DNA from: an uncultured delta proteobacterium
GTDB lineage: Bacteria; Desulfobacterota; Binatia; Binatales; Binataceae
Assembly: GCA_963724765.1 (NCBI GenBank)
Contig: CAVRVY010000001.1
Coordinates: forward strand, 640,001-704,000
Direction of reading: 5' to 3'
Length of the DNA: 64,000 nt
Below, piece after piece: positions 1 through 64,000 of this stretch. The notes below the pieces were generated by a model that worked only from the letters and a program-made list of their open reading frames with translations, had not been told where the DNA came from and made no database searches. Within the stretch, counting starts at the first letter, position 1; each line of letters begins with the position of its first letter. A program made the position numbers and the translations under genes.

Positions 1-17
1 CGATACTGCTCCCGCCG

Positions 18-1415
18 ATGTTTGCCGCAATTGTCGCATTTATCGCGCTGAGCACTTCGCGCGCCACGGCGCAGAACGTCAAGACCTACACCCGGGCAAC
101 GCTCGATCAGTGGTCGAGCAAGTACGCCGATTCCAAACCCAACTTCAAGCCGGGCGACGTCCTCGGAAGCAAGGACCTCGAGCGGATTCGCCCGTTCGTA
201 CCACCCGGATGGTTCGAACAGCTCGACTTCCCGGAATTCAAGATGGAGATCATGGCGGCGCGCAGCCATATGCCGCGCAAGGACTACGAGGAATGCACCG
301 AGAAATATCAGGCTCAGGTCAGGCTCAACCCTGACGGCTCGCCGGCCAACTACGTTTGCGGGCAGCCGTTTCCCAACGCGTCTCTGAGCACCTCGGATCC
401 GCTTTCGGGGATCAAAGCGGCTTGGAATTTCGACTATCGATGGCAGAACTACGGCCAATTCTCGCTCAATTACCTCATCGTCATCGCCCGCTTCGGCGGC
501 AATCACAACGGCGAGGCGCCCAAGGCGATCGCGTCGCCGCCGTCGAATTGGGTCGGCGGAGTCGAATACCACAGCAAGCTGCCCGGCGACGCGAGCAGTT
601 TCTTCGGCGGCGGCGGCACCTTTGCCCGCATCCTGAGCGAATTCTATCGGCGGGTTTATTTCAGTCATCTCGCCCAGCGCGCGGACAACCACGGACTGCT
701 GGGCACGCCCGACTCAGCTCAATTCCTGTGGAAAGACTTCATCGGCTTCTTCTCACCCTATGACGTGCGCGGGCAGGTATTGATCACTTACCGCTACGCC
801 GATCCTCATCGCGCCGACGACGCCTGGGCTTACGACCCACAGTCGCGCCGCGTCCGGCGCATCTCGGTCGAGGTCAAATCCGACTCGGTGGCCGGCACCG
901 ACACCACCCAGGAGGACTTTTTCACTTTCTCGGGCCGTGCGCTTCACTGGCACTGGAAGTTCCTCGGCTGGAAGGATCTGCTGGCGGTGATGGACGCGCG
1001 CGACGACTATGCTCACCTGTTTGGCCCCAACGGCGAGATTCCCAACGACCGCTGGTCGGTGCGGCGCTTCGCGGTGGTCGAACGTACTCCGACCGAGGCG
1101 CATCATCCTTACAGTAGCGTCGTGATGTGCTGGGACGCCGAGAACTGGTTCCCGTGGATGTCGCTGACGTTCAACCGCGAGGGCAAGCTGTGGAAGCTGT
1201 GGGAACGCCAGACGCGCTGGAGCGAGGACTTTAAGACCTTCGCCGAGATTAATCAGGGGGTGGAGACGGGAATGGCGGTCGGAGAGAGTATCGTCGACGT
1301 GCAAAACGATCGTACCACGATACTCGCTATTTTTGGCAGCGGCTACCCCAACGCAGTGCCCGCCAGCGTCACGCAGCTCTACGACATCAGCAAATTGGAG
1401 GAGATGCATCGCTGA
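18..1415 (+). CDS. DUF1329-family exported protein (outer-membrane lipoprotein-sorting-like)
   Basis: 465-aa ORF with signal peptide; motifs G.PFP, AWNF, DDAWAYDPQSRRVRRIS, HPYS typical of DUF1329; true start may lie upstream of the window. Confidence 0.8.
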   Translation: MFAAIVAFIALSTSRATAQNVKTYTRATLDQWSSKYADSKPNFKPGDVLGSKDLERIRPFVPPGWFEQLDFPEFKMEIMAARSHMPRKDYEECTEKYQAQVRLNPDGSPANYVCGQPFPNASLSTSDPLSGIKAAWNFDYRWQNYGQFSLNYLIVIARFGGNHNGEAPKAIASPPSNWVGGVEYHSKLPGDASSFFGGGGTFARILSEFYRRVYFSHLAQRADNHGLLGTPDSAQFLWKDFIGFFSPYDVRGQVLITYRYADPHRADDAWAYDPQSRRVRRISVEVKSDSVAGTDTTQEDFFTFSGRALHWHWKFLGWKDLLAVMDARDDYAHLFGPNGEIPNDRWSVRRFAVVERTPTEAHHPYSSVVMCWDAENWFPWMSLTFNREGKLWKLWERQTRWSEDFKTFAEINQGVETGMAVGESIVDVQNDRTTILAIFGSGYPNAVPASVTQLYDISKLEEMHR

Positions 1416-1697
1416 TGCCGCACGCTCTGGCACGCTCCGGATATGAAGCGCTCGAGCGTTAACTCTCCGCCCCCAGCATATCCGGTCTCAGGTCGATGTG
1501 TGGACGGAATTGTGGAATTTCATTGGGTGAGGTCGTGCAACTCTAATCCCTCGGCCATTTCGCCGTTAAAGTATCGGTCAGCCGATCAGTTAGGAAAGGA
1601 TTGATTTACCCCTCCCAAGGCTTAATTGCTCCACCCCTTCCACCTCAACCGTGGCAACTCCATCAGATGACAAGCGGTGCTCTAAAGGAGACGCAAC

Positions 1698-2753
1698 ATG
1701 AGCATGCGGTTTTCTATCCTCACCTTGGGAGATAATTATGAACATCTGCGTTCGCACGACCAGTTCTACCACGAAGTGGTCGAAGAGGCTCAATATGCTG
1801 AAGACTTAGGCTACGACGGATTCTGGGTCGGCGAACATCATTTTCAGGCCAGCCAAAGAGTTTTCCCTTCGCCGCAGATGATTCTCGCGGCTATCTCTCA
1901 GCGTACGAAGCGGCTTCGTCTGGGCACCGGGGTAAGCGTGCTGCCGGTCAACGATCCCATCCGGCTAGCTGAAGATATAGCCGAGCTTGACCTGCTCAGT
2001 GATGGACGGGTGTGTTTCGGCGCAGGCCGAGGATACCAGCCCCACGAGTTTGCAGGTTTTAATATCGCTATGGAATCGTCCAAAGAACGCTTTTGGGAAT
2101 GCCTGGAGATCATCCGCTTGGCTTGGGCTCAGGAACAGTTCTCATACGCGGGCAAGTTCTACCACTACGAGGACATCGCTTTGCTACCGCGACCGCTGCA
2201 AAAGCCCACTCCGCCTATTTGGGTGGCGGCCGCGTCTCCTGGTTCTGCACAAGAGATCGCGAAAAGAGGATACTCCTTTAGCTGCGCACCGTTTGCCTCT
2301 AGCCCATCCCCCGAAAAGGTAGCTGAGCAACTCTCTCGTTATCGGCAAACCTTTATCGAGAATGGCCACGGCGAGCCGATCGACGATCTGCCCCATGTAT
2401 TTTGGACTTACGTGGCTGATACCACCGAGCAAGCGCTTAAAGAGGCTGAAGTGGGCATGAAACGCAAACTTGGCAGCGTGACGAAAGTCTGGGTCAAGCC
2501 GGGAGTGACCGGATACGAAACGTTTGCTAAGATCGGTCAGTTCTTGGCCTCGGCAACCATCGATCAGCTCGACGCATTGTCAATCTTTGGAGATCCTGCA
2601 CGATGCGTCGAGAAGATAAAGAAGTATCACGCCGCGGGGCTGACTCATCTGCTTTTGATGTTTGACTGGGGTGCGATGCCACAGAAGACGATCTTCCATT
2701 CGATGCAGTTGTTCGCGAAGTATGTGATGCCGCGCTTTCAAGAGGTCGGCTAG
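1698..2753 (+). CDS. LLM-class (luciferase-like) flavin-dependent oxidoreductase
   Basis: WVGEHHF, RLGTGV, P.RLAED.A.LD.LS.GR, PRPLQKPTPPIWVA; RBS AAGGAG upstream. Confidence 0.92.
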   Translation: MSMRFSILTLGDNYEHLRSHDQFYHEVVEEAQYAEDLGYDGFWVGEHHFQASQRVFPSPQMILAAISQRTKRLRLGTGVSVLPVNDPIRLAEDIAELDLLSDGRVCFGAGRGYQPHEFAGFNIAMESSKERFWECLEIIRLAWAQEQFSYAGKFYHYEDIALLPRPLQKPTPPIWVAAASPGSAQEIAKRGYSFSCAPFASSPSPEKVAEQLSRYRQTFIENGHGEPIDDLPHVFWTYVADTTEQALKEAEVGMKRKLGSVTKVWVKPGVTGYETFAKIGQFLASATIDQLDALSIFGDPARCVEKIKKYHAAGLTHLLLMFDWGAMPQKTIFHSMQLFAKYVMPRFQEVG

Positions 2754-2806
2754 CGCGAGCCTCGCCTAGCATCAACCCTTGATGAGCCGCTTTTTACAAA
2801 ATCGTT

Positions 2807-2829
2807 GGCGGTTTCAACCGGAAACCGCC
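2807..2829 (+). terminator. 9-bp GC-rich hairpin downstream of the LLM gene (possible terminator)
   Basis: GGCGGTTTC-aaccg-GAAACCGCC; no clear U-tract. Confidence 0.4.
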
Positions 2830-3201
2830 GTGAGCGTCCACCGAGGCAATGTCCGGTGCGCTGTTGGAATTGGGTAGCGGCGACATAGACAGTTAAACCG
2901 GAAGAACATTATTTTCGGGGTGTTTGAGTGCCGACGCGAGGCAGAACTGGTCCGTTGTGGCGTAATGGAAAGGCCTCCGGGCTCAAACCCGCGCTCGAAG
3001 TTCGCGTTTGCAAACCCCTGTGGATCAGAATTTAAAATGGAAATGGGTAATTGAACGAATCTGGGCCGAACGTCCAAAATTCGGAAACCACCTAATCCCC
3101 CAATCTCGCCTTTTCGCAAAACACAACAGAGGGGATGGAAGGAAAATTCGGAATTTGACGCACCTTGACCCGGCTGGTAGTTACGCGCAGGAGGTGACGG
3201 T

Positions 3202-3733
3202 ATGCCTTCGTTCGTTCCGATAAACAGACTGATCACTTCGCCTATCGATGCCGCGACGCGGAGGAGACCCGGCACTTCTACGAGGACATCCTGGGCCTGC
3301 CGCCGGTCCACGTCATCCGCCAGGATCGGGTGCCGAGCACTCAGCAATATTGCCCGCACGCGCATATCTTTTTTCGCATGACCGACGGCTCCTGCGTCGC
3401 GTTCTTCGATCTGGGCGACAACCAGATTCCGCGGCCTCGCCCAATACGCCCGAGTGGGTAAATCGTCTCGCGCTGCGTGTAGGTTGGCTCGCCGAACTGG
3501 AAGCCGCTCGCACGCGGCTTTGCGCCGCTGGTATCGACGTGCTGGGGCCGACCGACCATCACTTCATCAAGTCGATCTATTTTTTCGATCCCAACGGTAT
3601 CCGGCTGGAGTTGACCACGCCGGTTATCCCGGCCACCGACCCGACGTTCGACAAATATGAGCGCAGCGCCCACGAGACACTCGCCGCATGGGAATGCGAA
3701 AAACTACAGCGCCAAGTCGCCGAGGCCCGCTAG
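3202..3733 (+). pseudogene. VOC/glyoxalase family protein, frameshifted
   Basis: GGAGG RBS + ATG at 3202; HFAYRCRDAEETRHFYEDILGL in one frame and GPTDHHFIKSIYFFDPNGIRLELT in another. Confidence 0.8.
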
Positions 3734-4166
3734 CGCGCCTCGACCGTCTCGCGCGTGCGCTTCCATCGCAGGCCGAAGCTCGCCCGGATCGCTTCGGTCT
3801 CCTCGCGAAGCCATCCGGCGCCGACGCCCATCAGCAGCCGCCCGCCGGGAAAAAGGTCAAGGCTCGCCGCTACCTTCGCCGTGATCAGCGTTTCGCGCTC
3901 CGGTACAGGCAAACTCTCGTGCCGAGCTTAATCTTTCTGGTCACGGCCGCGGCGATGGTGAGGGCGATAAACGGATCGGCCCATCGTGCATAATGGTCGG
4001 GGAGTTTGTGGTCGGGCGTGAAGGGAAAAGGAGTCTTCATGCCGATCGGGATCACCGGATGCTCGGCAATCAATAACGACTCGTAGCCCACGGTCTCGAC
4101 GTTGCGCGCGATCTCGGCGAGATCGCCGCATTCCGGCGTCGCCGCCATCAGGAAGCCCATATCCAT
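3730..4166 (-). pseudogene. LLM-class F420-dependent oxidoreductase, frameshifted and 3'-truncated
   Basis: GYESLLIAEHPVIP...DPFIALTIAAAVTRKIKLGT then shifted frame AKVAASLDLFPGGRLLMGVGAGWLREE; stops at the convergent VOC gene. Confidence 0.82.
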
Positions 4167-4486
4167 TAAGAGATTTTCCTACAGATCGGAACAGGGAATC
4201 CTCTGGGCTATAATAGGCAATTGCCATTCCACGATCCGGCTTCGAACAGGGACCGATGACAGGGGCAGATCCGGCGACCTAGAATCAGATCGTCCGCACG
4301 ACGTGAGGCTTGCTAAGCTCGACTGCCACTCTTCACCTTAGCTATATCCAATTTAGTCATTCATCGTCAGTGGCTAATAATAACTGGCGCGAGCATTCTG
4401 TTTCAGCTATCGTGGTGTGTCGAGCAGAATCACCTATCACTCCTGAGACGAATCCTCAAAAGCAAATGCTGAATATCAAAGCTAGA

Positions 4487-5005
4487 ATGCAATTCCGCAG
4501 AGAGCAGTTCTTTTATCACGAACTTCTCGTTGTTTTTCTTGCGATGGGATGGTTGGCTGCCGGAGGTTGCTCTACAGGCCAGTCACCACAAGCAAAGATC
4601 ACCTGGATCGATTCAGTTGATCTCGCTCCAAAGCCCGCTGATTGTTCGATGCCGATCCTAAGTTCCGAAGCTTTTTCAAAGACGTATCGAAGGGTTGCAA
4701 TTGTGGAAGCGTGGGGGAAAACCGATCAGAAACCCGAAGTGCTTGACGCCGTTCGTCAAGGAGCTTGTAAAATCGGCGCCGATGCGCTTCTAAAAACTTC
4801 CTCTCAGTCTCAGCTTGATGTCCGGTTCGAGAAAATGGGGTTGCCGTCGAATTCAGAGCAGGAAAACGGGGTGGCTTCGAGCCAGGTTAGCAGCTACAAA
4901 ACGAGGCTCATGCCACGAATCGGAGAACTTGGGCACCCCGGTTACTATGTCGACACCTTCGCTATCGTGTACCAGAAGGACGCGCATATTCCTCCGTCTC
5001 CTTGA
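4487..5005 (+). CDS. hypothetical lipoprotein
   Basis: hydrophobic stretch followed by lipobox-like LAAGGC; ACKIGADAL motif; start uncertain. Confidence 0.55.
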   Translation: MQFRREQFFYHELLVVFLAMGWLAAGGCSTGQSPQAKITWIDSVDLAPKPADCSMPILSSEAFSKTYRRVAIVEAWGKTDQKPEVLDAVRQGACKIGADALLKTSSQSQLDVRFEKMGLPSNSEQENGVASSQVSSYKTRLMPRIGELGHPGYYVDTFAIVYQKDAHIPPSP

Positions 5006-5007
5006 GC

Positions 5008-5224
5008 TCACCTGATCGGGTCGATCCCGAATCGCCGCGCTGCCTCGCGCCGGCTCAGCCCCTCCACATATACCGCCCGTCGCACCTGCCCATACAGTTC
5101 CACGCCTTTCATCCCTCCGCCTTCAACCCTCCACGGTTGAAGGCTATCTCGTGCCGGACTTTTACTCCGGCGCGACCGGACTACCCGGCTGCTTCACTGA
5201 GGGATTTTCTCTCCGGCGCTTACA
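5008..5224 (-). mobile_element. IS21-family left-end remnant with IstA N-terminus
   Basis: Minus strand starts TGTAAGCGCCGGAGAGAAAAT with internal repeat GCGCCGGAGTAAAAGT; ATG at 5112 gives MKGVELYGQVRRAVYVEGLSRREAARRFGIDP (IstA HTH), then truncates. Confidence 0.8.
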
Positions 5225-5409
5225 CCTCCACGTAGATGGGTTGGCGAGCATCTCATACAGAGCGCCTCGCCCGAAGCGGTACCCGAGGGGCAGAGGGGGA
5301 ACGGGTGCCATCGACGGCGCGGGCGGTGCCGGGCTTTTTAAACGCGGCCGCAGCGGCGCTATACTCGACCAGCGGCGGGATCACGCAAAGATCACGGGAG
5401 GGTCGAGTC

Positions 5410-6540
5410 ATGCGCAACTGGATACGCTTTCCTCGGGTCGAGGGCACTTCGTCGCGCCAAGCTCATTGCGATCTGCCCGAGGGCACTTTCGAACGCGAAC
5501 TGGGGCGCGAGGGTTTCTTCGGACCGTCCACCCAGATGTACCATCGTCATCAGCCTACCGGATGGACCGGGTGGGAGGGGCCATTGCGCCCGCGCGCGTT
5601 TAACCTCAACCGCCTCGAGGCCTCCAGCGCCTCGCCCTGGGAAGCTCATCGCGTGATGGGCAACGCGAGGATGCAGTTGCGTTGGTGGCGATGCGACGCG
5701 ACCATGACGGATCTCGTGCGCAACGCCGATGGGGACGAGCTCATCTTCATCCACGAAGGCGCGGGCGACCTTTTTTGCGATTACGGGCACCTGGCGCTGC
5801 GCGACGGTGACTACCTGGTGCTACCGCGCGGCACCGCATGGCGAATCGAAACCGCTGCGCCGCTGACCGCGCTGCTGCTCGAGGCGACCGGCGACTCCTA
5901 TCAGCTTCCCGATAAAGGCATCCTCGGCAACCAGGCGATCTTCGATCCCGCCGTGCTCGACACCCCGCGCATCGACCAGGCCTTCCTGACCCAGCAGGAC
6001 GAGGGGCCGTGGAAGATCGTGGTCAAGCGGGGCGACCGGCTGAGCACAGTGAGCTACCCGTTCAACCCGCTCGACGCCGTCGGATGGCATGGCGACCTGG
6101 CGCCGGTGCGGCTTAACTGGCGCGACCTGCGCCCGATCGTCAGCGCTCGATATCACGTGCCGCCCTCGGCCCATGTGAACTTCGTCGCCGAGCGCTTCGC
6201 GGTGGGCACCTTCGCGCCGCGTCCGATCGAGTCCGACCCCGGCGCGCTCAAGGTGCCGTTCTTTCACAACGACGACGACGTCGACGAAATCATCTTTCTG
6301 CACCGCGGACAGTTCTTCAGCCGTGACAACTTCGGCCCCGGGATGCTGAGTCTTCATCCGTGCGGCTTCCCGCATGGCCCGCAGCCCAAGGCGTTTGCGA
6401 TCGGCGCGCGGCGCGCGCGCACCGAGACCGACGAGGTCGCGGTCTATATCGACACCTTCGACGCGGTCGAGATGGCTGAGCTTCCCGCCGGGGTCGAGGA
6501 TCCAAGCTACGTCGATGCCTGGAAGGCGCCCGCACCGTAG
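5410..6540 (+). CDS. hmgA: homogentisate 1,2-dioxygenase
   Basis: ERELGREGFFGP, RNADGDEL.F.H.G, PLDAVGWHGDL, HVPPSAH, PFFH.DD.DEI, LHPCGFPHGP. Confidence 0.9.
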   Translation: MRNWIRFPRVEGTSSRQAHCDLPEGTFERELGREGFFGPSTQMYHRHQPTGWTGWEGPLRPRAFNLNRLEASSASPWEAHRVMGNARMQLRWWRCDATMTDLVRNADGDELIFIHEGAGDLFCDYGHLALRDGDYLVLPRGTAWRIETAAPLTALLLEATGDSYQLPDKGILGNQAIFDPAVLDTPRIDQAFLTQQDEGPWKIVVKRGDRLSTVSYPFNPLDAVGWHGDLAPVRLNWRDLRPIVSARYHVPPSAHVNFVAERFAVGTFAPRPIESDPGALKVPFFHNDDDVDEIIFLHRGQFFSRDNFGPGMLSLHPCGFPHGPQPKAFAIGARRARTETDEVAVYIDTFDAVEMAELPAGVEDPSYVDAWKAPAP

Positions 6541-6789
6541 GCGCGGTGCAGAGAAGCTCGCGATCTCGGGGCTCGAGCCCGTCACATACAGGAAAACCAT
6601 GAAGCGGATATCATCGATCCTCGGCATCGCACCGAGCGCAGATCGCGCTCAATTTGAAGGGCCTCAAGTACGACCATTAGGTTTCGTTCAGAGGTATGCG
6701 TGTGGTGATCGCGACCACGACGAAGTCGCATAGTATTACGCTTTCGCTTATTTCAGCTATACCGCATGGTTACCCGTAGAAAGACCTAA

Positions 6790-7118
6790 CAGGGTGCGGA
6801 AAAACGCCGAGTAGTCATGAGTTGCTCTGTTTCCACGACTCGATATCTTCTGGGTCGAGAGGCGCGTGAGGGCCGAGTGCGTCCGCGGCTCGCAGCTTCG
6901 CGACTCTGTTCAGGTAGTGACCACCGTCAGGGTGCGCATCCGCACCAGGTTGTAGGCTGCGGCGGCGAAGGTGAACATCCAACCGACCCGAGCAACTCCG
7001 CGATGACGAGTCTTGCGCAACAAAGCAACGGTCTTGAGCCAACCGAAGGCTTCTTCGACCCGCTTGCGCCGCCACTGGCTCAGCGCGTAGCCGGGGTGGC
7101 GGCTGGTACGCCGGTCGA
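6790..7118 (-). mobile_element. IS5-family element 3' remnant (transposase C-terminus plus terminal repeat)
   Basis: RHPGYALSQWRRKRVEEAFGWLKT...AAAYNLVRMR (stop at 6910); end CAGGGTGCGGAAAAAC at 6790 next to CTAA. Confidence 0.8.
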
Positions 7119-8603
7119 GAGTGTGTCGGAAATTTTGTGTTCGTGAGCCATACAATGATGCCCGGATAGGGCGGGAGGAAAAGGTATGGCGGCGAACAGG
7201 GAGAGTAGAATCACGGATGAAGTGGTGGATCAGCTGCTGGTGGGACGCGACCCGGCGACGGTATTCGAGAGCGGCGGTTTGGTCGATGAGCTGAAGAAGC
7301 GTCTGGCGGAGCGGATACTTAATGGGGAGATGGATCACCATCTGGGCGCGGAGGCGGAGGAAGAAGCCGGCAATCACCGCAATGGCTACAGCAGCAAGAC
7401 CGTTCTAACCGATACCGGCAAGCTTGAGCTTTCGATTCCGCGTGATCCGTCACGGGCGCTTCGACCCAGTGCTGATCGGCAAGTACCGGCGGCGGTTCGC
7501 CGGCTTCGATGACAAGATCATCGCGCTGTACGCGCGCGGGATGACCACCCGCGAGATCGCCGAGCATGTCGGCGAGCCTCTACGGGGCCGAGATCTCGCC
7601 GGACTTGGTGAGCGCGGTGACCGACGCGGTGCTCGAGGAAGTGGCGGCGTGGCAGAGCCGCGGCCTGGACTCGACCTACGTGATCATATTCTTCGACGCG
7701 ATCCGGGTGAAAATCCGCAACGAAGGTCTGGTTAGCAACCGGGCGGTATACCTTGCGATCGGCGTTCGTTGTTCGGGGCACAAGGAAATCCTCGGACTTT
7801 GGATCGAACAGACCGAGGGTGCGAAGTTCTGGTTACGGGTAATGACCGAGCTGCGCAACCGCGGCGTCCAGGACATCCTGATCGCGGTGGTCGACGGGCT
7901 CAATGGCCTTCCTGAGGCGATCACGTCGGTGTTTTCCAAGACCTTAGTCCAGACCTGCATCGTGCATCTGATCAGGTATTCGATGCACTTCGCTTCGTGG
8001 AAGGAACACCGGCTGATTGGTGCGGCGCTAAAGCCGATCTACCAGGCCGAATCGGCCGCGCGGGCGCGCGAGCGGCTGGAAGATTTCGACCACGGCCCCT
8101 GGGGACAGAAATATCCGGCGATCGCACAGAGCTGGCGACGCAACTGGGAGCAGGTGATCCCATTCTTCGCCTTCGCCCCCGAACTTAGAAAAATCCTTTA
8201 CACCACCAATGCGATCGAGAGCCTCAATGCGCAAGTGCGCAAGGCAGTACGGGTCCGCGGACATTTTCCCAGCGAGGAGGCCGCCGCCAAACTCATCTGG
8301 CTGGTGCTGCGCAACGTTCAGGCGCGCTGGAAAAATCCGCCTATTACATGGCAGGCTGCCAAGACCCAGATGGCGATCCAGTTCGAGGATAGATTCATTC
8401 TGGCGGAGTGAATTGAGTATCGTGATGCAATCGCTGATAGCCTCCGCGCCGGTCCGCCCTCAAGGGTTCGCGCGCTGCGCGCGCCGGCTGACGCCGCCCT
8501 TGACCGCGACTACCGCTCCGGCTCAGCAGGTAATTAGCAGTCGCCGTGGGCGACTGCTCCGCTTATCAACCACTGGCTCAAACACGAAATTCCTGACAGC
8601 TCC
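7119..8603 (+). mobile_element. IS256-family element with frameshifted transposase (7186-8411)
   Basis: NHRNGY, PRD, FFDAIRVKIR, VVDGLNG, QTCIVH, YTTNAIES; terminal IRs GAGTGTGTCGGAAATTTTGTGTT / AACACGAAATTCCTGACAGCTCC; two frameshifts near 7450 and 7575. Confidence 0.92.
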
Positions 8604-9173
8604 GGCGCCGGACCTGGTCGAGCGCAACTTCATGGCGCCAGGACCGAATCGGTTGTGGGTGGCTGACATCACCTATATCCCGACCTGGGCTGGTTTCCTG
8701 TATCTCGCGGTAGTGTTGGACGCCTTCAGCCGCCGGATCGTGGGCTGGGCGATGGCGACTCATCTGCGCACCGAGCTGGTGCTCGAAGCACTGAACATGG
8801 CGCTGGCGCAGCGGCGGCCCGCCGGGGTGATCCATCATTCCGACCAAGGCACACAGTACACGTCGATCGCCTTCGGGATACGTTGCCGGGAGGCCGGCGC
8901 GCGACCCTCGATGGGCTCGGTCGGTGATTGCTTCGACAATGCCATGTGCGAGAGCTTTTTCGCTACGCTCGAATGCGAGCTGCTCGACCGCCGCCGTTTC
9001 CACACCCAAGCCGAGGCGCGCATGGCGGTCTTCGAGTTCATCGAGGGCTGGTACAATCCCCATCGCCGCCACTCCGCCCTCGACTATCTGTCGCCAATCA
9101 ACTACGAAAGGAGCCACGACCCAGAGGAGTCAACCGCAAGCCCTCCGCCGTCCACTGAACCGGGGTAACTCCA
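8604..9173 (+). mobile_element. IS3-family 3' remnant (orfB DDE core plus right end)
   Basis: WVADITY, HHSDQGTQY, DNAMCESFF, YNPHRRHSAL; ends ...CCGGGGTAACTCCA. Confidence 0.9.
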
Positions 9174-9401
9174 GCCCTTCAACTGGCCGCTTCAGGTAAT
9201 TTGGACAGATTAGTTTTGCTAACGAACGACTCGGATTTCATCCCGCTCTGCGAAAAACTGAAAGCGTTTGGCTCGAACATCAGTTTGGTTCGATTGTCGT
9301 CTTTGAGACCAGTCAACGAAGACCTGGTTAAAGCTTGCGACACCTATCACGTCGTGCCTGAACACCACCTTAGCGATTTGTTTAAGGTTTCTAAATCGTA
9401 A
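9174..9401 (+). pseudogene. NYN-domain (LabA/DUF88) protein C-terminal fragment interrupted by IS3
   Basis: ALQLAASGNLDRLVLLTNDSDFIPL...LVKACD begins right at the IS end. Confidence 0.7.
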
Positions 9402-10017
9402 TTGGGGCCCTCAGCGAACGCAAAGCACATGGCCGGGTTCGCCGCCACTTTGACGCGCCAGGCATTGGGCGGAGCCTCGCGGCGCAGACATCTGCCGAAT
9501 GCGCGCGCTCGCGGTCTATTGAAGCCCGCTCGACGATTCTCAGCGCGTGCAATAGCCCGCAGAAATGACGGCCAGCTCTCGTCCAAATTCGCCAGCCAGC
9601 ACCTCTTCCATGGCGCCTTGTTGACGGCGTCGGCCTGAAAGGCATCGCATTCTTCGGGCTTGCGCGGGCATGATAGGAATGTCTCTTCGTCAGCTACGCC
9701 CCGACCAGAGACCGGTTTGCAAGCGCTGAAGTTCGCTCGCCAGAGCATGGATTTACCTTCACGCTGAGGTGCTAGGGCGCGTTCCCAGTGGCAGGTGCCC
9801 TGGGGGTATCGGCCCTGGCGGGAAGCCATTTTCTAAGTAGGACCCGTGGCGAGCAGCCCAAAAATGTGACCCTCCACCGGTGCTAATAGCGGTGCTGGTA
9901 CAGCAATCCAAAAGAGTGGAAAATACTGGAAAGCTGAGAACAGGGAGAACCAATAATTGCGGGCTCTGCGCTAGGAATCACTCACCTGTCGAAGGTTTTG
10001 ATTCCCTGGTGGACGGA

Positions 10018-10062
10018 TTCGTAATCAGCAGGTCGTCGGTTCGAATCCGACGGGTGGCTCCA
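10018..10062 (+). other. tRNA-Thr(CGT) 3' half: attachment-site scar, not a complete tRNA
   Basis: TTCGTAA-TCAGC-AGGTC-GTCGG-TTCGAAT-CCGAC-GGGTGGC-T-CCA; no matching 5' acceptor strand or D-arm upstream. Confidence 0.85.
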
Positions 10063-10813
10063 ATAAAATCAAGCACTTATGGGGTTTCGCCTAGACCGTC
10101 TCTTTTTCGTGTAGGCGATATACGACCAGAACCCCTCCCATTTCATCCCTTCCCGCTCCCAGGGCAGCAAGCGCCGGGGTCGTCTTCGAAGACATCCAAA
10201 CTGAGGTTGGTGCTGGATTACGAATCCTGAGGTGCGGCGTCCGCCAGCATCCACCGCGCCGTAAACCTTCGACAATTCGCTCTCTCGCTTTCCACCTTCG
10301 TCCGCCGCGTTGGCTGTCGTCCACCGGCTTGGCTGTCAAAATGGCTGTCAACTCTCCGGCCTAGCCGTCGGGGTCCCTGTGACGAAGGAGCACCGTTGGA
10401 AGACCGACGGGCGGTCTTCGGACGAGGCGCGCGACCCCCATGGACAGGCGGATGGTTGCTTGGCCCCACTTGCTTCTCTGGGCCAAGCGAAGTCGACCGG
10501 TACCGGGCCGAACTCTGTCGCGATACGCGGGGTGCGCCCGCGTGCTGAGAGTCAGGCGAATAGTGCCATCCGGAATCGAGGATCGGTCACGGGCAAGGGC
10601 CCCCGTGAGAAGTTGCTTGAACTTTTCACACGGGCGAGCGGCCATGGATAGGGGGACAGCGACGACTCCGCATACGAAACGGAGCGTGGCGAAGGGCTTC
10701 ACGGGATGGCCCTTGCCAGCGATGGTGGGCCCCGTATTTTTGGAGCTGTACCCTTGTTATGACAAAGCTCGCACAACTCTGGAGCGCAAGCGGACGAAGC
10801 GCTCGAGCAGGAG

Positions 10814-12010
10814 ATGCTAACGCACATGCGAATTATCGTAATCGGAGCCGGGATCGGCGGCCTCGCGGCCGCGCTGACCCTTGGGCGCTCTGGCTTTGAG
10901 GTTCAGGTGTACGAACAGGCCTCCGAATTGCGCGAGGTCGGTGCCGGCGTCCAGATGAGTCCCAACGCGACGCGAATTCTCCATCGGCTCGGACTTGAGG
11001 AGCCGCTACGCCGCTTCGGAGTGCGGCCACGCGCGCGCGTCATCCGCCGCTGGGACGACGGGCGTGAGATCGCTCGCCAGCCCCTGGCCGACGCGTGCGA
11101 GCGTGACTTCGGCGCCCCCTATTATCACTTCCATCGTGCCGAACTACTCGACGTCCTTTCCGCCTCGGTGCCGGACGGCGTGCTTCATCTTGACCATCGA
11201 TGCGTCGGATTGACCCAGCGCGGGGACCATGTCGAAGTGCAATTCCATAACGGCGGGACCGCTGACGCCGACGTTGTAGTTGGCGCAGACGGCATCCACT
11301 CCACCGTGCGTGAAGCCATCCTGGGGCCGGAATCGTCCCGCTTTTCGGGACATGTGGCCTATCGCGGGTTGGTTCCGGCGGCGCGCGTTGCGCATCTCGG
11401 GATCGAGGTTGTGGCTTCCTCATGGTGGGGGCCGGACCATCACTTCGTTCATTATTTTGTTGGCGCTGGCGCGCGCTACCTCAATTGGGTCGCGGTCACT
11501 CCCGGCGAATGGCGCATCGAGTCGTGGACCGCCAGGGGCGAAGTGGCCGATGCGCTCAGGGAATTCGAGGGATGGCATCCCACGGTCCGGGCGATTATCG
11601 GCTCGGTTGTTGCGACCAATCGTTGGGCGCTCTATGACCGCGACCCGCTCCCGCAATGGACCGTTGGACGCGTGACGCTGATGGGCGATGCGGCGCACGC
11701 AATGCTCCCCTATATGGCGCAGGGCGCGGTGCAATCGATCGAGGATGCCGCGGTGCTGGCGAAATGCCTCGAACGGGCGGACGCGCGCGATGCGGGTGTC
11801 GCCCTGCGACGCTACGAACAGGCACGCAAGCCCCGCGCATCCCGATGCCAGGAGGGCTCGCGCCGCAACGGCATCATGTACCATCTTGCCGACGGCGAGG
11901 ACCAACGAAAACGCGACGCTAACCTGGCGTCCGCTACGACCGCCCCGCTACCCCAGAACGCCGCCTGGCTCTATGGCCACGACGTCGAGGCCGAATTCGA
12001 GCAAGGGTGA
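10814..12010 (+). CDS. FAD-dependent monooxygenase (salicylate hydroxylase / 6-hydroxynicotinate monooxygenase-like)
   Basis: IGAGIGG, GADGIHS, LMGDAAHAMLPYMAQGA.Q.IEDA; start may be 10826. Confidence 0.92.
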   Translation: MLTHMRIIVIGAGIGGLAAALTLGRSGFEVQVYEQASELREVGAGVQMSPNATRILHRLGLEEPLRRFGVRPRARVIRRWDDGREIARQPLADACERDFGAPYYHFHRAELLDVLSASVPDGVLHLDHRCVGLTQRGDHVEVQFHNGGTADADVVVGADGIHSTVREAILGPESSRFSGHVAYRGLVPAARVAHLGIEVVASSWWGPDHHFVHYFVGAGARYLNWVAVTPGEWRIESWTARGEVADALREFEGWHPTVRAIIGSVVATNRWALYDRDPLPQWTVGRVTLMGDAAHAMLPYMAQGAVQSIEDAAVLAKCLERADARDAGVALRRYEQARKPRASRCQEGSRRNGIMYHLADGEDQRKRDANLASATTAPLPQNAAWLYGHDVEAEFEQG

Positions 12011-12199
12011 AATCCGCAAGCACCCGTGTCGGCGGGCCGCGCGACGGATGGTCCGGGGTCGCCGCGACCCGCCACCCCACCCCAGCGGGCTCGAACTTGC
12101 CGACCCCGGCTTAGGGCAAGCCCGAGGCCCCAGATGGCCGCAGGCTACACTCGAATCCCGCCAGCGCGGTTTTCTCCTTTCACGGCGCTGTCCGTTCTG

Positions 12200-12472
12200 G
12201 AGGGAAGCCAGACAGGTGGAACTTCGAACTTCGGTACGGCACTCGTGAATCGTGGGACAAGCTCAACGAGACCGGGCGGGCGTTGCTCACGAAGTTCGTC
12301 GCTGAGGAACTCTCGCGCATCGGCAAAGTAACGGCGGCCGAAAAACCTTTTGAACTTGGAATCACCGGGATTGCGACGCCCTTTATCGGGGTTGTCGACC
12401 TCGTTGCTGAGGTCGACGCAAAACGAACAGTGCTCGACTTCAAGACATCGGGCTCAAGCTATGCGGAGCACG
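12200..12472 (+). pseudogene. PD-(D/E)XK nuclease (RecB/Cas4-like) internal fragment
   Basis: AAEKPF...FIGVVDLV...VLDFKTS; cut at an IS3 end at 12473; 5' boundary approximate. Confidence 0.7.
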
Positions 12473-14007
12473 TGGCGTGCTCCGCAACTTCCCGCCATTC
12501 ATAAGTAGAGACCGTGGTCGATTTCGCCCTCCTGGGGCGGTTGTGTTTCCTGTCCTTTATGGTCTTACCCCTTTTGGTATCCCATTCGTAAGTTAGTGTT
12601 GTCCGAGGTTTTAGGGTCATTTTCTTCATTCCAAGTTTTTCCGGCTGCCCTTCATGATCTGAGGGCGGGCGAAAAACTGGGTAGTTTTGGATCCGAGGCC
12701 GGAGCGCATCGCGCCGCGGTGGTCAGCAGTTCTTGAGCTGGCCGAGCGGTGCGCGCCAGGGCCGAGTTCCCCTGATTGACTGCCCGTGCCGCGAATTCCT
12801 CAGGGGTGAGGTCGCCGAGGCTCGAATGTGGACGTTCCCGATTGTACTCGACGCGCCATTTTTCGATCTTGCAGCGCGCATCATCGAGCGAAACGAAAAC
12901 GTGCTCGTTGAGGCATTCCTCGCGCAACCGCGCATTGAAGCTCTCGATGTGCGCGTTCTGGATCGGCTTGCCCGGTTCGATGAACTGCGCAGTTCGGGAC
13001 CATTATCCGCCTGAATCACGCTCGGCAGACCCCGCACGGTGTGCAAACGCTCCAACACCCTGGTTACACGCTCGCTGGTAAGCGAGACGTCGACTTCGAT
13101 GGCCAGGCTCTCTCGGCTCCATTGGTCGAGCACAGCGAAGGCGCGAAACCGCCGGCCGCTGATCAGACTGTCGTGAATGAAATCGACCGCCCAGGTTTGA
13201 TTGGCCGCGACAGACCGCTCGCGCACCACGCGCAGATGGCTCAAGCGTTTGCGGCGCCGCCGTCGGCGCAGTGAAAGGCCTTCTTCACGATACAGCCGCT
13301 CGACGCGTTTGTGATTGGCGCGCCAGCCTTCGCGGCGCAGCACCAGGTAGAGCATCGGACAACCCCAACGCCGTCGTTGCTCGGCTAACTCCCGCAGCCG
13401 TTGCCGCAATTGATGATTGCGATCTTCTGCCGGGGCCCGCTGGAAACCGCGCCGCGTGATGCCGATCAGCCCACACGCGCGACGCTGCGACAGAGCATGC
13501 GTGGTCATAACTTCCGCCACCATCGCGCGCTTCACAGCGGGCCGTAACCGTTTTTTGCCAGCACGTCCTTCAGCGCTCGAATATCCAGCGCCTGGTCCGC
13601 CACGATCGACTTCAGCCGTCGATTCTCTTCTTCCAGCTGCCGCAGGCGGCGCATCTCTGAGATCTCCAGCCCGCCGTACTTGCTGCGCCAGGTGTAGAAG
13701 GTCGCGTCCGAGATCCCGTGACGCCGACACAGCTCTGTCACCTTCCCGCCGGCCTCGGCCTCCTTCAGAATCGAGATGATCTGTTCTTCGCTAAACCGTG
13801 CTCGTTTCATGTCTGCCTTCCTTCCCGGCAGACACTAACTCATCGGTGGCATACCTGTAGGGGGAAAGACCATTTAAGCACCGCGAACTCGTTTGGCGTC
13901 AAGGCTCCGAGGCTGCCGTGCGGACGGAGGTGATTGTAGTCGTAGCGCCACGCTTCGATGGTCTGGCGCGCCTCGGTGAGACTGAGGAACACGTGCTCAT
14001 TGAGGCA
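12473..14007 (-). mobile_element. older IS3-family 3' remnant (12473-12559 plus 13873-14007) split by a second IS3
   Basis: CLNEHVFLSLTEARQTIEAWRYDYNHLRPHGSLG...K continues across the inner IS as GQETQPPQEGEIDHGLYL*; right end ...GCGGAGCACGCCA. Confidence 0.8.
12560..13872 (-). mobile_element. IS3-family element with both ends: orfA 13532-13810, orfB via -1 frameshift, internal deletion in orfB
   Basis: IRs TGGTCTTACCCCTTTTGGTATCCCA / TGGCATACCTGTAGGGGGAAAGACCA; TTTA duplication on both sides; A6C slippery site 13550-13556; DNGPELRS joins out of frame to FIEPGKP near 12985. Confidence 0.92.
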
Positions 14008-14945
14008 TATATGGACCCAGCCTCGGCGCAAGGCTATTTCTCGATGCTGAGAATCGGTTGCTCACATATATCCGGCCTTCTGCTGGGGTTACACTTTGGT
14101 ACCCCTGGCCCTGATGGAATCCGCGCACTTTCACCTCGTCACTCCTGCGGCCTCATGGGCCTGCCTCAACTCAGGTTTGGAAAGTGCCGGTCTGACCGGT
14201 TCGCCATCATCGCTGAAACCGCCTGCGCAATCTGGGGTTGGTAATAGCCGTTTTCCGCCCGCGGTCCCCTCAACCAACTTGGGGGATGCGGGCGGAAAAC
14301 GGCGCTGGTCGATAACTCTCACCCTTGGTGAGTAGCGCCCACAGCACGCGCGCGTTGCGGTTGGCGAGCGCGACCGCCGCCACGTTTGGTCCCTGACGGC
14401 CCTTGAGCCGGCTGATCGAGACGCTACGTGGATCCTTTCGGCCTTCCACGGTGCGCACTGCCGAGCGTGCCCCATGGATGAGGAGGGTTCGCAAATAACG
14501 GTCGCCGCGTTTGCTGATTCCGAGCAAAACCGTCCTGCCCCCGCTGGAGTGCTGACGCGGCACCAGGCCCAGCCACGCGCTCAATTCCCGACCGCTCTTG
14601 AACTCATGCGCGTTGCCCACCGCCGCCACCAGTGCGGTCGCGATCAGCGGTCCGACGCCTTCGACCTGGGCCAGACGCTGGCAGCGCGTTCATCTTGGCC
14701 AAAGACGCGCGCCACACGCAGATCGTACTGCCGAATGCGTTCGTCCAAACCCCGTAACCGCTCCGCCATCTCCACCAGCATCCCGCGGAACAGTCCGCTT
14801 AGTCCATTCTCGACATCATCGAGTATCACTGGCAGCATCCGGCGCAAGGGCGCGATGCCTCTGGTAACTACGATCCCATATTCGGCCAGCAGGCCGCGGA
14901 TCTCGTTGGCCAGCGCCGTGCGCCACTTGATGAGCTGAGCGCGAA
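14008..14945 (-). mobile_element. IS110-family (IS1111-type) element, 3' portion; transposase frameshifted and 5'-truncated
   Basis: FKSGRELSAWLGLVPRQHSSGG, GISKRGDRYLRTLLIHGA, AAVALANRNAR; ~260-bp right non-coding region; sub-terminal repeat GGCTGGGTCCAT followed by ATA. Confidence 0.88.
14020..14269 (-). ncRNA. putative IS1111 seekRNA/bridge RNA region
   Basis: Downstream of the transposase; stem GCACTTTC/GAAAGTGC encloses GTTGAGGCA and GTGACGAG, the first matching the observed target flank; boundaries approximate. Confidence 0.7.
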
Positions 14946-14957
14946 TCCGATGGGCGT

Positions 14958-15992
14958 ATGGTAATGAAGCGGCCGATGGTGGCCTTTCTGAGCCAGCTGC
15001 TGCTTGCTATCCGGTCGCGGTTCACGGGGCGCGCGCGGCTTGAGGCCGAGAATCTCCTCCTGCGCCAACAACTGGTAGTTCTACGGCGCAAGTCCCCGAC
15101 GCGCGTAAGACTGTGGAACATCGATCGCCTGCTGTTGGTATGGCTGTATCGACTTTACCCGTCGCTCCTGGACGCCATCATCATCGTCCAGCCGGAGACC
15201 GTGCTCCGCTGGCACCGACGTGGTTTCCGCGCCTACTGGCGCTGGAAGTCCCGCCACGTCGGCGGCCGTCCACGGATCGATACCGAGTTTCGAGCGCTGA
15301 TCCGGCGGATGAGCCGCGAGAACCCGCTGTGGGGCGCACCGCGGATCCACGGCGAATTGTTGATGCTTGGCATCGAAGTCGCTGAATCAACCGTCGGCAG
15401 GTATATGGTCCGGCGCCGCCGACCACCGTCCCAAGGTTGGAGGCCTTTCCTGCGCAATCACGCTGCGGGCATCGCTTCGCTGGATCTGTTCATCGTACGC
15501 ACGATCTCGTTCAAGCTGCTCTACGGTTTGGTGATCCTGCGTCACGCCCGCCGGCGGCTCGTAACAATCAGCGTCACTTCCAATCCGACCGCCGAGTGGA
15601 TCGCAGGTCAGGTAACGGACGCGTTTCCCTGGGACGAAGCGCCGCGTCACCTGATTCGCGACCGCGACGGGGCCTTCGGCCCAGCCTACACCCATCGCAT
15701 TCGGGCAATGGGGATCCGTGATCACCCGACCGCTCCGCGCTCACCGTGGCAGAACGGCCACGTCGAGCGCCTCATAGGCTCGATCCGGCGCGAATCTGTC
15801 GATCACCTGGTAGTGTTCGACGAAGCGCAGTTGCGTCGCGTTCTGAAGAATTACGCTTCCTATTACAACCAGGTCCGGACGCACCTCTCATTGGACAAGA
15901 ATGCGCCGGACTTTCGGCGCCCCCAGAAGCTCGGCTCCATCGCATCCATTTCAATTCTGGGTGGGCTGCATCACCAATATGTCAGGGTTTAG
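14958..15992 (+). CDS. integrase core (rve) domain transposase
   Basis: LEAENLLLRQQL, PETVLRWHR, ENPLWGAPRIHGEL, LIRDRD, SPWQNGHVERLIGSIRRE, LGGLHHQY. Confidence 0.9.
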   Translation: MVMKRPMVAFLSQLLLAIRSRFTGRARLEAENLLLRQQLVVLRRKSPTRVRLWNIDRLLLVWLYRLYPSLLDAIIIVQPETVLRWHRRGFRAYWRWKSRHVGGRPRIDTEFRALIRRMSRENPLWGAPRIHGELLMLGIEVAESTVGRYMVRRRRPPSQGWRPFLRNHAAGIASLDLFIVRTISFKLLYGLVILRHARRRLVTISVTSNPTAEWIAGQVTDAFPWDEAPRHLIRDRDGAFGPAYTHRIRAMGIRDHPTAPRSPWQNGHVERLIGSIRRESVDHLVVFDEAQLRRVLKNYASYYNQVRTHLSLDKNAPDFRRPQKLGSIASISILGGLHHQYVRV

Positions 15993-16145
15993 GTTTTGAC
16001 TAAGCATAGGTGGTTATCTAACCGGCACCGCTCCGGTAACAAGAATTGGAGTCAATGCGCGCCGAGATCGACGAGTTGCGTCTATCGCGCCGCGGGACTA
16101 AGAAGTCGTGTTTGGAGAGATAAAAACGGAAATCCAGGATAAATT

Positions 16146-16595
16146 ATGAAAAAGACCGATGAACTGGTGCGTGAGCTTGCTGACCGCGAGGCCATCCGCG
16201 ATCTTCCCATCCGCTACTGCGACTGCCTATGCCGAAATGATCTGGAAGGCCTAGTGAGTCTCTTCACCGAGGATGGCAGTTTCATCGTAAAAAACCCCGA
16301 GAATGAAGTCGTTACGCGTGGCCGCACAGAACTTAAGAAAATGTACGAAAATCTGGTCAGCGACGTGCACCCCCGGCCCTACACCCACACTCACGTCGTC
16401 GAATTGCGCAGCGGGGACAGCGCGACTGGCCGATGCTACATCGAGATGCGCAGCGCGAAGCTCGAGATGGAGTGGCTCGGCTCAGGCTACTACGAAGACG
16501 ACTACACAAAAGTACGCGGGGAATGGAGATTCGCCTCTCGCCGCCTCATCGAAATCGGCATGGGCCCATCGTTAAGAACCTTCATGGTGAGTTAG
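16146..16595 (+). CDS. NTF2/SnoaL-like family protein
   Basis: LADREAIRDL...Y, LFTEDG, GYYEDDY...GEWRFASR. Confidence 0.88.
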   Translation: MKKTDELVRELADREAIRDLPIRYCDCLCRNDLEGLVSLFTEDGSFIVKNPENEVVTRGRTELKKMYENLVSDVHPRPYTHTHVVELRSGDSATGRCYIEMRSAKLEMEWLGSGYYEDDYTKVRGEWRFASRRLIEIGMGPSLRTFMVS

Positions 16596-16650
16596 ACTGA
16601 ACTCCGCCACACCGCCGGTCCCTCGCGCAGCAGAGGGAGCGGGACCACCC

Positions 16651-17040
16651 TCAATGCTTATTGCGCGGGTCGTCCGACGGGTTCACGTAGGTGAACGCGA
16701 AAGGAGCCAAGCCGTGCACCTGGATGGTGGTCGGGCCTTGCGCCCATGCGTAGTGATGCACGTCTTTCGGCATGCACACGAATCCGCCGGCTTTCAGAAG
16801 ACTTCCACTCGACCTGTCAAACTTGTCTCCCATCCCGGCGCCCAGCGTCCCGCTGAGCACGGTCACGTTCTCGTCCGTTGGATGCCAATGGGGCGGGATC
16901 TTGTAGCCAGCGGGCATTTTCAGCCGCAGCGTGTATGAACCGCTGCTCGCCAACGGATTGCCGTCCAACACGGCGGCCTCGGCGCCTTTCGGGACCACGG
17001 GCGGGGCCGGCGCCCATAGGATCGCTTTGGGAGACGGGAT
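16651..17040 (-). CDS. cupin-domain protein (DUF4437-like), 5' end probably lost
   Basis: W.PAPPVVPKGAEAAVLDGNP, KIPPHWHPTDENVTVLSG, HHYAW; upstream sequence looks unrelated. Confidence 0.72.
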   Translation of the reverse strand: MPSPKAILWAPAPPVVPKGAEAAVLDGNPLASSGSYTLRLKMPAGYKIPPHWHPTDENVTVLSGTLGAGMGDKFDRSSGSLLKAGGFVCMPKDVHHYAWAQGPTTIQVHGLAPFAFTYVNPSDDPRNKH

Positions 17041-17355
17041 CGGATCGCATCTGCGGACGGAATAATCCGCGTATGTCTCTTGCCAATAGCCCGCATGCTC
17101 CGCGCCGTGCAGGGCCGATAGACAGTCTTCAGTGCCCGGCCGAGGTTCCTCGATGCGCGCCATCTGGCGCACTCCAAGCGTGTCCGACGACGTAAGTCAG
17201 GCGCAACTGCGGCGAAAGAACCGCCTGGATGCTCGCAATGCACTTCGGTCCACAGACGATCAAGATTCATCTAGCAAGCCATAGTACGTGGTGCTGGAGT
17301 AACACGCTCTCCAGCCAACAACTGGTCCTGTTATAAACTCCTACGGGTGTCGACA

Positions 17356-19101
<1,746 letters not shown>

Positions 19102-19246
19102 GCTTCCTAAGCTTTCGTCCCGGCCGGCCTCACTACCGGCTGGTCTTCTGAGTGGCACGACGCGCATCGATCCGGGTCTCCGCTCTGCCGAGTCACTCTC
19201 CGGACCTTGCGTTGCTGTATCGGTCGGTGTTCCGAAATCCTTGATT

Positions 19247-19400
19247 ATAGGTTCGATTCGCCGCGAGTTTCTGGACCACATGGTCATCTTCAACGAGCGC
19301 CATTTACGTCGCGTCCTGTCGCTTTACGTTGACCAATGCGGATCAAGCGGCGAGCCGTTCGTAGCGATGATGCAGTCCGCCGACCTGCGTTATGGCGGTG
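19247..19400 (+). mobile_element. small remnants of an rve integrase-core element
   Basis: [24 protein letters not shown] is homologous to the C-terminal part of 14958-15992; followed by a [11 protein letters not shown] segment. Confidence 0.7.
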
Positions 19401-19628
19401 ATACTTCGCTTCTTTTGCGAGAGTACGAAAGCGACGCTGGTACCCCTCGCAAGTCGCCTTTACTGCGGGCAAATCTTGACGAAGGAAGGCGCTGCCCACA
19501 TCCCGCTCGAATTCGTCGAGAAGCGCCTCCGCTCGCGCGGGTGACAGCTCGTCGCTCAGTGCGTCAATTTCAGACAGAGCGGCGCGCAGCAGACCGTTGG
19601 CTGCTTCGTCATCCCATCGGTCGTTCAA
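19290..19628 (-). CDS. hypothetical protein (3' end overlaps rve remnant)
   Basis: protein-like helical composition in the first ~75 aa; no recognised motif. Confidence 0.35.
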
Positions 19629-19787
19629 CTCAAACCTCTCAAGCGGATCACGTCGGTCATGTCGAGGCGGCCGTGCGAGATGTGGGTGGCCGCAGCGACG
19701 AAACCATTATAACAGGTGGGCAGCGCGATTCGGGCGCGTCCATCTGCAAGATAGCTAGCAAAGAAAACGTGGGACTCCCCTTGTCAC

Positions 19788-19825
19788 CTGCGTACCTGCG
19801 GCGCAAAAGCGCCGCAGGTACGCAG
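19788..19825. repeat. perfect 17-bp hairpin
   Basis: CTGCGTACCTGCGGCGC-AAAA-GCGCCGCAGGTACGCAG. Confidence 0.9.
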
Positions 19826-19830
19826 TCTGT

Positions 19831-19988
19831 TCAGGCTTCGAAATAGCTCGGCTGGTCGATATCGGCGATAATCCCGGGCTGTTCGGCTCCCAGCCCAGCA
19901 GCGCCCGGGTACGCACGTTCGAGGCCGGGACATCCATTCCTGCGAACAGCGCGAACCAGGTAAGATAGTCGGTTAAATCATGCGCCAC
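19831..19988 (-). pseudogene. NAD-dependent epimerase/SDR C-terminal fragment
   Basis: WFALFAGMDVPAS..RTRALLGWEP then shifted DIDQPSYFEA*. Confidence 0.65.
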
Positions 19989-20100
19989 TTTGCCAAGGTT
20001 GCGAATGCGTTGTCTGGCCTAAGGTCAGCCTTAAGGGCCAACTCCAAGACGGAGACGCTATCCAAATCGACCCGATAATCTTCGACCTCGCTTGTCGAGC

Positions 20101-20945
20101 CATGCGGGCTGAAGCTCCATCGCTGCGAGCAACGAAGCCAGTCGCCAGACACTTACGGGTAAGCTGTTTGACGAAAGCGGCCTAAGCCTGACGCCGAGTC
20201 ATGCCGTGAAGGGTGAGCGGAGATACCGCTACTACGTGTCGCGCAGCCTGATCAGAGGGACAGGTGATTCGACAAGACGCGGTTGGCGCTTGCCAGCACC
20301 AGAGATCGAGCGAAGTGTTACCGCCGCGGCCTGCAAGATGTTGAGTGACCAGACCGCAATCGCAACCGCCGCTCAGGCGATTGGTCTCGCTGAGAATCGA
20401 CTTCCATCCGTTTTCACTCTGGCGCAAACCTGGAGACAGCGCCTGCAATCGGAAGTCGAAGCCGGAGCCGCCCTGACTACCTTGGTCCTGCGCATCGACC
20501 TGAGCGATTCGGGCATCCGATTAGCGCTCAAAGTGCCGATAGTCGACGGCGGCGTGCAGCCCGTTGTGAACGCCACCGAACTGATAATCCAGTGCGATGT
20601 TCCGATGCAGATCAGCGGCGTGGTGTCGAAATGCGTCTGGTCATCGAAGGCAATCGCACGGCGCCACGAGTCGAATTGGCACTGTTGAAGGCCGTTGCCC
20701 GGGCGCATCATTGGTCGGACGATCTGCTGAGCGGGCGATTGCCGTCAATTGCGAGACTTGCTGAGCGTGAAGGGGTCAGCGCGCGGTACGTCAGACGATT
20801 GATGCGATTGGCATTCCTGGCGCCGAAGATCGTCGAAATGATAGCGGCCGGTAGGCAGGCGCCAGAGCTAACTGCCGAGGCCTTGGGCGAACGGATCGAT
20901 CTCCCGCTCCTTTGGACTGCGCAAGAAGAAGCTTTGGGCGTCTGA
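20101..20945 (+). pseudogene. large serine recombinase C-terminal half, frameshifted
   Basis: LTGKLFDESGLSLTPSHAVKGERRYRYYVS...LLKAVARAH...RLAFLAP...GRQ; homologous to 23804-25498; frameshift near 20613. Confidence 0.88.
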
Positions 20946-21183
20946 GAGTCCGCACAGGTTCGATTACCGCCGCACTTTACGGCTGGCGAGTTGTTCAAAT
21001 CGGACCCATTGGGCGCCGCGAATGGATGGAACCGTCTCACTCGCCAACAGAGAAATCAGCCGCGTGTTGCGCGCAAACTATCGGAAACCGACTTTCTCCG
21101 GCGCCGCCAGACGCCTGAATGAAGCCGCAACTGCGCGCTATTTCGGCCAGCTGGGCGGAGAATCCGTGGGGACTAGGACTCGT

Positions 21184-21217
21184 TGGCGGAGCGGATGAAT
21201 TCAAACCCTCAGTACCG
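21184..21217 (-). repeat. degenerate tRNA-Ser 3'-end copy (att junction J1)
   Basis: TGGCGGAGCGGATGAATTCAAACCCTCAGTACCG vs tRNA strand TGGCGGAGAGGGAGGGATTCGAACCCTCGGTACCG at 34570. Confidence 0.8.
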
Positions 21218-22076
21218 ATTGTCCGGTCGCTAAAATAGGCGGTCCGATCCGCCTGATTATCGTGGGTATGTCCGGGGTTTTGGAGTTATGTAGGGTTACT
21301 TCTTTCCGCCACCTGTGCTCGGCTGTGATCGTCAGCAGCTTCTGGTGCGAAATCAACGGCGCCACATATTGCACGATTTGTAGAGCTGAGCCCACCAAGA
21401 GGAGGAATGCTCCGTAACCACCTAGCGCCCGATCTGGTAGGTTGTCGACCCACCATTCGACTGGTGGGCTGAGAATGGTAATCGCAGTGTTCAAAACGCC
21501 GGCTACCATGCCAATCTGAACACCGTAGAGAAGTGCCTCGGAACGCCCAGTCAATGCTCCGCTGACCACGCCAGCAATACCAATCAGTCCTCCTCTGACG
21601 ATTCCACCCCCTACCAAGCGCCGCTCGAGCTGGGGCTTCTGATAAATGCGATAGGTGTTCGTACCCAAGCCGAACTTGTATGCAATGTGCATCGCGAATG
21701 CGCTCAAAATGCCGAAGGCGATCCCGAAATTACGGCCAACAGTGAGCCATTCCGCCATTCCAAATGACAATCCCCTGATAGACGCGAAAACAGCCCACTC
21801 GGTGCTGGAGGCCTTAACGCCGGCCGCGCGTCGCGCTGGCTGAAACTCGACCGTTGGACCCAAGACCAATGCCCCGGCCAAACCGAACCATGTGCCGAGC
21901 AAGGCCGCGTAGCCGAGGCCGAAAATAGCGGAATAGGTCAACAGGCGCGAAAGTACCCGCAAAGGGCCGTGTTTAGCCCCAAGCAGATCGTTAGCCAAAT
22001 AGAGTCCGCCCAAAGCGTCGAACACTACTCCCGTCATGCTCAGAAGCGGAACGATTTTCGAAACGCCGACCATCAC
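21201..22076 (-). CDS. hypothetical multi-pass membrane protein
   Basis: 291-aa ORF with many Gly-rich hydrophobic segments; lower GC than flanks. Confidence 0.7.
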   Translation of the reverse strand: MMVGVSKIVPLLSMTGVVFDALGGLYLANDLLGAKHGPLRVLSRLLTYSAIFGLGYAALLGTWFGLAGALVLGPTVEFQPARRAAGVKASSTEWAVFASIRGLSFGMAEWLTVGRNFGIAFGILSAFAMHIAYKFGLGTNTYRIYQKPQLERRLVGGGIVRGGLIGIAGVVSGALTGRSEALLYGVQIGMVAGVLNTAITILSPPVEWWVDNLPDRALGGYGAFLLLVGSALQIVQYVAPLISHQKLLTITAEHRWRKEVTLHNSKTPDIPTIIRRIGPPILATGQSVLRV

Positions 22077-22199
22077 GCGACCCGCAGAACCAGCGCAAGA
22101 TGATTACGATCGTGAGCCCGACCTGTCTAGTTCGAAAAGAGAGCCGGCGTCGCGGCACCAGCGTCTAGCCGGTGCCGTAGGGTTCACTAAAGAAATTCT

Positions 22200-22446
22200 G
22201 TGGCCAAGATCGCGAAATTCACGCCATATGCGCGTCATTAGGCCTAGTCTGGCGATTCCGCCGTTTCGCCGGCTGCTGACTCCGCGCGCAATTTCGCCCT
22301 TCACGGATGAGATGAACGACCTCGAAGCGAAGTTCTGTGAACCGGCTTTCCGTGCCTCGCTCGAGTTCCTGGACTTCACCGATGACGGCTATCTACGCCA
22401 TCCAGCTTTCCAACGGTTCGCTGACGAGCTTTTCAGCAAGGTTTGA
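22200..22446 (+). pseudogene. ATP-dependent DNA ligase (LigD-type) C-terminal OB-fold fragment
   Basis: SPF...AKFCEP...LEFLDFTDDGYLRHPAF; 5' boundary approximate. Confidence 0.65.
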
Positions 22447-22694
22447 CTTAACCGCGCGCCGGGGGTCCCCAACTCGCGAGCGCGAGGCTCCGCGCATAAG
22501 CGCTAGCTGAATCATTGCTTCGTCCGAGCGGGCTGGCGTCAAAAGCCTTTACTGACGTTAGACTTTCGCTCCGGCGGAGAGTAATTCCTCGCGTCAGAAA
22601 AAACTCCCGCGAGGTCATCTCAATGCAAGGTGTCCTTCAGGCGCTCCACTCGTTCGCGTGGCCCGTGGCGATCGTCAATGTGAAGCGCTTTAGG

Positions 22695-22719
22695 TGGTGG
22701 AGGCGGGGGGAATTGAACC
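22695..22719 (-). other. tmRNA (ssrA)-like 3'-end fragment; att scar
   Basis: reverse complement GGTTCAATTCCCCCCGCCTCCACCA (T-arm plus acceptor ending CCTCCACCA). Confidence 0.65.
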
Positions 22720-22753
22720 GCCCACGAGACCCGCACACTCCTACCCGGAAAGA

Positions 22754-22990
22754 CTATCGTCCGCGCGATTGCGTTGCGGCTTTCTTGATCAAGGTCGCAG
22801 CCTTCGCTGCATAATCGTCATTCTTGAAGCCGAATACCGCTGCATATCTGCGACCGACAACTTGGGCCATTAGAAAGCTTGCGCTAATGCCGGCATTGCC
22901 TATCGCTTTGGCGAGCGCATAGCCCAGTCCCTGCCGATTGTCGCCCTCGACAAGCAGCACCGGAACGGGTGACGGGGCGAACCCGGAGCT
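22754..22990 (-). pseudogene. ACT-domain protein C-terminal fragment
   Basis: VLLVEGDNRQGLGYALAKAIGNAGISASFLMAQVVGRRYAAVFGF. Confidence 0.65.
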
Positions 22991-23119
22991 GTTAGCAGTG
23001 AGTGCTCTAAACCGACATTCCCGACGGTCAGCAAATCTCGGGAAATCCCGCACAACCGAATGAGGCCCCACACGCGAGCTATTTCGGCGCGTTGAGAGGC
23101 ACCGGAGATAGGGACTCGT

Positions 23120-23151
23120 TGGCCGAGCGGTGCGATTATAACCGTCGAGAC
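23120..23151 (-). repeat. degenerate tRNA-Ser 3'-end copy (att junction J2)
   Basis: GACTCGT-TGGCCGAGCGGTGCGATTATAACCGTCGAGAC; upstream GCTATTTCGGC also shared with J1. Confidence 0.6.
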
Positions 23152-23280
23152 GCCTCATTTCGCACATGCTTCCGCGCTCTCACGCGCATTTCTCCGGAGA
23201 GAAGTCTCGCAGGCAGAACGAGGTTGGCCGAAGGTCGTCGACTGTCAAGGTCAGCCCCGCTCCGGGGCCGTTTCCAAGGA

Positions 23281-23317
23281 CTGGCTATAGCCCGCGAAAC
23301 GAGCAATGTGTGTGTCC
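23281..23317 (+). promoter_or_regulatory. conserved promoter-like motif upstream of DUF2924 gene
   Basis: CTGGCT-N17-CAATGT followed by GTGTGTC; repeated at ~32050-32087. Confidence 0.55.
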
Positions 23318-23340
23318 ACCCGGAGAAGGAGCGGGTACGG

Positions 23341-23817
23341 ATGAAATGCTCGTTATCGAACATCGAGGGCCTCTCGGCGCAAATCGAAAATCTCGGGAAC
23401 CTCGGCCCTGAAGACTTGGACCTAACCTGGCGTGATCTGTTCGGATCCGATCGACCGCGCAGGGTTTGCGGCGATCTGCTGATCAAAGCACTCGGGTATC
23501 GGTTGCAGGAAAATGCAATCGGCGGCCTCAAACCTTCCACTCGCCGCCTGCTCGAGCGCTGGGGCAGAAACGGGTCGGAGCGAGGCCCATTGGCTGAGCC
23601 AGCCAGAACTCGACTGAAGGCGGGAACCGTCCTGGTTCGGGAATGGCACGGAGTCACTCATCGTGTGACCGTGCTGGACGACGGCTTTGACTTCCACGGT
23701 GAACGGTTCCGCTCGCTTTCGGAGATAGCGCGAAAGATCACGGGTGTCCGCTGGTCCGGTCCGCTCTTCTTCGGTCTGAAATCGTCGGCCAAGGAGCAGC
23801 GCCATGGAGCAGAGTAA
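23341..23817 (+). CDS. DUF2924-domain protein
   Basis: LGYRLQE..IGGL, GTVLVREWHGVTHRVTV, FRSLSEIARKITGVRWSGPLFFGL. Confidence 0.9.
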   Translation: MKCSLSNIEGLSAQIENLGNLGPEDLDLTWRDLFGSDRPRRVCGDLLIKALGYRLQENAIGGLKPSTRRLLERWGRNGSERGPLAEPARTRLKAGTVLVREWHGVTHRVTVLDDGFDFHGERFRSLSEIARKITGVRWSGPLFFGLKSSAKEQRHGAE

Positions 23818-25498
23818 GCCCAGGATTCGGCGCTGCGCCGTCTACACCCGCAAATCATCAGAGGAAGGCCTCGAGCAAGAGTTCAACTCGCTGCATGCCC
23901 AGCGCGAGGCCTGCGAAGCCTTCATCAAAAGCCAAGCCGGCGAGGGCTGGCGTTTAGTCAGGAACCATTACGATGATGGCGGCCTCTCCGGCGCCACCAT
24001 GGAACGGCCAGCGCTGCGACGACTTATGGCCGATATCGATAAGGGGCTGGTTGATGCGGTCGTCGTTTACAAGGTTGACCGGCTCACGCGCTCGCTGGCG
24101 GATTTCGCCAAGATGGTCGAGGTCTTCGATGCCCGCGGCGTCTCGTTCGTCGCCGTGACCCAACAGTTCAATACCACCACTTCGATGGGCCGCCTTACAT
24201 TGAACGTCTTGCTCTCGTTCGCGCAGTTCGAACGGGAGGTGACCGGGGAGCGCATCCGCGACAAGATCGCCGCCTCTAAGCGCAAGGGCATCTGGATGGG
24301 CGGCCTAGTGCCGCTCGGGTACGAGGTACGCGACCGCCAGCTGGTCATAAACGAAGCCGAAGCCACGACCGTGAGACACATCTTCACGCTCTATTGTGAG
24401 CTCGGTAGCGTGCGGCTGCTCAAGAACGAACTCGACCGACTTGGCGTCCGCTCGAAGATCCGCGTCTCCAAAGATGGAGTCGAGTCGGGTGGTCAGGCGT
24501 TCTCACGCGGGGCGCTTTATACGTTGCTGAGAAACCCAATCTATGTGGGTGAGATCCGTCACAAGGGCGTCTGCCATCCGGGCCAGCATGTGCCCATAGT
24601 CAACCGTGCTATGTGGGAGAAGGTTGCGCAACTGCTGCGCGGGCACAGCACCGGTTGCGGCCCACGAAGCTCAAGTACGAAGTCATGTGTGCTCATTGGC
24701 AAACTCTTCGACGAGAGCGGTGAGGGCCTGACGCCGAGCCATGCGGTGAAAGGCGACCGCCGCTATCGCTACTACGTTTCGCGCAGCTTGATGAAGGGAC
24801 CCGCCGCTCGCGTGGATGGCGGCTGGCGCCTGCCCGCCGCAGAGATCGAGCGCAGCATCGCGGCCGGTGCCCAAAGCATTCTCGATGATCAGCAGACGGT
24901 GATTTCCGCAGTTGAAGAGGCCGGGCTCGACTCGAGCCGGATCGCTCCGCTTCTCAAATCGGTTGCAGTATGGAGTGCGCGTCTGCGGTTTGAGCAAGAT
25001 AATGCGCTGTCATCGCTAATCGACCGGGTCGACCTTGACCAGGAGGGCCTGCGGCTTTCGATCAGACTCCCGCTCTCCAACGCCGAGAGCGGAGCACCAG
25101 ATGGTTCGAGTCATCTTTTAATCAAGCGTCACGTACCCATGCAGATCAGGCGGCGAGGGGTTGAGCTTCGACTCGTAATCAACGGCGGGGCGAGAGCGTC
25201 TTGCAAAACCGATCAGTCGCTGCTCAGAGCGGTGGCGCGAGCACACTGCTGGTTCGACGATCTCGTGAGTGGCCAATGCGGATCGATGGTCGAGATCGCC
25301 AAGTGCAACGGAGTCGGCAAGCAATACGTCAGCCGGCTTATACGTCTGGCGTTTCTCGCACCCGAGATGGTGGAGCGGATTGCGGCAGGCCGCCAACCGC
25401 CTGAGCTTACCGCGCAAAGTTTGCAGGCCGGCCGTTTCGATATTCCAGTGGACTGGGCGGCGCAAAAGCGAGCCCTCGGATTTTCGCAGCCGGCCTGA
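23804..25498 (+). CDS. large serine recombinase (resolvase plus recombinase domains)
   Basis: CAVYTRKSSEE (catalytic Ser), VVYKVDRLTRS, SFAQFERE, GG.VPLGY, LRNPIYVG; overlaps the DUF2924 stop. Confidence 0.95.
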   Translation: MEQSKPRIRRCAVYTRKSSEEGLEQEFNSLHAQREACEAFIKSQAGEGWRLVRNHYDDGGLSGATMERPALRRLMADIDKGLVDAVVVYKVDRLTRSLADFAKMVEVFDARGVSFVAVTQQFNTTTSMGRLTLNVLLSFAQFEREVTGERIRDKIAASKRKGIWMGGLVPLGYEVRDRQLVINEAEATTVRHIFTLYCELGSVRLLKNELDRLGVRSKIRVSKDGVESGGQAFSRGALYTLLRNPIYVGEIRHKGVCHPGQHVPIVNRAMWEKVAQLLRGHSTGCGPRSSSTKSCVLIGKLFDESGEGLTPSHAVKGDRRYRYYVSRSLMKGPAARVDGGWRLPAAEIERSIAAGAQSILDDQQTVISAVEEAGLDSSRIAPLLKSVAVWSARLRFEQDNALSSLIDRVDLDQEGLRLSIRLPLSNAESGAPDGSSHLLIKRHVPMQIRRRGVELRLVINGGARASCKTDQSLLRAVARAHCWFDDLVSGQCGSMVEIAKCNGVGKQYVSRLIRLAFLAPEMVERIAAGRQPPELTAQSLQAGRFDIPVDWAAQKRALGFSQPA

Positions 25499-25730
25499 AC
25501 CCGCGCCTATCAACAGCGGACCGGCAACAACCCTTCTTTTGTTCAAAGTAAAAGCGCCGAATCCATCACGCTAAGTCCACCGCCAAAAGTGCAAACAGAG
25601 AGAAATCTTCAAAACTCGCGTTTGAACCCCGGCGAGACCGGTTCTCCGGTGGACTTTAGGTGCCGGATTCCGGCCAAATGCGCCTTTTTTCACGCAGGTG
25701 ATGAGAGAATCCCGAAAACTGAAGACTCGC

Positions 25731-25754
25731 TGGCGGAGCGGGTGGGATTCGAAC
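25731..25754 (-). repeat. tRNA-Ser 3'-end copy (att junction J3)
   Basis: TGGCGGAGCGGGTGGGATTCGAAC, 22/24 identical to 34570-34593. Confidence 0.85.
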
Positions 25755-26065
25755 TGACAGGCGACTTTGTAGTCGATCAGTAAGCCAGTTGAACACGTCA
25801 AACAGACGTCGCTAGCAGACGTTGCCAGAAAGCCTACAAATCCTTCGGGTTGCGACTCATGCTGGTAGCCGCGCGGTAGCGGCGCCGACTGGCTGCGCGC
25901 GGCGGAGATCCGGCGCTTCCTTATCCAGTGAGAGGGACCACAGCGGAAGTGTGCCTGGCCGAACACGATTACGTGATCGAGGCATTCGCGACGAATCGAT
26001 CCAATGACCCGCTCAGCATGGCCGTTCTGCCATCCTCGCCTGAATCGGTGAACGACGAGGCGTTC

Positions 26066-27125
26066 TCAGCTTTCCATGTCGGGCCGATACTCCTTTGGCC
26101 CAAGTCCGAATGTCCACGCGACGGCTTGGTGCGCGGTCCGCACCGTGGGCGGCACACACAAAAAATATCGGCGGCGGCTGCCATCCGGCTCAGGTGTGCC
26201 GTTGAGCACTTCGACCAGAGCTATGGGCTCGGTCCAGTGCGGATCCAGGCGGTAAAGACGCCCGAAGCGATCGGCTTGGACGGGCTTGAGCCTCGCCTTC
26301 CGGACAAAGCGCTCATAGCCCAACCGCTCCAGCATCGCGCGCCGGATGGCGAGGTCCGGCTCGCGGACGATCTCCTCGACGCTCAGGCTCCGTGGATTTG
26401 TCACCAGCCTCTCGGGTACGCGCACGCCGTGAATCGCCCAGATCGCCCACCCGTCAGGATAAGCAAGCGCGGGTCCGCGCTCACAATGAAGGCGATTCTC
26501 AGGATCGCGCTCTAAGATAGATGGTGCTGAAGTAACGATGGCGACGCTGCCGAAGGACCACCACCAGCCGGCGCCAGCGCGCGCCAGTTCCATCCACTGA
26601 AGCACTGGCGATAATTCCCTCAATGCCGATGCGTGAGAAAAAGTCGCAACTGGCAAGCCACGGCGCATCGTGCAAACCGAATGCGGCATCGCCGAGGTTA
26701 AAAAATAAGTGCGGGAGCTCGCTTAGCAGGCGCGCCTGAATCTGATCGCGCAGCTGACGTCGAACCTGTTGCCGGACTTCCTGGTGGATGCGGGCCCGCA
26801 CCTCATCGCGCACCCTAGCTCGTACAGCACGGGAGACCTGCTGCCGCACGCGCCTTCTGACTGCATCCCGGAGGTGATGAGGCTTGAACATAACCCCCGC
26901 AGTCGTGCTGGCGGCTGCAAGCAGCCCTTCGTGGGGAGAATCAAAGGTGATAACTGAGTCCGGAGGTTGAAAACCGAGCGCAGAGTATAGTTCGGGCACG
27001 ATCCGCCTCACCGCCGGCCACTCCGTGCGTGTTGCGAGGCCGACCCGAAGCCACTCCTCGCGCACGACCGCCAGGAGCGCCAGCTGCTCCCCCGTCAGCG
27101 ATTTGAGTTTCTTTCTAATCCACAA
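26066..27125 (-). pseudogene. DUF6745-domain protein, frameshifted near 26610
   Basis: LTGEQ...W, V..QV repeats, G.HDAPWL; C-terminal GWWW, RLHCERGPAL.YPDGW...HGVRVP, VEVLNGTPEPDGSRRRYFLCVPP...AVAWTFGL...Y.P. Confidence 0.8.
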
Positions 27126-27438
27126 CGTAGCGATCCTGTCGCGGTTCGTATTCGCGTTGCCTGATGACCTCATAGACGCCTTTGGGCAGGCTTATGGGTG
27201 AGTGTTCCTGATGCTCCAGCAGGCCCTGCTCGTCGAGGAGCAGGTAGCAGACTCCGGGTCTAGAACCCTCGAACAATCGTCCCACCCGCGCATCGATTGA
27301 ATGGTTGTGGCCGGTCGCCTCGCCCCGCGCGAGGATGATGCGTTCGTTCTCAGCAGCGAGCTCGCCGCCGCGGCGGGCGAAATCCCTCGGACCAACCTCA
27401 CGGATCAGCACGTCTCCCTGCCTGTAGATCCTGCGCAT
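27115..27438 (-). CDS. small His-rich conserved protein (usual DUF6745 partner)
   Basis: YRQGDVL, LARGEATGHNH, LEHQEH..I.LP.G.Y...RQREY; RBS GGAAGGAG. Confidence 0.85.
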   Translation of the reverse strand: MRRIYRQGDVLIREVGPRDFARRGGELAAENERIILARGEATGHNHSIDARVGRLFEGSRPGVCYLLLDEQGLLEHQEHSPISLPKGVYEVIRQREYEPRQDRYVVD

Positions 27439-27995
27439 ACGATCTCTCCTTCCGTATTCTTGTGGCGCTCCCAAAATTTTCTGACATTTTCGCTTGTCAT
27501 CGGATCGACGGTGAGCCAGGCAACTACGTATCCTGATCTGCTTAAGCCCACAAATTTCAGCCTGTCCGCGCCGCCCTTCGCCGCGGTGGAAACCGAACAG
27601 ATACGTTGACCGACCAGTGACAGAACTCATCAGCTCTGCCCCGTCCAGCTCGAGCGGGGTCTCACTGAAGGAGCGGTAGTTGAGGGTGCGGATCGATATC
27701 GCTTCCACGCTGGAGCAAGCCCGCCCAAGACCCCGCCACTCCGCGGCCTCTCGTTCACGGAGCACGCGCTGGCGCGCGGACCGTAGCCGAAGGCGCCGCT
27801 TGGCCATATCGCAATCTGAATGAACGCGTGGGACGGCGGCGCGGCCCTTGGACAAAGGGACGACACCTCGCCTGTGGTTTATCTGCCCACACGCCGCTGC
27901 CAGTCGTTGAGCGGCTCCATTGATGGTGGGAAGCGTCGGCACTTCTTGCCCCCCGTGAGCCCGCCGGTTTATTAGTGAGGAATGATGACCTTCTA

Positions 27996-29077
27996 TTAAG
28001 TTCTGTATAATATAGTGACAAATGCTCTGGTCGGTGCTAATATGTGGCGCATGGGTAATCCAGCGGGTGTGCGGCGGGATTTCGCTGCGTTGGAAGAGCG
28101 GCGGATGGAGGCGGCGCGATTACTGCGACAAGGGCTTAGCCAGTCCGAGGTCGCGCGAGAGTTGGGCGTACACCGCCAGTCGGTTAGCCGCTGGGCGCGG
28201 GAACTTGGAGCATCGGGAGTGCGCGGCCTGCGCAAGGCCGGACGCACCGGGCGTCCAGCGAAGCTCATCCCGGCCCAGTTGCGCGACCTCGAGCGCGCAC
28301 TCAAGCGCGGACCCGAGGCGTTCGGATTTGCCAGCGGACTGTGGACCGCGAGTCGGGTGCGCGATCTCATCGAGTACCGGACCGGGGTGCGATACCACGA
28401 GGACCACGTCTGGCGCATCCTGCGCAAGCTTAACTGGACCTGCCAGCGTCCCACTGGAAAAGCGCTCGAGCGCGACGAGCAGGCAATCCGGCAGTGGAAG
28501 AAGTACCGCTGGCCGCAGATTAAAAAAAAGCGCTCTGCGAGCGGCGCACCATCGTGTTCATCGACGAAAGCGGACTGAGCGAACGGCCGCATCGGGTGCG
28601 GACCTGGGCGCCGCGCGGGCAGACTCCGGTGCTGCAGTATCACTTCAACTGGAAGGTGCTGTCGGCCACAGCCGGCATCACCTGGTGGAACTTTTACTTC
28701 CGGCTCTATCCCACAACCATCCGCGCCCCTCAGGTGGTGGACTTCCTCGGCCACCTGTTGCGTCATCTGCCGGGGAAGCTGTTGGTGGTGTGGGACGGAC
28801 TGCCGGCGCATCGGGCGCGCTTGGTAACCGAATTTATCCGCGCGCAGCGTGGCCGGCTGGCGCTCGAGTGGCTGCCGGGTTACGCGCCGGAACTCAACCC
28901 GGTGGAGTACATCTGGGGTTACTGGAAACACCACGAACTGCCCAACTTCTGTCCCCGCGATTTCACCCAGCTCAGCCATCAGGCCCGCCGCGCGCTGCGC
29001 CGCATGCGTCGGCGCCCACGCTTGGTGAGATCCTTCTGGCATCAAGCAAAACTGTCACTATAAAATGCAGGACTTAA
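27996..29077 (+). mobile_element. IS630-family element, apparently intact (orfA 28042-28578, orfB to 29063 via -1 frameshift)
   Basis: IRs TTAAGTTCTGTATAATATAGTGACA / TGTCACTATAAAATGCAGGACTTAA; TA on both sides; A8G at 28522-28530; IDESG, WDG, PGYAPELNPVE. Confidence 0.93.
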
Positions 29078-29266
29078 TAATACTCCTTTAAACTGCACTG
29101 TCAAACATGCTGACGCCAACCAGAACTCGCCGCATGAATCATTCCTTCCTTGGTCTTCAGCTAAGCATGAAGGGCGCTGATTTGAAGCGTAGGATTGGCA
29201 ACAAAGCGATGGCGTTTTGCGTAGCAGGGCGCATTTCCGGTAAGTGCGGATGTCGAGGTGTCAACG

Positions 29267-30496
29267 ATGGGGTCATTGCTCATTCACGATTGCACACTAA
29301 TCGATTGCACCGGACGCGACCCGCGGACGCACGCCTGGGTGCGTGTCGAGGGCGAGCGCATCGCTGGCATCGGCAGCGGCGCTCCACCGCAGGTTGATGG
29401 CGTCATCGAAATCGAAGCGGCCGGACGCGTGTTGATGCCCGGACTGATCGATGCGCACGCGCATCTGAGCATCATCGGCAACATCACCGAGCAGAGCCGC
29501 GGATCGCTGCCGGTTCGCTTCCTCAAGATCGCCCGCGAGATTGAGGAAACGCTGGCTGACGGCTTTACCACCGTGCGCGACGCCGGCGGCCTGGATTGGG
29601 GCTACAAGGAGGCGATTCGACAAGGCCTGCTGCATGGTCCGCGGCTCTTCGTCAGCAACGGTGTGCTCTCACAGACGGGCGGCCATGGCGACCTGCGTCC
29701 ACGCACGATGGCGGATCCGGAATCGCAGACGCCGGGCCTCTGGTCGATCGGGATTGTTGTTGACGGTCCCGACCATGTGCGCTGGGGCGCCCGAGAGATG
29801 CTCCGGCGCGGCGCCGATCAGATCAAGGTGATGGCGAACGGCGGATGCGTTTCGCCGACTGACGAGCTTACCTCGGTTCAGTTCACGGTTGCGGAATTGC
29901 GCGCCGCGGTCGAGGAAGCGGCGGCGCAAGGTAAATACGTGATGGCCCACACCTACACCGCCGCGAGCATGACGAACTGCCTCGACGCCGGGGTGCGCAC
30001 ACTGGAACACGGAAATTTCATCTCGAGTGAGGTCGCCGAACGAATGGCGCGGGGTGGAACGTTCCTGGTGCCGACGATCGCGACTTACGAATTGCTCGCC
30101 GCCGATGGGCGCTCGCTCGGCTATCCCGAATACGTGATTCAAAAGATCGAACACGCGTTGAAGGGCGCCTATGAGGCCCTCTCAATCGCGCGCCAGGCCG
30201 GCGTCAGGATTGGCTCGGGTTCCGACGTCCTGGGCGCGCAGCAGCGCAAGAAGGCCTTTGAACTGGGATACAAGGGCAAAGTCATGTCGCCGATGGAAGT
30301 GCTGATCGCGACGACGATGACCAACGCCGAGATCGTTGGTGCGCAGAACGACCTCGGCAGCATCGAGACCGGAAAGTTGGCCGATCTGCTGTTGGTCGAT
30401 GGCAACCCACTGGACGACCTGTCGGTCCTCGCGGACCGCGCGCGCATCCACATGGTGATCCAGGGCGGAACAATCGTCGCCGACCGCCGCCCGTGA
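29267..30496 (+). CDS. metal-dependent amidohydrolase (Xaa-Pro dipeptidase-like)
   Basis: MPGLIDAHAH, GFTTVRDAGG, GADQIK, MAH, LEHG, GSD, GKLADLL. Confidence 0.92.
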   Translation: MGSLLIHDCTLIDCTGRDPRTHAWVRVEGERIAGIGSGAPPQVDGVIEIEAAGRVLMPGLIDAHAHLSIIGNITEQSRGSLPVRFLKIAREIEETLADGFTTVRDAGGLDWGYKEAIRQGLLHGPRLFVSNGVLSQTGGHGDLRPRTMADPESQTPGLWSIGIVVDGPDHVRWGAREMLRRGADQIKVMANGGCVSPTDELTSVQFTVAELRAAVEEAAAQGKYVMAHTYTAASMTNCLDAGVRTLEHGNFISSEVAERMARGGTFLVPTIATYELLAADGRSLGYPEYVIQKIEHALKGAYEALSIARQAGVRIGSGSDVLGAQQRKKAFELGYKGKVMSPMEVLIATTMTNAEIVGAQNDLGSIETGKLADLLLVDGNPLDDLSVLADRARIHMVIQGGTIVADRRP

Positions 30497-30755
30497 AGCC
30501 TGCGGATAGCAGAGTGGTCGTCCACATACTGGACGCTCTGGCGCGCTGAACAGGACTTCGGACCGCGAAGCGCGTTCGCGGCAGCGCGTGCCACTCACTG
30601 GAATACTTGGGGCGGGGCCCGGCGCTAAGCGGCGTGCTTTTTGAGGAGAGCGCAACGATCGCATGTATCGAGTACGGTGTTAGGCCCGCGATGGGAAGGC
30701 ACGCTCGGAGAAGCCTTCGCGGCGTTGGTCTCCGAGATTCAGGCGATCGATGGCT

Positions 30756-31523
30756 TCATCTCCATGGACGACTTTCAGAGCCAGACGCGGCCCCAGCCGG
30801 GAGAATTTTAGATTCGTGCATGCCGACATAGAGGCCTCGGCCCATCAAGCCCTCAGAGTCGTACCGCACTTCCATACCGTTAAACTCGAACGCCCACGTC
30901 ATCTCGTCGCGCGTGAACAAACCCAATTCGATACGCTCGCTGCAGTGCTCGACGCTATCCGGCTTGCTTCGCAGGTAGTCATACAGGAGAAGCGACAGCT
31001 GTCCTTCCCTGAGGCTGATGCTCCTGCGGAATACCTTGTCGGCTCCGACCTCGCCAGCGAGGATGAACGGCCTGGCGGGACGCCACTGCTCGGGGGTGAA
31101 CCATGGCTCGATGATCAACGCACCGCCGGGTCTTACATGACGCACCATGCAGGCGATCGCACGCTCGAGGCGCTCGAAGGTCTTGACGATACCGATCGCG
31201 CTGAACAGACAGGTGACCACGTCGTAAATGCGCCCGAGATCGAAGTCCATCATGTCGGCACGGGTATAGTTGCCCGAGGGGTTCTTCAGCCGCGCAGCGA
31301 GTAGATAGTTCTCGTTGATGTCGATGCCGTCGACCGCGTAGTGGTGCTTGAGGAATTTCGCGTGCGTGCCGGTGCCGCACGCAACATCGAGGATCGTGCG
31401 CGCGCCAGGTACAACCTCATTGATCAGGCTGCGCAGGCGGTCACATTCACGCGCGTAATCCTTGAAATGATAGATCGCGTCGTAAAGCTCCGGGCTGTCT
31501 ATGAACATGTGGGTACGCGGCAC
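30756..31523 (-). CDS. class I SAM-dependent methyltransferase (TylM1/DesVI-like)
   Basis: YDAIY..KDYARE, LDVACGTG, DVVTCLFSAI, PGG.LIIEPW. Confidence 0.9.
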   Translation of the reverse strand: MPRTHMFIDSPELYDAIYHFKDYARECDRLRSLINEVVPGARTILDVACGTGTHAKFLKHHYAVDGIDINENYLLAARLKNPSGNYTRADMMDFDLGRIYDVVTCLFSAIGIVKTFERLERAIACMVRHVRPGGALIIEPWFTPEQWRPARPFILAGEVGADKVFRRSISLREGQLSLLLYDYLRSKPDSVEHCSERIELGLFTRDEMTWAFEFNGMEVRYDSEGLMGRGLYVGMHESKILPAGAASGSESRPWR

Positions 31524-31597
31524 GTGTTTGCACCCTCATCCTGACGTCGTTTGATCAGTGAAGAGAGTAAATCAGGTGACAGGTGACGCGTACAACT

Positions 31598-31901
31598 CGC
31601 CCCAGGAACCTGCGCAAGAGACCCAGCCTTTCGCCGCCAGGGCTTGGACGCGGAAATGACTTTGCGGATCTCTTGCTCAACCGCAGCAAGCTGTTCCTTG
31701 AGCGCTCGCAGGTGCGCGTTGATCAATGTGCGTCTTGGGTGCGCGATCTCTCCGGTTCGATTCGGCGGTCATTATCTCGATCAACTGACGATGGCGGGTG
31801 AACAGCGCGGAGAGTTCGCGGGAAGCGGCGTCGGGCAATGGTCGCGGCTCCGGCCGCATCACCTCGGCAAAGTGCGCCAGCACTTCCGCGTCGATCCCGT
31901 C
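31598..31901 (-). mobile_element. IS110-family transposase internal fragment
   Basis: D.IDAEVLAHFAEVMRPEPRPLPD...RHRQL..MTAE.NR; INAHL...LAQVPG. Confidence 0.75.
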
Positions 31902-32114
31902 AACCTGCGGCTTGCCAGAGCAAATCGCCTTCCGGTCCTCGACCCGGTTTCTCGGGGGACGCTGCCCGGGTCGCGGAGATCGACCCGATTAGCCTTCGCA
32001 TCGCCTTCCGTTCGCCTGAAGGGCACGATGCCAGCAGCGCGGAAAATGACTGGCTGCGCGCCGGGAAACGAGCAATGTGTGTGTGTCTATCTTCTGAAGG
32101 GAGCGATCAGCGGA

Positions 32115-32597
32115 ATGACACATGGGTTGGCCGAAACCGGGCCGGAAAAACTTGCCCAGGATTTGAAGGATCTGGGAACGCGAGGCGACGACGAGCTAAA
32201 AGAACGCTGGCGCAACTTGTACGAGACGGAGCCGCCCGGCAAAATTCATCGCTCTCTGCTGATCCCGGCAATCGCGTATCGAATGCAGCAGAATGCTCTG
32301 GGCGCGCTCAAGGCTTCGATCCGCCGTCACCTAATGCGCGTCGGCAGAAACACAGCGGATGGCCGACAAGCACCGGGTTATCCGAGTCTCAGTCCTAAAC
32401 CGGGAACTGTGTTGGTACGCGACTGGGGCGGAGTCACCCATCAGGTGAAGGTGCTCGAATCCGGGGTCCTATTTCGTGGCAAACGATACAAATCACTTTC
32501 CGAGGTCGCGCGTCTCATCACCGGCGCGCGTTGGTCGGGACCACTGTTCTTCGGCCTCAAATCCGCAGCCAAGGAGCAAAGTCATGGAACCCGGTAG
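32115..32597 (+). CDS. DUF2924-domain protein
   Basis: IAYRMQ, PGTVLVRDWGGVTHQV, YKSLSEVARLITGARWSGPLFFGL. Confidence 0.9.
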   Translation: MTHGLAETGPEKLAQDLKDLGTRGDDELKERWRNLYETEPPGKIHRSLLIPAIAYRMQQNALGALKASIRRHLMRVGRNTADGRQAPGYPSLSPKPGTVLVRDWGGVTHQVKVLESGVLFRGKRYKSLSEVARLITGARWSGPLFFGLKSAAKEQSHGTR

Positions 32598-34272
32598 AGC
32601 CTCGAGTCGGCGCTGCGCGATCTACACACGCAAATCATCTGAAGAGGGCCTCGAACAGGACTTTAATTCTCTACATGCGCAGCGCGAAGCCTGCGGGTCC
32701 TACATCAAAAGTCAGCACGGCGAGGGCTGGCGCCCGGTCAAGACCGCATATGATGACGGCGGCCTGTCGGGCGCCACGATGAACCGGCCGGCTTTGCAAC
32801 GTCTACTGTCGGATATCCGCGAACGCCTGATCGATGTGGTGGTCGTCTACAAAGTAGATCGGCTTACCCGCTCCCTGGCTGACTTTGCCAAGATGGTGGA
32901 GACCTTTGACGCTCACGGTGTCTCTTTTGTAGCGGTAACCCAGCAGTTCAATACAACGACGTCGATGGGGCGCCTGACTCTCAACGTCCTGCTGTCCTTC
33001 GCCCAGTTCGAGCGCGAGGTGACGGGCGAGCGGATCCGCGACAAGATCGCCGCGTCCAAGCAGAAAGGAATGTGGATGGGCGGCTTCGTCCCGTTAGGCT
33101 ATGAGGTCTGCGACCGTCGAGTTGTGATCGACGAAGGTGAGGCGGAGACCGTCCGGTATATTTTGCGACGCTACCAGGAGCTTGGGTGCGTTCGACTGCT
33201 TAAAGAAGATCTGGACCGCAGCGGTATCCTTTCCAAGCGGCGAACTTCCAAGGGGGGTATCGAGTCAGGCGGCCGCTCGTTCTCGCGTGGCGCACTTTAC
33301 GCGCTGCTCTCGAATCCGATTTACGTCGGTGAAATTCGTCACAAAAAGCTCTGCCATCCCGGTCAGCACGAAGCAATCCTGGATCGCGCAGTATGGGAGC
33401 AAACGCAGCAGCAGCTCCGTGAGCATAGGGTTCGCAGCAAGAGCCGCGATGCCAGCGTCGAAAAAAATCCTCTGACCGGACGCTTATTCGATGAGAATGG
33501 CGACGGGCTTACGCCCAGTCACGCGCGCAAAGGAGAACGAAAGTACCGTTATTACGTCTCGCGCAACTTCCTGGCCCAGGGATCTACGCCATCGCGCGGC
33601 GGCTGGCGTTTGCCTGCGCGAGAGCTCGAAAAGCGAGTAGCGGCTGCTGTCCGGGAAATGCTCGATGACCAAGCAGCAGTTCTTGAGGCCGCTCAAAAAA
33701 CTGACATCGACTCCCGCCAGATCGACCGGGTACTCCACGCGGCCCGCACCTGGAGTCACCGTCTTCAATCCGAAGCCGAACAGACGGCCGCGATTGCCGC
33801 GCTCGTGGATCGGGTGGAACTCAAATGTGACGGCATGGGCGTGTCGATCAAGTTGCCCATAGGTGGCACGGAAAAGTCGCGGGCTCAGCTTTCGGACGCG
33901 GTCGCGATCACGCGATCGTTTCCAATGCAGCTGAAACGGCGTGGTGCTGAGTTGCGGCTAATCGTAGGCGATCACAATCGTTCCGCGGCGACCGTCGATC
34001 TGCCGCTGTTAAAAGCTGTCGCCCGGGCACATCGCTGGTTCGACGAGATCAGCACCGGAAAGGCGAACTCTCTGGCCGAGATCGCTGCACGCGAGGGGCT
34101 CGCCGTGCGCTATGTTGGCCGCTTGATCCGCCTGGCTTTCCTGGCACCGGTTATCGTTGAGTCCATCGTGGAGGGCCGGCAGCCGACCAGTCTTACTGCA
34201 GAAGCACTCACCCGGCACATCGAGATGCCGCTCGACTGGCGCTCGCAGAGGACCGCTCTGAACATTCAGTAA
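32584..34272 (+). CDS. large serine recombinase adjacent to tRNA-Ser
   Basis: CAIYTRKSSEE, VYKVDRLTRS, SFAQFERE, LSNPIYVG; paralog of 23804-25498. Confidence 0.95.
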   Translation: MEPGRASSRRCAIYTRKSSEEGLEQDFNSLHAQREACGSYIKSQHGEGWRPVKTAYDDGGLSGATMNRPALQRLLSDIRERLIDVVVVYKVDRLTRSLADFAKMVETFDAHGVSFVAVTQQFNTTTSMGRLTLNVLLSFAQFEREVTGERIRDKIAASKQKGMWMGGFVPLGYEVCDRRVVIDEGEAETVRYILRRYQELGCVRLLKEDLDRSGILSKRRTSKGGIESGGRSFSRGALYALLSNPIYVGEIRHKKLCHPGQHEAILDRAVWEQTQQQLREHRVRSKSRDASVEKNPLTGRLFDENGDGLTPSHARKGERKYRYYVSRNFLAQGSTPSRGGWRLPARELEKRVAAAVREMLDDQAAVLEAAQKTDIDSRQIDRVLHAARTWSHRLQSEAEQTAAIAALVDRVELKCDGMGVSIKLPIGGTEKSRAQLSDAVAITRSFPMQLKRRGAELRLIVGDHNRSAATVDLPLLKAVARAHRWFDEISTGKANSLAEIAAREGLAVRYVGRLIRLAFLAPVIVESIVEGRQPTSLTAEALTRHIEMPLDWRSQRTALNIQ

Positions 34273-34567
34273 CCCGGGACGCTCGTACCATCGCGCAGTT
34301 GGGTTTTCTGATATGGGCGGTAATTTCTCCCATCAGAAACGAGACAATGGCGCTCCTCCGCACCACTCGCGATGTCCGCAGATCTCTACCATGCAATGTG
34401 CTCGCCCAGGGCATCGGCACCGAATTCCTCGCCCACAGAGAGAAAATCGAAGTGACGCGGCACGGCTCGCCATGTCCGCGCTCTCCGGTGCCGATGGGCC
34501 GTGCGCATCGCCACCACCCGCGCGCAGTTTGCGCACTTCCCCGAAGAATGCCTCAAACCTGAGACTC

Positions 34568-34661
<94 letters not shown>

Positions 34662-34907
34662 GCAGGCTCGGGAAAAGCCCTGGGAGACAATTTTTACGCG
34701 CTCATCGTGAGACTGGCAACCTTGCCTCCCCGGGTATCCAGCGGGTCTGCGGCCAGTGTGACATTATGCGGGGCGTCGTCAGGCGGCGCGTCTCCAACTC
34801 GACCGACCGTACGGCGAGGGAAGGCCGCCTCTTGCTGAAAGTTCACGAGACTCCCGGTATCGTCATTCAATAAGCTGGATTGGCGGCTGGCCACGGGGTT
34901 ATCGCCG

Positions 34908-36104
34908 ATGTCGCTTCGATTGAACCGTCGTCAAATTCTGATCGCCGGACTTGGCGCGATAGCCGGGGCCGCAATTCTTATACGCGCAGATGTGGACGAC
35001 GATTCACCGCGCGGCGACGCATACGCGCCGTGGCGCGACTGGCGCGGCGCTCCGGGGGGAGGATCGCGATCATTGATCGGCACGGCAATTCTGGCGGCAA
35101 ATGCGCACAACACGCAGCCATGGATATTCTGTGTTCGTCCCGACCGGATCGATCTCTACGCCGACGAGGGCCGCAATCTGGGCGCGATGGATCCGTTTCG
35201 GCGCGAGATGCGGGTTAGTCTCGGCTGCGCGCTGGAGAATCTTTGCCTGAGAGCCCGCGCGGACGGTTACGCCACGCGGGTCACGATCGAGCGCGCAACC
35301 CTGTCCCAGCCTGCACCGGCGAGCGGGACGCATCGCGTCGCCTCGATTGCGCTCACGCGCGGTGAGGCCGAGATTTCTCCGCTTTACGCCGCGATACCGG
35401 CGCGCCACACTAATCGCGGCCCCTACGACCGCGACCGCCCGATTCCCCTGCAAGTGCTGGCGAAGCTCGCGACACTCGCGACCGACGAGCCCGGCGTCAA
35501 ATTATTCCTGTTGACCGATTCTGGCCCGCGCTCCGAATTTGCCGCGGCAACGGCGGCCGCGACCGAAGCGATCATCGGCGACACGACGATGATCCACGAC
35601 AGCGATGCGTGGTTTCGCGGGACCGATGCCGAGATAGCGGCGCATCGCGACGGCCCCACGATCGGGGCGGCCGGCCTGTCGCCATTTGTCACCTTGATGG
35701 CGAAAATTCTTCCCGCGCCCTCGCCGGAGCGGACCCATCGCATCTGGCTCGCCCAGACTCGCAACGTGCAGCTTGCGACGGCGGCGGTGTTCGGCCTGAT
35801 CGCGGTGCGCGATTTGTACGATCAGGAGCAGGCGTTACGGGCCGGGATGCTCTGGCAGCGCCTGCATTTGCAATTAACGCGGACGGGCTTGGCGGCGCAA
35901 CCGTTGAACCAGCTTCCGGAAAGAGTGGATCGCGAAAAGCAGCTTGGTCTGCCGGCAACTACGTGCAAGGTGCTTGCGTCGCTTGCTGGCGATGCGGGCT
36001 GGCTGCCGACGTTCGCGTTTCGGCTCGGCTTTCCGGTACGTCCAGCGCCGGCGAGCCCGCGCCGCGATCCGCAATCAGTGATTTCCGCTGTCGGATGCGC
36101 CTAG
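34908..36104 (+). CDS. Acg-family FMN-binding nitroreductase-like protein with Tat-like signal
   Basis: LNRRQIL leader; LAANAHNTQPW, SLGCALEN, RHTNRGPY, SPRR. Confidence 0.85.
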   Translation: MSLRLNRRQILIAGLGAIAGAAILIRADVDDDSPRGDAYAPWRDWRGAPGGGSRSLIGTAILAANAHNTQPWIFCVRPDRIDLYADEGRNLGAMDPFRREMRVSLGCALENLCLRARADGYATRVTIERATLSQPAPASGTHRVASIALTRGEAEISPLYAAIPARHTNRGPYDRDRPIPLQVLAKLATLATDEPGVKLFLLTDSGPRSEFAAATAAATEAIIGDTTMIHDSDAWFRGTDAEIAAHRDGPTIGAAGLSPFVTLMAKILPAPSPERTHRIWLAQTRNVQLATAAVFGLIAVRDLYDQEQALRAGMLWQRLHLQLTRTGLAAQPLNQLPERVDREKQLGLPATTCKVLASLAGDAGWLPTFAFRLGFPVRPAPASPRRDPQSVISAVGCA

Positions 36105-36155
36105 CCGGTCCTTCGATCGGCTAGGCACATCCGTCGCTGCTTCGTAGGAGAAAGC

Positions 36156-36605
36156 TCAGATATCGGTCCGCTCCGCCTTGAGCTCTCGGCGCTCCTGCAT
36201 GTTGAAGCGGTCCTGGTAGATCGGCCGGCCGCCCGTCGTCGGCCCCGGGTACTGCACGATTACCATCAATCCGCCCGTTTCAGTCGAAAGCTCGTCCTCG
36301 GAGTGCGGATCACCGTGGTAGAGCATCGTGCCCGGACCGCACAGGCGTCCGGCGATGCGGAACTCACCTTCCAGGATGTACCAGACTTGCGCGAAGTCGT
36401 GCCGGTGCCATGGATGGTGGCTGCCGGGAGTAAAGCGCAGCAGCCCCGCGTTGGGCGCGGTTGGTTGGTCCACGCTGGGATGGAATAGCATCTTGCCAGT
36501 TTCGCCGGGCCAGCGGATAGTCTCCCATTCCATATCATCGATATGACGTATGGTTGCTGGCCGATCCGACTCCGTTACCGGCGAATTCGTAGCCTTTTGC
36601 GTCAT
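36156..36605 (-). CDS. cupin-domain protein
   Basis: PGSHHPWHRHDFAQVWYILEGEF. Confidence 0.85.
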   Translation of the reverse strand: MTQKATNSPVTESDRPATIRHIDDMEWETIRWPGETGKMLFHPSVDQPTAPNAGLLRFTPGSHHPWHRHDFAQVWYILEGEFRIAGRLCGPGTMLYHGDPHSEDELSTETGGLMVIVQYPGPTTGGRPIYQDRFNMQERRELKAERTDI

Positions 36606-36694
36606 TGGCTGATCTCCCTTCTAAGCCACCACTCGTGCTGCTGTTAGCGTTCACGACCACGGCTGTCGCGGCTGCCCGCGGCCGGGCACAGATG

Positions 36695-36919
36695 TCAGCG
36701 ATCCGCGATCAACCAGGCGACGATCATCATAGCGAACACTACCACGATCGTCAGGCCGTGGGCTCTCAGCCAACGACGCAATTGGCGGCGCGTCATGCGC
36801 ACGCTCGAGGGCAAAATCCTGTTGACGAATGGAATGAGCCGCCCGCCGAGACTCTGAACGTTCGCGCCACCGTGGCGCAAACGGAGACTGGAGGTCTCAC
36901 GTTCTTCGTTGTTACTCAT
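36695..36919 (-). CDS. small hypothetical protein with C-terminal TM helix
   Basis: ends HGLTIVVVFAMMIVAWLIADR. Confidence 0.5.
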   Translation of the reverse strand: MSNNEERETSSLRLRHGGANVQSLGGRLIPFVNRILPSSVRMTRRQLRRWLRAHGLTIVVVFAMMIVAWLIADR

Positions 36920-37255
36920 GTGCAGATCGATGCAATCGCTGCGGTTTGGCCCTACGCGGCGTGTGTTTATAAGAATACCACAACGCACGTTATAAGTAAA
37001 TTAAGCAATTATTAAGAGACTATAAGCCGCGCGTCCGAATTCGATCGCGCTGCGCTGTATCTGACCACCTGTCTCTGGAACAAACCACTTTACTATTTGA
37101 CGGGACTTCCCTTTCAAGGCGATTCGCTTGGCGGATGACAACTGTACGCTGGCGCACCGTCGCGCCACGGCCATGTCGCACTCCAAGGCATCGCTCTTGC
37201 TCCCCTTGAGGGAAGGGTAGATGCGGGCATTTTGCGCACTGCGGCTATCGCAAAA

Positions 37256-40200
37256 ATGACTCAACAGATGAACGGGAACTCCCGAGAGAATGGCCTGCGG
37301 CAGTCCGACGGTGCGCCTGCCATTGCGCCGGCGCACTGGCTCGAGCGGTTTATGGCCGCGCTGGCATGTGCGTCGGAATCCGACATGTCGCAACTCAACG
37401 CGCTGCTCCGGACCGGCCTCGCCGTGGTGTTCTTCTTTGAAGTGGCCACCTGGTTGGAGGTCGCGCGATTCCAACCCGCGCTCCTGCATGCGGAGCGGCC
37501 CTTCTTCATCTTCGACATCGCGCTGGTGAGCGGCGGTCTCAGTCTGACCTATTTCAAATGGTTCAGCCGTAATTGGCGCACGGTGGCGATGACTTTCTGT
37601 CTCATCCTGCTTGCCAGCCGCATGCTGTCGACGTTCGCGATCAGTGAGGACGAGCCATTGATGCTGGTGCTCTTTGTGCTTGCGCTGGGTACCGCTGTGC
37701 TGGTGCCGTGGGGCGTGCGCTGGCAGGGCATCCTCACATTGGCAGGCCTGATTGCGTTTGCGATCGCCGGCGTGGAGGGTGTGGTCCAGCCAGTGGACCT
37801 GCATCGATGGCTTGTGCTGGCAGCCGTGGGAGCCTTCGCGTTGAGCTTCACGGCGCTGAAAGATCACTATCGATCCCAAGCCATCCTGATCGAAGCCCTG
37901 TTATACAACGAAAAGTGTCTGGCCCGGAGCGAGACGATGTTGCGTACGGTCTTCGATGCCGTGCCGGACATCGTGACCCTGACCAGGTTCGTCGACGGAA
38001 AGTTATTCGAGGTCAACGCGGAGTTTCTCAAATGCGCCGGGCTCAGCCGAGAGCAGGCGCTTGCGACCACGGTGCTCGAAGTCGCGGCATGGAAAAGCGC
38101 CCAATTGCGGCACGAGTACATCGAGGAACTGAAGGAGAAGGGCCACGTCCGGAATTTCGAGACCGAATTTCGGATTCACGGGGTGCTCGTACCGCATCTC
38201 CTGTCATCCGTGGTGGTCGAGATCGATGGCGAGCTTTACGCGCTCAACGTCGCGCGCGATGCCACCAGCATCAAGGAAAATGAATGCGCGCTGCGCGAGG
38301 CCCAGGAACGGCTCCGCACGCAGGTCGAGGAGTTGACCGCGACGCAGGGCCGCCTGCGCGCCGAAGTCGTTGAACGCGAAGCCGCTGAGCGCGTCGCCCG
38401 CGAGCGCGAGACCACGGTGCTGAAGGTTTTTGAGGCCAGCCCCGACATCATCACTGTCTCAAGCCGGCGCGATTTTCGGCTTATCCGGGCCAACAGCGTG
38501 TTTTTCCGGGAGACAGGGTACGCTCCGGAGGAAATCCTCGGAAGGCCAATCCACTCGAAGTTCTGGGCCAACCGCGATCAGCGCGAGCGGTTCAAAGAGG
38601 CGCTGGATCGCGACGGCCTCGCACACAACATGGAGGCCGACCTCAAGATGCAGGACGGCACCATCAATTCTTACCTGCTCTCCTCGGTGGCGGTTGAGCT
38701 GAGCGGTGAACCGTGCAGGGTATCCTTCTGGCGCAACGTTACCGAAGCCAAACGTGCGGCGCAGCGAGTTGCCGACAGCGAGGCGACGCTGCGCAGGATG
38801 TTCGAGGCCACGCCCGATATAATCATCACTCGGCGCGCAGACGGGCCGATCCTCGACGTCAACGACGAGTTTGTAAAGCGTACCGGGATCACGCGCGAGC
38901 AGGCGTTGGGATCCTCGATGGACGATGTCCGCCTTTTTCTCCGGCCCGAAGATCGCGCGGAATTCCTTCGCCGGGTTCAGGCCGACGGCATCATCCAGGA
39001 TTTCGAGGCGGACTTTAGCCTCAAAGGCGTCGCGGTGCCGTACCTGGTTTCGGGCGCAGTGGTCGAATCCGAAGACGGGCCCCTCATTTTTGGTATCTCG
39101 CGCGACATCGGCGCACGCAAGCAGATGGAACGCGAGCTTATCGCGGCGCGCGAGGCGGCGCTGGCCGCGTCCCGCGCCAAATCCGAGTTTCTTTCCAGCA
39201 TGTCGCATGAGATCCGCACCCCCATGAACGCGATCCTCGGGATGGTGGATCTGTTGAGCGATGGCGCGCTCGGCGCCGAGCAACGACACTATCTCGACAC
39301 CATGCGCTCCAACGGCAACGCTCTGATGCATCTGATCAACGACATCCTCGACGTTGCCAAGATCGAAAGCGGCCGCCTGAGCCTGGAGTCGCTTAGCTTC
39401 GACCTTGAAGACGTGGTCGACAAGGCGATCGAAACGATGAGCGTGCGCGCGCATGCCAAGGGCCTGGAACTGATGGCGCGTATTCCGCCGCACGTGCCGC
39501 CTAATCTGATCGGCGACCCGCTGAGGCTGCGTCAGATTTTAATCAACCTGGCAGCCAACGCGATCAAGTTCACCGAACAAGGCGAGGTCGCGTTGACGGT
39601 CGAAAGCCTCTCGCCGGCCGAGGCTCTGCGCCTCGGCTTTTCGGCCGACCCGGCCCAAGGCGAGGGCGGCCATCCGGGCGCCCCCGTCGCCTGGCTGCGC
39701 TTCTCAGTGGCCGACACCGGGATCGGAATCGCTGCCGGCCATCTGGGCGCGATCTTCTCCAGCTTCACCCAGGCCGATGCGTCCGTCTCGCGCCGCTTTG
39801 GCGGCTCCGGGCTAGGGCTTACGATCGTGCGGCGCCTGTGCGAGATGATGAGCGGGCGGGTCGAGGTGGAAAGCGAAGTCGGCCGCGGTTCGATTTTCCG
39901 GGTTACGGTCCCTCTGGGTATCGACACCCGGCCGCTGGCGGCCGAAGGGCGCGGCGCGGAAGTCAACCTCGACGGCGTTCGGATACTCGTGGTCGATGAC
40001 AACGACACCAACCGCCTGATCCTGCGCGAAATGCTTGTGCGCAATCGCGCCGTGGTGACCGAGGCCGCCAGCGGCGCGGCGGCGCTCGCCGAACTCGCCC
40101 GCACCCGCGCGGCCGGCCGCCCGTACCGGCTGATGCTGCTCGATTACCGGATGCCGGGCATGGACGGAGTGGAGGTAGCGCGCAAAGCGATCGACCATGG

Positions 40201-40891
40201 CTTCGCACGGTCGTCCGCCGGCGGCCAGGACACCATCATCCTGATGCTGACCTCTGACGACCTGAATTTCAGGCTCGCCCGGTTGCGTGAAGTGGGCCTG
40301 CATACGTATCTGATCAAACCGGTCAAGCGGGCCGAGTTGCTCGAGAAGATCAAAGACCTGTTAAGCGATGTCGGTGCGGGACAATCGCTTTCGGAACCCC
40401 CCGACCTGTCAGCGGCGCCCGACGACACGGCGCCTCTGCGGATCCTGCTCGCCGAGGATGCGCCCGATAATCGCTTTCTCATCCAGGCTTACCTGAAGAA
40501 GTTTCCCTACCAGATCGATATTGCCGAAAACGGCCGCGTCGCGATCGAGAAGTTCAAGGCCGCGCGTCCCGACCTGGTGTTGATGGATGTGCAAATGCCG
40601 GAGATGGATGGGTTGGCTGCCACGCGCGCGATTCGCCAGTGGGAAAACGAGCAGGGTTTCCCGGCCACGCCGATAATCGCGCTCACCGCATCGGCGCTCG
40701 ACGAGGACGTGAGGCGCAGCCTGGACGCCGGCTGCGATGAGCACGTTAACAAACCGGTCAAGCGGCCGGTGCTGCTGGCCGCGATTCGCAGGGCGGAGGC
40801 GATGCGCCGAGCCATGGCCGCCGAGTCCGAGCCCGTCGCCGCCGACCCACAGTCGCCCGGCGAGTCAGCGGTGGATACACCGCTTGCCTAG
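37256..40891 (+). CDS. membrane hybrid sensor histidine kinase (3 PAS, HisKA, HATPase, 2 receivers)
   Basis: ~5 TM helices; three FDA/FEA.PDI PAS repeats; SHEIRTPMN; NAIKFT; DTGIG; GGSGLGL; two REC domains. Confidence 0.95.
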   Translation: MTQQMNGNSRENGLRQSDGAPAIAPAHWLERFMAALACASESDMSQLNALLRTGLAVVFFFEVATWLEVARFQPALLHAERPFFIFDIALVSGGLSLTYFKWFSRNWRTVAMTFCLILLASRMLSTFAISEDEPLMLVLFVLALGTAVLVPWGVRWQGILTLAGLIAFAIAGVEGVVQPVDLHRWLVLAAVGAFALSFTALKDHYRSQAILIEALLYNEKCLARSETMLRTVFDAVPDIVTLTRFVDGKLFEVNAEFLKCAGLSREQALATTVLEVAAWKSAQLRHEYIEELKEKGHVRNFETEFRIHGVLVPHLLSSVVVEIDGELYALNVARDATSIKENECALREAQERLRTQVEELTATQGRLRAEVVEREAAERVARERETTVLKVFEASPDIITVSSRRDFRLIRANSVFFRETGYAPEEILGRPIHSKFWANRDQRERFKEALDRDGLAHNMEADLKMQDGTINSYLLSSVAVELSGEPCRVSFWRNVTEAKRAAQRVADSEATLRRMFEATPDIIITRRADGPILDVNDEFVKRTGITREQALGSSMDDVRLFLRPEDRAEFLRRVQADGIIQDFEADFSLKGVAVPYLVSGAVVESEDGPLIFGISRDIGARKQMERELIAAREAALAASRAKSEFLSSMSHEIRTPMNAILGMVDLLSDGALGAEQRHYLDTMRSNGNALMHLINDILDVAKIESGRLSLESLSFDLEDVVDKAIETMSVRAHAKGLELMARIPPHVPPNLIGDPLRLRQILINLAANAIKFTEQGEVALTVESLSPAEALRLGFSADPAQGEGGHPGAPVAWLRFSVADTGIGIAAGHLGAIFSSFTQADASVSRRFGGSGLGLTIVRRLCEMMSGRVEVESEVGRGSIFRVTVPLGIDTRPLAAEGRGAEVNLDGVRILVVDDNDTNRLILREMLVRNRAVVTEAASGAAALAELARTRAAGRPYRLMLLDYRMPGMDGVEVARKAIDHGFARSSAGGQDTIILMLTSDDLNFRLARLREVGLHTYLIKPVKRAELLEKIKDLLSDVGAGQSLSEPPDLSAAPDDTAPLRILLAEDAPDNRFLIQAYLKKFPYQIDIAENGRVAIEKFKAARPDLVLMDVQMPEMDGLAATRAIRQWENEQGFPATPIIALTASALDEDVRRSLDAGCDEHVNKPVKRPVLLAAIRRAEAMRRAMAAESEPVAADPQSPGESAVDTPLA

Positions 40892-41151
40892 AGACTACGC
40901 TCGTCGAATGGCTCGACGGTCAGTCGCGACGGCCAGCTCGACGCCGTCAGTGCAACGCGCGCCTGCCTCGTCCGCGATGGCATCCGCCGCGCCGGTCATG
41001 GCCGCATCTCGGGAACCGATGGCTTTCTGCCGGTAGCATCCCGCCCCCGCGCTGGCAAATAGCGCCGCGCGCGCCGGCGATCAATCTTGTCCGATCGCCC
41101 GCGCGCCCGCGCTACACAGCCCTGCCGGTGATCGGGTAGACTCGTGAGCCC

Positions 41152-42456
41152 GTGAAAGCAATCGCGCAAGACCGATCGCTGCGGACGCCGTGGGACAGCT
41201 TTGAGCGCGAGGCGCTCGAGTACCTGCGCGCGCTCATCCGTTTCGATACCAGCAATCCGCCCGGCAACGAACGCGTCGCGACCGATTTTCTGGCCGCTCG
41301 ACTTGGCGCCGAAGCAATCGCGTCCGTGCTGCTCGAGAAAGAGCCGGGCCGCGCCAACCTGGTCGCGCGCCTTAAGGGCGGAGGCGCTGGTGCGCCGCTG
41401 ATGCTGTCCTCGCATACGGATGTCGTGCCGGTTGAGCCCGCGCGATGGAGTCGCGCGCCCTTCGGCGCCGAGGTGGCCGAGGGCTGCGTATGGGGCCGCG
41501 GCGCGATCGACATGAAGGCCAAGACTGCGATGGACCTGGGCTTGGTGCTCGCGCTCAGCCGGGCCGGTGTCGCGCTCAACCGCGACCTGCTGCTGGCGGC
41601 GGTGGCCGACGAGGAGGCCGGCTCGGAACTCGGCTCCCGCTTCCTGGTCGAGCGTCATCCGGAACTGGTGCGCGCGGGATGGGTGCTGAACGAGGCTGGC
41701 GGGTTCACCCTGCATCTCGGCGGCCGGCGCTATTATCCGATCCAGGTCGCCGAGAAGGGATACGTGACGGTGAAGATGACGGTCAACGGGGCCCCCGGTC
41801 ACGGCTCGATCCCGCGCCCGGACAGCGCGATCACGGTACTGGCGGAGCTCGTGATAAAGATCAGCCGGACCCCGATGCGGCTGCGGCTGACGCCGTTGAT
41901 GCGGCGCACGCTCAACCAGCTCGGCATCGATCCGCAAAATTCGCCGCCGCTGTTTCGTGCGATAATGGCCAACACAGTCGTACCCACCATCCTGCGCGCC
42001 GGCTACAAGGACAACGTTATCCCGGGCGAGGCCTCAGTCGTGCTCGACGGCCGCACCTTGCCGGGTGAGACGGCCGAGAGCCTGCTAGGCGAGTTGCGCG
42101 AGATGGTGGGACCGGAGCCCGCGTTCGAGGTGTTGAAGTGCGCGCCACCGGCCGAGAGCAGCGCGGACACGCCGCTTTTCCGGCTGATCGAGCATCATGT
42201 CGAGCTGGCCGACCCGGGCGCGCAGGCGATTGCCTGGATGCTGCCCGGGGCGACCGACAGCAAGTTCTACGCGCAACTCGGTGCGACCTGCTATGGGTTT
42301 GCGCCGGTCCGGATCGGTCCGCGGATGCCCTACGGGGCGCTCTACCACGGCAACGACGAGCGCATCCCGATCGACGGTTTTCTGTGGGGCCTGCGGCTCT
42401 ACGCGGAAGTGGTGCTGAACTTTCTGGGCCTGCGCTTCGACCAGGTATTCAACTAG
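41152..42456 (+). CDS. M20/M25/M40 family metallopeptidase
   Basis: SHTDVVP, GRGAIDMK, ADEEAG, GATDS, HGNDERI. Confidence 0.92.
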   Translation: MKAIAQDRSLRTPWDSFEREALEYLRALIRFDTSNPPGNERVATDFLAARLGAEAIASVLLEKEPGRANLVARLKGGGAGAPLMLSSHTDVVPVEPARWSRAPFGAEVAEGCVWGRGAIDMKAKTAMDLGLVLALSRAGVALNRDLLLAAVADEEAGSELGSRFLVERHPELVRAGWVLNEAGGFTLHLGGRRYYPIQVAEKGYVTVKMTVNGAPGHGSIPRPDSAITVLAELVIKISRTPMRLRLTPLMRRTLNQLGIDPQNSPPLFRAIMANTVVPTILRAGYKDNVIPGEASVVLDGRTLPGETAESLLGELREMVGPEPAFEVLKCAPPAESSADTPLFRLIEHHVELADPGAQAIAWMLPGATDSKFYAQLGATCYGFAPVRIGPRMPYGALYHGNDERIPIDGFLWGLRLYAEVVLNFLGLRFDQVFN

Positions 42457-42495
42457 CGCGGGGCTAAGCTCGCGCCGCCCCTGCCATGTATTAAC

Positions 42496-42642
42496 CTCTC
42501 TTTGACAAAGGAGAGGTCGCCACGAGCAGCGCGAGCGGCGGAAGAGGCCCGTCTGAATTCTCTTGCGCCACAGCGACTTCGAGAAGGTTGCGAAAGCCGG
42601 CCATTAGACCTCTGCCTAACCCTCTCCTTGGACAAGGAGAGG
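42496..42642. repeat. REP-like palindrome doublet between convergent genes
   Basis: CCTCTCTTTGACAAAGGAGAGG and CCCTCTCCTTGGACAAGGAGAGG. Confidence 0.65.
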
Positions 42643-42698
42643 TCATCGGAGGGGACGGGGGAGGAGTCAGAACAACGAGCGACTAACTATTCGGAATC

Positions 42699-44165
42699 CT
42701 AGTCTATCGAATTGGTATCGCCGTTCGGCTCGCTTGCGCCCGCCGGCTGCTGATCCTCCGGCGTAAACGTTACCAGCAGGCGCGGCGGAGCATTGAGTGG
42801 CACCACCGCGAAGCGCGACACCGGCGAAGTATTCACGGTCACCGTGGTCCCGCCGGCATCGGTCTGGATATCGCAGTCGTGGAAGATCGAGCGGTCGAAT
42901 ACCATGTGAGTCGCAAGGCCGTGGGCCGGCTTGGTCTCCTTCAGGTGGATGGTCAGCGTCGATGAACTGGAGCCGCCCTCGAGCTGGTTGTCGTAGGCGA
43001 CCGGGCCCGTCAGATCGAAGATTACCGAAAGTGGCGGATCGGCCGAGGAGAGCCTGACCTTGTTGAGTGTGGCAGGTCCGGTGCGGTCCGCCGCATTTGT
43101 TGCGCCGGTTGCCGCGGCCGCGGCAGGAGCCGCCGGACTTATTCCGGCCGCGCCCCCTTCGGTTGCTCCAGACGACATGGAACTGGGCGCATCAGCAGCG
43201 GGCGCGCCGTCAGCGGACGCGATCGGACCTGTCGAACCTGTGGAAGGGCCAGCATCAGGCGACGCCGGCGGTGATGGGGGCGCCTTGAGGATCGGCAGCG
43301 GAGGATATGCGTCGGCCGAAGCCAGCGCCGTTTCGTCACCCTGACGCACCCTTACCTGGTCGGTGTCGTCGCCGAATCCGCTCTCGGTCAACACCAGATG
43401 CAACGGATCCTCTTCGGTGTCGACCGGCTGATGCAGTTTATTGAGTTCGGACTTGGCTTTGCTGGCATACATGGTGCCGGGGTAGTGCAGCACCACCGCG
43501 GTGAAGGCCTGCGCGGCGGAATATTTTTTGCCTTCCTTCTCCAGCGTGGTGCCGAGCTGGTAGAGCGCCTCGTCACCCACCGGGGTGTCGGGCCATTTTT
43601 GCATCAACTCGGCCAGACGAGATTCGGCGGCGCGGAAGTTGGCCCGCTGGTAGTAGAAGTCTCCGATCAGTAGCTGATGGCGCGCGAGCATTTCGCGGCA
43701 GACGGAAATCTGCTGATGGGCCAGTGCAGCGAAGCCCGTTTCAGGAAAGCGCCGTTCGATTATCTCGAACTGCTGCAGCGCCTGCTCGGTGTTGCTCTGA
43801 TCCTGGTCGGGGCGGCCGATCTGATCGTAGTGCGCCATCGCCAGGTAGTACGAGGCCAGCTCGATTTCCTTGCTAGTCGGATGCATCTTCTCGAAATCGC
43901 CCAGCGAAGCGATCGCCTCGGCGTAGTGCTTTTGCTGGTAATCGGAAAGTCCGATCTTTAGCTCGGCGTCTTCGGCGTAGGGGCTGAAGGGATACTGGTC
44001 GATCAGCTTCTGAAAGTAGATGGACGCGCCTTTGTAGTCGTGCGTGGCAAAGGCCTGCTGTCCTAGCGCATAGTAGTTCTCGCCAGTCGGGGTCTGCTGA
44101 TGCAGACCACAAGCCGCCGCGCAGAGCGCGAGACCAGCCGCCAGTACGAAAGCCAAACGCCGCAT
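42699..44165 (-). CDS. bamD: outer membrane assembly lipoprotein BamD with Ala/Pro/Ser linker and C-terminal AMIN-like domain
   Basis: lipobox CAAAC; YPFSPYAE.A.L; HP; DQDQS..EQAL; LARHQL.IGDFY. Confidence 0.88.
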   Translation of the reverse strand: MRRLAFVLAAGLALCAAACGLHQQTPTGENYYALGQQAFATHDYKGASIYFQKLIDQYPFSPYAEDAELKIGLSDYQQKHYAEAIASLGDFEKMHPTSKEIELASYYLAMAHYDQIGRPDQDQSNTEQALQQFEIIERRFPETGFAALAHQQISVCREMLARHQLLIGDFYYQRANFRAAESRLAELMQKWPDTPVGDEALYQLGTTLEKEGKKYSAAQAFTAVVLHYPGTMYASKAKSELNKLHQPVDTEEDPLHLVLTESGFGDDTDQVRVRQGDETALASADAYPPLPILKAPPSPPASPDAGPSTGSTGPIASADGAPAADAPSSMSSGATEGGAAGISPAAPAAAAATGATNAADRTGPATLNKVRLSSADPPLSVIFDLTGPVAYDNQLEGGSSSSTLTIHLKETKPAHGLATHMVFDRSIFHDCDIQTDAGGTTVTVNTSPVSRFAVVPLNAPPRLLVTFTPEDQQPAGASEPNGDTNSID

Positions 44166-44254
44166 AATAGAAACTTGGGGTCAGGTTAGACGCTACCTGA
44201 TGCCAAGGCAAGCTCGTCGCGAAACAGATGACAACAGCGGGAGACTAAGACGGG

Positions 44255-44890
44255 CTAGGCCAGCGCGAAAGAGGCCGAAAATACCGCCTTGCCCTGGGCG
44301 AGATACTTCAGGCCGAAGCCCGAGGCTCGCGCGCCCGGCGCCACGACTTCGACTCGGCGAAACCCCGCGCCCGCGAGCATCGCGAACATTTCCATCGCGT
44401 AGGGCTCAACGTCGGTCGCTACGTGGACGATCGCTCCGGGGGCCAGCACGCGCTTTAGGCGCTCGGCAAAACCTGCCGAGAACATCCGATGCTTCTGTTG
44501 CGAGAGCGTGAGCCAGGGGTCGGGAAAGTAGACGTGGCACGCGCTCAGGCTCCCGGTCGGCACCATCAGGTTGACCAGCGTGCGCGCGTCCATCCGTGCC
44601 ACGCGCAGGTTGTCGAGTCCACGGCGAGCGACGCGAAGCGCCAGCACCCGTGCGACCGAGGCCGCCAGCTCGACCGCGAGAAAGTCGCGCTCGGGACGCT
44701 GGGCCGCGTATTCGATGATGAAGTCGCCGCGGCCGGCGCCCAGTTCGACCTCCAGTGGCGCGCGCCGTCCGAAAAGACGCTCGGGATCGATCGCATATAG
44801 AGGGCCGTCCTCGGCGACCAGCACGCTCGTCGCGAGCGCGCGCTTTTCCGGATCGCGCCACATGCGCGCCGCCTTGCGCAGCCGTGCCAT
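44255..44890 (-). CDS. trmB: tRNA (guanine-N7)-methyltransferase
   Basis: EVELGAGRG, DFLAVE, YFPDPW, KHRM, VATDVEPY. Confidence 0.85.
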   Translation of the reverse strand: MARLRKAARMWRDPEKRALATSVLVAEDGPLYAIDPERLFGRRAPLEVELGAGRGDFIIEYAAQRPERDFLAVELAASVARVLALRVARRGLDNLRVARMDARTLVNLMVPTGSLSACHVYFPDPWLTLSQQKHRMFSAGFAERLKRVLAPGAIVHVATDVEPYAMEMFAMLAGAGFRRVEVVAPGARASGFGLKYLAQGKAVFSASFALA

Positions 44891-44923
44891 CAGAGGGGGG
44901 CCGACGAGGTCGCTCGGCGCGGC

Positions 44924-46366
44924 CTAGTCGGTGCGCGCCATGAAATTCTTGACTCGCTGCACCAGCGGTGCGAGGTCCGTGTTGTCAACCAGCGCACTGG
45001 CCATCCTGACCGGGTCGCCGAAGAAGAAGCGCTCGTAGAGCACCTGGCGGCCGGCGAACGAGCTGCCGGCGGCGTCCCAAGCCAGCCGATAGAGCGCCAC
45101 GCGCTCGCGCGCGCCGGCGTCGGCTTGGCCGAAATAGCGTTCGATCTCGGGCGCCAGGGGGCTTTTGAAATCGCGCTCCGACGGCGTCGCCATCAAACTC
45201 GAAGAGCTGTTGAGCTGGATGATCTCGGCCAGGCGCGGATACAGCTTGGGAAAAAGATTGCGCGCGGTGTCGAGCGGCGGGCGCGCCGGCATGTACTCGC
45301 CCCACTTGTCGGCCGCGGCGTCGGCCTCGGCGGCGCGCAGGCATGAGCGCATCAGCTCGGTCGTGATGATCATCTCGGCCAGCCGCTCGCGCACGTGCGG
45401 CAGGCTCATCGCGTCGCTTACCTGCGCGATTCGGGTCGCGAGGCCGAGCATGAACTCGCTCTTGACCGCGTTTTTTACCACCACCTGATGCATCATATTG
45501 ACGACGGCGCCGGTCTCGGCATAGAGCGCGTTGCATCGCGCCATGTCGCCGCATACGAACACGCGCTCCCACGGCACGGTCACGTTGTCAAAGATGACGA
45601 CGCAATCCATCTCCTCGAAACGCGAGGCGAGGGGATGGTCGAAATGCGATCGTTCGGAGTCGAACGGATCGCGACAGAGAAATTTCAGTCCCGGCGCGTT
45701 GCATTGCACCGCAAACGCTAGCGCGAAGGGCTTCTGGCTCGGGTCCTCCTTGAGCACGGTGGAAGGAAAGACCAGCAATTCCTCGGAGGCCGGCCCGAGC
45801 GTGGCGAGCATGCGCGCGCCGTTGACGACGATTCCGTCGCGGGTCTCCTCGACGAGGCGCAGGGCGAGGTCGGCGTCGGTCTGGCCGGCCCATCCTGCGG
45901 CGCGGCTGGCGCGCGGGTTGAGCAGCGTGTGAGTCGCGCACCAATCGTTGCGGCGCGCGGCGCGGTAATACTCCACGATATTGTCGCCGAAGCGCTTGTC
46001 GGCGGCGGCGAAGAACTCGTGCGCGGCCGCCATAGCCGCGATGCTGGCATTGAGGTAGTCAGGCGTGCGCCCGAGCATCCCGCCGCTGAATTCGGCCCAT
46101 CGCCGCATCATCGCGCCGCGCTTGCGTACGTCGTCGCCGCTTTGCGGCTGGATGAAGGAGAGGCCGGCACGCTCGCCGCCCTCGACGCGATAGGTCATCG
46201 CCTCGGGGTGCTCGATCTGCATGTCGTAGAGCGAAGCGAGCGAGCGCGTGACCGGCTTGAGCGCGGGATGGGTGGTCGGGTCGGCGACGCGCTCGCCGCC
46301 GATCCAGACTTCGCTCTTGAGCTTGCGCATCGCGCTCAAATAATTGTTGCCCGAGCGCGCACCCAT
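44924..46366 (-). CDS. hpaB: 4-hydroxyphenylacetate 3-monooxygenase, oxygenase component
   Basis: GMLGRTPDY, HTLLNP, GARMLATL, HPLASRFEEMD, GRQVLYERFFFGDP; start overlaps the upstream stop. Confidence 0.9.
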   Translation of the reverse strand: MGARSGNNYLSAMRKLKSEVWIGGERVADPTTHPALKPVTRSLASLYDMQIEHPEAMTYRVEGGERAGLSFIQPQSGDDVRKRGAMMRRWAEFSGGMLGRTPDYLNASIAAMAAAHEFFAAADKRFGDNIVEYYRAARRNDWCATHTLLNPRASRAAGWAGQTDADLALRLVEETRDGIVVNGARMLATLGPASEELLVFPSTVLKEDPSQKPFALAFAVQCNAPGLKFLCRDPFDSERSHFDHPLASRFEEMDCVVIFDNVTVPWERVFVCGDMARCNALYAETGAVVNMMHQVVVKNAVKSEFMLGLATRIAQVSDAMSLPHVRERLAEMIITTELMRSCLRAAEADAAADKWGEYMPARPPLDTARNLFPKLYPRLAEIIQLNSSSSLMATPSERDFKSPLAPEIERYFGQADAGARERVALYRLAWDAAGSSFAGRQVLYERFFFGDPVRMASALVDNTDLAPLVQRVKNFMARTD

Positions 46367-47253
46367 CAGAGGATCTCCTGCAACTGCGGCAGCCGTTTGC
46401 GCAGCCGCTCGGCGGCGTCTTCGGGCGCCATGTAGGGCGGTCGCGCGGGTCCCATGTCGATCCCGGTCGCGACCGAGGCGGTGACCTTGGTGACGCCCAG
46501 GTGGCCGAGCGCTTCTTCGCCGCCGCGCGGGAAGCATCGGTTGAGCCGGCGCTGGATTTCCTGGGCGCGCATGATGTCGCCGGCGCGGTAGGCCTTGAGC
46601 AGCGCCGCGGAGGCCGGCACGGCGAAAATGTTGATGAAGCCGCCGGCCGCGCCGAGCATCAGGCCGCTCAGCAGTGCGCGGAAGGTGTTGTAGATTTCGA
46701 TCCGCGAGCCGATCTGATCGTAAAGTTCCTCGAGATGCTGTAGGTCGGTGAGGACTTCCTTCATCGCGACCACGCCGGGAATCGTCGCCAGGCGCGCGGC
46801 GAACTTCGGCGTGATATTGAACTTGCTCAGCGCCGGATTGTGATAGACCACCAGCGGCAGATCGCCGGCCTCGGCAATCATCCGGTAGTGGCGCTCGACC
46901 TCGGCCTCGCCGCAGCGCCAGTAGTAAGGCGGGATCACCTGCTGGGCGTCGTAGCCCATCTTTGCCGCGATCTTGGCGAAGTGCAGGGCCTCCAGCGTGG
47001 TCGCGCCTGAGGTCATCGCGGTGGCGGGAACCCCGGGACGCTTGCGCGTCTCCTCCAGCGTCACTTCAAACGCCCGCGTGCGCTCGGCTTCGCTCAGGTG
47101 CAGGAACTCGCCGATACTGGGAGTGGCGACGATACCGTCGGCGCCGTTGTCGAGCGCCCATCGCACCTCGTTGCGCAATGCCTCTTCGTTGAGCTTGTAG
47201 TCCGCGGTGAACGGCGTCACCAGCATCGCATGGATTCCGTGCACGAGTTTCAC
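46366..47253 (-). CDS. DHDPS/NAL-family aldolase (HpaI-like)
   Basis: VTPF, PSIGEF.HL...ER, PPYY, VYHNP, AMKE. Confidence 0.85.
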   Translation of the reverse strand: MKLVHGIHAMLVTPFTADYKLNEEALRNEVRWALDNGADGIVATPSIGEFLHLSEAERTRAFEVTLEETRKRPGVPATAMTSGATTLEALHFAKIAAKMGYDAQQVIPPYYWRCGEAEVERHYRMIAEAGDLPLVVYHNPALSKFNITPKFAARLATIPGVVAMKEVLTDLQHLEELYDQIGSRIEIYNTFRALLSGLMLGAAGGFINIFAVPASAALLKAYRAGDIMRAQEIQRRLNRCFPRGGEEALGHLGVTKVTASVATGIDMGPARPPYMAPEDAAERLRKRLPQLQEIL

Positions 47254-47254
47254 T

Positions 47255-48172
47255 TCACTTCCCTCCGCCCGCTGGCGCCTGCGCGCTCTGATGCGCCGCG
47301 GCGGTGGGCCGGGCGAAATAGAAAATTGCCTGTCCGGTTCCGAGCGCCGCTTCATAGCGCCCGAATTGTTCTCCGCGCCAGTTCCACTCCCCACCGCCGA
47401 GCGCACCCGCCATCATCAGGTAGTGCGAGAAGCGTCCTTCAGGCGAACATTCGGCGCGGTATTCGGGGGCGGCGCGCAGAATCTCATCGTGCCGGCCGGA
47501 CTTAAACCATTCCATCAATTTTTCGTCGTACAGGCGGTTGGCGAGCGAGCTGATGTCGTTGGGCGAGGCCGAGGCGTGTTGCAATACGTTGTCGTAGTCC
47601 CAGAAGCGATGGGACATGCCGCCTGCCGCGATAAGCACGACGCGGCGGCCGGACGCGCGGATCGCGGCGCCCATCGCGACGCCGAAAGCGACGTCATTGG
47701 AGATTCGCGCCGTCTGGCAAACTCCCATCGACAATATGCGCCGCGTCGCGCCTAGGTTAAAGTAATGCATGACGTTTAACGTCGGATAATGCAGCGGCAG
47801 GGTGGGGTAGCCCGACGCTATCGCGCGCAGTCCGCCGGCGCGAGCCGCTTCGACGATTGCCGCGGCCAGTTCCGGATCGCCCGGGTAGTCGTAGGCGTAC
47901 TCATGGATCATCTGCGGCAATTCCTCAGAGGTATAGAGGCCGCGCAGACGCTCTTGTGCATTGAGCACGTATTCCAGCGTGGTGAACCAGTGCGTGTCGA
48001 TCAGCACGAAGGTATCGAACTTGAGCGCGCGCAGCCGCTCGCGCTCGAGCGACTCCATCGCGTCGTAAAAGGTGGTGACGTTTTTGCCCATGTAAGCGCG
48101 GCGTGCTTCGGGATCGTGAATCATCAGACGCGGCACGTGAGTGGTGAAAATTGCGGCTACGATCTCGCCCAT
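47255..48172 (-). CDS. hpaD: 3,4-dihydroxyphenylacetate 2,3-dioxygenase (LigB fold)
   Basis: MGEIVAA..TTHVP, DTHW, YTSEELP, YPGDPELA, GGMSHRF, GTGQ. Confidence 0.82.
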   Translation of the reverse strand: MGEIVAAIFTTHVPRLMIHDPEARRAYMGKNVTTFYDAMESLERERLRALKFDTFVLIDTHWFTTLEYVLNAQERLRGLYTSEELPQMIHEYAYDYPGDPELAAAIVEAARAGGLRAIASGYPTLPLHYPTLNVMHYFNLGATRRILSMGVCQTARISNDVAFGVAMGAAIRASGRRVVLIAAGGMSHRFWDYDNVLQHASASPNDISSLANRLYDEKLMEWFKSGRHDEILRAAPEYRAECSPEGRFSHYLMMAGALGGGEWNWRGEQFGRYEAALGTGQAIFYFARPTAAAHQSAQAPAGGGK

Positions 48173-48197
48173 CGCGGGCCTCCTTTGGCGCGGCAAT

Positions 48198-49673
48198 TCA
48201 TCGCGATGCCTGGTGTTCGGGATAGGTCAGGCAGACCAGCTTGGGCTCGGTCCAGAACTCCAGGCTGAAGCGCCCGCCCTGACGGCCGACTCCGCTCTGG
48301 CCCGAACCGCCGAACGGCGTGCGCAGATCGCGCAGGAAGAAACTGTTGACCCACACCATCCCGGTCTTGATGCGCGCGGCCACGCGCAGCGCGCGCTCCA
48401 GTTCGCTAGTCCAGATGTAAGCGGCAAGACCGTAGTGCGTCGCGTTGGCCATCGCGGCCGCCTGTTCTTCGTCCTCGAAGCGCTCGACGCTCAGCACCGG
48501 GCCGAAAATTTCCTCGCGCACCGCGCGCGCGTCGGGCCGCAGGCGATCGAGCACGGTCGGCAGATAGTAGTAGCCGGGACGGGGATACTCGGGAATCGCG
48601 CCGCCGGCCAACAGCTCCGCGCCGCCGGCAACCGCCTCCTTGACGAAGGCGTCGACGCGGCTGCGATGAGCGGCCGAGATCAGCGGGCCGTATTCGGTCT
48701 CGTCGTTAAGCGGGTCGCCGATTTTCAGCTTGCGCATGTCGTCGAGGACCATCGCGATGAATTCGTCGGCGATTTTCCGCTCGACCAGTAATCGCGAACC
48801 CGCGACGCACGACTGTCCCTGGCTGCGAAAGATCGAGCGCGCGACGCCGGCGGCGGTGCGTTTCAGGTCCGTGTCGGCGAATACCAAATTGGGCGACTTG
48901 CCGCCGAGCTCCAGCGTCACCCGCTTGAGCGACTCGGCCGCCGCCGCCATCACGCGCTTTCCGGTCGCGACGCCGCCCGTAAACGCGATCCCGTCGACGC
49001 CAGGATGCGCCACCAGTGCGGCGCCGGCCACGCCCTGGCCGGGCAGGATATTGAGCACGCCCGGCGGAAGCCCAGCCTCATTTGCGATTTCGCCCAGCGC
49101 GATCGCGGTCAGCGGCGCGAGTTCCGAGGGTTTGTAGATGCACGCGTTGCCGGCGGCGAGGCACGGTCCGAGGTTCCACGTGCCGAGCATCAGCGGCGAG
49201 TTCCACGGGATAATGATCGCGCCGACGCCGAGCGATGCGCGCTCGGTCAGGCTGACCAGCTTGAGGTCGGCGCCGAGAAACTTGGCGTCGCCGTAGCTCG
49301 CCTCCTGGGTCCACGCCTCGGCCGCGTTGGCGAAGAAGCGCAGGTTGCGTGCGGCGCGCGCGACATCGTGGTTGACGCATTCGCTGACCGGCTTGCCGAC
49401 GTCGCGCGCCTCGAGCCGTCCCAGGTCGCGGGCTCGCTTTTCGATCCCGTCCGCCATGCGGCCGATGATACGGCCGCGCGCCTCGGCGCTCATCTTCGGC
49501 CATGGGCCACGGTCGGCGGCCTCGCGCGCCGCGGCGACCGCACGCTCGATGTCCTCGGTGCCGGCGTTGGCCACCTGAGCGAGTTCGCGTTCGGTGGCGG
49601 GCTCCACATCCGCAAAGCGCGCGCCATCAGCCGCCGCAACGTACTTGCCTCCGATGAACAGATTGGTTTCCAT
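48198..49673 (-). CDS. hpaE: aldehyde dehydrogenase (5-carboxymethyl-2-hydroxymuconate semialdehyde dehydrogenase-like)
   Basis: IPWNSP, FTGG, LELGGKS, GQSCVAGSR, EEIFGP, LRDLRTPFGG; clustered with hpaD and hpaB. Confidence 0.8.
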   Translation of the reverse strand: METNLFIGGKYVAAADGARFADVEPATERELAQVANAGTEDIERAVAAAREAADRGPWPKMSAEARGRIIGRMADGIEKRARDLGRLEARDVGKPVSECVNHDVARAARNLRFFANAAEAWTQEASYGDAKFLGADLKLVSLTERASLGVGAIIIPWNSPLMLGTWNLGPCLAAGNACIYKPSELAPLTAIALGEIANEAGLPPGVLNILPGQGVAGAALVAHPGVDGIAFTGGVATGKRVMAAAAESLKRVTLELGGKSPNLVFADTDLKRTAAGVARSIFRSQGQSCVAGSRLLVERKIADEFIAMVLDDMRKLKIGDPLNDETEYGPLISAAHRSRVDAFVKEAVAGGAELLAGGAIPEYPRPGYYYLPTVLDRLRPDARAVREEIFGPVLSVERFEDEEQAAAMANATHYGLAAYIWTSELERALRVAARIKTGMVWVNSFFLRDLRTPFGGSGQSGVGRQGGRFSLEFWTEPKLVCLTYPEHQASR

Positions 49674-50012
49674 GTTGGCCGGCCGGTTTACCGATTTATT
49701 CGAACGATACGCCGCGATGCGTCAGACACAACTGAATTTCCTCGAATTCCATCCGCAAGACAACTGAGGTCATCTGTGAATCGCCAGCGGCACGGTTCTC
49801 CTACGACCTGGTGAGCAACTCTTTCGCCGCAGTGGCGTCCACGGCGTCGATGAGTGGTCCGCGCGAGTTTGCCACCGCCACGCCGCTATGCAATGGCAAA
49901 GTGCCTCGTTGTGCCGGTTTTAGAGTAAGCGGCGATGTAAAAATGCTGCAAAACAATAAAGACTGTGCTAAGCTCAGCGGCCGGCGGGGGCGGCTTAACG
50001 CGGGCCGGTGAA

Positions 50013-52007
50013 ATGCCAATGGCGCATCGTTGGACGAACAGGATGATACGTGCGTGTCTGGCGGCGCTGGCGGCGGCCGTCGCGCTTGTGGGCTCGCCCT
50101 GGGGTCCCATCAACGCTGCACGGGCTGGTCTGGTGCCGAGCGGCGTCGCTGTGATTCCGCATCGGATCATGCTGTCCGGCGCCGCGGTGCAGGGTCCGAT
50201 GGCCGCGAGCAAGGTTGCGCTCTATACCATTAATCCCAAGACCGGGGCGTCAGTTGCACTTGTCAGCACGGGCACGACCGATGACTCGGGCAGCTTCGCG
50301 ATAGTTTTACAGGCCCACAGTGGCCCGCTGCGGTTGATGGCTAAGGGCGGTTCGTTTACCAGCGAGATGGACGGCTCCACGATCGGCAAGCCCGGCACGA
50401 TATCATTGCTGCTGCCGGGTGCGGCCACGAGCCTCGCCGGCATATCGATCAATCCGCTGACGACGTTTATTGATGCGCTGGCGATCGCCAGGCTCAAGGC
50501 GGGCGGAACGACTTTGAGCGCGGCACTCGCGAACGCGACCGCGACGATCGAATCGTACTATGGATTGTCCACCGATCCGGGAACGCTCGCGCCCGACTAC
50601 ACGATGGCTGGTGTGGGGACGGATGCCGGCAACCTCGGCCTCGTGCTGGGCGCATCGATCAACGAAGACCAGCACCTGTGCCCGGGCGCACCGGGCGGAC
50701 TGGTAGCGGCGCTCGCCGCCGACCTTTCTGACGGAGTCTTCGACGGCAGAAAGGCGGGAACGGCGGTAGCGTACTGTGGGGCAAAGCTGCCGGCGATCGC
50801 CGGGACGAGCGATTTCCAGGACGCACTCTCGGGCGTGCAACAGCTTCAATACGTGAGCGCGGGGTTCGCGTTCGGCGGCCTGTATGGCCCCGTCGGCAAT
50901 ATCCTGCTGAACCAGGATCCGCCGGTCACGCCCGACCTGTTGCTGTCGCCGCTGGCGATGATCAATGCCGCAGTGACCAAAGCGGCGCCGTCGACATCCA
51001 GTACCTCGAGTCCGCCGATGACGATGGCGCGCGGTTCCGCAACTGCCACGCTGCTGCCCAATGGCAAGGTGTTAATCGCGGGCGGATTTGACGGCAGCAC
51101 CACCACCACAAATGGCACCGAACTATATGATCCTGCTACCAACACCCTCAGCGCCGGGCCGCCGCTGAGGCACGCGCGCGGTGAGGCGACGGCCACGTTG
51201 TTGCCCAACGGAAAGGTTCTTGTCGCCGGGGGCAACGATGGCACCAATCCTTTGATGAGCACGGAGCTCTACGACATCGCGACCAACACTTTCTCTCCGG
51301 GGCCGTCGATGGTCGCTGCTCGTTTTGCCGCCGGAGCCACGTTGTTGGCCAACGGAAAGATGCTCATCGCAGGCGGCAACGGCCTTACCTCCGGGGGCTT
51401 GAGCAGCACCGAGCTATACGACCCCTCGGCCAACTCGTTTGCCGCTGGCCCCTCGATGAGCGTCGCGCAGGGTCCATGCACGGCCATCCTAATGCCGAAC
51501 GGCAAGGTACTGATCGTCGGAGATGGCTTTAACATCGACCCCAACGTGAGCGTGGCGGAACTTTACGATCCTGCAGATAATTCCATGGCCGAGCGGTCGC
51601 TCGATACGTTTCGCCAATACCCAGCCGTCGCTCTGCTGCCTGACGGCAAGGTGTTGATCGCCGGAGGCGTCGGGGCCTCTGGTGTCATGAGCAGCACGCA
51701 GATTTACGACCCGGCGCAGGACGCGTTCACCGACGGTCCATCAATGAGCAATGGCCATTGGTTTGCCACGGCTGCGCCGACCGCCAATGGGAAGATTCTC
51801 ATAATCGGCGGCAACGGCAACGATATTGAGGGCATCGATAGCGTCGACGTGTACGATTCGGTAACCAATTCCTTCAGCGCGGGCACGCCGATGAACGATC
51901 CGCGCGTGTTTGCCACTGCAACCCTGCTGCCCAACGGCCGCGTATTAATCGCGGGCGGCTGGGACGGATCAGGCCCGCTCGCCAGCACGGAGTTTTACAC
52001 ACCCTGA
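50013..52007 (+). CDS. exported kelch-repeat (beta-propeller) protein
   Basis: seven ATLLPNGKVL.AGG...ELYDP repeats after a ~330-aa N-terminal region with signal peptide. Confidence 0.9.
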   Translation: MPMAHRWTNRMIRACLAALAAAVALVGSPWGPINAARAGLVPSGVAVIPHRIMLSGAAVQGPMAASKVALYTINPKTGASVALVSTGTTDDSGSFAIVLQAHSGPLRLMAKGGSFTSEMDGSTIGKPGTISLLLPGAATSLAGISINPLTTFIDALAIARLKAGGTTLSAALANATATIESYYGLSTDPGTLAPDYTMAGVGTDAGNLGLVLGASINEDQHLCPGAPGGLVAALAADLSDGVFDGRKAGTAVAYCGAKLPAIAGTSDFQDALSGVQQLQYVSAGFAFGGLYGPVGNILLNQDPPVTPDLLLSPLAMINAAVTKAAPSTSSTSSPPMTMARGSATATLLPNGKVLIAGGFDGSTTTTNGTELYDPATNTLSAGPPLRHARGEATATLLPNGKVLVAGGNDGTNPLMSTELYDIATNTFSPGPSMVAARFAAGATLLANGKMLIAGGNGLTSGGLSSTELYDPSANSFAAGPSMSVAQGPCTAILMPNGKVLIVGDGFNIDPNVSVAELYDPADNSMAERSLDTFRQYPAVALLPDGKVLIAGGVGASGVMSSTQIYDPAQDAFTDGPSMSNGHWFATAAPTANGKILIIGGNGNDIEGIDSVDVYDSVTNSFSAGTPMNDPRVFATATLLPNGRVLIAGGWDGSGPLASTEFYTP

Positions 52008-52079
52008 CGCGGGCGTCGCGAGGCGCTGACGGGGGTCGCCTTGACCGGCCTTCGGCGTGCCCATAACGTTAGGGCCACG

Positions 52080-52730
52080 ATGGCCGAGTTGCCGGACATC
52101 ATTCCGATCTTCCCGTTGCCCAATTTCGTGCTCTTTCCCGGGGTGACGGTGCCGCTGCATATTTTCGAGCCGCGCTATCGCGAGATGGTCGCCGAGGTCG
52201 CCGAGAGCCACGCCACCGTCGGGATGATAATGCTCAAGGGCGACTGGGAGCGCGAGTACTACGCGTATCCCGATATCTTCACCATCGGATGTGCGGGCCG
52301 TATCACCTCGCTGGAGAAGCTTCCCGACGGCCGCTACAACCTCCAGCTTGAAGGAATCAGCGAATTCCAGGTCGTGCGCGAAATCCGTGCCCATTCCTAT
52401 CGCCAGGCCGAAGTACAATGGTGTCCGTCGGGCCGCAGACTGCTCGGCCTGGAGCCTTCCGAGATGAACTCGCTGCGCGATCTTTTGGTCGGGTTCCTGG
52501 GCGAGAACGCCGATGCAGCCTGGCGCGGATTGGTCGACGAGCAGGGACTGCGCGACGCCGACCTGATCAATTTCCTGTGTTTTCACCTCGACGTGACGCC
52601 GCTGGAGAAGCAGACCCTGCTCGAGGCGCTCGACGACCGCATCGCCTGCCTGTTCGATGTGCTGACCTTCAAGATCGAGGAACGCAAGCTCGGCCCCTCC
52701 GGCCCGCGCGGCGGCGGCCCCGTCAACTAG
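52080..52730 (+). CDS. LON peptidase substrate-binding domain protein
   Basis: IPIFPLPN.VLFPG...PLHIFEPRY, LPDGRY, EKQ.LLE. Confidence 0.9.
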   Translation: MAELPDIIPIFPLPNFVLFPGVTVPLHIFEPRYREMVAEVAESHATVGMIMLKGDWEREYYAYPDIFTIGCAGRITSLEKLPDGRYNLQLEGISEFQVVREIRAHSYRQAEVQWCPSGRRLLGLEPSEMNSLRDLLVGFLGENADAAWRGLVDEQGLRDADLINFLCFHLDVTPLEKQTLLEALDDRIACLFDVLTFKIEERKLGPSGPRGGGPVN

Positions 52731-52835
52731 CAGTTCGAAGGTCGCAGCCGGCCTGGACGGAAGTCTTTGACCGCGCGGCGGCGGTTGTCGGACAACGGAC
52801 CGAATTAACCATCTGGTGCCCAGATTTGCAGCACC

Positions 52836-53026
52836 TGTCCAATTTTTTCCTGACACAATTCACAAAATACTCAAGTTGACTCGCTAACAGACGCTGCCAA
52901 CAGGCGGCTGTCCGGCTCCGAGTCACGGATTCAGGGTAAATTCCCGCTGAAATCGGCGATCTACGCGCTTGTGCTCGACTTTGTGCTCACAAGGGCATCG
53001 CGCCGCATCTCGGCACAACCGTTGCT
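52836..53026 (+). promoter_or_regulatory. putative sigma-54 promoter (53011-53026) with upstream activator-like palindrome (52836-52855)
   Basis: CGGCAC-AACCG-TTGCT (GG-N10-GC); TGTC-N12-GACA with AT-rich centre ~160 bp upstream. Confidence 0.6.
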
Positions 53027-53086
53027 CATACAGATTCAGTCAATGCCTTGAGCGGCTCGCTGACGTAAACCATAGGGCGAAGAACG

Positions 53087-53683
53087 ATGCAATTGGAAAG
53101 TAGCGCGATCGCGGCCATCATGATCCCTGATGCCTTGACCCCAGGGCAGTATTACGACGGCATGCGCGCGGACGATTCCCTCGGCCGCCCGATCAAACGT
53201 TTAATGCTGGCGGTGCTGGAAGACGCGATGCGTTGCTATCAGAACTACACCAGCTCGCGCAGCCGCGCCCAGCGCCGCCTGTTCGTCGAGGCCGAGGCAT
53301 GGCTCATGGATCGCAAAGCCGACGGTGCTTTTGCCTTCGAAACCGTCTGCGAGAACCTCGGAATCGATCCCAGTTGCCTGCGCGAGGGCTTGCGCCGGTG
53401 GCGCGCGCAGCAACTCGATGGCAAGAATCCGTTCCGCCTGGCGCGCCGATCGCCGGTGACCCGCGTCGGCCGGATAAGCGCGCCGCTTAAGCGCCGTAAG
53501 CGCAAGCTTGACGGCGGCATCGCGGTCGCGATCAATGGCCATGGCCTTGCCCATCACGTCAACACCGTTGCGCATGAGATCGTCGCCTACGACGGCGAAA
53601 TGGAAAACGTCAACGGCGCCGCGTCGGGCGCCGACGTGAACGTTCCAGCGCCGATCGAGATCCAGGAAGTCGCTCTGGCCTAA
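53087..53683 (+). CDS. conserved hypothetical protein
   Basis: KRLMLAVLEDA..C, EAEAW, FAFETVCENLGIDP..LR motif. Confidence 0.8.
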   Translation: MQLESSAIAAIMIPDALTPGQYYDGMRADDSLGRPIKRLMLAVLEDAMRCYQNYTSSRSRAQRRLFVEAEAWLMDRKADGAFAFETVCENLGIDPSCLREGLRRWRAQQLDGKNPFRLARRSPVTRVGRISAPLKRRKRKLDGGIAVAINGHGLAHHVNTVAHEIVAYDGEMENVNGAASGADVNVPAPIEIQEVALA

Positions 53684-53795
53684 GCGGCCTCGCGGGAAAT
53701 CCGAAACAAACAAATTTGCTCGCCTGCTCCCTGGGGAGAGCGTTGCAATACTGTGATCGGATAGTTACCTACGCAACGCTGGTCGGCGAAGCCGC

Positions 53796-54791
53796 TTATC
53801 GGGCCTGCCACAAGATGCGCCCGCTCTGTTCGACGCGGCGCGCGCGCCCTTCGACGCGCGAGTACTCCAGGTGCGCGAGGGTCTCGAACGTCGCCGCCAT
53901 CACGTGGAAAATCGGCCGGTCCTCGTCGCCGAAGATTTCCTGCGCCACCTCAAAGGCGGTGTGCGGCGTGCGCTTGATCAGGTCGAGCATCTCGGCCTCG
54001 CGATAGCGATGATGTTCGATGAGTTGGTTGGCGCGATGGCGATGGTCCTGGTAGACGGCGCCGTGAGCGGGCAGCACCAGTTCGACCTCAAAGTTCTGTA
54101 CCTTGAGTTGCGAGTCGATGAAGTCGCTCAGCGGATTGGTCGGGCCCGAGGGATAGATGCCGACGTGCGGGGTGATGCGCGGCAGCAGATGGTCGCCGAC
54201 GATCATCACCTTCTCCTTGCGCAGGTAAATCACGCTATGCCCGGGCGCGTGGCCCGGCGTCCAGATGATCTCGAAGCGCCGCTCGCCCACGGCGATCACG
54301 TCGCCGTCATGCAGGAACTCGTCGGGCTGCGGCACCGGGTTGTACTGCTCGGTGCCCATCCACGCCGGCCGCATTCCTTCCAACGGATAGCGATCGATCG
54401 GAAATCCGTGGCCGGTGAAAAACGCGTGTACCGCAGGATCGGCCGACGGCGTCGCCATCAGGTTAAGCATCCGGTTGACCCGCTCGACTTCGAGGTCGTG
54501 CAGGTAGGTGCGGGCGTGGCTCAGCCCCTTGATCGTTGCCGAGGCGCCGAAATGGTCGACGTGATGATGGGTGCCGAGCAAAACCGTGAGGTCTTCCACT
54601 CTGGTCCCTGCCTGCGCAAAGGCGTCCTTCAGCGTGGCCACGCTGTCGGCCGTGTTCATGCCGGTATCGACCAGCACCCATTGGCCGCCGCCGCAATCAA
54701 TCAGGTAGACGTTGACGATCGTCGGCCGCATCGGCAGCGGCAGAAAGAGTTCGTAGATCCCGCGCTGTACTTCTGAGATCTTGGCTGGCAT
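53796..54791 (-). CDS. MBL-fold metallo-hydrolase
   Basis: VDTG, THHHVDHFG, TPGHAPGH, GDH, PAHG. Confidence 0.92.
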   Translation of the reverse strand: MPAKISEVQRGIYELFLPLPMRPTIVNVYLIDCGGGQWVLVDTGMNTADSVATLKDAFAQAGTRVEDLTVLLGTHHHVDHFGASATIKGLSHARTYLHDLEVERVNRMLNLMATPSADPAVHAFFTGHGFPIDRYPLEGMRPAWMGTEQYNPVPQPDEFLHDGDVIAVGERRFEIIWTPGHAPGHSVIYLRKEKVMIVGDHLLPRITPHVGIYPSGPTNPLSDFIDSQLKVQNFEVELVLPAHGAVYQDHRHRANQLIEHHRYREAEMLDLIKRTPHTAFEVAQEIFGDEDRPIFHVMAATFETLAHLEYSRVEGRARRVEQSGRILWQAR

Positions 54792-54942
54792 CGCTTCAGG
54801 TCTTCAGGGCGGCCCTTGCGCGTGGCCGCGTGAATTGTCGGCCCGCTGCCGCCCGGCCAGAGCCCGGCGCCTTAATCTATTCCTTTCCGATCTTGCGCGC
54901 CGGCAAAATGACCGATCGCGGAACCGGAGGCGCTCGGGCGGG

Positions 54943-55155
54943 TTACTCGTGGAGCTGATCCTTTACCTGGAAGGTAAGCTTAACCGTCACCTTCCAGCGT
55001 GTCACCTTGTTGTGCTCGACCTCGGCCGCGATGTTGGTTACCTGGGCCGTGTGCACGCCGGAGATCGTCACCGCGGCGCGCGCGACCGCCAGGTCCACCG
55101 CGTGCTCGATCGACTCGGTCGAACTGCCGGTGAGCTCGATTGTCTTTTCAACCAT
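54943..55155 (-). CDS. dodecin-family flavin-binding protein
   Basis: K.IELTGSSTESIE.AV..AV.RA; W.VTVKLTF. Confidence 0.9.
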   Translation of the reverse strand: MVEKTIELTGSSTESIEHAVDLAVARAAVTISGVHTAQVTNIAAEVEHNKVTRWKVTVKLTFQVKDQLHE

Positions 55156-55279
55156 GGAGGTCCTCGCTCCTTGAGCGCCGCGGCACTGCCATTTGACGCG
55201 CCCGCACGCGCGGCGTTAGGGTTGAGCCCTGCGCGACTCATTACGTCACACAGGGAACCCAAAGACAAGGCGGACATTC

Positions 55280-57415
55280 ATGAGCTACGATCGTTCGGCG
55301 GTACGGGCAGTAATCGAGGCGGCAAGAGGGGACGGGCGAAACGCGCTTTCGCCGGCCGAATGCAGGACGCTATGCGAAGCTTGCGCCATCGTGCTGCCCA
55401 TGACGGCCACGGCATCGTCCGCCGCCGAGGCCGGCCGCGCCGCCGGCGCGCTCGGCTTTCCGGTGGTGATGAAAATCGTCTCACCCGACATCCTGCACAA
55501 GACCGAAGCTGGAGGTGTCGTACTCAACGTGCGGAGCGCGGCCGAAGCCGAGCGGGCCTATGAAAAGATCGTCGCCGGCGCGCGCGCTTACAAGCCTGAG
55601 GCCAAGATCGCCGGAGTCGAAATCCAGCAGATGCTCTCCGGCGGCCAGGAGGTGATCGTCGGCGCCACGGCCGATCCAAGCTTCGGCAAGGTAGTGGCCT
55701 TCGGGCTGGGCGGCGTGCTGGTCGAAGTGCTCAAGGACATCACGTTTCGCCTGGCGCCGGCGAGCCGCGACGAGGCGCTCTCGATGATAAACGGGATCGC
55801 GGCGGCCGAGATCCTTAACGGCGTGCGCGGCGCAGCCGCAGTCGACAAGCGCGCGCTCGCCGCGATCATCGAGACCGTGTCGATTCTCGCCGCCGACTTT
55901 CCGGAAATTACCGAACTCGACCTCAACCCGGTGCTGGCGCGGCCCGACGGCGCGGTGGCGCTGGACGTGCGCGTGCTGCTCGACTTCGCGCCGCCCGCCG
56001 AGCGCTTCAGGCCCTCGCGCGAGGAAATCCTGCGCGCGATGAACCGGATCATGCGCCCGCAGGCGATCGCGGTGATCGGCGCGTCGGCCGAAGACGGCAA
56101 GATCGGCAACTCGGTGATGAAGAACCTCATCAACGGCGGTTTCGAGGGCAAAATTTATCCGATTCATCCCAAGCTGCCGGAAGTGATGGGGTGCAAGGCT
56201 TATCGCAGCGTGAAAGAGGTGGCCGGCGCGATCGACGTCGCGGTGTTTGCGATTCCGGCGCCGCTAGTCGCGGGCGCGCTCAAGGAGTGCGGCGAGAAAA
56301 AAATTCCCGGCGCGGTGCTGATCCCCTCGGGCTTCGCCGAGACCGGCAACGTCGAGCTGCAGAACGAGATCGTCAAAATCGGACGCCAATACAACGTGCG
56401 CCTGATGGGCCCGAACATCTACGGCTTCTACTACCTGCCGCGCAGGCTGTGCGCGACCTTCTGCACGCCCTACGACGTGCTGGGCAAGGCGGCGCTCTCC
56501 TCGCAAAGCGGCGGCGTCGGGATGGCGATCGTCGGGTTTAGCCGCTCGACCCGGATGGGCGTCTCGGCGATCGTCGGCCTGGGCAACAAGTCCGACCTCG
56601 ACGAGGACGACCTGCTGACTTTTTTCGAGCAGGACGACGACACCCAGGTGATCGCGATGCACGTCGAGGACTTAAAGGACGGCCGCTCGTTCGCCGAAGT
56701 CGCCAAACGCGTGTCGCGCAAAAAGCCGGTGATCGTGCTCAAGGCCGGCCGCACCGCGCTCGGCGCGCGCGCCGCGCGCTCGCACACCGCGGCGCTGGCC
56801 GGCAACGATCGTATCTACGAGGACGTGCTGCGCCAGTCCGGCGTGGTGCGCGCCCGCGCGCTCAACGACATGCTCGAGTTCGCACGATGCCTGCCGATCA
56901 TGGCGGCGCCCAAGGGCGAGAACGTGCTGATCATCACGGGCGCCGGCGGCTCCGGCGTGCTGCTCTCGGATGCCTGCGTCGATAATGGCCTCAAGCTGAT
57001 GGAGATGCCGCCCGACCTCGACGCGGCCTTTCGCAAGTTCATCCCGCCCTTCGGCGCGGCCGGCAACCCGGTCGACATCACCGGCGGCGAGCCTCCCGCA
57101 ACTTACCGCAATACGCTTCGCTTGGGGTTGGAGGAGCCGCGCATCCACGCGCTCATCCTCGGCTACTGGCACACCATCATCACGCCGCCGCTGGTATTCG
57201 CAAAACTTGTGACCGAAGTAGTCGAGGAGATGCGCGCCAAGGGAATCGACAAGCCGATCGTGGCCTCGCTGGTCGGCGACGTCGAGGTCGAACAGGCGTG
57301 CCGCGTGCTGTTCGAGCACAATATCCCTGCGTATCCGTACACGACCGAGAAGCCGGTGATGGTGCTGGGGGCGAAGTATCAATGGGCGCGCTCCGCGGGT
57401 CTGGTCGGGAGCTGA
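55280..57415 (+). CDS. acetate-CoA ligase family (ADP-forming acyl-CoA synthetase), ATP-grasp domain first
   Basis: MKIVSPDILHKTEAGGV, ELDLNP; IGAS..GKIG, GPN, SQSG, SHTAALAG, NPVD. Confidence 0.92.
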   Translation: MSYDRSAVRAVIEAARGDGRNALSPAECRTLCEACAIVLPMTATASSAAEAGRAAGALGFPVVMKIVSPDILHKTEAGGVVLNVRSAAEAERAYEKIVAGARAYKPEAKIAGVEIQQMLSGGQEVIVGATADPSFGKVVAFGLGGVLVEVLKDITFRLAPASRDEALSMINGIAAAEILNGVRGAAAVDKRALAAIIETVSILAADFPEITELDLNPVLARPDGAVALDVRVLLDFAPPAERFRPSREEILRAMNRIMRPQAIAVIGASAEDGKIGNSVMKNLINGGFEGKIYPIHPKLPEVMGCKAYRSVKEVAGAIDVAVFAIPAPLVAGALKECGEKKIPGAVLIPSGFAETGNVELQNEIVKIGRQYNVRLMGPNIYGFYYLPRRLCATFCTPYDVLGKAALSSQSGGVGMAIVGFSRSTRMGVSAIVGLGNKSDLDEDDLLTFFEQDDDTQVIAMHVEDLKDGRSFAEVAKRVSRKKPVIVLKAGRTALGARAARSHTAALAGNDRIYEDVLRQSGVVRARALNDMLEFARCLPIMAAPKGENVLIITGAGGSGVLLSDACVDNGLKLMEMPPDLDAAFRKFIPPFGAAGNPVDITGGEPPATYRNTLRLGLEEPRIHALILGYWHTIITPPLVFAKLVTEVVEEMRAKGIDKPIVASLVGDVEVEQACRVLFEHNIPAYPYTTEKPVMVLGAKYQWARSAGLVGS

Positions 57416-57535
57416 TCGCGACGGACCTGGCCGCTGTGCGGAACGAACAAAGGTGATTGACGCAATCCGGTATGGAAGATAATTTCTGCCCAATTTGAAA
57501 CGGGACGCGTGTCATGACTCCGGGGAGGTCAGGCG

Positions 57536-58708
57536 ATGCGTTGGATTGGGGGAAAGGAGTTCTCGCGGCGAACCCGCCTCGGAATCTGGTTTTTCGCACG
57601 AAGAAGTTGGCGAGCAGTGGCGGCCGTCGCTGTCATGTGGACGGCCGTCGCGATGCTCGTGGTGCAGCCGGCCGAGGCGCTGCCGGTCTGCCATCACAGC
57701 TTCAGCACCTGCTGTGAGATCACGAGCGGCGGGACTTATTCGCTCACGAGCAGTATTTCCACCAGTGCCAGCACGGACTGTATCGTCGTCAATGCCGCCA
57801 GCGTCTCGCTCTATCTGGACGGGAATAACGTGCAGTCGTCGGCGAATTCCGGCATTGGAGTGCACGTGATGCCAACCGCCTCCGCGGTGGTTGTAGTCGG
57901 CGGCGGGCTCTTGTCGTCTATCGTGTCAGGTTTCGCCACGGGACTCGAGAACGATGCGCCCGGCACGCTGGTCTACGACTTTGCGACCGAAAACAACCAT
58001 CTGGGGATCGTCAACAGCGGGGCCAACGCGATTTTCCTGTTAGTCGGCGCGCAGAGTAACACGGGCAATGGCATCGTGATCAGCAATGGTACCGGCGTCC
58101 GCCTCAACAATTTCGAAACGGACAGCAACACCGGCAACGGGGTCGTGCTGTACAACGCAAGTGGCGCAGTGCTGTCGGCGTTTGATGCCAGCAGCAACTT
58201 CGCCGGGGTCAAAATTTACGGGGGCGGCTCGAACACGCTCGCTTCCTTTACCAGCGACAACAACCGGGCGAGCGGCGTCTGGATCGACGGCGGTGGGGAA
58301 AACACCGTCACCGCCTTTGACTCCAGCAACAATTCCGAAGGCGCGGGAATCCAGATATACGCGAGCGACCACAACAGTATCAGTGGTTATGCCGGGCTCG
58401 GCAGTCCGTTCACCGCGAACGGCAACGGGCGGAGCGGAGTTTATATTGGATGCTCGGCGAGCGCCACGCCGAGCAGTGTGACGTGCGCGTCAATGGGGCT
58501 CCCGCCAAGCAACGGCAACAGCGTCCTGGACGGTGAGGTCGGCAACAACAGCTCTGCGGGGGTTGGCATCGATAAGGGCAACGGCGGGAATAAGATCGTG
58601 TCCGTCAGCAGCTCGGGCAACCATCCCGACGACTCCGTGGACGACAACCCGACCTGCGTGAACGTCTTCCTCAACGACAGTTTCACAACCTCCACCGGCC
58701 CCTGCTGA
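57536..58708 (+). CDS. exported right-handed parallel beta-helix repeat protein
   Basis: signal peptide ending AEA; repeated SN.G.G(V/I) units. Confidence 0.82.
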   Translation: MRWIGGKEFSRRTRLGIWFFARRSWRAVAAVAVMWTAVAMLVVQPAEALPVCHHSFSTCCEITSGGTYSLTSSISTSASTDCIVVNAASVSLYLDGNNVQSSANSGIGVHVMPTASAVVVVGGGLLSSIVSGFATGLENDAPGTLVYDFATENNHLGIVNSGANAIFLLVGAQSNTGNGIVISNGTGVRLNNFETDSNTGNGVVLYNASGAVLSAFDASSNFAGVKIYGGGSNTLASFTSDNNRASGVWIDGGGENTVTAFDSSNNSEGAGIQIYASDHNSISGYAGLGSPFTANGNGRSGVYIGCSASATPSSVTCASMGLPPSNGNSVLDGEVGNNSSAGVGIDKGNGGNKIVSVSSSGNHPDDSVDDNPTCVNVFLNDSFTTSTGPC

Positions 58709-58756
58709 GCCGCGGGCACCACCGGGCAAGGCGATCGTGGTCTCGCGCCGACGTGT

Positions 58757-59158
58757 CTACTTTTCTTTCTTCTCGAACTTCAGCGACGCCGAATTCATGC
58801 AATAGCGCAGTCCCGTCGGGTTCGGGCCGTCGTCGAAGACGTGTCCCAGATGCGCGCCGCAGCGGCTGCACGTCACCTCCGTCCGCACCATCCCGTAACT
58901 CTCGTCCACCGCGTTTTCGACCTTGCTCTCGTCCTTGGGAGCATAGAAGCTCGGCCATCCGCATCCCGAATCGAATTTGGTCTCGGAGTTGAACAGTTCG
59001 TTGCCGCAACAGACACAGAGATAAATGCCCTGGTCATGAAAATCCCAGTATTGACCGGTAAATGCGCGCTCGGTGCCTTTCTTGCGCGTGACCTCGAACT
59101 GCTCGGAGGTTAGGAGCTTTTTCCACTCCTCATCGGTTTTGACGATCTTCTCGGCCAT
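58757..59158 (-). CDS. msrB: peptide-methionine (R)-S-oxide reductase
   Basis: [33 protein letters not shown]. Confidence 0.97.
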
Positions 59159-59297
59159 ATGCTTTTACCTCCACGGCGATGAAGCCCACACGCCAATTCC
59201 AGCACATCGCTGCGCCGTGCGTAAGTGAAAGCGAAAAGGCAAAAAGAAGCCGCGAGTTTCCGCCCGCGGCCGTTTGCAATCCCTGGCAGTCGAAAAA

Positions 59298-59765
59298 TCA
59301 GTGCAACGCCGGCTGCGCGGGAGGCGTGGTAAGAGGCGCCAGCGGCGGAGGCACCGCGACCGGACCGACCGGCGTGCGTTCGATGTAAGTCGGGGGCGCG
59401 GAACCCTCGACCGCCGAACTTGACGAAGCCGTGTTGGCCGGCGGCACCGGCTCGATCGGCGCGACATTCGAGCCCGGGTTGTACATTTCGCTGTACTCGG
59501 TATCGCCGCTCAATACCGGCGCGAGCGCGGTCTTGGTCGCGAGGTAGTGCAGCGGGCGCGTCACGCCCCACTCCAGCGCGTAGCCAAGCGGCGCAAGGAT
59601 ATAGCTGAACACCTTGAGCGGCTGGCCGTCCTCGGTGTCGGTGTACTCTTGGGGATTCTGCTTATCGTTGTATGGGCCCTGCTGCGCGAGCGCCCTGGCG
59701 GTCATCGTCACCGCCGGGATTGTCATCGACAGGACCACGACCATGCAAAACATTAAACGCCGCAT
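59298..59765 (-). CDS. hypothetical exported protein with Pro-rich tail
   Basis: signal peptide; PLGYALEWGVTRP. Confidence 0.75.
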   Translation of the reverse strand: MRRLMFCMVVVLSMTIPAVTMTARALAQQGPYNDKQNPQEYTDTEDGQPLKVFSYILAPLGYALEWGVTRPLHYLATKTALAPVLSGDTEYSEMYNPGSNVAPIEPVPPANTASSSSAVEGSAPPTYIERTPVGPVAVPPPLAPLTTPPAQPALH

Positions 59766-59863
59766 AACAATAGTTTGTGTCCCACGTATGGTTTATGTCA
59801 ATGGTCGAAAGGCGCCGCCGGTCATCAGAGCTTTCGCCGCGCGCCCGCGATACCAGGCCTAAA

Positions 59864-60706
59864 ATGCGCAGCTACTCGGCGACGCCGACAACTCGCGCGC
59901 TCACTGCGACCGGCGGGTTCCTGGACGGCTTCAGTTACTCGCTCAACCCCTACGTTGGATGCGCCTTCGGCGATCGCGGCGGATGTCCATTCTGTTACGT
60001 GCGAGCGCTGCCGGTGGCGCGCGCGCAGGCGGGGCCGTGGGGCGCGTGGGTAATCGCGAAGTCCAATCTGCTCGAATTGCTCGCGCGCGAGCTTCGCGCG
60101 CTGGAACAATCGGGAAAGCTCGAGCGCGCGGCCGTCTTCATGTCGAGCGCGACCGATCCGTACCAGGGGATGGAGCGGCGGATGCGCCTGACGCGCGGCG
60201 CCTTGGAGTTGTTCGTGCGGCGGCCGCCGCGCCGCGTGCTGTTGCAGACCCGGAGCCCGATGATCGAGCGCGACCTCGATTTGCTCGTGCAGCTCGGCCC
60301 GCGGCTCATCGCCTCGATAACCGTCGAGACCGACGACGAGCAGGTGCGCCGCGCGGTCACGCCGACCTCGCCGTCAATTGCGCGGCGGCTGGCGGCGGCG
60401 CGCCGGCTGCGCGCAGCCGGCGTGTTCGTCCAGCTCGCGGTGGCGCCGATGATGCCCAATCATCCGGAGCGCCTGGCCGCGCTGGCTGACGGCGCAGCCG
60501 ACCGCGTCGTGGTCGATACGTACTTCGACGGCGACGGCTCGGGCGGCCGGCGCTCGCGAGCGCTTAAGATGGGCGAGCTGTATGCGCGGCTGGGCTACGA
60601 GGGATGGTTCCAGCCGGGCGCGGAGCGCGATTTGATGGCGGCGATGCGCGCGCGGCTGGGCGAGGAGCGGGTGCTGTTCAGCCGCGAGGGATTTAACGCG
60701 GTGTAG
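59864..60706 (+). CDS. radical SAM protein (spore photoproduct lyase-like family)
   Basis: SLNPYVGC.......C.FCY, MSSATDPYQ, QTRS. Confidence 0.85.
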   Translation: MRSYSATPTTRALTATGGFLDGFSYSLNPYVGCAFGDRGGCPFCYVRALPVARAQAGPWGAWVIAKSNLLELLARELRALEQSGKLERAAVFMSSATDPYQGMERRMRLTRGALELFVRRPPRRVLLQTRSPMIERDLDLLVQLGPRLIASITVETDDEQVRRAVTPTSPSIARRLAAARRLRAAGVFVQLAVAPMMPNHPERLAALADGAADRVVVDTYFDGDGSGGRRSRALKMGELYARLGYEGWFQPGAERDLMAAMRARLGEERVLFSREGFNAV

Positions 60707-60811
60707 GAACCCTTCGTTGCGGACATTACCCGGCGCGCGCCCACTTGTGGCATAAGGACGGGACCAACGAACGGAGTCAACGCTCCGCATCCGATTAGGG
60801 AGAGTGCGCCG

Positions 60812-61849
60812 ATGGACTTTGGAATCCTATTGCCGTTTCGAAACCCCGCGCAATGGAACCGGCCGATAACTGAAGTTTACGACCAGCATCTTGAGGAAGC
60901 CGTGCTGGCGGAAGAACTGGGATACGATCACGTCTGGACCACCGAGCATCATTTCTACGACGACGCCTGGTCGCCGTCGCTGTTGCCGATTCTCTCCGCC
61001 ATCGCCCAGCGCACCAGCCGCATCCGTTTGGGCACCTTCATCATCATCCTGCCCTTTCATCATCCGGTCCGCGTGGCCGAGGATGCTGCGACGGTCGATA
61101 TCCTCTCAAAGGGGCGATTGGACCTGGGCGTTGGCCAGGGCTACGTAGTCAGCGAGTTCGATAGCTTCCGTATTCCGCGCAGTCAGCGTGGCGGACGAGT
61201 CGAGGAGGGCGTGGAGCTGATCAGGCGCTGCTTCACCGAAGAGAATTTTTCTTTCGAGGGCAAGTACTACCAGATGAAAAACGTGAATCTGACGCCCAAG
61301 CCGGTGCAGAAGCCCTATCCGCCAATCTGGATCGCGGCGATGGCGGAAAAGTCGGTCTCACGCGTGGCACGCACGGGATATCATCTGGCCGGCAGTGGCG
61401 GAGTCGATCTCCAGAAGATGTACGATGCGGGACTGCGCAGCCACGGCCATGACGTCGCGAGCCATTACATCGCGCAACTGCGCGCGGTCTATGTGGCCGA
61501 GACGCGCGAGCAGGCGTGGGACGACGCTGAGGAGCATCTGTACTACATGATGACGGCGTACGACCGCCGCTTTAAGGAAGCCAACGATCTGCCGTGGAGC
61601 GAGGCGGTTTTCTCGCGCTCGGACGTTCCGCCGCCGGGCGAGATGCGCAACACGCCGGGCCTTAGTTTCTTTCAGGCGCCGCTCGCGGTTGGAACTCCCG
61701 ATGACGTGGTGCGGGATTTGCGCCGATACAGCGAGGCGGGCCGGGTGACGCATCTGGTGATGTGGATGCAGTTGCCCGGGATGCCGGCGCACAAGGCGCG
61801 CCGCTCGATGGAATTGTTTGCGAAAGAAGTGATGCCGCGACTGCGCTGA
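60812..61849 (+). CDS. LLM-class flavin-dependent oxidoreductase
   Basis: WTTEHHF, RLGT, HPVRVAEDAA, PKPVQKPYPPIW. Confidence 0.92.
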   Translation: MDFGILLPFRNPAQWNRPITEVYDQHLEEAVLAEELGYDHVWTTEHHFYDDAWSPSLLPILSAIAQRTSRIRLGTFIIILPFHHPVRVAEDAATVDILSKGRLDLGVGQGYVVSEFDSFRIPRSQRGGRVEEGVELIRRCFTEENFSFEGKYYQMKNVNLTPKPVQKPYPPIWIAAMAEKSVSRVARTGYHLAGSGGVDLQKMYDAGLRSHGHDVASHYIAQLRAVYVAETREQAWDDAEEHLYYMMTAYDRRFKEANDLPWSEAVFSRSDVPPPGEMRNTPGLSFFQAPLAVGTPDDVVRDLRRYSEAGRVTHLVMWMQLPGMPAHKARRSMELFAKEVMPRLR

Positions 61850-61905
61850 CGCAGGCGGTTACTGCGACGACGCGAGGCGACGCGTTCCTTGTGGTCTTGC
61901 GCCAG

Positions 61906-62154
61906 TCAGTGCTGCGGCGATGGGCTCTTGACCAGATGCACGATGCCGACCAGGACGATCGCGCCCACCGTCGCCATCGCCAAGTGCCCGAGTCCGCTGT
62001 AAACCGGAATATTGAGCGCGCCGAAGATCCAGTTGCCGATTACCGCGCCTACCAGGCCGAGCAGAATGTCGGCGAACATCCCATAACCCTTGCCGCGGAT
62101 TATCTTGCCCGCCAGCCATCCCGCGATTAATCCGATAATGATTGCGCCGATCAT
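61906..62154 (-). CDS. GlsB/YeaQ/YmgE family membrane protein
   Basis: IIGLIAGWLA...DILLGLVGAVIG...ATVGAIVL. Confidence 0.9.
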   Translation of the reverse strand: MIGAIIIGLIAGWLAGKIIRGKGYGMFADILLGLVGAVIGNWIFGALNIPVYSGLGHLAMATVGAIVLVGIVHLVKSPSPQH

Positions 62155-62326
62155 GCGATGGAGCCTCCTTGTGATGAAAGGTCTGTGTATGACGAAAACG
62201 CCGGAGCTCGCACCGGCCACGATCTATTCGAAGCCGCGAACGACCTGACCCGCAGCACCTTTCCTAAACGGAAAGGGAGTAAAGCTTTTTTGCTCCTCTC
62301 AGTTCGGTGCGCGTCGCCAATCACGC

Positions 62327-62968
62327 TCAGGCGGCCGTGTACTGGTCAACTGGAAACATCAGGCGACCGCGCAGGATCGGTACGCACGCAGGTGGAAAGT
62401 CCTGCACGATTTCGCCCCCCGCGTCGCGCAGGAGCCCGATGAAGCGCTCAAGATGGAGCATCGCGCCGGTCGGCAGGTCATGCAGCACGACCACGCTCCA
62501 CGACGTGGCGCAGCACTGCACGAGCGCCCGCTCGACCCATCCGTGGGGGTCCTCCCAATCGCGCGGGACGCAATTCCAGAGCACGCAGGTGAAGCCGCCG
62601 GCGCATAGGTAGTCGACCACCTTGCGATTGAGCAGGCCCGAATCGAGCGCGCCGCCGCCGCCGAAGGGGCGGAAGAGTCGGTCGGGATGCGCGAGCGCGC
62701 CGAGCATCCGCTGGGCGCGGCCGATTTCGTCCTCGGCGCCGTCGTGGTCTTCGCGCCGGCCGAACGGCTTCGTATGGGTCAGGCTGTGATTGCCGATCCA
62801 GTGGCCTTCGGCGTGAGCCCGCTCCGCACGCGCGCGGCGCTCGGGGTCGCCGAGCTTCTCTCCGATCACGAAGAAGGTCGAGCGCACATCCGCGGCGCCG
62901 AGCACGTCGAGGACCTGGGCGGTCACTTCGGGCTCGGGTCCGTTGTCGAAGCTGAGCGTGATTTTCAC
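62327..62968 (-). CDS. polysaccharide deacetylase family protein
   Basis: LSFDNGP, GNHSLTH, LFRP, DW, VLHD. Confidence 0.85.
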   Translation of the reverse strand: MKITLSFDNGPEPEVTAQVLDVLGAADVRSTFFVIGEKLGDPERRARAERAHAEGHWIGNHSLTHTKPFGRREDHDGAEDEIGRAQRMLGALAHPDRLFRPFGGGGALDSGLLNRKVVDYLCAGGFTCVLWNCVPRDWEDPHGWVERALVQCCATSWSVVVLHDLPTGAMLHLERFIGLLRDAGGEIVQDFPPACVPILRGRLMFPVDQYTAA

Positions 62969-63063
62969 TTCACTTCGACCATCCTTGACGCCGGTTCCGC
63001 CGGGCGTCACGCCCCCCCGGCATCGCGCGGCTCGTGTTTGGCGCTCGGCGGCGCTCGCCCCGT

Positions 63064-63183
63064 CTACTTCTTTTGTTCCATCGGGGCGCCGCAGCACTTG
63101 AGCGCGCCCGCGCCGCCCTTGGTGACGATTACCTGCGAGCCGCACTTGCCGCAGATGTAAACTTTTCCGAGCTGATTAGCCAT
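63064..63183 (-). CDS. desulforedoxin-like small iron protein (39 aa, absent from ORF track)
   Basis: MANQLGKVYICGKCGSQVIVTKGGAGALKCCGAPMEQKK*: CxxC-x15-CC. Confidence 0.85.
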   Translation of the reverse strand: MANQLGKVYICGKCGSQVIVTKGGAGALKCCGAPMEQKK

Positions 63184-63230
63184 CGTTGTTGGTTGCTCCG
63201 TTAAGTTGATGTGATGCGCCGCGCACAGCC

Positions 63231-64000
63231 TCAGGCGCCGCGAAACAGCGGCTTGCGCTTGTCCAGGAAGGCCCGTACGCCTTCGGCGCGGTCGGCTGTG
63301 GTTTGTAGCAAGGCGTACAGATCCTCTTCAAGCCTTATACCTTGATCCAGGGTCAGGTCGTATCCCTTGCGCACGGCTTCCTTGGCCAGACGCGCGGCGA
63401 CCGGGCCGCGGCTGATGACTGCACGCACGACTTCGGCGGCCACGCGTTCGAGCGCGGCGCGGCCGGTTGCGGCATAAGTCACGAGCCCCACGCGCAGCGC
63501 CTCGCCGCCATCGATCGTCGCGCCGGTCAGCAGCAGCCGGAGCGCATGGGCCGCGCCGATAAGCCGCGGCAGGCGCTGGGTGCCGCCAAAGCGTGGCAAC
63601 CGGCCGCGCCCGAGCTGGCTCATCGTGAAGCGCGCGGATCGCGCTGCGACGCGAAGATCCGCCGCGAGCGCCAGTTCCATCCCTTCATCGGCGGCGACGC
63701 CGTCGATAATCGCCAGCGTTGGCTTGGCGAGCACCGCGATCGATTCGACCACCATCGGCACAATCGAATCGACGTCATCGTCGAAGCCCGCGCAGAAGTT
63801 GCCGCCCGCGCCGCGAATCACCAGCATCAACGCGTCCGCGTCGTCTTCGACCTCCTCGGCTAGCTCGACCAGCCTGAGCGCCATCGCGGCATCAAGCCGG
63901 TTGCGCGCGGCCGGCCGCACGAGCGTCGCGGTGACGCATCCGCCGGCGCGCGCGACTTCGACCTGGCCGGCCGCGGCGCGCGCCGGACGCGGGCGCTCAG
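63231..64000 (-). CDS. enoyl-CoA hydratase/isomerase family protein (start probably beyond window)
   Basis: FCAG, G.ELALAADLR, GGTQRLPRLIG, EGVRAFLDKRKP.F. Confidence 0.88.
   Translation of the reverse strand, partial: ERPRPARAAAGQVEVARAGGCVTATLVRPAARNRLDAAMALRLVELAEEVEDDADALMLVIRGAGGNFCAGFDDDVDSIVPMVVESIAVLAKPTLAIIDGVAADEGMELALAADLRVAARSARFTMSQLGRGRLPRFGGTQRLPRLIGAAHALRLLLTGATIDGGEALRVGLVTYAATGRAALERVAAEVVRAVISRGPVAARLAKEAVRKGYDLTLDQGIRLEEDLYALLQTTADRAEGVRAFLDKRKPLFRGA

Follow-up and report, generated by a model that had tools for sequence, protein, structure and literature searches.

A remnant of an insertion sequence that ends inside the transposase gene of another mobile element raises the question of whether it arrived there by chance or was directed there, and if so by what. 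Such a remnant lies in a stretch of 64,000 nucleotides from an uncultured delta proteobacterium of the Binataceae (here called the window). A sequence-only reading had described it as an IS1111-type element that encodes a guide RNA downstream of its transposase gene, and had taken the flanking gene for the C terminus of an IS3-type orfB; both points stand. As set out below, the locus very probably holds an RNA-guided IS1111 remnant whose seekRNA/bridge-type guides are directed at the E-E-C-L-N codons of IS3 orfB (Table 1).

Table 1. Features of the remnant element, its non-coding region and the adjoining genes, in window coordinates (^, insertion point).
Feature	Position	Strand	Remarks
IS1111-type insertion sequence remnant	14008..14952	-	about positions 458-1403 of the 1403-bp full-length relative L159
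Transposase pseudogene	14270..14943	-	roughly the C-terminal two thirds; PF02371, NF033542, indel table
3' non-coding region (NCR), seekRNA/bridge-RNA-like guide RNA	14008..14269	-	262 nt, from stop codon 14270-14272 to element end 14008
Closing stem of target-binding loop, 5' arm GCACUUUC	14180..14187	-	GCACTTTC as DNA; helix 3
Conserved AACCUG	14172..14177	-	CCU pairs with conserved AGG at 14134-14136 in the consensus fold
Right-target (RT) guide GUUGAGGCA	14162..14170	-	GTTGAGGCA as DNA; complementary to top strand TGCCTCAA(C/T)
Inner hairpin GGCC-CAUGA-GGCC between the two guides	14149..14161	-	helix 6
Left-target (LT) guide AGGAGU	14141..14146	-	same sense as last 5 nt of left flank plus core T
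Conserved GAYNAGG (here GACGAGG)	14134..14140	-	base counts per column, 64 non-redundant relatives
Closing stem, 3' arm GAAAGUGC	14125..14132	-	GAAAGTGC as DNA; consensus fold, pair counts
Donor (right-end) guide GGAUAUAUG	14065..14073	-	same sense as the element's own right end CCAT-ATA-T-G
Right subterminal inverted repeat GAGGCTGGGTCCAT	14011..14024	-	perfect partner ATGGACCCAGCCTC at left end of relatives
3-bp right terminal extension ATA	14008..14010	-	T at 14007 is the shared core base
Target right half TGCCTCAAT (C-L-N codons)	13999-14007	-	abuts the element's right end
C-terminal fragment of interrupted IS3-family orfB (CLNEHVFLSLTEARQTIEAWRYDYNHLRPHGSL...)	13840..14007	-	rve_3 and NCBIfam IS3 model
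Intact predicted target AGGAATGCCTCAAC (E-E-C-L-N)	12907..12920	-	neighbouring uninterrupted IS3 orfB, homologous codon
Other-IS transposase ORF (rve_3 and HTH_32; IS481/IS3-like)	14958..15992	+	adjoins the remnant's truncation point

The remnant is a 5'-truncated, frameshifted IS1111-type element, 94.3% identical over the aligned part to the complete element at L159 (95% in a DNA search of genomes). Its coding part matches Pfam Transposase_20 (PF02371; E 6.9e-18) and positions 237-342 of 343 of the NCBIfam model NF033542, "IS110 family RNA-guided transposase" (E 2.3e-32). The GL-P----S(t)G motif of the IS1111 group, defined for the C-terminal domain in passages of PMC11187229, is present as WLGLVPRQHSSGG in the open reading frame (ORF) at 14270-14629. 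This ORF and that at 14644-14847 are in different frames, the pseudogene being shifted, with L159 as the reference, by a 2-nt insertion at 14687-14688. From the architecture of the IS1111 group (a RuvC-like DEDD domain at the N terminus plus PF02371 at the C terminus, 330-350 amino acids) the window copy keeps the C-terminal part only, and the N terminus is lost. Across the N-terminal region the L159 element (94-95% identical) encodes MKVTTLGIDLAK... (translation only), and a 71%-related protein of 346 amino acids from the same genome (C3:109603-110640) has both PF01548 and PF02371. No second copy of the same element species is present in the genome, and a tblastn search of it with a full-length relative as the query found no N-terminal fragment. 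With its transposase gene truncated and frameshifted and no intact same-species copy in the genome, the window copy is predicted to be immobile. Beyond the ORF that adjoins the truncation point, the ORF list of the window shows no IS1111- or IS3-like sequence.

On the minus strand the right junction reads GGCTGGGTCCAT-ATA-TGCCTCAATGAGCA (13994-14022), as in the sequence-only reading, and the other strings named there (the stem arms, two guide segments and TATATG at 14065-14070) also lie on that strand where it had placed them. Right junctions of ∼55 relatives read CCAT-NTA-Y-G, and left junctions of ∼40 have the layout LT-Y-(A/G)ATGG(G/A)AT-sTIR. Subterminal inverted repeats in the IS1111 group measure about 11-13 bp. 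The left copy of the repeat is lost in the window together with the left end of the element; its perfect partner was found in the full-length L159, L145, L144, L149, and L165 (10/10 on the probed core). The flanks and ends of L159 (GAGGAA ^ TAATGGA-ATGGACCC ... GGGTCCAT-ATA ^ TGCCTC) leave one T as the sole ambiguity and show extensions of 7 bp on the left and 3 bp on the right without target duplication, a layout shared by the ∼40 relatives; the same lengths are given as the IS1111 rule in passages of PMC11187229. The core in this family is a single shared Y (T/C). A core TG placed directly before GGAT-GGACC, with an 11-nt circle-junction match in C3_110, was dropped because the ∼40 left junctions show the above layout, in agreement with the 7-bp left extension published in those passages (PMC11187229).

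A long NCR downstream of the transposase gene is a trait of the IS1111 group, and that of the remnant belongs to a widespread RNA family. We obtained a consensus fold of 27 sequences with RNAalifold and pair counts, with shuffled and slid controls. Stem pairing across the 27 relatives reached 94.0% of cells, versus 75.4% in shuffles and 28.8-45.4% in slid controls, and 110 cells were changed on both sides, versus 29.9 in shuffles, with the observed value reached in 0 of 500. The covariation is more than chance. Both-side changes were seen at 7/7 pairs of the closing stem (94.2% of cells paired) and at 3/4 pairs of the inner hairpin (95.3%); the CCU/AGG pairs (37-39 with 85-87) were formed in 25 to 27 of the 27 sequences and, being invariant, carry no covariation either way. 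The consensus is a conserved structure that presents both target guides in an internal loop, and the single-sequence fold of the window NCR was weakly better than shuffles (z = -1.79). No Rfam family matched the guide RNA when 12000-17000 was scanned with cmscan (E up to 1); the subthreshold matches to P35 (31 bits, gathering 70) and CRISPR-DR (23.3, gathering 39) are at chance level, neither of them at the loop. From soil RNA libraries, a 151-nt contig overlaps 13994-14140 with 7 differences and 2 gaps, 14 nt being on the flank side, which neither shows nor excludes transcription. Three such libraries had small shares of the element's words, with contigs covering parts of the transposase gene, and no RNA sequencing run contained half of these words.

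Within this loop, the first segment that the sequence-only reading had assigned as a guide for the right flank is confirmed as the RT guide. The sequence complementary to it consists of the core T and the right flank, and it fits the real flank at 8/9 positions, or 9/9 when the terminal G.T wobble is counted. When the reverse complement of the RNA was compared with the element's own right flank, the longest exact match was at least 7 nt in 27 of 49 elements, versus 4.0% of mismatched pairs. Every group A relative carries a guide (A/G)UUGAGGC(G/A) and sits at TGCCTCAAY, TGCCTTAAC, or TGCCTCGAC. TATATG, earlier only a candidate donor guide, is part of GGAUAUAUG, which covaries with the right end over 5 positions: those after GGAU/CCAT agree in 80-85% of 60 elements, versus 44-86% in mismatched pairs, and the variants ATACG, ACATG, AGATG, CTATG, GTACG, GTAGG, and ATACA all covary with the right end. 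An extension of this guide into the right flank was rejected, positions 6-10 being at background. For the left end, (A)UUCCAU at 14114-14120 matches ATGGAAT and is tentatively proposed as a donor guide; it is mostly invariant, with one position that covaries above background (0.95 versus 0.76).

The left-target guide required a revision. The second guide had been read as GTGACGAG (14135-14142; RNA GUGACGAG), so that GUUGAGGCA and GUGACGAG would spell R-D-E^C-L-N with the left guide abutting the insertion point. Such sites exist, since GCGACGAG^TGCCTCAAC is found in 5 of 17 uninterrupted IS3 loci (L094, L099, L100, L101, and L107), where GUGACGAG would pair with GCGACGAG at 8/8 positions with one U.G wobble, and the left flank in G079 ends in GACGAG. 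However, in the 40 relatives with both junctions this register does no better than background (on average 2.12 of 8, with a score of 5 or more in 0 of 40), whereas the register 7 nt upstream averages 5.67 of 8, compared with 2.29 of 8 in mismatched pairs, of which 1.35% reach 6 or more. In the upstream register, agreement with the element's own left flank is 85, 88, 92, 88, 82, and 92% in columns 3-8 and 18-22% in columns 1-2. Because these 6 nt match at 82-92% per position and the GTGACGAG register is at background, the predicted left target of the window copy, whose left flank is lost, is AGGAG^T (E-E^C) rather than GTGACGAG, and the guide is AGGAGU. In addition, most of GUGACGAG consists of YGAUNAGG, a motif conserved throughout the family, here with a single T>C change (G at column 14 in 63/64 relatives, A at column 13 in 59/64, and T at column 11 in 51/64). 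The segment is kept even where elements have unrelated targets; the consensus fold pairs CCU with the AGG that contains its AG, and the GAY of the conserved segment resembles the IS left end (A/G)AT. The GACGAG flanks do not call for it either, as they are explained by sister copies that have GAUGAGG and carry ACGAGU in place of AGGAGU, and its resemblance to the target is a coincidence, the conserved GAUGAG being similar to Asp-Glu codons. We thus consider GUGACGAG highly improbable as the left guide. For the AGGAGU allele one cognate left flank was observed, in L159, where the guide faces AGGAA^T in a match that includes a G.T wobble. The two guides overlap at the core T, with the top-strand-complementary GUUGAGGCA on the 5' side and AGGAGU on the 3' side, the arrangement of seekRNA/bridge RNA. 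Loop columns were assigned by profile anchoring; a regex parse had left 17 elements unparsed and several mis-split.

The flanking gene matches two models, rve_3 from profile position 31 of 67 (E 5.9e-13) and that of NCBIfam for IS3 at positions 330-368 of 369. Uninterrupted homologous orfBs in 17 related loci read ..LRDECLNEHVF; one of these rows, L094, comes from the unpublished genome G163, and we make no claim on L094 alone. Those uninterrupted relatives that come closest to the interrupted IS3 (82-92% identical) have GA(C/T)GA(G/A)^T, that is D-E, not GAGGAG^T, and AGGAGU fits them at 5/6 positions at best. The lost left flank was not recovered from the sole close copy of the interrupted IS3 (C3:902266-902387, 95%), which has an internal deletion across the site, and related IS3 copies in genomes of the family yield an inferred left flank only. 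The neighbouring IS3 reads CGCGAGGAA^TGCCTCAAC and is uninterrupted there, as noted before. It contains the single match to AGGARTGCCTCAAY in the 5,415,031-base genome (12907..12920), for a chance expectation of ∼0.16 occurrences of the full 14-nt site in a genome of uniform composition; TGCCTCAAY alone occurs 39 times. This perfect site, 1.1 kb away, has presumably stayed untouched because the window copy is immobile and an intact same-species copy is absent from the genome.

Relatives were sought in 165 genomes by a family-wide DNA search, the order-level search covering the same 165 genomes with L159 as the query and adding the left junction in G079. The genomes compared include the unpublished G163, G018, G157, G164, and G017, and no claim is made on L128, the one listed NCR from G017, alone. 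A protein scan of genome contigs gave no close copy (best match, 76% amino acid identity) and supplied 80 loci for the family rules. The DNA search found the same IS in G089 (93%) and G124 (95%), with the right flank TGCCTCAATGA in both followed by differing IS3 orfB sequence. Metagenomes were probed with the element's terminal 23-mer, without guide or flank, and an exact match was required, so that diverged copies with other flanks were not sampled. The probe returned 32 loci, 9 of them in an IS3-type orfB: 7 at TGCCTCAAY, one at TGCCTTAAC (L146), and one at TGCCTCGAC (L158), the variants differing only at positions that still pair as G.U wobbles. All six parsable loci among the nine have the RT guide AGUUGAGGCG. 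Two left flanks were recovered (REE^ and QDE^). The complete L159 reads ..CTGCGCGAGGAA^TAATGGAAT-GGACCCAGCCTC, with the LT guide AGGAGU and the right flank TGCCTCAACCAA, and the left junction in G079, ..CAAGACGAG^TGATGGAAT-GGACCC, lies inside a decayed IESVNGRSQDE orfB. Close copies of the element are 92-95% identical where measured, with the junction at the same codon. The flanks expected by the sequence-only reading were found on the right side (TGCCTCAAY, with the two wobble-compatible variants in close copies), but its GTGACGAG-type left guide is not supported; its proposal that IS3 genes serve as landing sites agrees with the repeated presence of the element and its close kin at one codon of IS3-type transposase genes. 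IS3 targeting by the lineage is supported by these comparisons, since close copies and elements with the same right end sit at the same IS3 codon.

We considered whether this location could be incidental or inherited, either because one IS3::IS1111 chimera spread as a unit or through a few chance insertions, with no IS3 specialisation. Some right flanks are indeed alike at 84%, 86%, and 92% (the pairs window/L141, L146/L159, and L152/L111, all within 84-92%), which could reflect shared ancestry rather than independent events; the same insertion was seen twice or more (L111 = L140 = L150; L123 = L162; L141 = L155), and the left junctions number two. Yet the 8 distinct IS3-type right flanks, counting the window and the two genomes, are 54-92% identical to each other, and at least 5 of the 8 are less than 80% identical and encode different orfB C termini, next to elements that are 92-95% identical. 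The junction is at the identical nucleotide in all copies, the guides match the site on both sides, and sister lineages whose RT guide differs are found at another site, which fits that guide. An incidental or inherited location is very unlikely on this evidence.

The other 23 of the 32 probe loci lie outside IS3-type orfB. A second transposase family hosts four complete elements (group B) as well as L160 and L170, 13 loci are at GTCATAA-like sites (group C), and the flanks of four loci, L147, L153, L163, and L166/L167 (taken as a single pair within C), are of other kinds or were not parsed. In the 15 non-IS3 loci that were parsed the RT guides differ, as predicted by the RNA-guide model (L160, L170, L163, L147, and several others were unparsed). 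These loci also bear on the idea that the transposase protein reads the site directly and that the matches in the NCR arise as a side effect, as when target bases are copied into the element. Contacts with the protein could account for the conserved ATG-like bases at both junctions; but in elements with near-identical ends and similar proteins the guides change together with the flanks on both sides, and groups A and B, with the same terminal 23-mer, differ in both RT guide and target. Moreover, passages of PMC11187229 report that the NCR-derived RNA is essential and reprogrammable in four IS1111 relatives. Direct readout by the protein is hardly credible in our view, and we retain RNA guidance.

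The anatomy of the element, the covariation of the RNA fold, the family-wide covariation of guides with flanks, and the repeated insertion of close relatives at this codon were all observed. In the mechanism that we propose, an IS1111-type element with a DEDD transposase would once have inserted into the orfB of an IS3-family element, and its right two thirds would now be left in a decayed state. From published work on relatives, we infer that this RNA is transcribed and, bound to the transposase, guides recombination. In this RNA, the covarying stem would close an internal loop whose 5' strand, GUUGAGGCA, would pair with the top strand of the target (T-GCCTCAAC). On the 3' strand, past the small GGCC hairpin, AGGAGU would pair with the bottom strand opposite AGGAG-T, and the single core T at which the two matches overlap would be the strand-exchange point. 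Further downstream, GGAUAUAUG would act as the donor guide matching the element's own right end. The guides would jointly specify AGGAG-T-GCCTCAAC, or (G)AG GAG TGC CTC AAC, hence E-E-C-L-N instead of the R-D-E left target predicted earlier. In IS3-type DDE transposases we place this site some ten codons past the catalytic Glu. Insertion would split and inactivate the IS3 transposase gene and spare host genes.

IS4321 and IS5075, reportedly described by Partridge and Hall in 2003, are said to be IS1111-family elements found at one position and in one orientation inside another mobile element; their reported target is the 38-bp terminal repeats of Tn21-family transposons, not transposase coding sequence, and their left extension is said to be TAATGAG, a very similar end structure (TAATGGA here). 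The core of IS621 is a dinucleotide, whereas the element here has a single-Y core and a left-target guide of just 6 nt. Its donor part also differs from that of IS621 in that it is not a simple internal loop, the 5-nt right-end guide covarying and the left-end CCAU/ATGG being mostly invariant. The IS621 bridge RNA (Durrant et al. 2024, PMC11208160; Hiraizumi et al. 2024, PMC11208158) shares the two-part, opposite-strand recognition of the target around a short core and the separate donor part, and according to a passage of PMC11208160, 93.0% of IS1111 elements are predicted to have a bridge RNA in their right end. As described in passages of Siddiquee et al. 2024 (PMC11187229), ISEc11, ISKpn4, ISPst6, and ISPa11 have the same DEDD/PF02371 transposase, subterminal inverted repeats, 7/3-bp extensions, and long downstream NCR without target duplication, and their seekRNAs have the same order, with the top-strand segment 5' of the bottom-strand segment and matches that overlap in the target. 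Their targets in these passages are a short linear site, an attC site, or a REP sequence, whereas the target here is a protein-coding motif inside another IS, and our element is a dead copy. The same passages present ISEc21, an IS110-type element that targets conserved codons in the catalytic domain of IS3-family transposases; like the element here, it is an RNA-guided IS110-family IS that lands in and disrupts other ISs, but its NCR is upstream, it is without long subterminal repeats, and its two target matches are in reversed order. Unlike ISEc21, the lineage here is IS1111-type and uses the site (D/E)E^CLN. IS110-family targeting of IS3 transposase codons is no new category, as it was already published for ISEc21, and the sequence-only reading had overstated the novelty in this respect. 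The exact target site was unreported in the literature searched, and IS1111 members aimed at IS3 may appear in Supplementary Fig. 11 and the target logos of PMC11187229.

The locus would provide a natural example of an RNA-guided recombinase choosing a safe landing site, a 14-nt sequence kept constant by selection on the catalytic core of another transposon and therefore abundant, multicopy, and harmless to the host. For this IS1111 subgroup it suggests an explicit guide grammar in which the right guide has 9 nt, the left guide 6 nt, the core one base, and the donor guide 5 nt, together with a conserved YGAUNAGG/CCU clamp. The family comparison shows natural retargeting between transposase families, which is useful for the annotation of IS1111 targets and for seekRNA engineering. 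A wider reading, for which we would stop a little short of even confidence, is that this clade of soil-bacterial IS1111-type elements comprises specialised hyperparasites of DDE-transposase genes, reprogrammed via the right guide. As one joint claim, it would have lineages with the same terminal 23-mer and the left guide ACGAGU, in which essentially the right guide alone changed, move between the homologous codon of IS3 orfB (..(D/E)E^CLNE) and of an rve_3/IS481-like family (..RRE^CLDH), split both transposase families between positions 29 and 30 of the rve_3 profile, and spawn guide-less miniature derivatives that still land at the site. If so, these elements may naturally antagonise competing ISs by knocking them out.

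At positions 14952-14008 of the window (minus strand), an insertion sequence is preserved in its right two thirds. The ORF piece at 14270-14629 (see the table) matched Pfam Transposase_20 (E 6.9e-18) and the NCBIfam model 'IS110 family RNA-guided transposase' (E 2.3e-32, model positions 237-342 of 343). Besides a truncation, the transposase gene shows a 2-nt insertion compared with its closest relative, and no further copy of the same IS1111 species was found in its own assembly. Directly after the element end, the bases TGCCTCAATGAGCACGTGTTC... translate as CLNEHVFLSLTEARQTIEAWRYDYNHLRPHGSL, and this right flank matched rve_3 from profile position 31 of 67 and an IS3 model at positions 330-368 of 369. 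No IS1111 or IS3 continuation was found in the window past the unrelated transposase ORF that adjoins the other side; thus, neither the left end nor the left flank survives. The segment 12650-14007 consists of nested insertion sequences: what remains of the interrupted IS3 orfB, its C-terminal fragment, runs to near 13875, and a second IS3-family element follows directly. A copy of the interrupted IS3, 95% identical, lies elsewhere in the genome (G000:C3:901416-902500) with an internal deletion that fuses ..SDNGTELT to HVLLSLTE and removes the target codons; measured from the IS1111 insertion point, the right edge of this deletion lies 11 nt downstream.

Features of the window element, its RNA, its surroundings and its relatives (L-numbers, relative loci; G-numbers, genomes of the same bacterial family, G000 being the element's own)
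Feature	Position	Strand	Remarks
Transposase ORF pieces	14644-14847; 14270-14629	minus	frames differ
Non-coding region			262 nt, 3' of the stop codon
Element terminus	14024-14008	minus	GAGGCTGGGTCCAT-ATA
Unrelated transposase ORF	14958-15992	plus	rve_3 + HTH_32; adjoins the truncated upstream side of the element
Second IS3-family element, orfA	13532-13810
Second IS3-family element, orfB	12723-13730; 12652-12927		apparently frameshifted
RNA outer helix	~14203-14207; ~14113-14117		GAUGG/CCAUC; alignment columns 1-5 with 108-114
RNA main stem			7-8 bp, GCACUUUC/GAAAGUGC, as in the sequence-only reading
RNA clamp			conserved CCU...AGG
RNA inner hairpin			GGCC; splits the enclosed loop into 5' and 3' strands
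Left-target columns 1-2			GC in window; own left flank match 18-22%
Left-target columns 3-8	14146-14141		AGGAGU; own left flank match 85, 88, 92, 88, 82, 92%
Left-target columns 9-15			counts of 64: G 51, A 38 or T 24, T 51, N, A 59, G 63, G 58
Predicted IS3 orfB target			GAGGAGTGCCTCAAC
Own-genome family members (G000)	C3:109510-110920; C3:212700-214170; C3:17233-17440; C4:1700111-1700770; C1:276198-276560
Loci at TGCCTCAAY			L140, L141, L150, L152, L155, L159, L162
Loci at variant IS3-type sites			L146 at TGCCTTAAC; L158 at TGCCTCGAC
Left-target allele ACGAGU (D-E|C)			L140, L141, L155, L158 (parsed); L150, G089 (raw sequence)
Left-target allele AGGAGU (E-E|C)			window, L152, L159

A protein-seeded scan with one genome per species gave 80 loci (top match 76% protein identity), most of which have the same downstream region as the window element. 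In its own genome, five other non-coding regions are ~70% identical to that of the window, and one of these family members encodes an intact 346-aa transposase. Their guides differ, each matching its own flanks (e.g., AGGGACAGG at 9/9 and TGGTCACG at 8/9 positions). We built a consensus fold from 27 diverse family members, in which 94.0% of cells were paired, versus 75.4% in shuffles, and 110 cells were changed on both sides, versus 29.9; none of 500 shuffles reached the observed value, and a control with partners slid by 1-3 columns gave 28.8-45.4% paired. The main stem varied on both sides in 7/7 pairs. The CCU/AGG clamp is invariant, so covariation neither supports nor contradicts it. Folded alone, the window sequence was slightly better than shuffles (z = -1.79), and no Rfam model covered the window RNA.

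Inside this fold, AACCUG and the inner hairpin bracket a variable segment of 9-11 nt whose sequence is the reverse complement of the core base Y together with the right flank. When the reverse-complemented RNA was compared register-free with the 12-nt flank of its own element, the longest exact match measured at least 7 nt in 27/49 non-redundant elements, a level reached by just 4.0% of mismatched RNA-flank pairs, which bears out the right-target guide proposed from the window alone. The window guide GUUGAGGCA forms 8 Watson-Crick pairs and one G.T wobble with its own flank TGCCTCAAT and pairs perfectly with TGCCTCAAC.

The second guide of that proposal, GUGACGAG, proved misplaced. With all non-coding regions anchored to a profile, we set 15 columns (window: GCAGGAGU|GACGAGG) against the left flanks of 40 elements; the counterpart of columns 3-8 is the final five bases of the left flank plus the core Y. 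The match to the own flank averaged 5.67 of 8, versus 2.29 of 8 for mismatched pairs, only 1.35% of which reached at least 6. Columns 9-15 are conserved regardless of target. The originally proposed segment covers columns 7-14, and in that register the match to the own left flank was at background (mean 2.12 of 8, at least 5 in 0/40). The conserved GAU following the core looks like the element's own left end, (A/G)AT. In IS621, a handshake pairing is known. By analogy, the conserved GAU may act in a similar way.

The flanks of other copies, on which the sequence-only reading had staked its claim, placed the close copies again in IS3-type orfB. A DNA search of 165 genomes of the same family recovered the same insertion sequence in G089 (93%) and G124 (95%, a match to the last 130 nt of the element at a contig start), both with the right flank TGCCTCAATGA followed by differing orfB sequences (CLNEHLFFGLAEA and CLNEQVFRWLDDA). 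The element's terminal 23-mer, free of guide and flank, then served as a metagenome probe and gave 32 loci, 9 of them in IS3-type orfB. The right-target guide was AGUUGAGGCG in 6/6 parsed IS3-sited loci (L140, L141, L152, L155, L158, and L159), and the raw sequence of L150, which lay outside the script parse, and of G089 read AAUUGAGGCG. The two variant sites deviate from the guide just where G.U wobbles stay possible. Among the remaining 23 loci, the 15 with a parsed guide region have different guides, at sites matching them. With the window and the two genomes included, there were 8 distinct IS3-type right flanks (mutual identity, 54-92%), and the proposed IS3 orfB target is therefore upheld; pairs at 84%, 86%, and 92% might have common ancestry. 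The same insertion was plainly resampled in three clusters (L111 = L140 = L150, L123 = L162, and L141 = L155).

Two left junctions were recovered among close relatives. L159 is complete at 1403 bp, shares 94-95% identity with the window remnant and, like it, is frameshifted. It has the left junction ..TTCAACAGCAGGCTGCGCGAGGAA|TAATGGAAT-GGACCCAGCCTC, the left-target guide AGGAGU, and the right flank TGCCTCAACCAACACGTC, which together give the target LREE|CLNQ. G079 (85% identical, 3' part replaced) has the junction ..TCGCAAGACGAG|TGATGGAAT-GGACCC within a decayed IESVNGRSQDE. Close relatives carry two left-target alleles (see the table), and the GAC variant of the window also occurs in L152.

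Combined, the two window guides spell AGGAG-T-GCCTCAAC; read in frame with the flank, it is (G)AG GAG TGC CTC AAC, or E-E-C-L-N. TGCCTCAAY occurs 39 times in the 5,415,031-base genome, the guide itself and the junction counted in. The 14-nt pattern AGGARTGCCTCAAY, with a chance expectation of ~0.16 matches under uniform base composition, occurs once, at window 12920-12907 in the neighboring uninterrupted IS3 orfB (ESFNARLREECLNEHVF). The left side of this site pairs at 6/6 positions, one of them a G.T wobble, and the right side at 9/9. It had been described as a variant left uninterrupted; it is indeed uninterrupted, and it is the best predicted target in the genome. The perfect site is untouched because the window copy is dead (truncated, with a 2-nt insertion and no sister copy). 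Across 17 uninterrupted IS3 relatives from family genomes, including L094 from an unpublished genome, ACGAGTGCCTCAAC was exact in 5 and ACGAATGCCTCAAC in 4.

The ends of the family are uniform. Right junctions (~55) read sTIR...CCAT-NTA-Y-G-flank, sTIR being the subterminal inverted repeat, and left junctions (~40) read flank-Y-(A/G)ATGG(G/A)AT-GGACC...(sTIR). When AT is counted into the inverted repeat, the left extension is 7 bp (TAATGGA) and the right 3 bp (ATA), with one Y in common, the layout given for IS1111 members by Siddiquee et al. 2024 (PMC11187229). In a minority of elements (C3_110, L012, L062, L082, and similar), the core base is C instead of T, usually in the left-target guide, both junctions, and the donor guide alike; C3_110 is mixed: its guides and right junction read C, its left junction T.

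Further downstream in the RNA, the conserved CCGGAU-NUAYG and the right end CCAT-NTAYG share five positions in 80-85% of 60 elements, a few mis-anchored rows counted in. Covariation extends over ten variant classes, and positions 6-10 are at background. The TATATG suggested earlier as a weak donor-guide candidate is part of this motif (GGAUAUAUG, 14073-14065) and is strengthened by the family covariation. Guide and right end share one sense; since the motif is nearly palindromic, a complementary reading looks equally good in the window copy alone. A candidate left-end donor guide, AUUCCAU (14120-14114) against ATGGAAT, is mostly invariant. The outer helix has the same sequence as the left end (A/G)ATGG, and its rare variants (GAUAG/CUAUC; ..CAUC with ATGA or ATGT left ends) change jointly with that end, making a three-way match between RNA 5' strand, RNA 3' strand, and DNA left end. 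Its CCAU may pair with RNA or with donor DNA.

Other lineages share the right end. One, with the same terminal 23-mer, comprises L145, L156, L168, and L169 (complete, 1401 bp) plus L160 and L170, with the left-target guide ACGAGU and the right-target guide AAUCCAAGCG. Its site, ..ATCCGCCGCGAG|TGTTTGGATCAT (..SIRRE|CLDHIVIFNQRHLR), lies in a different rve_3-type transposase, related to window ORF 14958-15992, and splits the rve_3 profile at position 29|30, homologous to the IS3 site. At its 23-mer match, L170 is a miniature derivative of ~100 bp, in which the left end TAATGGAA-GGACCCAGCC is joined to the final stretch of the non-coding region plus the right end, without transposase gene or guide loop (site, ..IRRE|CLGQVIVINESHL). 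A third lineage (L143, L144, L148, L149, L151, L154, L157, L161, L164, L165, and L171, plus L142 and L166/L167) has guides UUUAUGAC.. and (U)UAUCU and sites ..TTTATC|T..GTCATAA(G/C).., which on the opposite strand resemble a ribosome-binding site and start codon (AAGGAGGTTATGAC).

IS1111 members encode a seekRNA in their downstream non-coding region, whose top-strand match comes first, on the 5' side, and overlaps the bottom-strand match in the target (Siddiquee et al. 2024, PMC11187229); the same study supplied a transposase and long non-coding region in trans and describes ISEc21, an IS110-type element that targets conserved codons of IS3-family transposases. For 93.0% of IS1111 elements, bridge RNAs were predicted in the right end (Durrant et al. 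2024, PMC11208160). Both the mechanism and the notion of IS3 transposase codons as a landing site are thus already known, and the sequence-only reading overrated its novelty. Within the main-text literature searched, no account turned up of an IS1111-type element directed at (D/E)E|CLN codons; the lineage of the window element, its exact site, and the worked-out guide grammar are new. What that reading observed is confirmed, every quoted string being in place, and its interpretation is partly supported: right for the target and first guide, wrong for the second guide and the degree of novelty. Altogether, the window remnant is very probably an RNA-guided IS1111-type element whose guides specify a site in IS3 orfB.

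Follow-up and report, generated by a model that had tools for sequence, protein, structure and literature searches.

Organization of the locus

The window (the whole 64-kb stretch of DNA analyzed here) carries a tandem array of integrated elements at the 3' end of a tRNA-Ser(GCT) gene, and inside this array, between the tRNA-like junctions J2 and J3, lies a unit, here called E2 (23120-25754), that consists of a non-coding left end of ~194 bp, a DUF2924 gene, a gene for a large serine recombinase (LSR), a right arm of ~230 bp and nothing more. The tRNA-like stretches start at 21184 (J1), 23120 (J2) and 25731 (J3) and the true tRNA-Ser(GCT) at 34570, with unit lengths of 1,936 bp (J1-J2), 2,611 bp (J2-J3, E2) and 8,839 bp (J3-tRNA). 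The following features were located.

20152-20939, + strand: older LSR, C-terminal remnant, truncated and frameshifted, followed by its arm and J1
21176-23111, no strand assigned: J1 and a 1.9-kb unit without recombinase module (no LSR or DUF2924 match)
23112-23146, + strand: J2, degenerate copy of the tRNA-Ser 3' end (tRNA-like from 23120), attL-like left junction of E2
23131-23226, + strand: left end (P'-type), 78% to G000:C4:1587319-1587417
23276-23315, + strand: conserved upstream motif (GACTGGCT ... GAGCAATGTGTGT), 26 nt upstream of the DUF2924 start
23341-23817, + strand: DUF2924 gene, 158 aa, intact (Pfam PF11149)
23804-25498, + strand: LSR gene, 564 aa, intact (PF00239, PF07508)
25499-25730, + strand: right arm (P-type), non-coding, with position-specific family motifs
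25726-25760, + strand: J3, copy of the tRNA-Ser 3' end (25731-25754), HMM E 2.4e-9
25755-34569, + strand: 8.8-kb cargo-bearing relative with DUF6745, amidohydrolase and methyltransferase genes, then motif, gene pair and arm
32115-32597, + strand: DUF2924 gene of the 8.8-kb element, paired with its LSR gene
32584-34272, + strand: LSR gene of the 8.8-kb element, 60% identical to the E2 LSR
34570-34661, - strand: tRNA-Ser(GCT), target gene (ARAGORN; Rfam tRNA, 64.1 bits), 3' end towards the array

J3 has a double role as right junction of E2 and left junction of the 8.8-kb element, and both ends of E2 are tRNA fragments because the unit is internal to the array. When the window was scored with a junction HMM built solely from the four true tRNA-Ser 3' ends of the genome, the match was strong at J3, clear at J1 (E 1.5e-4) and marginal at J2 (E 0.057). 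The score of J2 alone is weak, and its weight comes from the context: J2 has 27 of 35 bases (77%) in common with J1, including an identical 12-nt prefix that represents the arm end, and it forms a border between right-arm-type sequence, the 70 nt before it matching at 73-80% the right arms found elsewhere in the family (best E 6e-10), and left-end-type sequence after it. The array as a whole displays the Islander-type signature, with tRNA-Ser(GCT), J3, J2 and J1 all on the same strand. The left end of E2 aligns at 78% over 99 columns (window 23134-23226; E 3e-13) with that of a 4.3-kb junction-to-junction element of the same family in the same genome (C4:1583111-1587444). This element is bounded by a J2-type left end, which supports the use of J2 as a boundary that the earlier note had assumed; for the E2 lineage itself the boundary rests on this C4 paralogue, since none of the contigs obtained for close relatives extends over the left end.

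The upstream motif is 83% identical to 32045-32084 in the 8.8-kb element, precedes six other DUF2924 genes of the genome as well, and of 136 family loci 39 contain its core, which there keeps a fixed distance to the LSR gene, 495-694 bp ahead of its start. It had been described as promoter-like, and while its conservation was borne out, a sigma-70 consensus scan of 22900-25900 gave 0 sites, and therefore the motif can be regarded only as a candidate promoter or operator of the DUF2924-LSR operon; Rfam had no family at this position. Two motifs stand in the right arm 139 and 27 nt ahead of the tRNA-like T, ACAGAGA (25592) and GAGAAT (25704) respectively. Both are at canonical family positions: in a set of 99 unique family arms ACAGAGA was found 30 times at 130-139 nt, and GAGAA[TA] fell into two ranges, 130-139 nt (36 occurrences) and 20-29 nt (18 occurrences). 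The arm of E2 is 86-88% identical in the relatives L144 and L142. The left ends of 59 pseudo-tRNA junctions had no strong motif past ~+37, and dyad symmetry at the junctions and in the computed joined-end attP (10-13 of 22; random sequence averaged 10.5 and reached 13 at most) marked no crossover.

The neighboring units differ in their state of preservation. The J1-J2 unit ends in a partial right arm, with homology over the last 70 nt only, and its 291-aa ORF matched no family, so that it looks like a decayed, possibly cis-mobilisable remnant. The older LSR is represented by aa 297-448 and 449-559 (46-57% identical), with a frame change at 20613. The module of the 8.8-kb element (32045-34604) is 88% identical to that of genome G002, with cargo that the two do not share, and in two public runs (X2, X3) a left end 99.4% identical to that of the 8.8-kb element (from 25735; 4-5 differences per 777 nt) stands behind a different flank. 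On the other side of the tRNA gene, no more than 4 of 16 congeners contain an orthologue (E 1e-40 or better) of the right-flank gene (34908-36104). Elsewhere in this genome frameshifted family copies occur at C3:224935 and C4:1723191, and rpoD is duplicated.

The DUF2924 and recombinase genes

The DUF2924 gene starts with ATG at 23341 and its product matches PF11149 with E 4.1e-42 (144.1 bits against a gathering score of 31.2), the family alignment containing 31 invariant columns. A homologue (L100) has a weak match to the Pfam RAMA family (PF18755; E 0.0024, 18.2 bits against a cut-off of 35.2). The predicted C-terminal domain of DUF2924 resembles MPND (Z 5.5, rmsd 4.0, 63 residues aligned) and the C-terminal domain of CcrM (Z 5.4), and its N-terminal helices resemble Rho-N, SAP and LEM folds (Z 4.5-7.2), all of these similarities being middling (Z below 8). 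Foldseek against the PDB gave no match at E 0.001 or better (the MPND-DNA complex reached E 1.2), and a PDB sequence search gave nothing below E 0.58. DUF2924 is therefore predicted, from modeled folds, to be a two-domain DNA-binding partner of the recombinase. This companion is present at 78 of 80 loci in each of three sets, from genomes, metagenomes and IMG/VR.

The ATG of the LSR gene overlaps the stop region of the DUF2924 gene by 14 nt. The recombinase has the catalytic domain (PF00239, E 2.1e-38) and the recombinase domain (PF07508, E 2e-11, residues 185-279) of LSR integrases, and R10, Y14, R16, S18, S19, D92, R93 and R96 are invariant across 12 LSR family members. Profile matches in the PDB included the TP901-1 catalytic domain (3e-26), an unnamed 500-aa integrase (9iu2; 4e-17) and A118 (5e-10), the profile aligning with the C-terminal region of the A118 integrase (residues 170-353). 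A zinc ribbon was not matched in Pfam at E 0.01 or better, and no cysteines beyond C11 and C37 are invariant among the 12 members. No NCBIfam model reached its cut-off; the LSR scored well below those for the SCC cassette recombinases (CcrB 126.5 of 900 bits, CcrA 74.9 of 700, CcrC 69.7 of 900) and for IS607 (28.8 of 110). Measured against metagenomic relatives at 89-94% nucleotide identity, dN/dS was 0.15 for DUF2924 (against L197) and 0.09 (aa 1-197) and 0.33-0.36 (remainder) for the LSR, values of 0.09-0.36 that indicate purifying selection on both genes.

The two genes are overlapped by six further ORFs of at least ~100 aa, five of them antisense and one on the same strand out of frame, and none has a Pfam family above threshold, the best match being a sub-threshold alpha/beta-hydrolase (18.6 bits against a cut-off of 25.8). 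Our analysis thus agrees with the earlier note, which had described a minimal unit of ~2.6 kb between two tRNA-like junctions, with a left end of ~190 bp carrying a conserved motif, an overlapping DUF2924-LSR pair and no cargo, replication or transfer genes, and had taken the 8.8-kb unit, which has the same motif, gene pair and arm, for a cargo-loaded relative; all features were found at or within a few bases of where it had placed them. Its term "IS-sized" holds for the size, whereas the traits of an insertion sequence are lacking: E2 has no inverted repeats, no multiple copies and no transposase, and its target is restricted to tRNA 3' ends. In the 5.4-Mb genome it is single-copy, and no other family copy exceeds 64% identity in protein or 76% in DNA.

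The family and the recurrence of the 2.6-kb form

The family is large, with matches at no fewer than 574 genome loci, 584 metagenome loci and 477 IMG/VR loci, while a plasmid collection contained distant relatives only, mostly below 60% identity and mostly on Ralstonia megaplasmids. In this genome the arm end AGACT follows every one of the four tRNA-Ser genes, each of which has a DUF2924-LSR pair nearby. At 37 of 80 genome-contig loci the LSR gene is followed within 1 kb by a tRNA gene on the opposite strand, most often for Ser (18) and Gln (10), followed by Met (3), Lys (2), Ala (2), Phe (1) and Arg (1).

Moreover, the bare 2.6-kb form was found repeatedly. A junction-to-junction unit of ~2.6 kb lies directly at tRNA-Ser(CGA) in a congeneric genome (G010), and metagenome contigs contain a 2,623-bp unit directly at tRNA-Ser(GCT), identical to the window's over 60 nt (L147), and a 2,636-bp unit (L168), so that homologues do not always lie inside larger elements. 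The left neighbors of the other 2.6-kb units are unrelated. A same-strand junction 587-774 bp upstream of the LSR start was present at 9 further loci, compared to one locus with an opposite-strand junction in that range, and another such left end occurs in the same genome (C4:1722411), as well as at L242. Likewise, in pairs of loci with at least 85% nucleotide identity the common part is only the 2.3-2.6-kb module without cargo, and for 60 of 75 pairs the homology begins 300-700 bp ahead of the LSR start, while for 34 of 50 it stops at the junction. The LSRs of minimal units do not cluster in the tree but belong to at least 3-4 separate clades, the starred branches forcing at least 3 changes. 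Minimal units form a minority in unbiased samples, with 4 of 50 metagenome loci and 1 of 81 genome loci when the loci with enough upstream sequence for a fair count are considered.

Relatives close to E2 itself are few. The best LSR relative in the genomes of 40 related species is 66% identical, and of the four closest relatives L142 has a truncation at aa 71, frameshifts interrupt L143 and L144, and L197 is a contig of 1,091 nt that covers LSR aa 1-197 only. In L142 and L144 the right neighbor differs from that in the window, the sequences diverging ~50 nt past J3.

The earlier note had proposed a search for a J2/J3 circle junction and for empty alleles. When contigs of four public runs, a form of data in which rare forms are dropped, were compared with 18500-36500, neither an E2 circle (25742 to 23131) nor an E2 deletion or E2-empty joint was among the 15 joints listed. 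Apparent skips from 25754 to 34633/34636 had sides of 21-24 nt with 39-40 foreign letters between them; they were read as tRNA-Ser genes of other organisms. One contig of run X4 had a backward joint from 25604 to 23294 (side 32, with unknown letters between). As to the claim that E2 defines the minimal mobile unit, the recurrence of bare units supports it by comparative inference, whereas movement of the E2 copy was not seen.

Alternative explanations

The first alternative is that E2 goes back to a larger element whose cargo was lost once it had integrated, and that it is an immobile or dying relic that has kept its recombinase genes. Decay is indeed evident in the array and genome, as seen in the older LSR, the J1-J2 unit and the frameshifted copies on C3 and C4, and E2 could be a deletion derivative because in the C4 element, whose left end is the same, an additional 1.6 kb separates left end and motif. 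The single copy of E2, the low frequency of minimal units and the condition of its closest relatives, three of which are broken while the fourth is only partly covered, point in the same direction. However, independent deletions would each have had to stop between left end and motif, although junctions at the corresponding distance from the LSR start are found at the 9 loci and additionally in E2, G010, C4:1722411 and L242, and minimal units occur in several LSR clades. Furthermore, the G010 and L147 units adjoin the tRNA gene, which is the most recent position in an array, and the genes and ends of E2 are intact, with dN/dS well below 1. Repeated cargo loss fits the same data more poorly than a minimal unit does, and we consider this origin of E2 rather unlikely.

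A second alternative holds that the mobile unit is the 4.5-kb block J1-J3 or a larger one, that J2 is an internal relic of accretion, and that the 2.6 kb never move alone. Consistent with this, the J1-J2 unit has junctions without a recombinase, as in known cis-mobilisable elements (PMC5704250 and PMC3146451), J1 and J2 have the same 12-nt arm end, and in run X3 one contig contains the J1-J2 unit and E2 with precisely the joint of the window. Such an arrangement is nevertheless compatible with solo movement, and accretion itself needs a recombinase-bearing unit that integrates alone beside a remnant. In addition, the J1-J2 unit has only the last 70 nt of the arm, without the distal ACAGAGA motif, and its right junction may therefore no longer be a good substrate, while the left neighbors of other 2.6-kb units are unrelated. 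Taken together, a composite of this kind appears quite improbable.

Finally, a chance resemblance at J2 or a mis-assembly of the array from repeats, for which only the marginal score of J2 against true tRNA-Ser ends would speak, is hardly credible in view of the arm homology before J2 (E 6e-10) and left-end homology after it (E 3e-13), of a 604-nt contig of run X3 (22581-23184) that crosses J2 with 0 differences, and of the 46-60% identity among the three LSR copies of the array, which are too divergent for collapse or expansion by an assembler.

Proposed mechanism

We therefore favor, as fairly likely, the explanation that E2 is a cargo-less integrative element of a widespread DUF2924-LSR family that inserts into the 3' ends of tRNA genes, and E2 is a real and probably functional member of this family. 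In the proposed circular form the right arm (25499 to ~25742) would be joined with the left end (from ~23131), creating an attP that mimics the tRNA-Ser 3' end, and the LSR would recombine this site with the 3' part of the tRNA-Ser gene. The arm end (GACTCGC-TGGCGGAG...) would take the place of the tRNA tip, so that the tRNA gene stays whole, and the displaced tip would remain as the left junction. Each new element would insert between the tRNA gene and earlier arrivals; since newcomers land next to the tRNA, E2 would be younger than the J1-J2 remnant and older than the 8.8-kb element. DUF2924, whose translation would be coupled to that of the LSR, is most likely an architectural or directionality factor that attaches to the long motif-bearing arms, and the motif before it might serve as promoter or operator of the operon. 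Because E2 has no transfer genes, its spread would depend on carriage by other DNA, on transformation or on joint movement with its array neighbors, and the copy in the window may still be active.

A further-reaching version of this model can be offered tentatively. The 2.6-kb DUF2924-LSR module might be a selfish and self-sufficient "site-specific insertion sequence" that targets tRNA genes, and islands in these bacteria might be built primarily by it: bare modules would land beside remnants at tRNA 3' ends and mobilise them in cis, and loss of internal junctions would yield cargo-bearing elements. Accretion followed by loss of internal junctions would explain why relatives share the module only, with homology ending at the motif and cargo that differs. 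DUF2924 would then be a new arm-binding accessory or directionality factor that gives serine integrases complex att sites such as those of tyrosine integrases.

Comparison with known systems

Like the LSRs of phages and islands (TP901-1, A118, SPbeta SprA, Bxb1, phiC31; CcrB), the E2 recombinase has an N-terminal resolvase-type catalytic domain and a recombinase domain. The att sites of classical LSRs are ~40-50 bp, whereas the arms of the E2 family are long, with motifs fixed ~27 and ~135 nt from the core, and the family has in addition a constant, co-translated DUF2924 partner. With transposons of the IS607 family and Tn4451 type E2 has in common that a very small mobile DNA carries a serine recombinase as its sole enzyme. 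Those transposons use small serine transposases or TnpX, have low or different target specificity and occur in several copies, while members of the E2 family insert site-specifically at tRNA genes and each variant is present once. Textbooks and databases link integration at tRNA genes with tyrosine integrases. Likewise, serine integrases are described as not known to target tRNA genes in PMC4383910, and in the openly accessible articles searched no description of the DUF2924-LSR family or of its cargo-less units was found. The family represents serine recombinases that integrate at tRNA genes in several phyla together with a near-constant, uncharacterised partner, and it offers compact tRNA-specific integrases for genome engineering and a concrete model of island growth by accretion. 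Moreover, the bare form delimits what integration needs to two genes and ~430 bp of ends, and the roles of DUF2924 and of the long arms are therefore directly testable.

In phage WO of Wolbachia a recombinase gene also lies directly downstream of a DUF2924 gene, but this is a prophage of roughly 65 kb, for which the available part of the report mentions neither a tRNA target nor a cargo-less form (PMC10299305). The tycheposons of Prochlorococcus, termed "minimalistic gene shuttles", resemble the E2 family as small tRNA-targeting elements with partial tRNA copies and tandem arrays; however, 910 of 937 have tyrosine recombinases and an LSR is found only in the rest, many carry replication genes and cargo, and DUF2924 does not appear in the accessible portion of the preprint (bioRxiv 10.1101/2020.12.28.424599). 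Accretion as known from ICEs, IMEs and CIMEs likewise builds arrays by site-specific integration beside decayed units that keep attL and attR (PMC5704250). In the same review IMEs by definition possess mobilisation functions (relaxase or oriT), of which E2, having only DUF2924 and the LSR, has none, and serine-recombinase IMEs integrate inside genes and disrupt them, whereas the target of the E2 family is a tRNA 3' end and the gene is restored.

A close parallel to the array is found in the ssrA islands of Dehalococcoides (McMurdie et al., 2011; PMC3146451). In the excerpts of that study these are tandem islands downstream of a small-RNA gene that are bounded by direct repeats of its 3' end, with a serine-recombinase integration module at one edge and no conjugation genes, and some units without the module were interpreted as cis-mobilisable. 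Their target is the tmRNA gene with a 20-bp repeat, and the excerpts report neither DUF2924 nor a cargo-less unit. The Dehalococcoides module comprises six genes (among them the CcrB-like DsiB, the small serine recombinase DsiA, and RecF-, ParB- and Mom-like genes; PMC3146451), whereas that of E2 consists of two genes and can stand alone.

Organization of the array at tRNA-Ser(GCT)

The source genome comprises 5.4 Mb in four contigs (C1-C4), and public collections list its relatives as Candidatus Binatus, Binataceae or 'uncultured delta proteobacterium'. The sole tRNA gene of the window, tRNA-Ser(GCT), has its 3' end toward the left, where three plus-strand copies of the tRNA 3' part (junctions J1, J2 and J3) are found, each directly preceded by an arm end of the form (A/G)GACTCN(N). 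From left to right the order is as follows, with LSR standing for large serine recombinase, arm for the non-coding right end between an LSR stop codon and a junction, and E2 for the unit in question.

17356-19293, minus strand: rpoD
~850 bp between rpoD and the truncated LSR: debris
20152-20939: C-terminus of an LSR, truncated and frameshifted, then its own arm and J1
21184 (start), plus strand: J1
J1-J2 unit, 1,936 bp: without any recombinase gene, ending at J2
23120 (start), plus strand: J2
J2-J3 unit (E2), 2,611 bp, ending at J3, composed of J2, 194 bp of non-coding DNA, the two genes below, a 232-bp arm and J3
23341-23817: DUF2924 gene, ATG at 23341, 158 aa (Pfam E 4.1e-42)
23804-25498: LSR gene, 564 aa (Resolvase E 2.1e-38, Recombinase E 2e-11)
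25731 (start), plus strand: J3
J3-tRNA unit, 8,839 bp: cargo (DUF6745, amidohydrolase, methyltransferase) and its own DUF2924-LSR pair, followed by the tRNA gene
34570-34661, minus strand: tRNA-Ser(GCT)

The earlier note had described a ~2.6-kb unit with only DUF2924 and an LSR between two tRNA-like junctions, and this observation was confirmed: J2, J3, the arm and the gene pair, whose members overlap by 14 nt, were found without any cargo family, and a Pfam search of the remaining ORFs overlapping the two genes gave no family above threshold. Since the three LSR copies of the array share only 46-60% pairwise identity, the array is, as judged from sequence, a chain of distinct elements and not a duplication.

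Several further observations concern the left part of this region. Within the debris (19294-20150), an apparent C-terminal end of an IS3/IS481-type transposase was read by eye at 19294-19400, and the array's oldest element seems to have been cut by an IS event. Further to the left, 7566-15992 holds several rve and Mutator transposase ORFs. The genome carries two rpoD-like genes (window 17356-19293 and C3:835724-837481, 93% identical over residues 58-645), the congeners G003 and G014 likewise have two rpoD matches each, and one of the two in G014 has a frameshifted DUF2924-LSR unit 3 kb away. The J1-J2 unit contains a fragment like a tmRNA 3' end at 22693-22764 (TGGTGGAGGCGGGGGGAATTGAACC...; E 0.032 with a tRNA-end HMM, Rfam tmRNA match at E 0.099, far under gathering), which is similar to C2:332233-332262 and may be a relic of an element formerly in ssrA. 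The same unit holds a 136-aa ORF at 22036-22446, probably a gene fragment, with a sub-threshold match to the C-terminal region of ATP-dependent/NHEJ DNA ligases (Pfam 21 bits versus a cut-off of 27.5; TIGR02779 19.1 bits versus 227.75).

J2 as a boundary

A junction HMM derived solely from the four genuine tRNA-Ser ends of the genome gave E 2.4e-9 for J3, 1.5e-4 for J1 and 0.057 for J2 in the 64-kb window. By this score alone J2 would not convince, but its context does. The 70 nt upstream of J2 resemble the right arms of four further members of the family at 73-80% (best E 6e-10), and the 93 nt downstream (23134-23226) are 78% identical (E 3e-13) to C4:1587319-1587417, the left end of a 4.3-kb junction-to-junction unit in which a junction, 1.6 kb of small unassigned ORFs, the upstream motif, DUF2924, LSR, arm and a second junction follow one another. 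J2 therefore lies exactly at the meeting point of a right-arm-type and a left-end-type sequence. None of the contigs compared reaches the left end of any close E2 relative. The closest relative (metagenome contig L142, 1243-3237; 92% aa identity) is cut at residue 71; an inverted junction immediately precedes the cut, and its own right junction is followed by another inverted junction with an arm. This arrangement resembles the result of an inversion or deletion between junctions of opposite orientation.

In one contig of the public sequencing run X4 (depth 9.6), position 25604 in the arm, at a ACAGAGAGAAA motif, is joined back to 23294 within the upstream motif, with an unknown number of letters between them and 32 nt on the shorter side. 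This joint is not the junction expected of an E2 circle, and it may stem from a related array in another organism in which an arm is closely followed by the next module.

Recurrence of the bare unit

The bare junction-to-junction unit recurs, with complete homologues of ~2.6 kb and the same gene content in a related species genome (G010:C39, directly at tRNA-Ser(CGA), with another arm beyond the left junction) and on the metagenome contigs L147 (2,623 bp, its right junction equal to the window's tRNA-Ser(GCT) over >60 nt, to the contig end) and L168 (2,636 bp, within an array). In L179, L157, L168, L147, L170, L102, L172, L194 and L207, a same-strand junction precedes the LSR start by 587-774 bp, opposite-strand junctions in this range amounting to only one; left ends of the bare-unit kind also occur in L242 and at C4:1722411, where the LSR is frameshifted, and slightly larger units of 2.9-3.7 kb in L185, L152, L148 and G004. 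The bare form is a minority: it was seen at 1 of 81 genome loci and, among metagenome LSR starts preceded by 850 bp or more, at 4 of 50, both counts being lower bounds because the junction model detects only tRNA-Ser-like junctions. Units of 2.7-3.5 kb delimited by direct repeats of tRNA parts were also found in Alphaproteobacteria at tRNA-Gln and tRNA-Ser targets, the repeats matching at 15 of 15 bases in L088, at 23 of 26 in L100 (complete genome of Humitalea sp.) and, only suggestively, at 11 of 11 at the same tRNA positions in L102, L123 and L136. In a maximum-likelihood tree built by quick search from 67 full-length LSRs, those of the five minimal units (E2, G010, L147, L157 and L168) require at least three changes on well-supported branches.

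The LSR of the G010 bare unit shares 90.6% DNA identity with one in the related genome G020 (L049), both at tRNA-Ser(CGA). Homology of G020 to G010 ends inside DUF2924, of which the last ~30 codons are left, and the next junction is 7 kb off, so that the two appear as a close pair with differing left halves.

Distribution of the family

Within the source genome 25 LSR matches were detected, and seven further near-full-length copies are 57-64% identical to that of E2. Members of the family occupy each of the four tRNA-Ser genes (TGA, GCT, CGA and GGA; C1:178460, C1:674570, C2:58516 and C3:243682), an arm end following the gene and a DUF2924-LSR pair lying nearby in all four cases. Dozens of pseudo-tRNA-Ser junctions lie elsewhere in the genome, one cluster with both orientations at C3:80-92 kb. 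Among 40 related species genomes, the LSR was found at E 1e-100 or better in 10 of 24 from the same family and in 0 of 16 from other families. Relatives of the LSR number at least 574 among species-representative genomes (Binatia, Alphaproteobacteria, Acidobacteriota and others), at least 584 in JGI metagenomes and at least 477 in IMG/VR; DUF2924 stands beside the LSR at 78 of 80 loci in each of three samples (genome, metagenome and IMG/VR). Among 80 genome loci, the LSR is followed within 1 kb by an opposite-strand tRNA gene in 37 (Ser 18, Gln 10, Met 3, Lys 2, Ala 2, Phe 1, Arg 1). Alphaproteobacterial members often have a third small gene in front, DUF3489, which encodes a winged-helix-like small protein; L088, L100, L123 and L136 are such units (DUF3489, DUF2924 and LSR; 3.0-3.5 kb, at tRNA-Gln or tRNA-Ser). 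The L100 unit, from the cultured Humitalea sp. 24SJ18S-53 (NZ_CP192599.1), measures 3.3 kb and is situated at tRNA-Ser(GGA). No DUF3489 was detected among the window ORFs scanned.

The upstream motif and the module as a shared unit

The stretch 23276-23315 upstream of the E2 DUF2924 gene is 83% identical to 32045-32084 of the 8.8-kb unit and also matches the upstream regions of six other DUF2924 genes in the genome. With up to 2 mismatches allowed, 39 of 136 family loci contain its core GAGCAATGTGTGT at 495-694 bp before the LSR start, in every case preceded by GACTGG(C/A)T. The motif is a genuine conserved element and, by its position 26 nt before the start codon, is a candidate promoter or operator; a sigma-70 consensus scan of 22900-25900 found no site, and Rfam no family at the motif. 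The letters GACTGG(C/A)T at its start (23280-23287) recur at many right-arm ends just before the tRNA-like TGGCGGAG, for example in L147 and at C4:1587; the corresponding arm end of E2 is 25722-25730. A recombinase half-site could thus be contained in the motif, serving autoregulation or acting as a pseudo-site of cargo exchange, but no more than 5-6 letters are shared and the resemblance may be chance.

In a comparison of locus pairs at 85% to 98.5% nucleotide identity, which are non-independent, 60 of 75 pairs had the left end of their homology 300-700 bp ahead of the LSR start and none had it beyond 2.5 kb, and in 34 of 50 the right end coincided with the junction, 1,900-2,100 bp past the LSR start. 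For example, the module of the 8.8-kb unit (32045-34604) is 88% identical to that of the related genome G002, and the two have no cargo in common. The pattern reflects either rapid replacement of cargo immediately ahead of the motif or solo movement of modules that then acquire neighbours.

Signs of function in the proteins and the arm

The catalytic residues of the E2 LSR are conserved. Relative to the metagenomic relatives L142, L143, L144 and L197 (89-94% nucleotide identity), dN/dS was 0.09 for LSR residues 1-197, 0.33-0.36 for the rest of the LSR and 0.15 for DUF2924. Three of these four closest relatives are broken, which was counted against function of E2, and the fourth contig spans only LSR aa 1-197. 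The E2 arm carries the family motifs in their usual places: in a set of 99 unique arms, 30 occurrences of ACAGAGA fall 130-139 nt ahead of the tRNA-like T (139 nt in E2), and GAGAA[TA] is found at 130-139 nt in 36 cases and at 20-29 nt in 18 (GAGAAT at 27 nt in E2).

An alignment of the E2 LSR with 11 relatives contains no invariant cysteine past residue 37, and Pfam gave no zinc-ribbon match in the family. An RYRYY motif (Y321, R322, Y323) is kept at the zinc-ribbon position of LSRs, and this region may be a cysteine-free version of that domain. For DUF2924, sequence searches found no solved homologue. An AlphaFold model (16 sequences, pLDDT 72.5, pTM 0.42) predicts four helices, then a four-stranded sheet with helices, for which Foldseek returned nothing at E 0.001 or better. 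With VIA-align, middling matches were obtained for residues 3-60 (T4 endonuclease VII C-terminal region, Z 7.2; Rho N-terminal domain, Z 5.6; LEM and SAP domains, Z 4.5-5.2) and residues 88-154 (mouse MPND, Z 5.5; CcrM C-terminal domain, Z 5.4). The fold matches of the model, together with a sub-threshold Pfam RAMA match of a homologue, point to a putative DNA-binding accessory protein, which might bind to the arms or to the LSR.

Origin of the unit and comparison with known systems

We consider it rather likely that E2 is a cargo-less integrative element. By LSR-mediated attP x attB recombination it would have inserted alone at what was then the site next to the tRNA gene; the tRNA tip would have been restored by its arm end, and the later arrival of the 8.8-kb element would have moved it inwards. 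The earlier note had read E2 as the minimal mobile unit and the 8.8-kb unit as its cargo-loaded relative. This reading is supported in part: the relative does bear cargo and its own DUF2924-LSR pair, and the bare form recurs, but no direct sign of mobility was detected. This absence keeps alive the rival explanation that E2 is a remnant left by deletion, which we regard as possible though distinctly less probable, since the same end-to-motif spacing in separate clades weighs against random deletion, as do two bare units in tRNA-proximal position.

In L142 and L144, an E2-like LSR, arm and junction (89-94% identical) are followed by ~50 nt of weaker similarity and then unrelated DNA; E2-like elements are therefore not always beside the 8.8-kb element. 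Contigs of runs X2 and X3 carry the left end of the 8.8-kb element (25735-26511, 4-5 differences) after a different, non-arm-like flank, and J3 is therefore also a boundary of that element. Of the remaining rivals, that E2 is part of a composite moving only with its neighbours is improbable. Chance or artefact is scarcely credible, a 604-nt contig of X3 that spans J2 with zero differences arguing against mis-assembly.

The described systems nearest to E2 are the ssrA islands of Dehalococcoides (PMC3146451), the model of accretion and CIMEs (PMC5704250), phage LSR integrases, phage WO with its DUF2924-recombinase pair (PMC10299305) and tycheposons (bioRxiv 10.1101/2020.12.28.424599). In the openly accessible text searched, neither the DUF2924-LSR family nor its bare form was found described. 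According to the 2014 Islander paper, serine integrases were then not known for tRNA gene targeting (PMC4383910); a serine recombinase at tRNA-Met is mentioned for one Paracoccus phage in PMC6536676. Serine-recombinase integrative elements in accretion arrays are a known kind, within which the family of E2 stands out by targeting tRNA genes, by having DUF2924 as a constant partner and long structured arms, and by a two-gene bare form that recurs.
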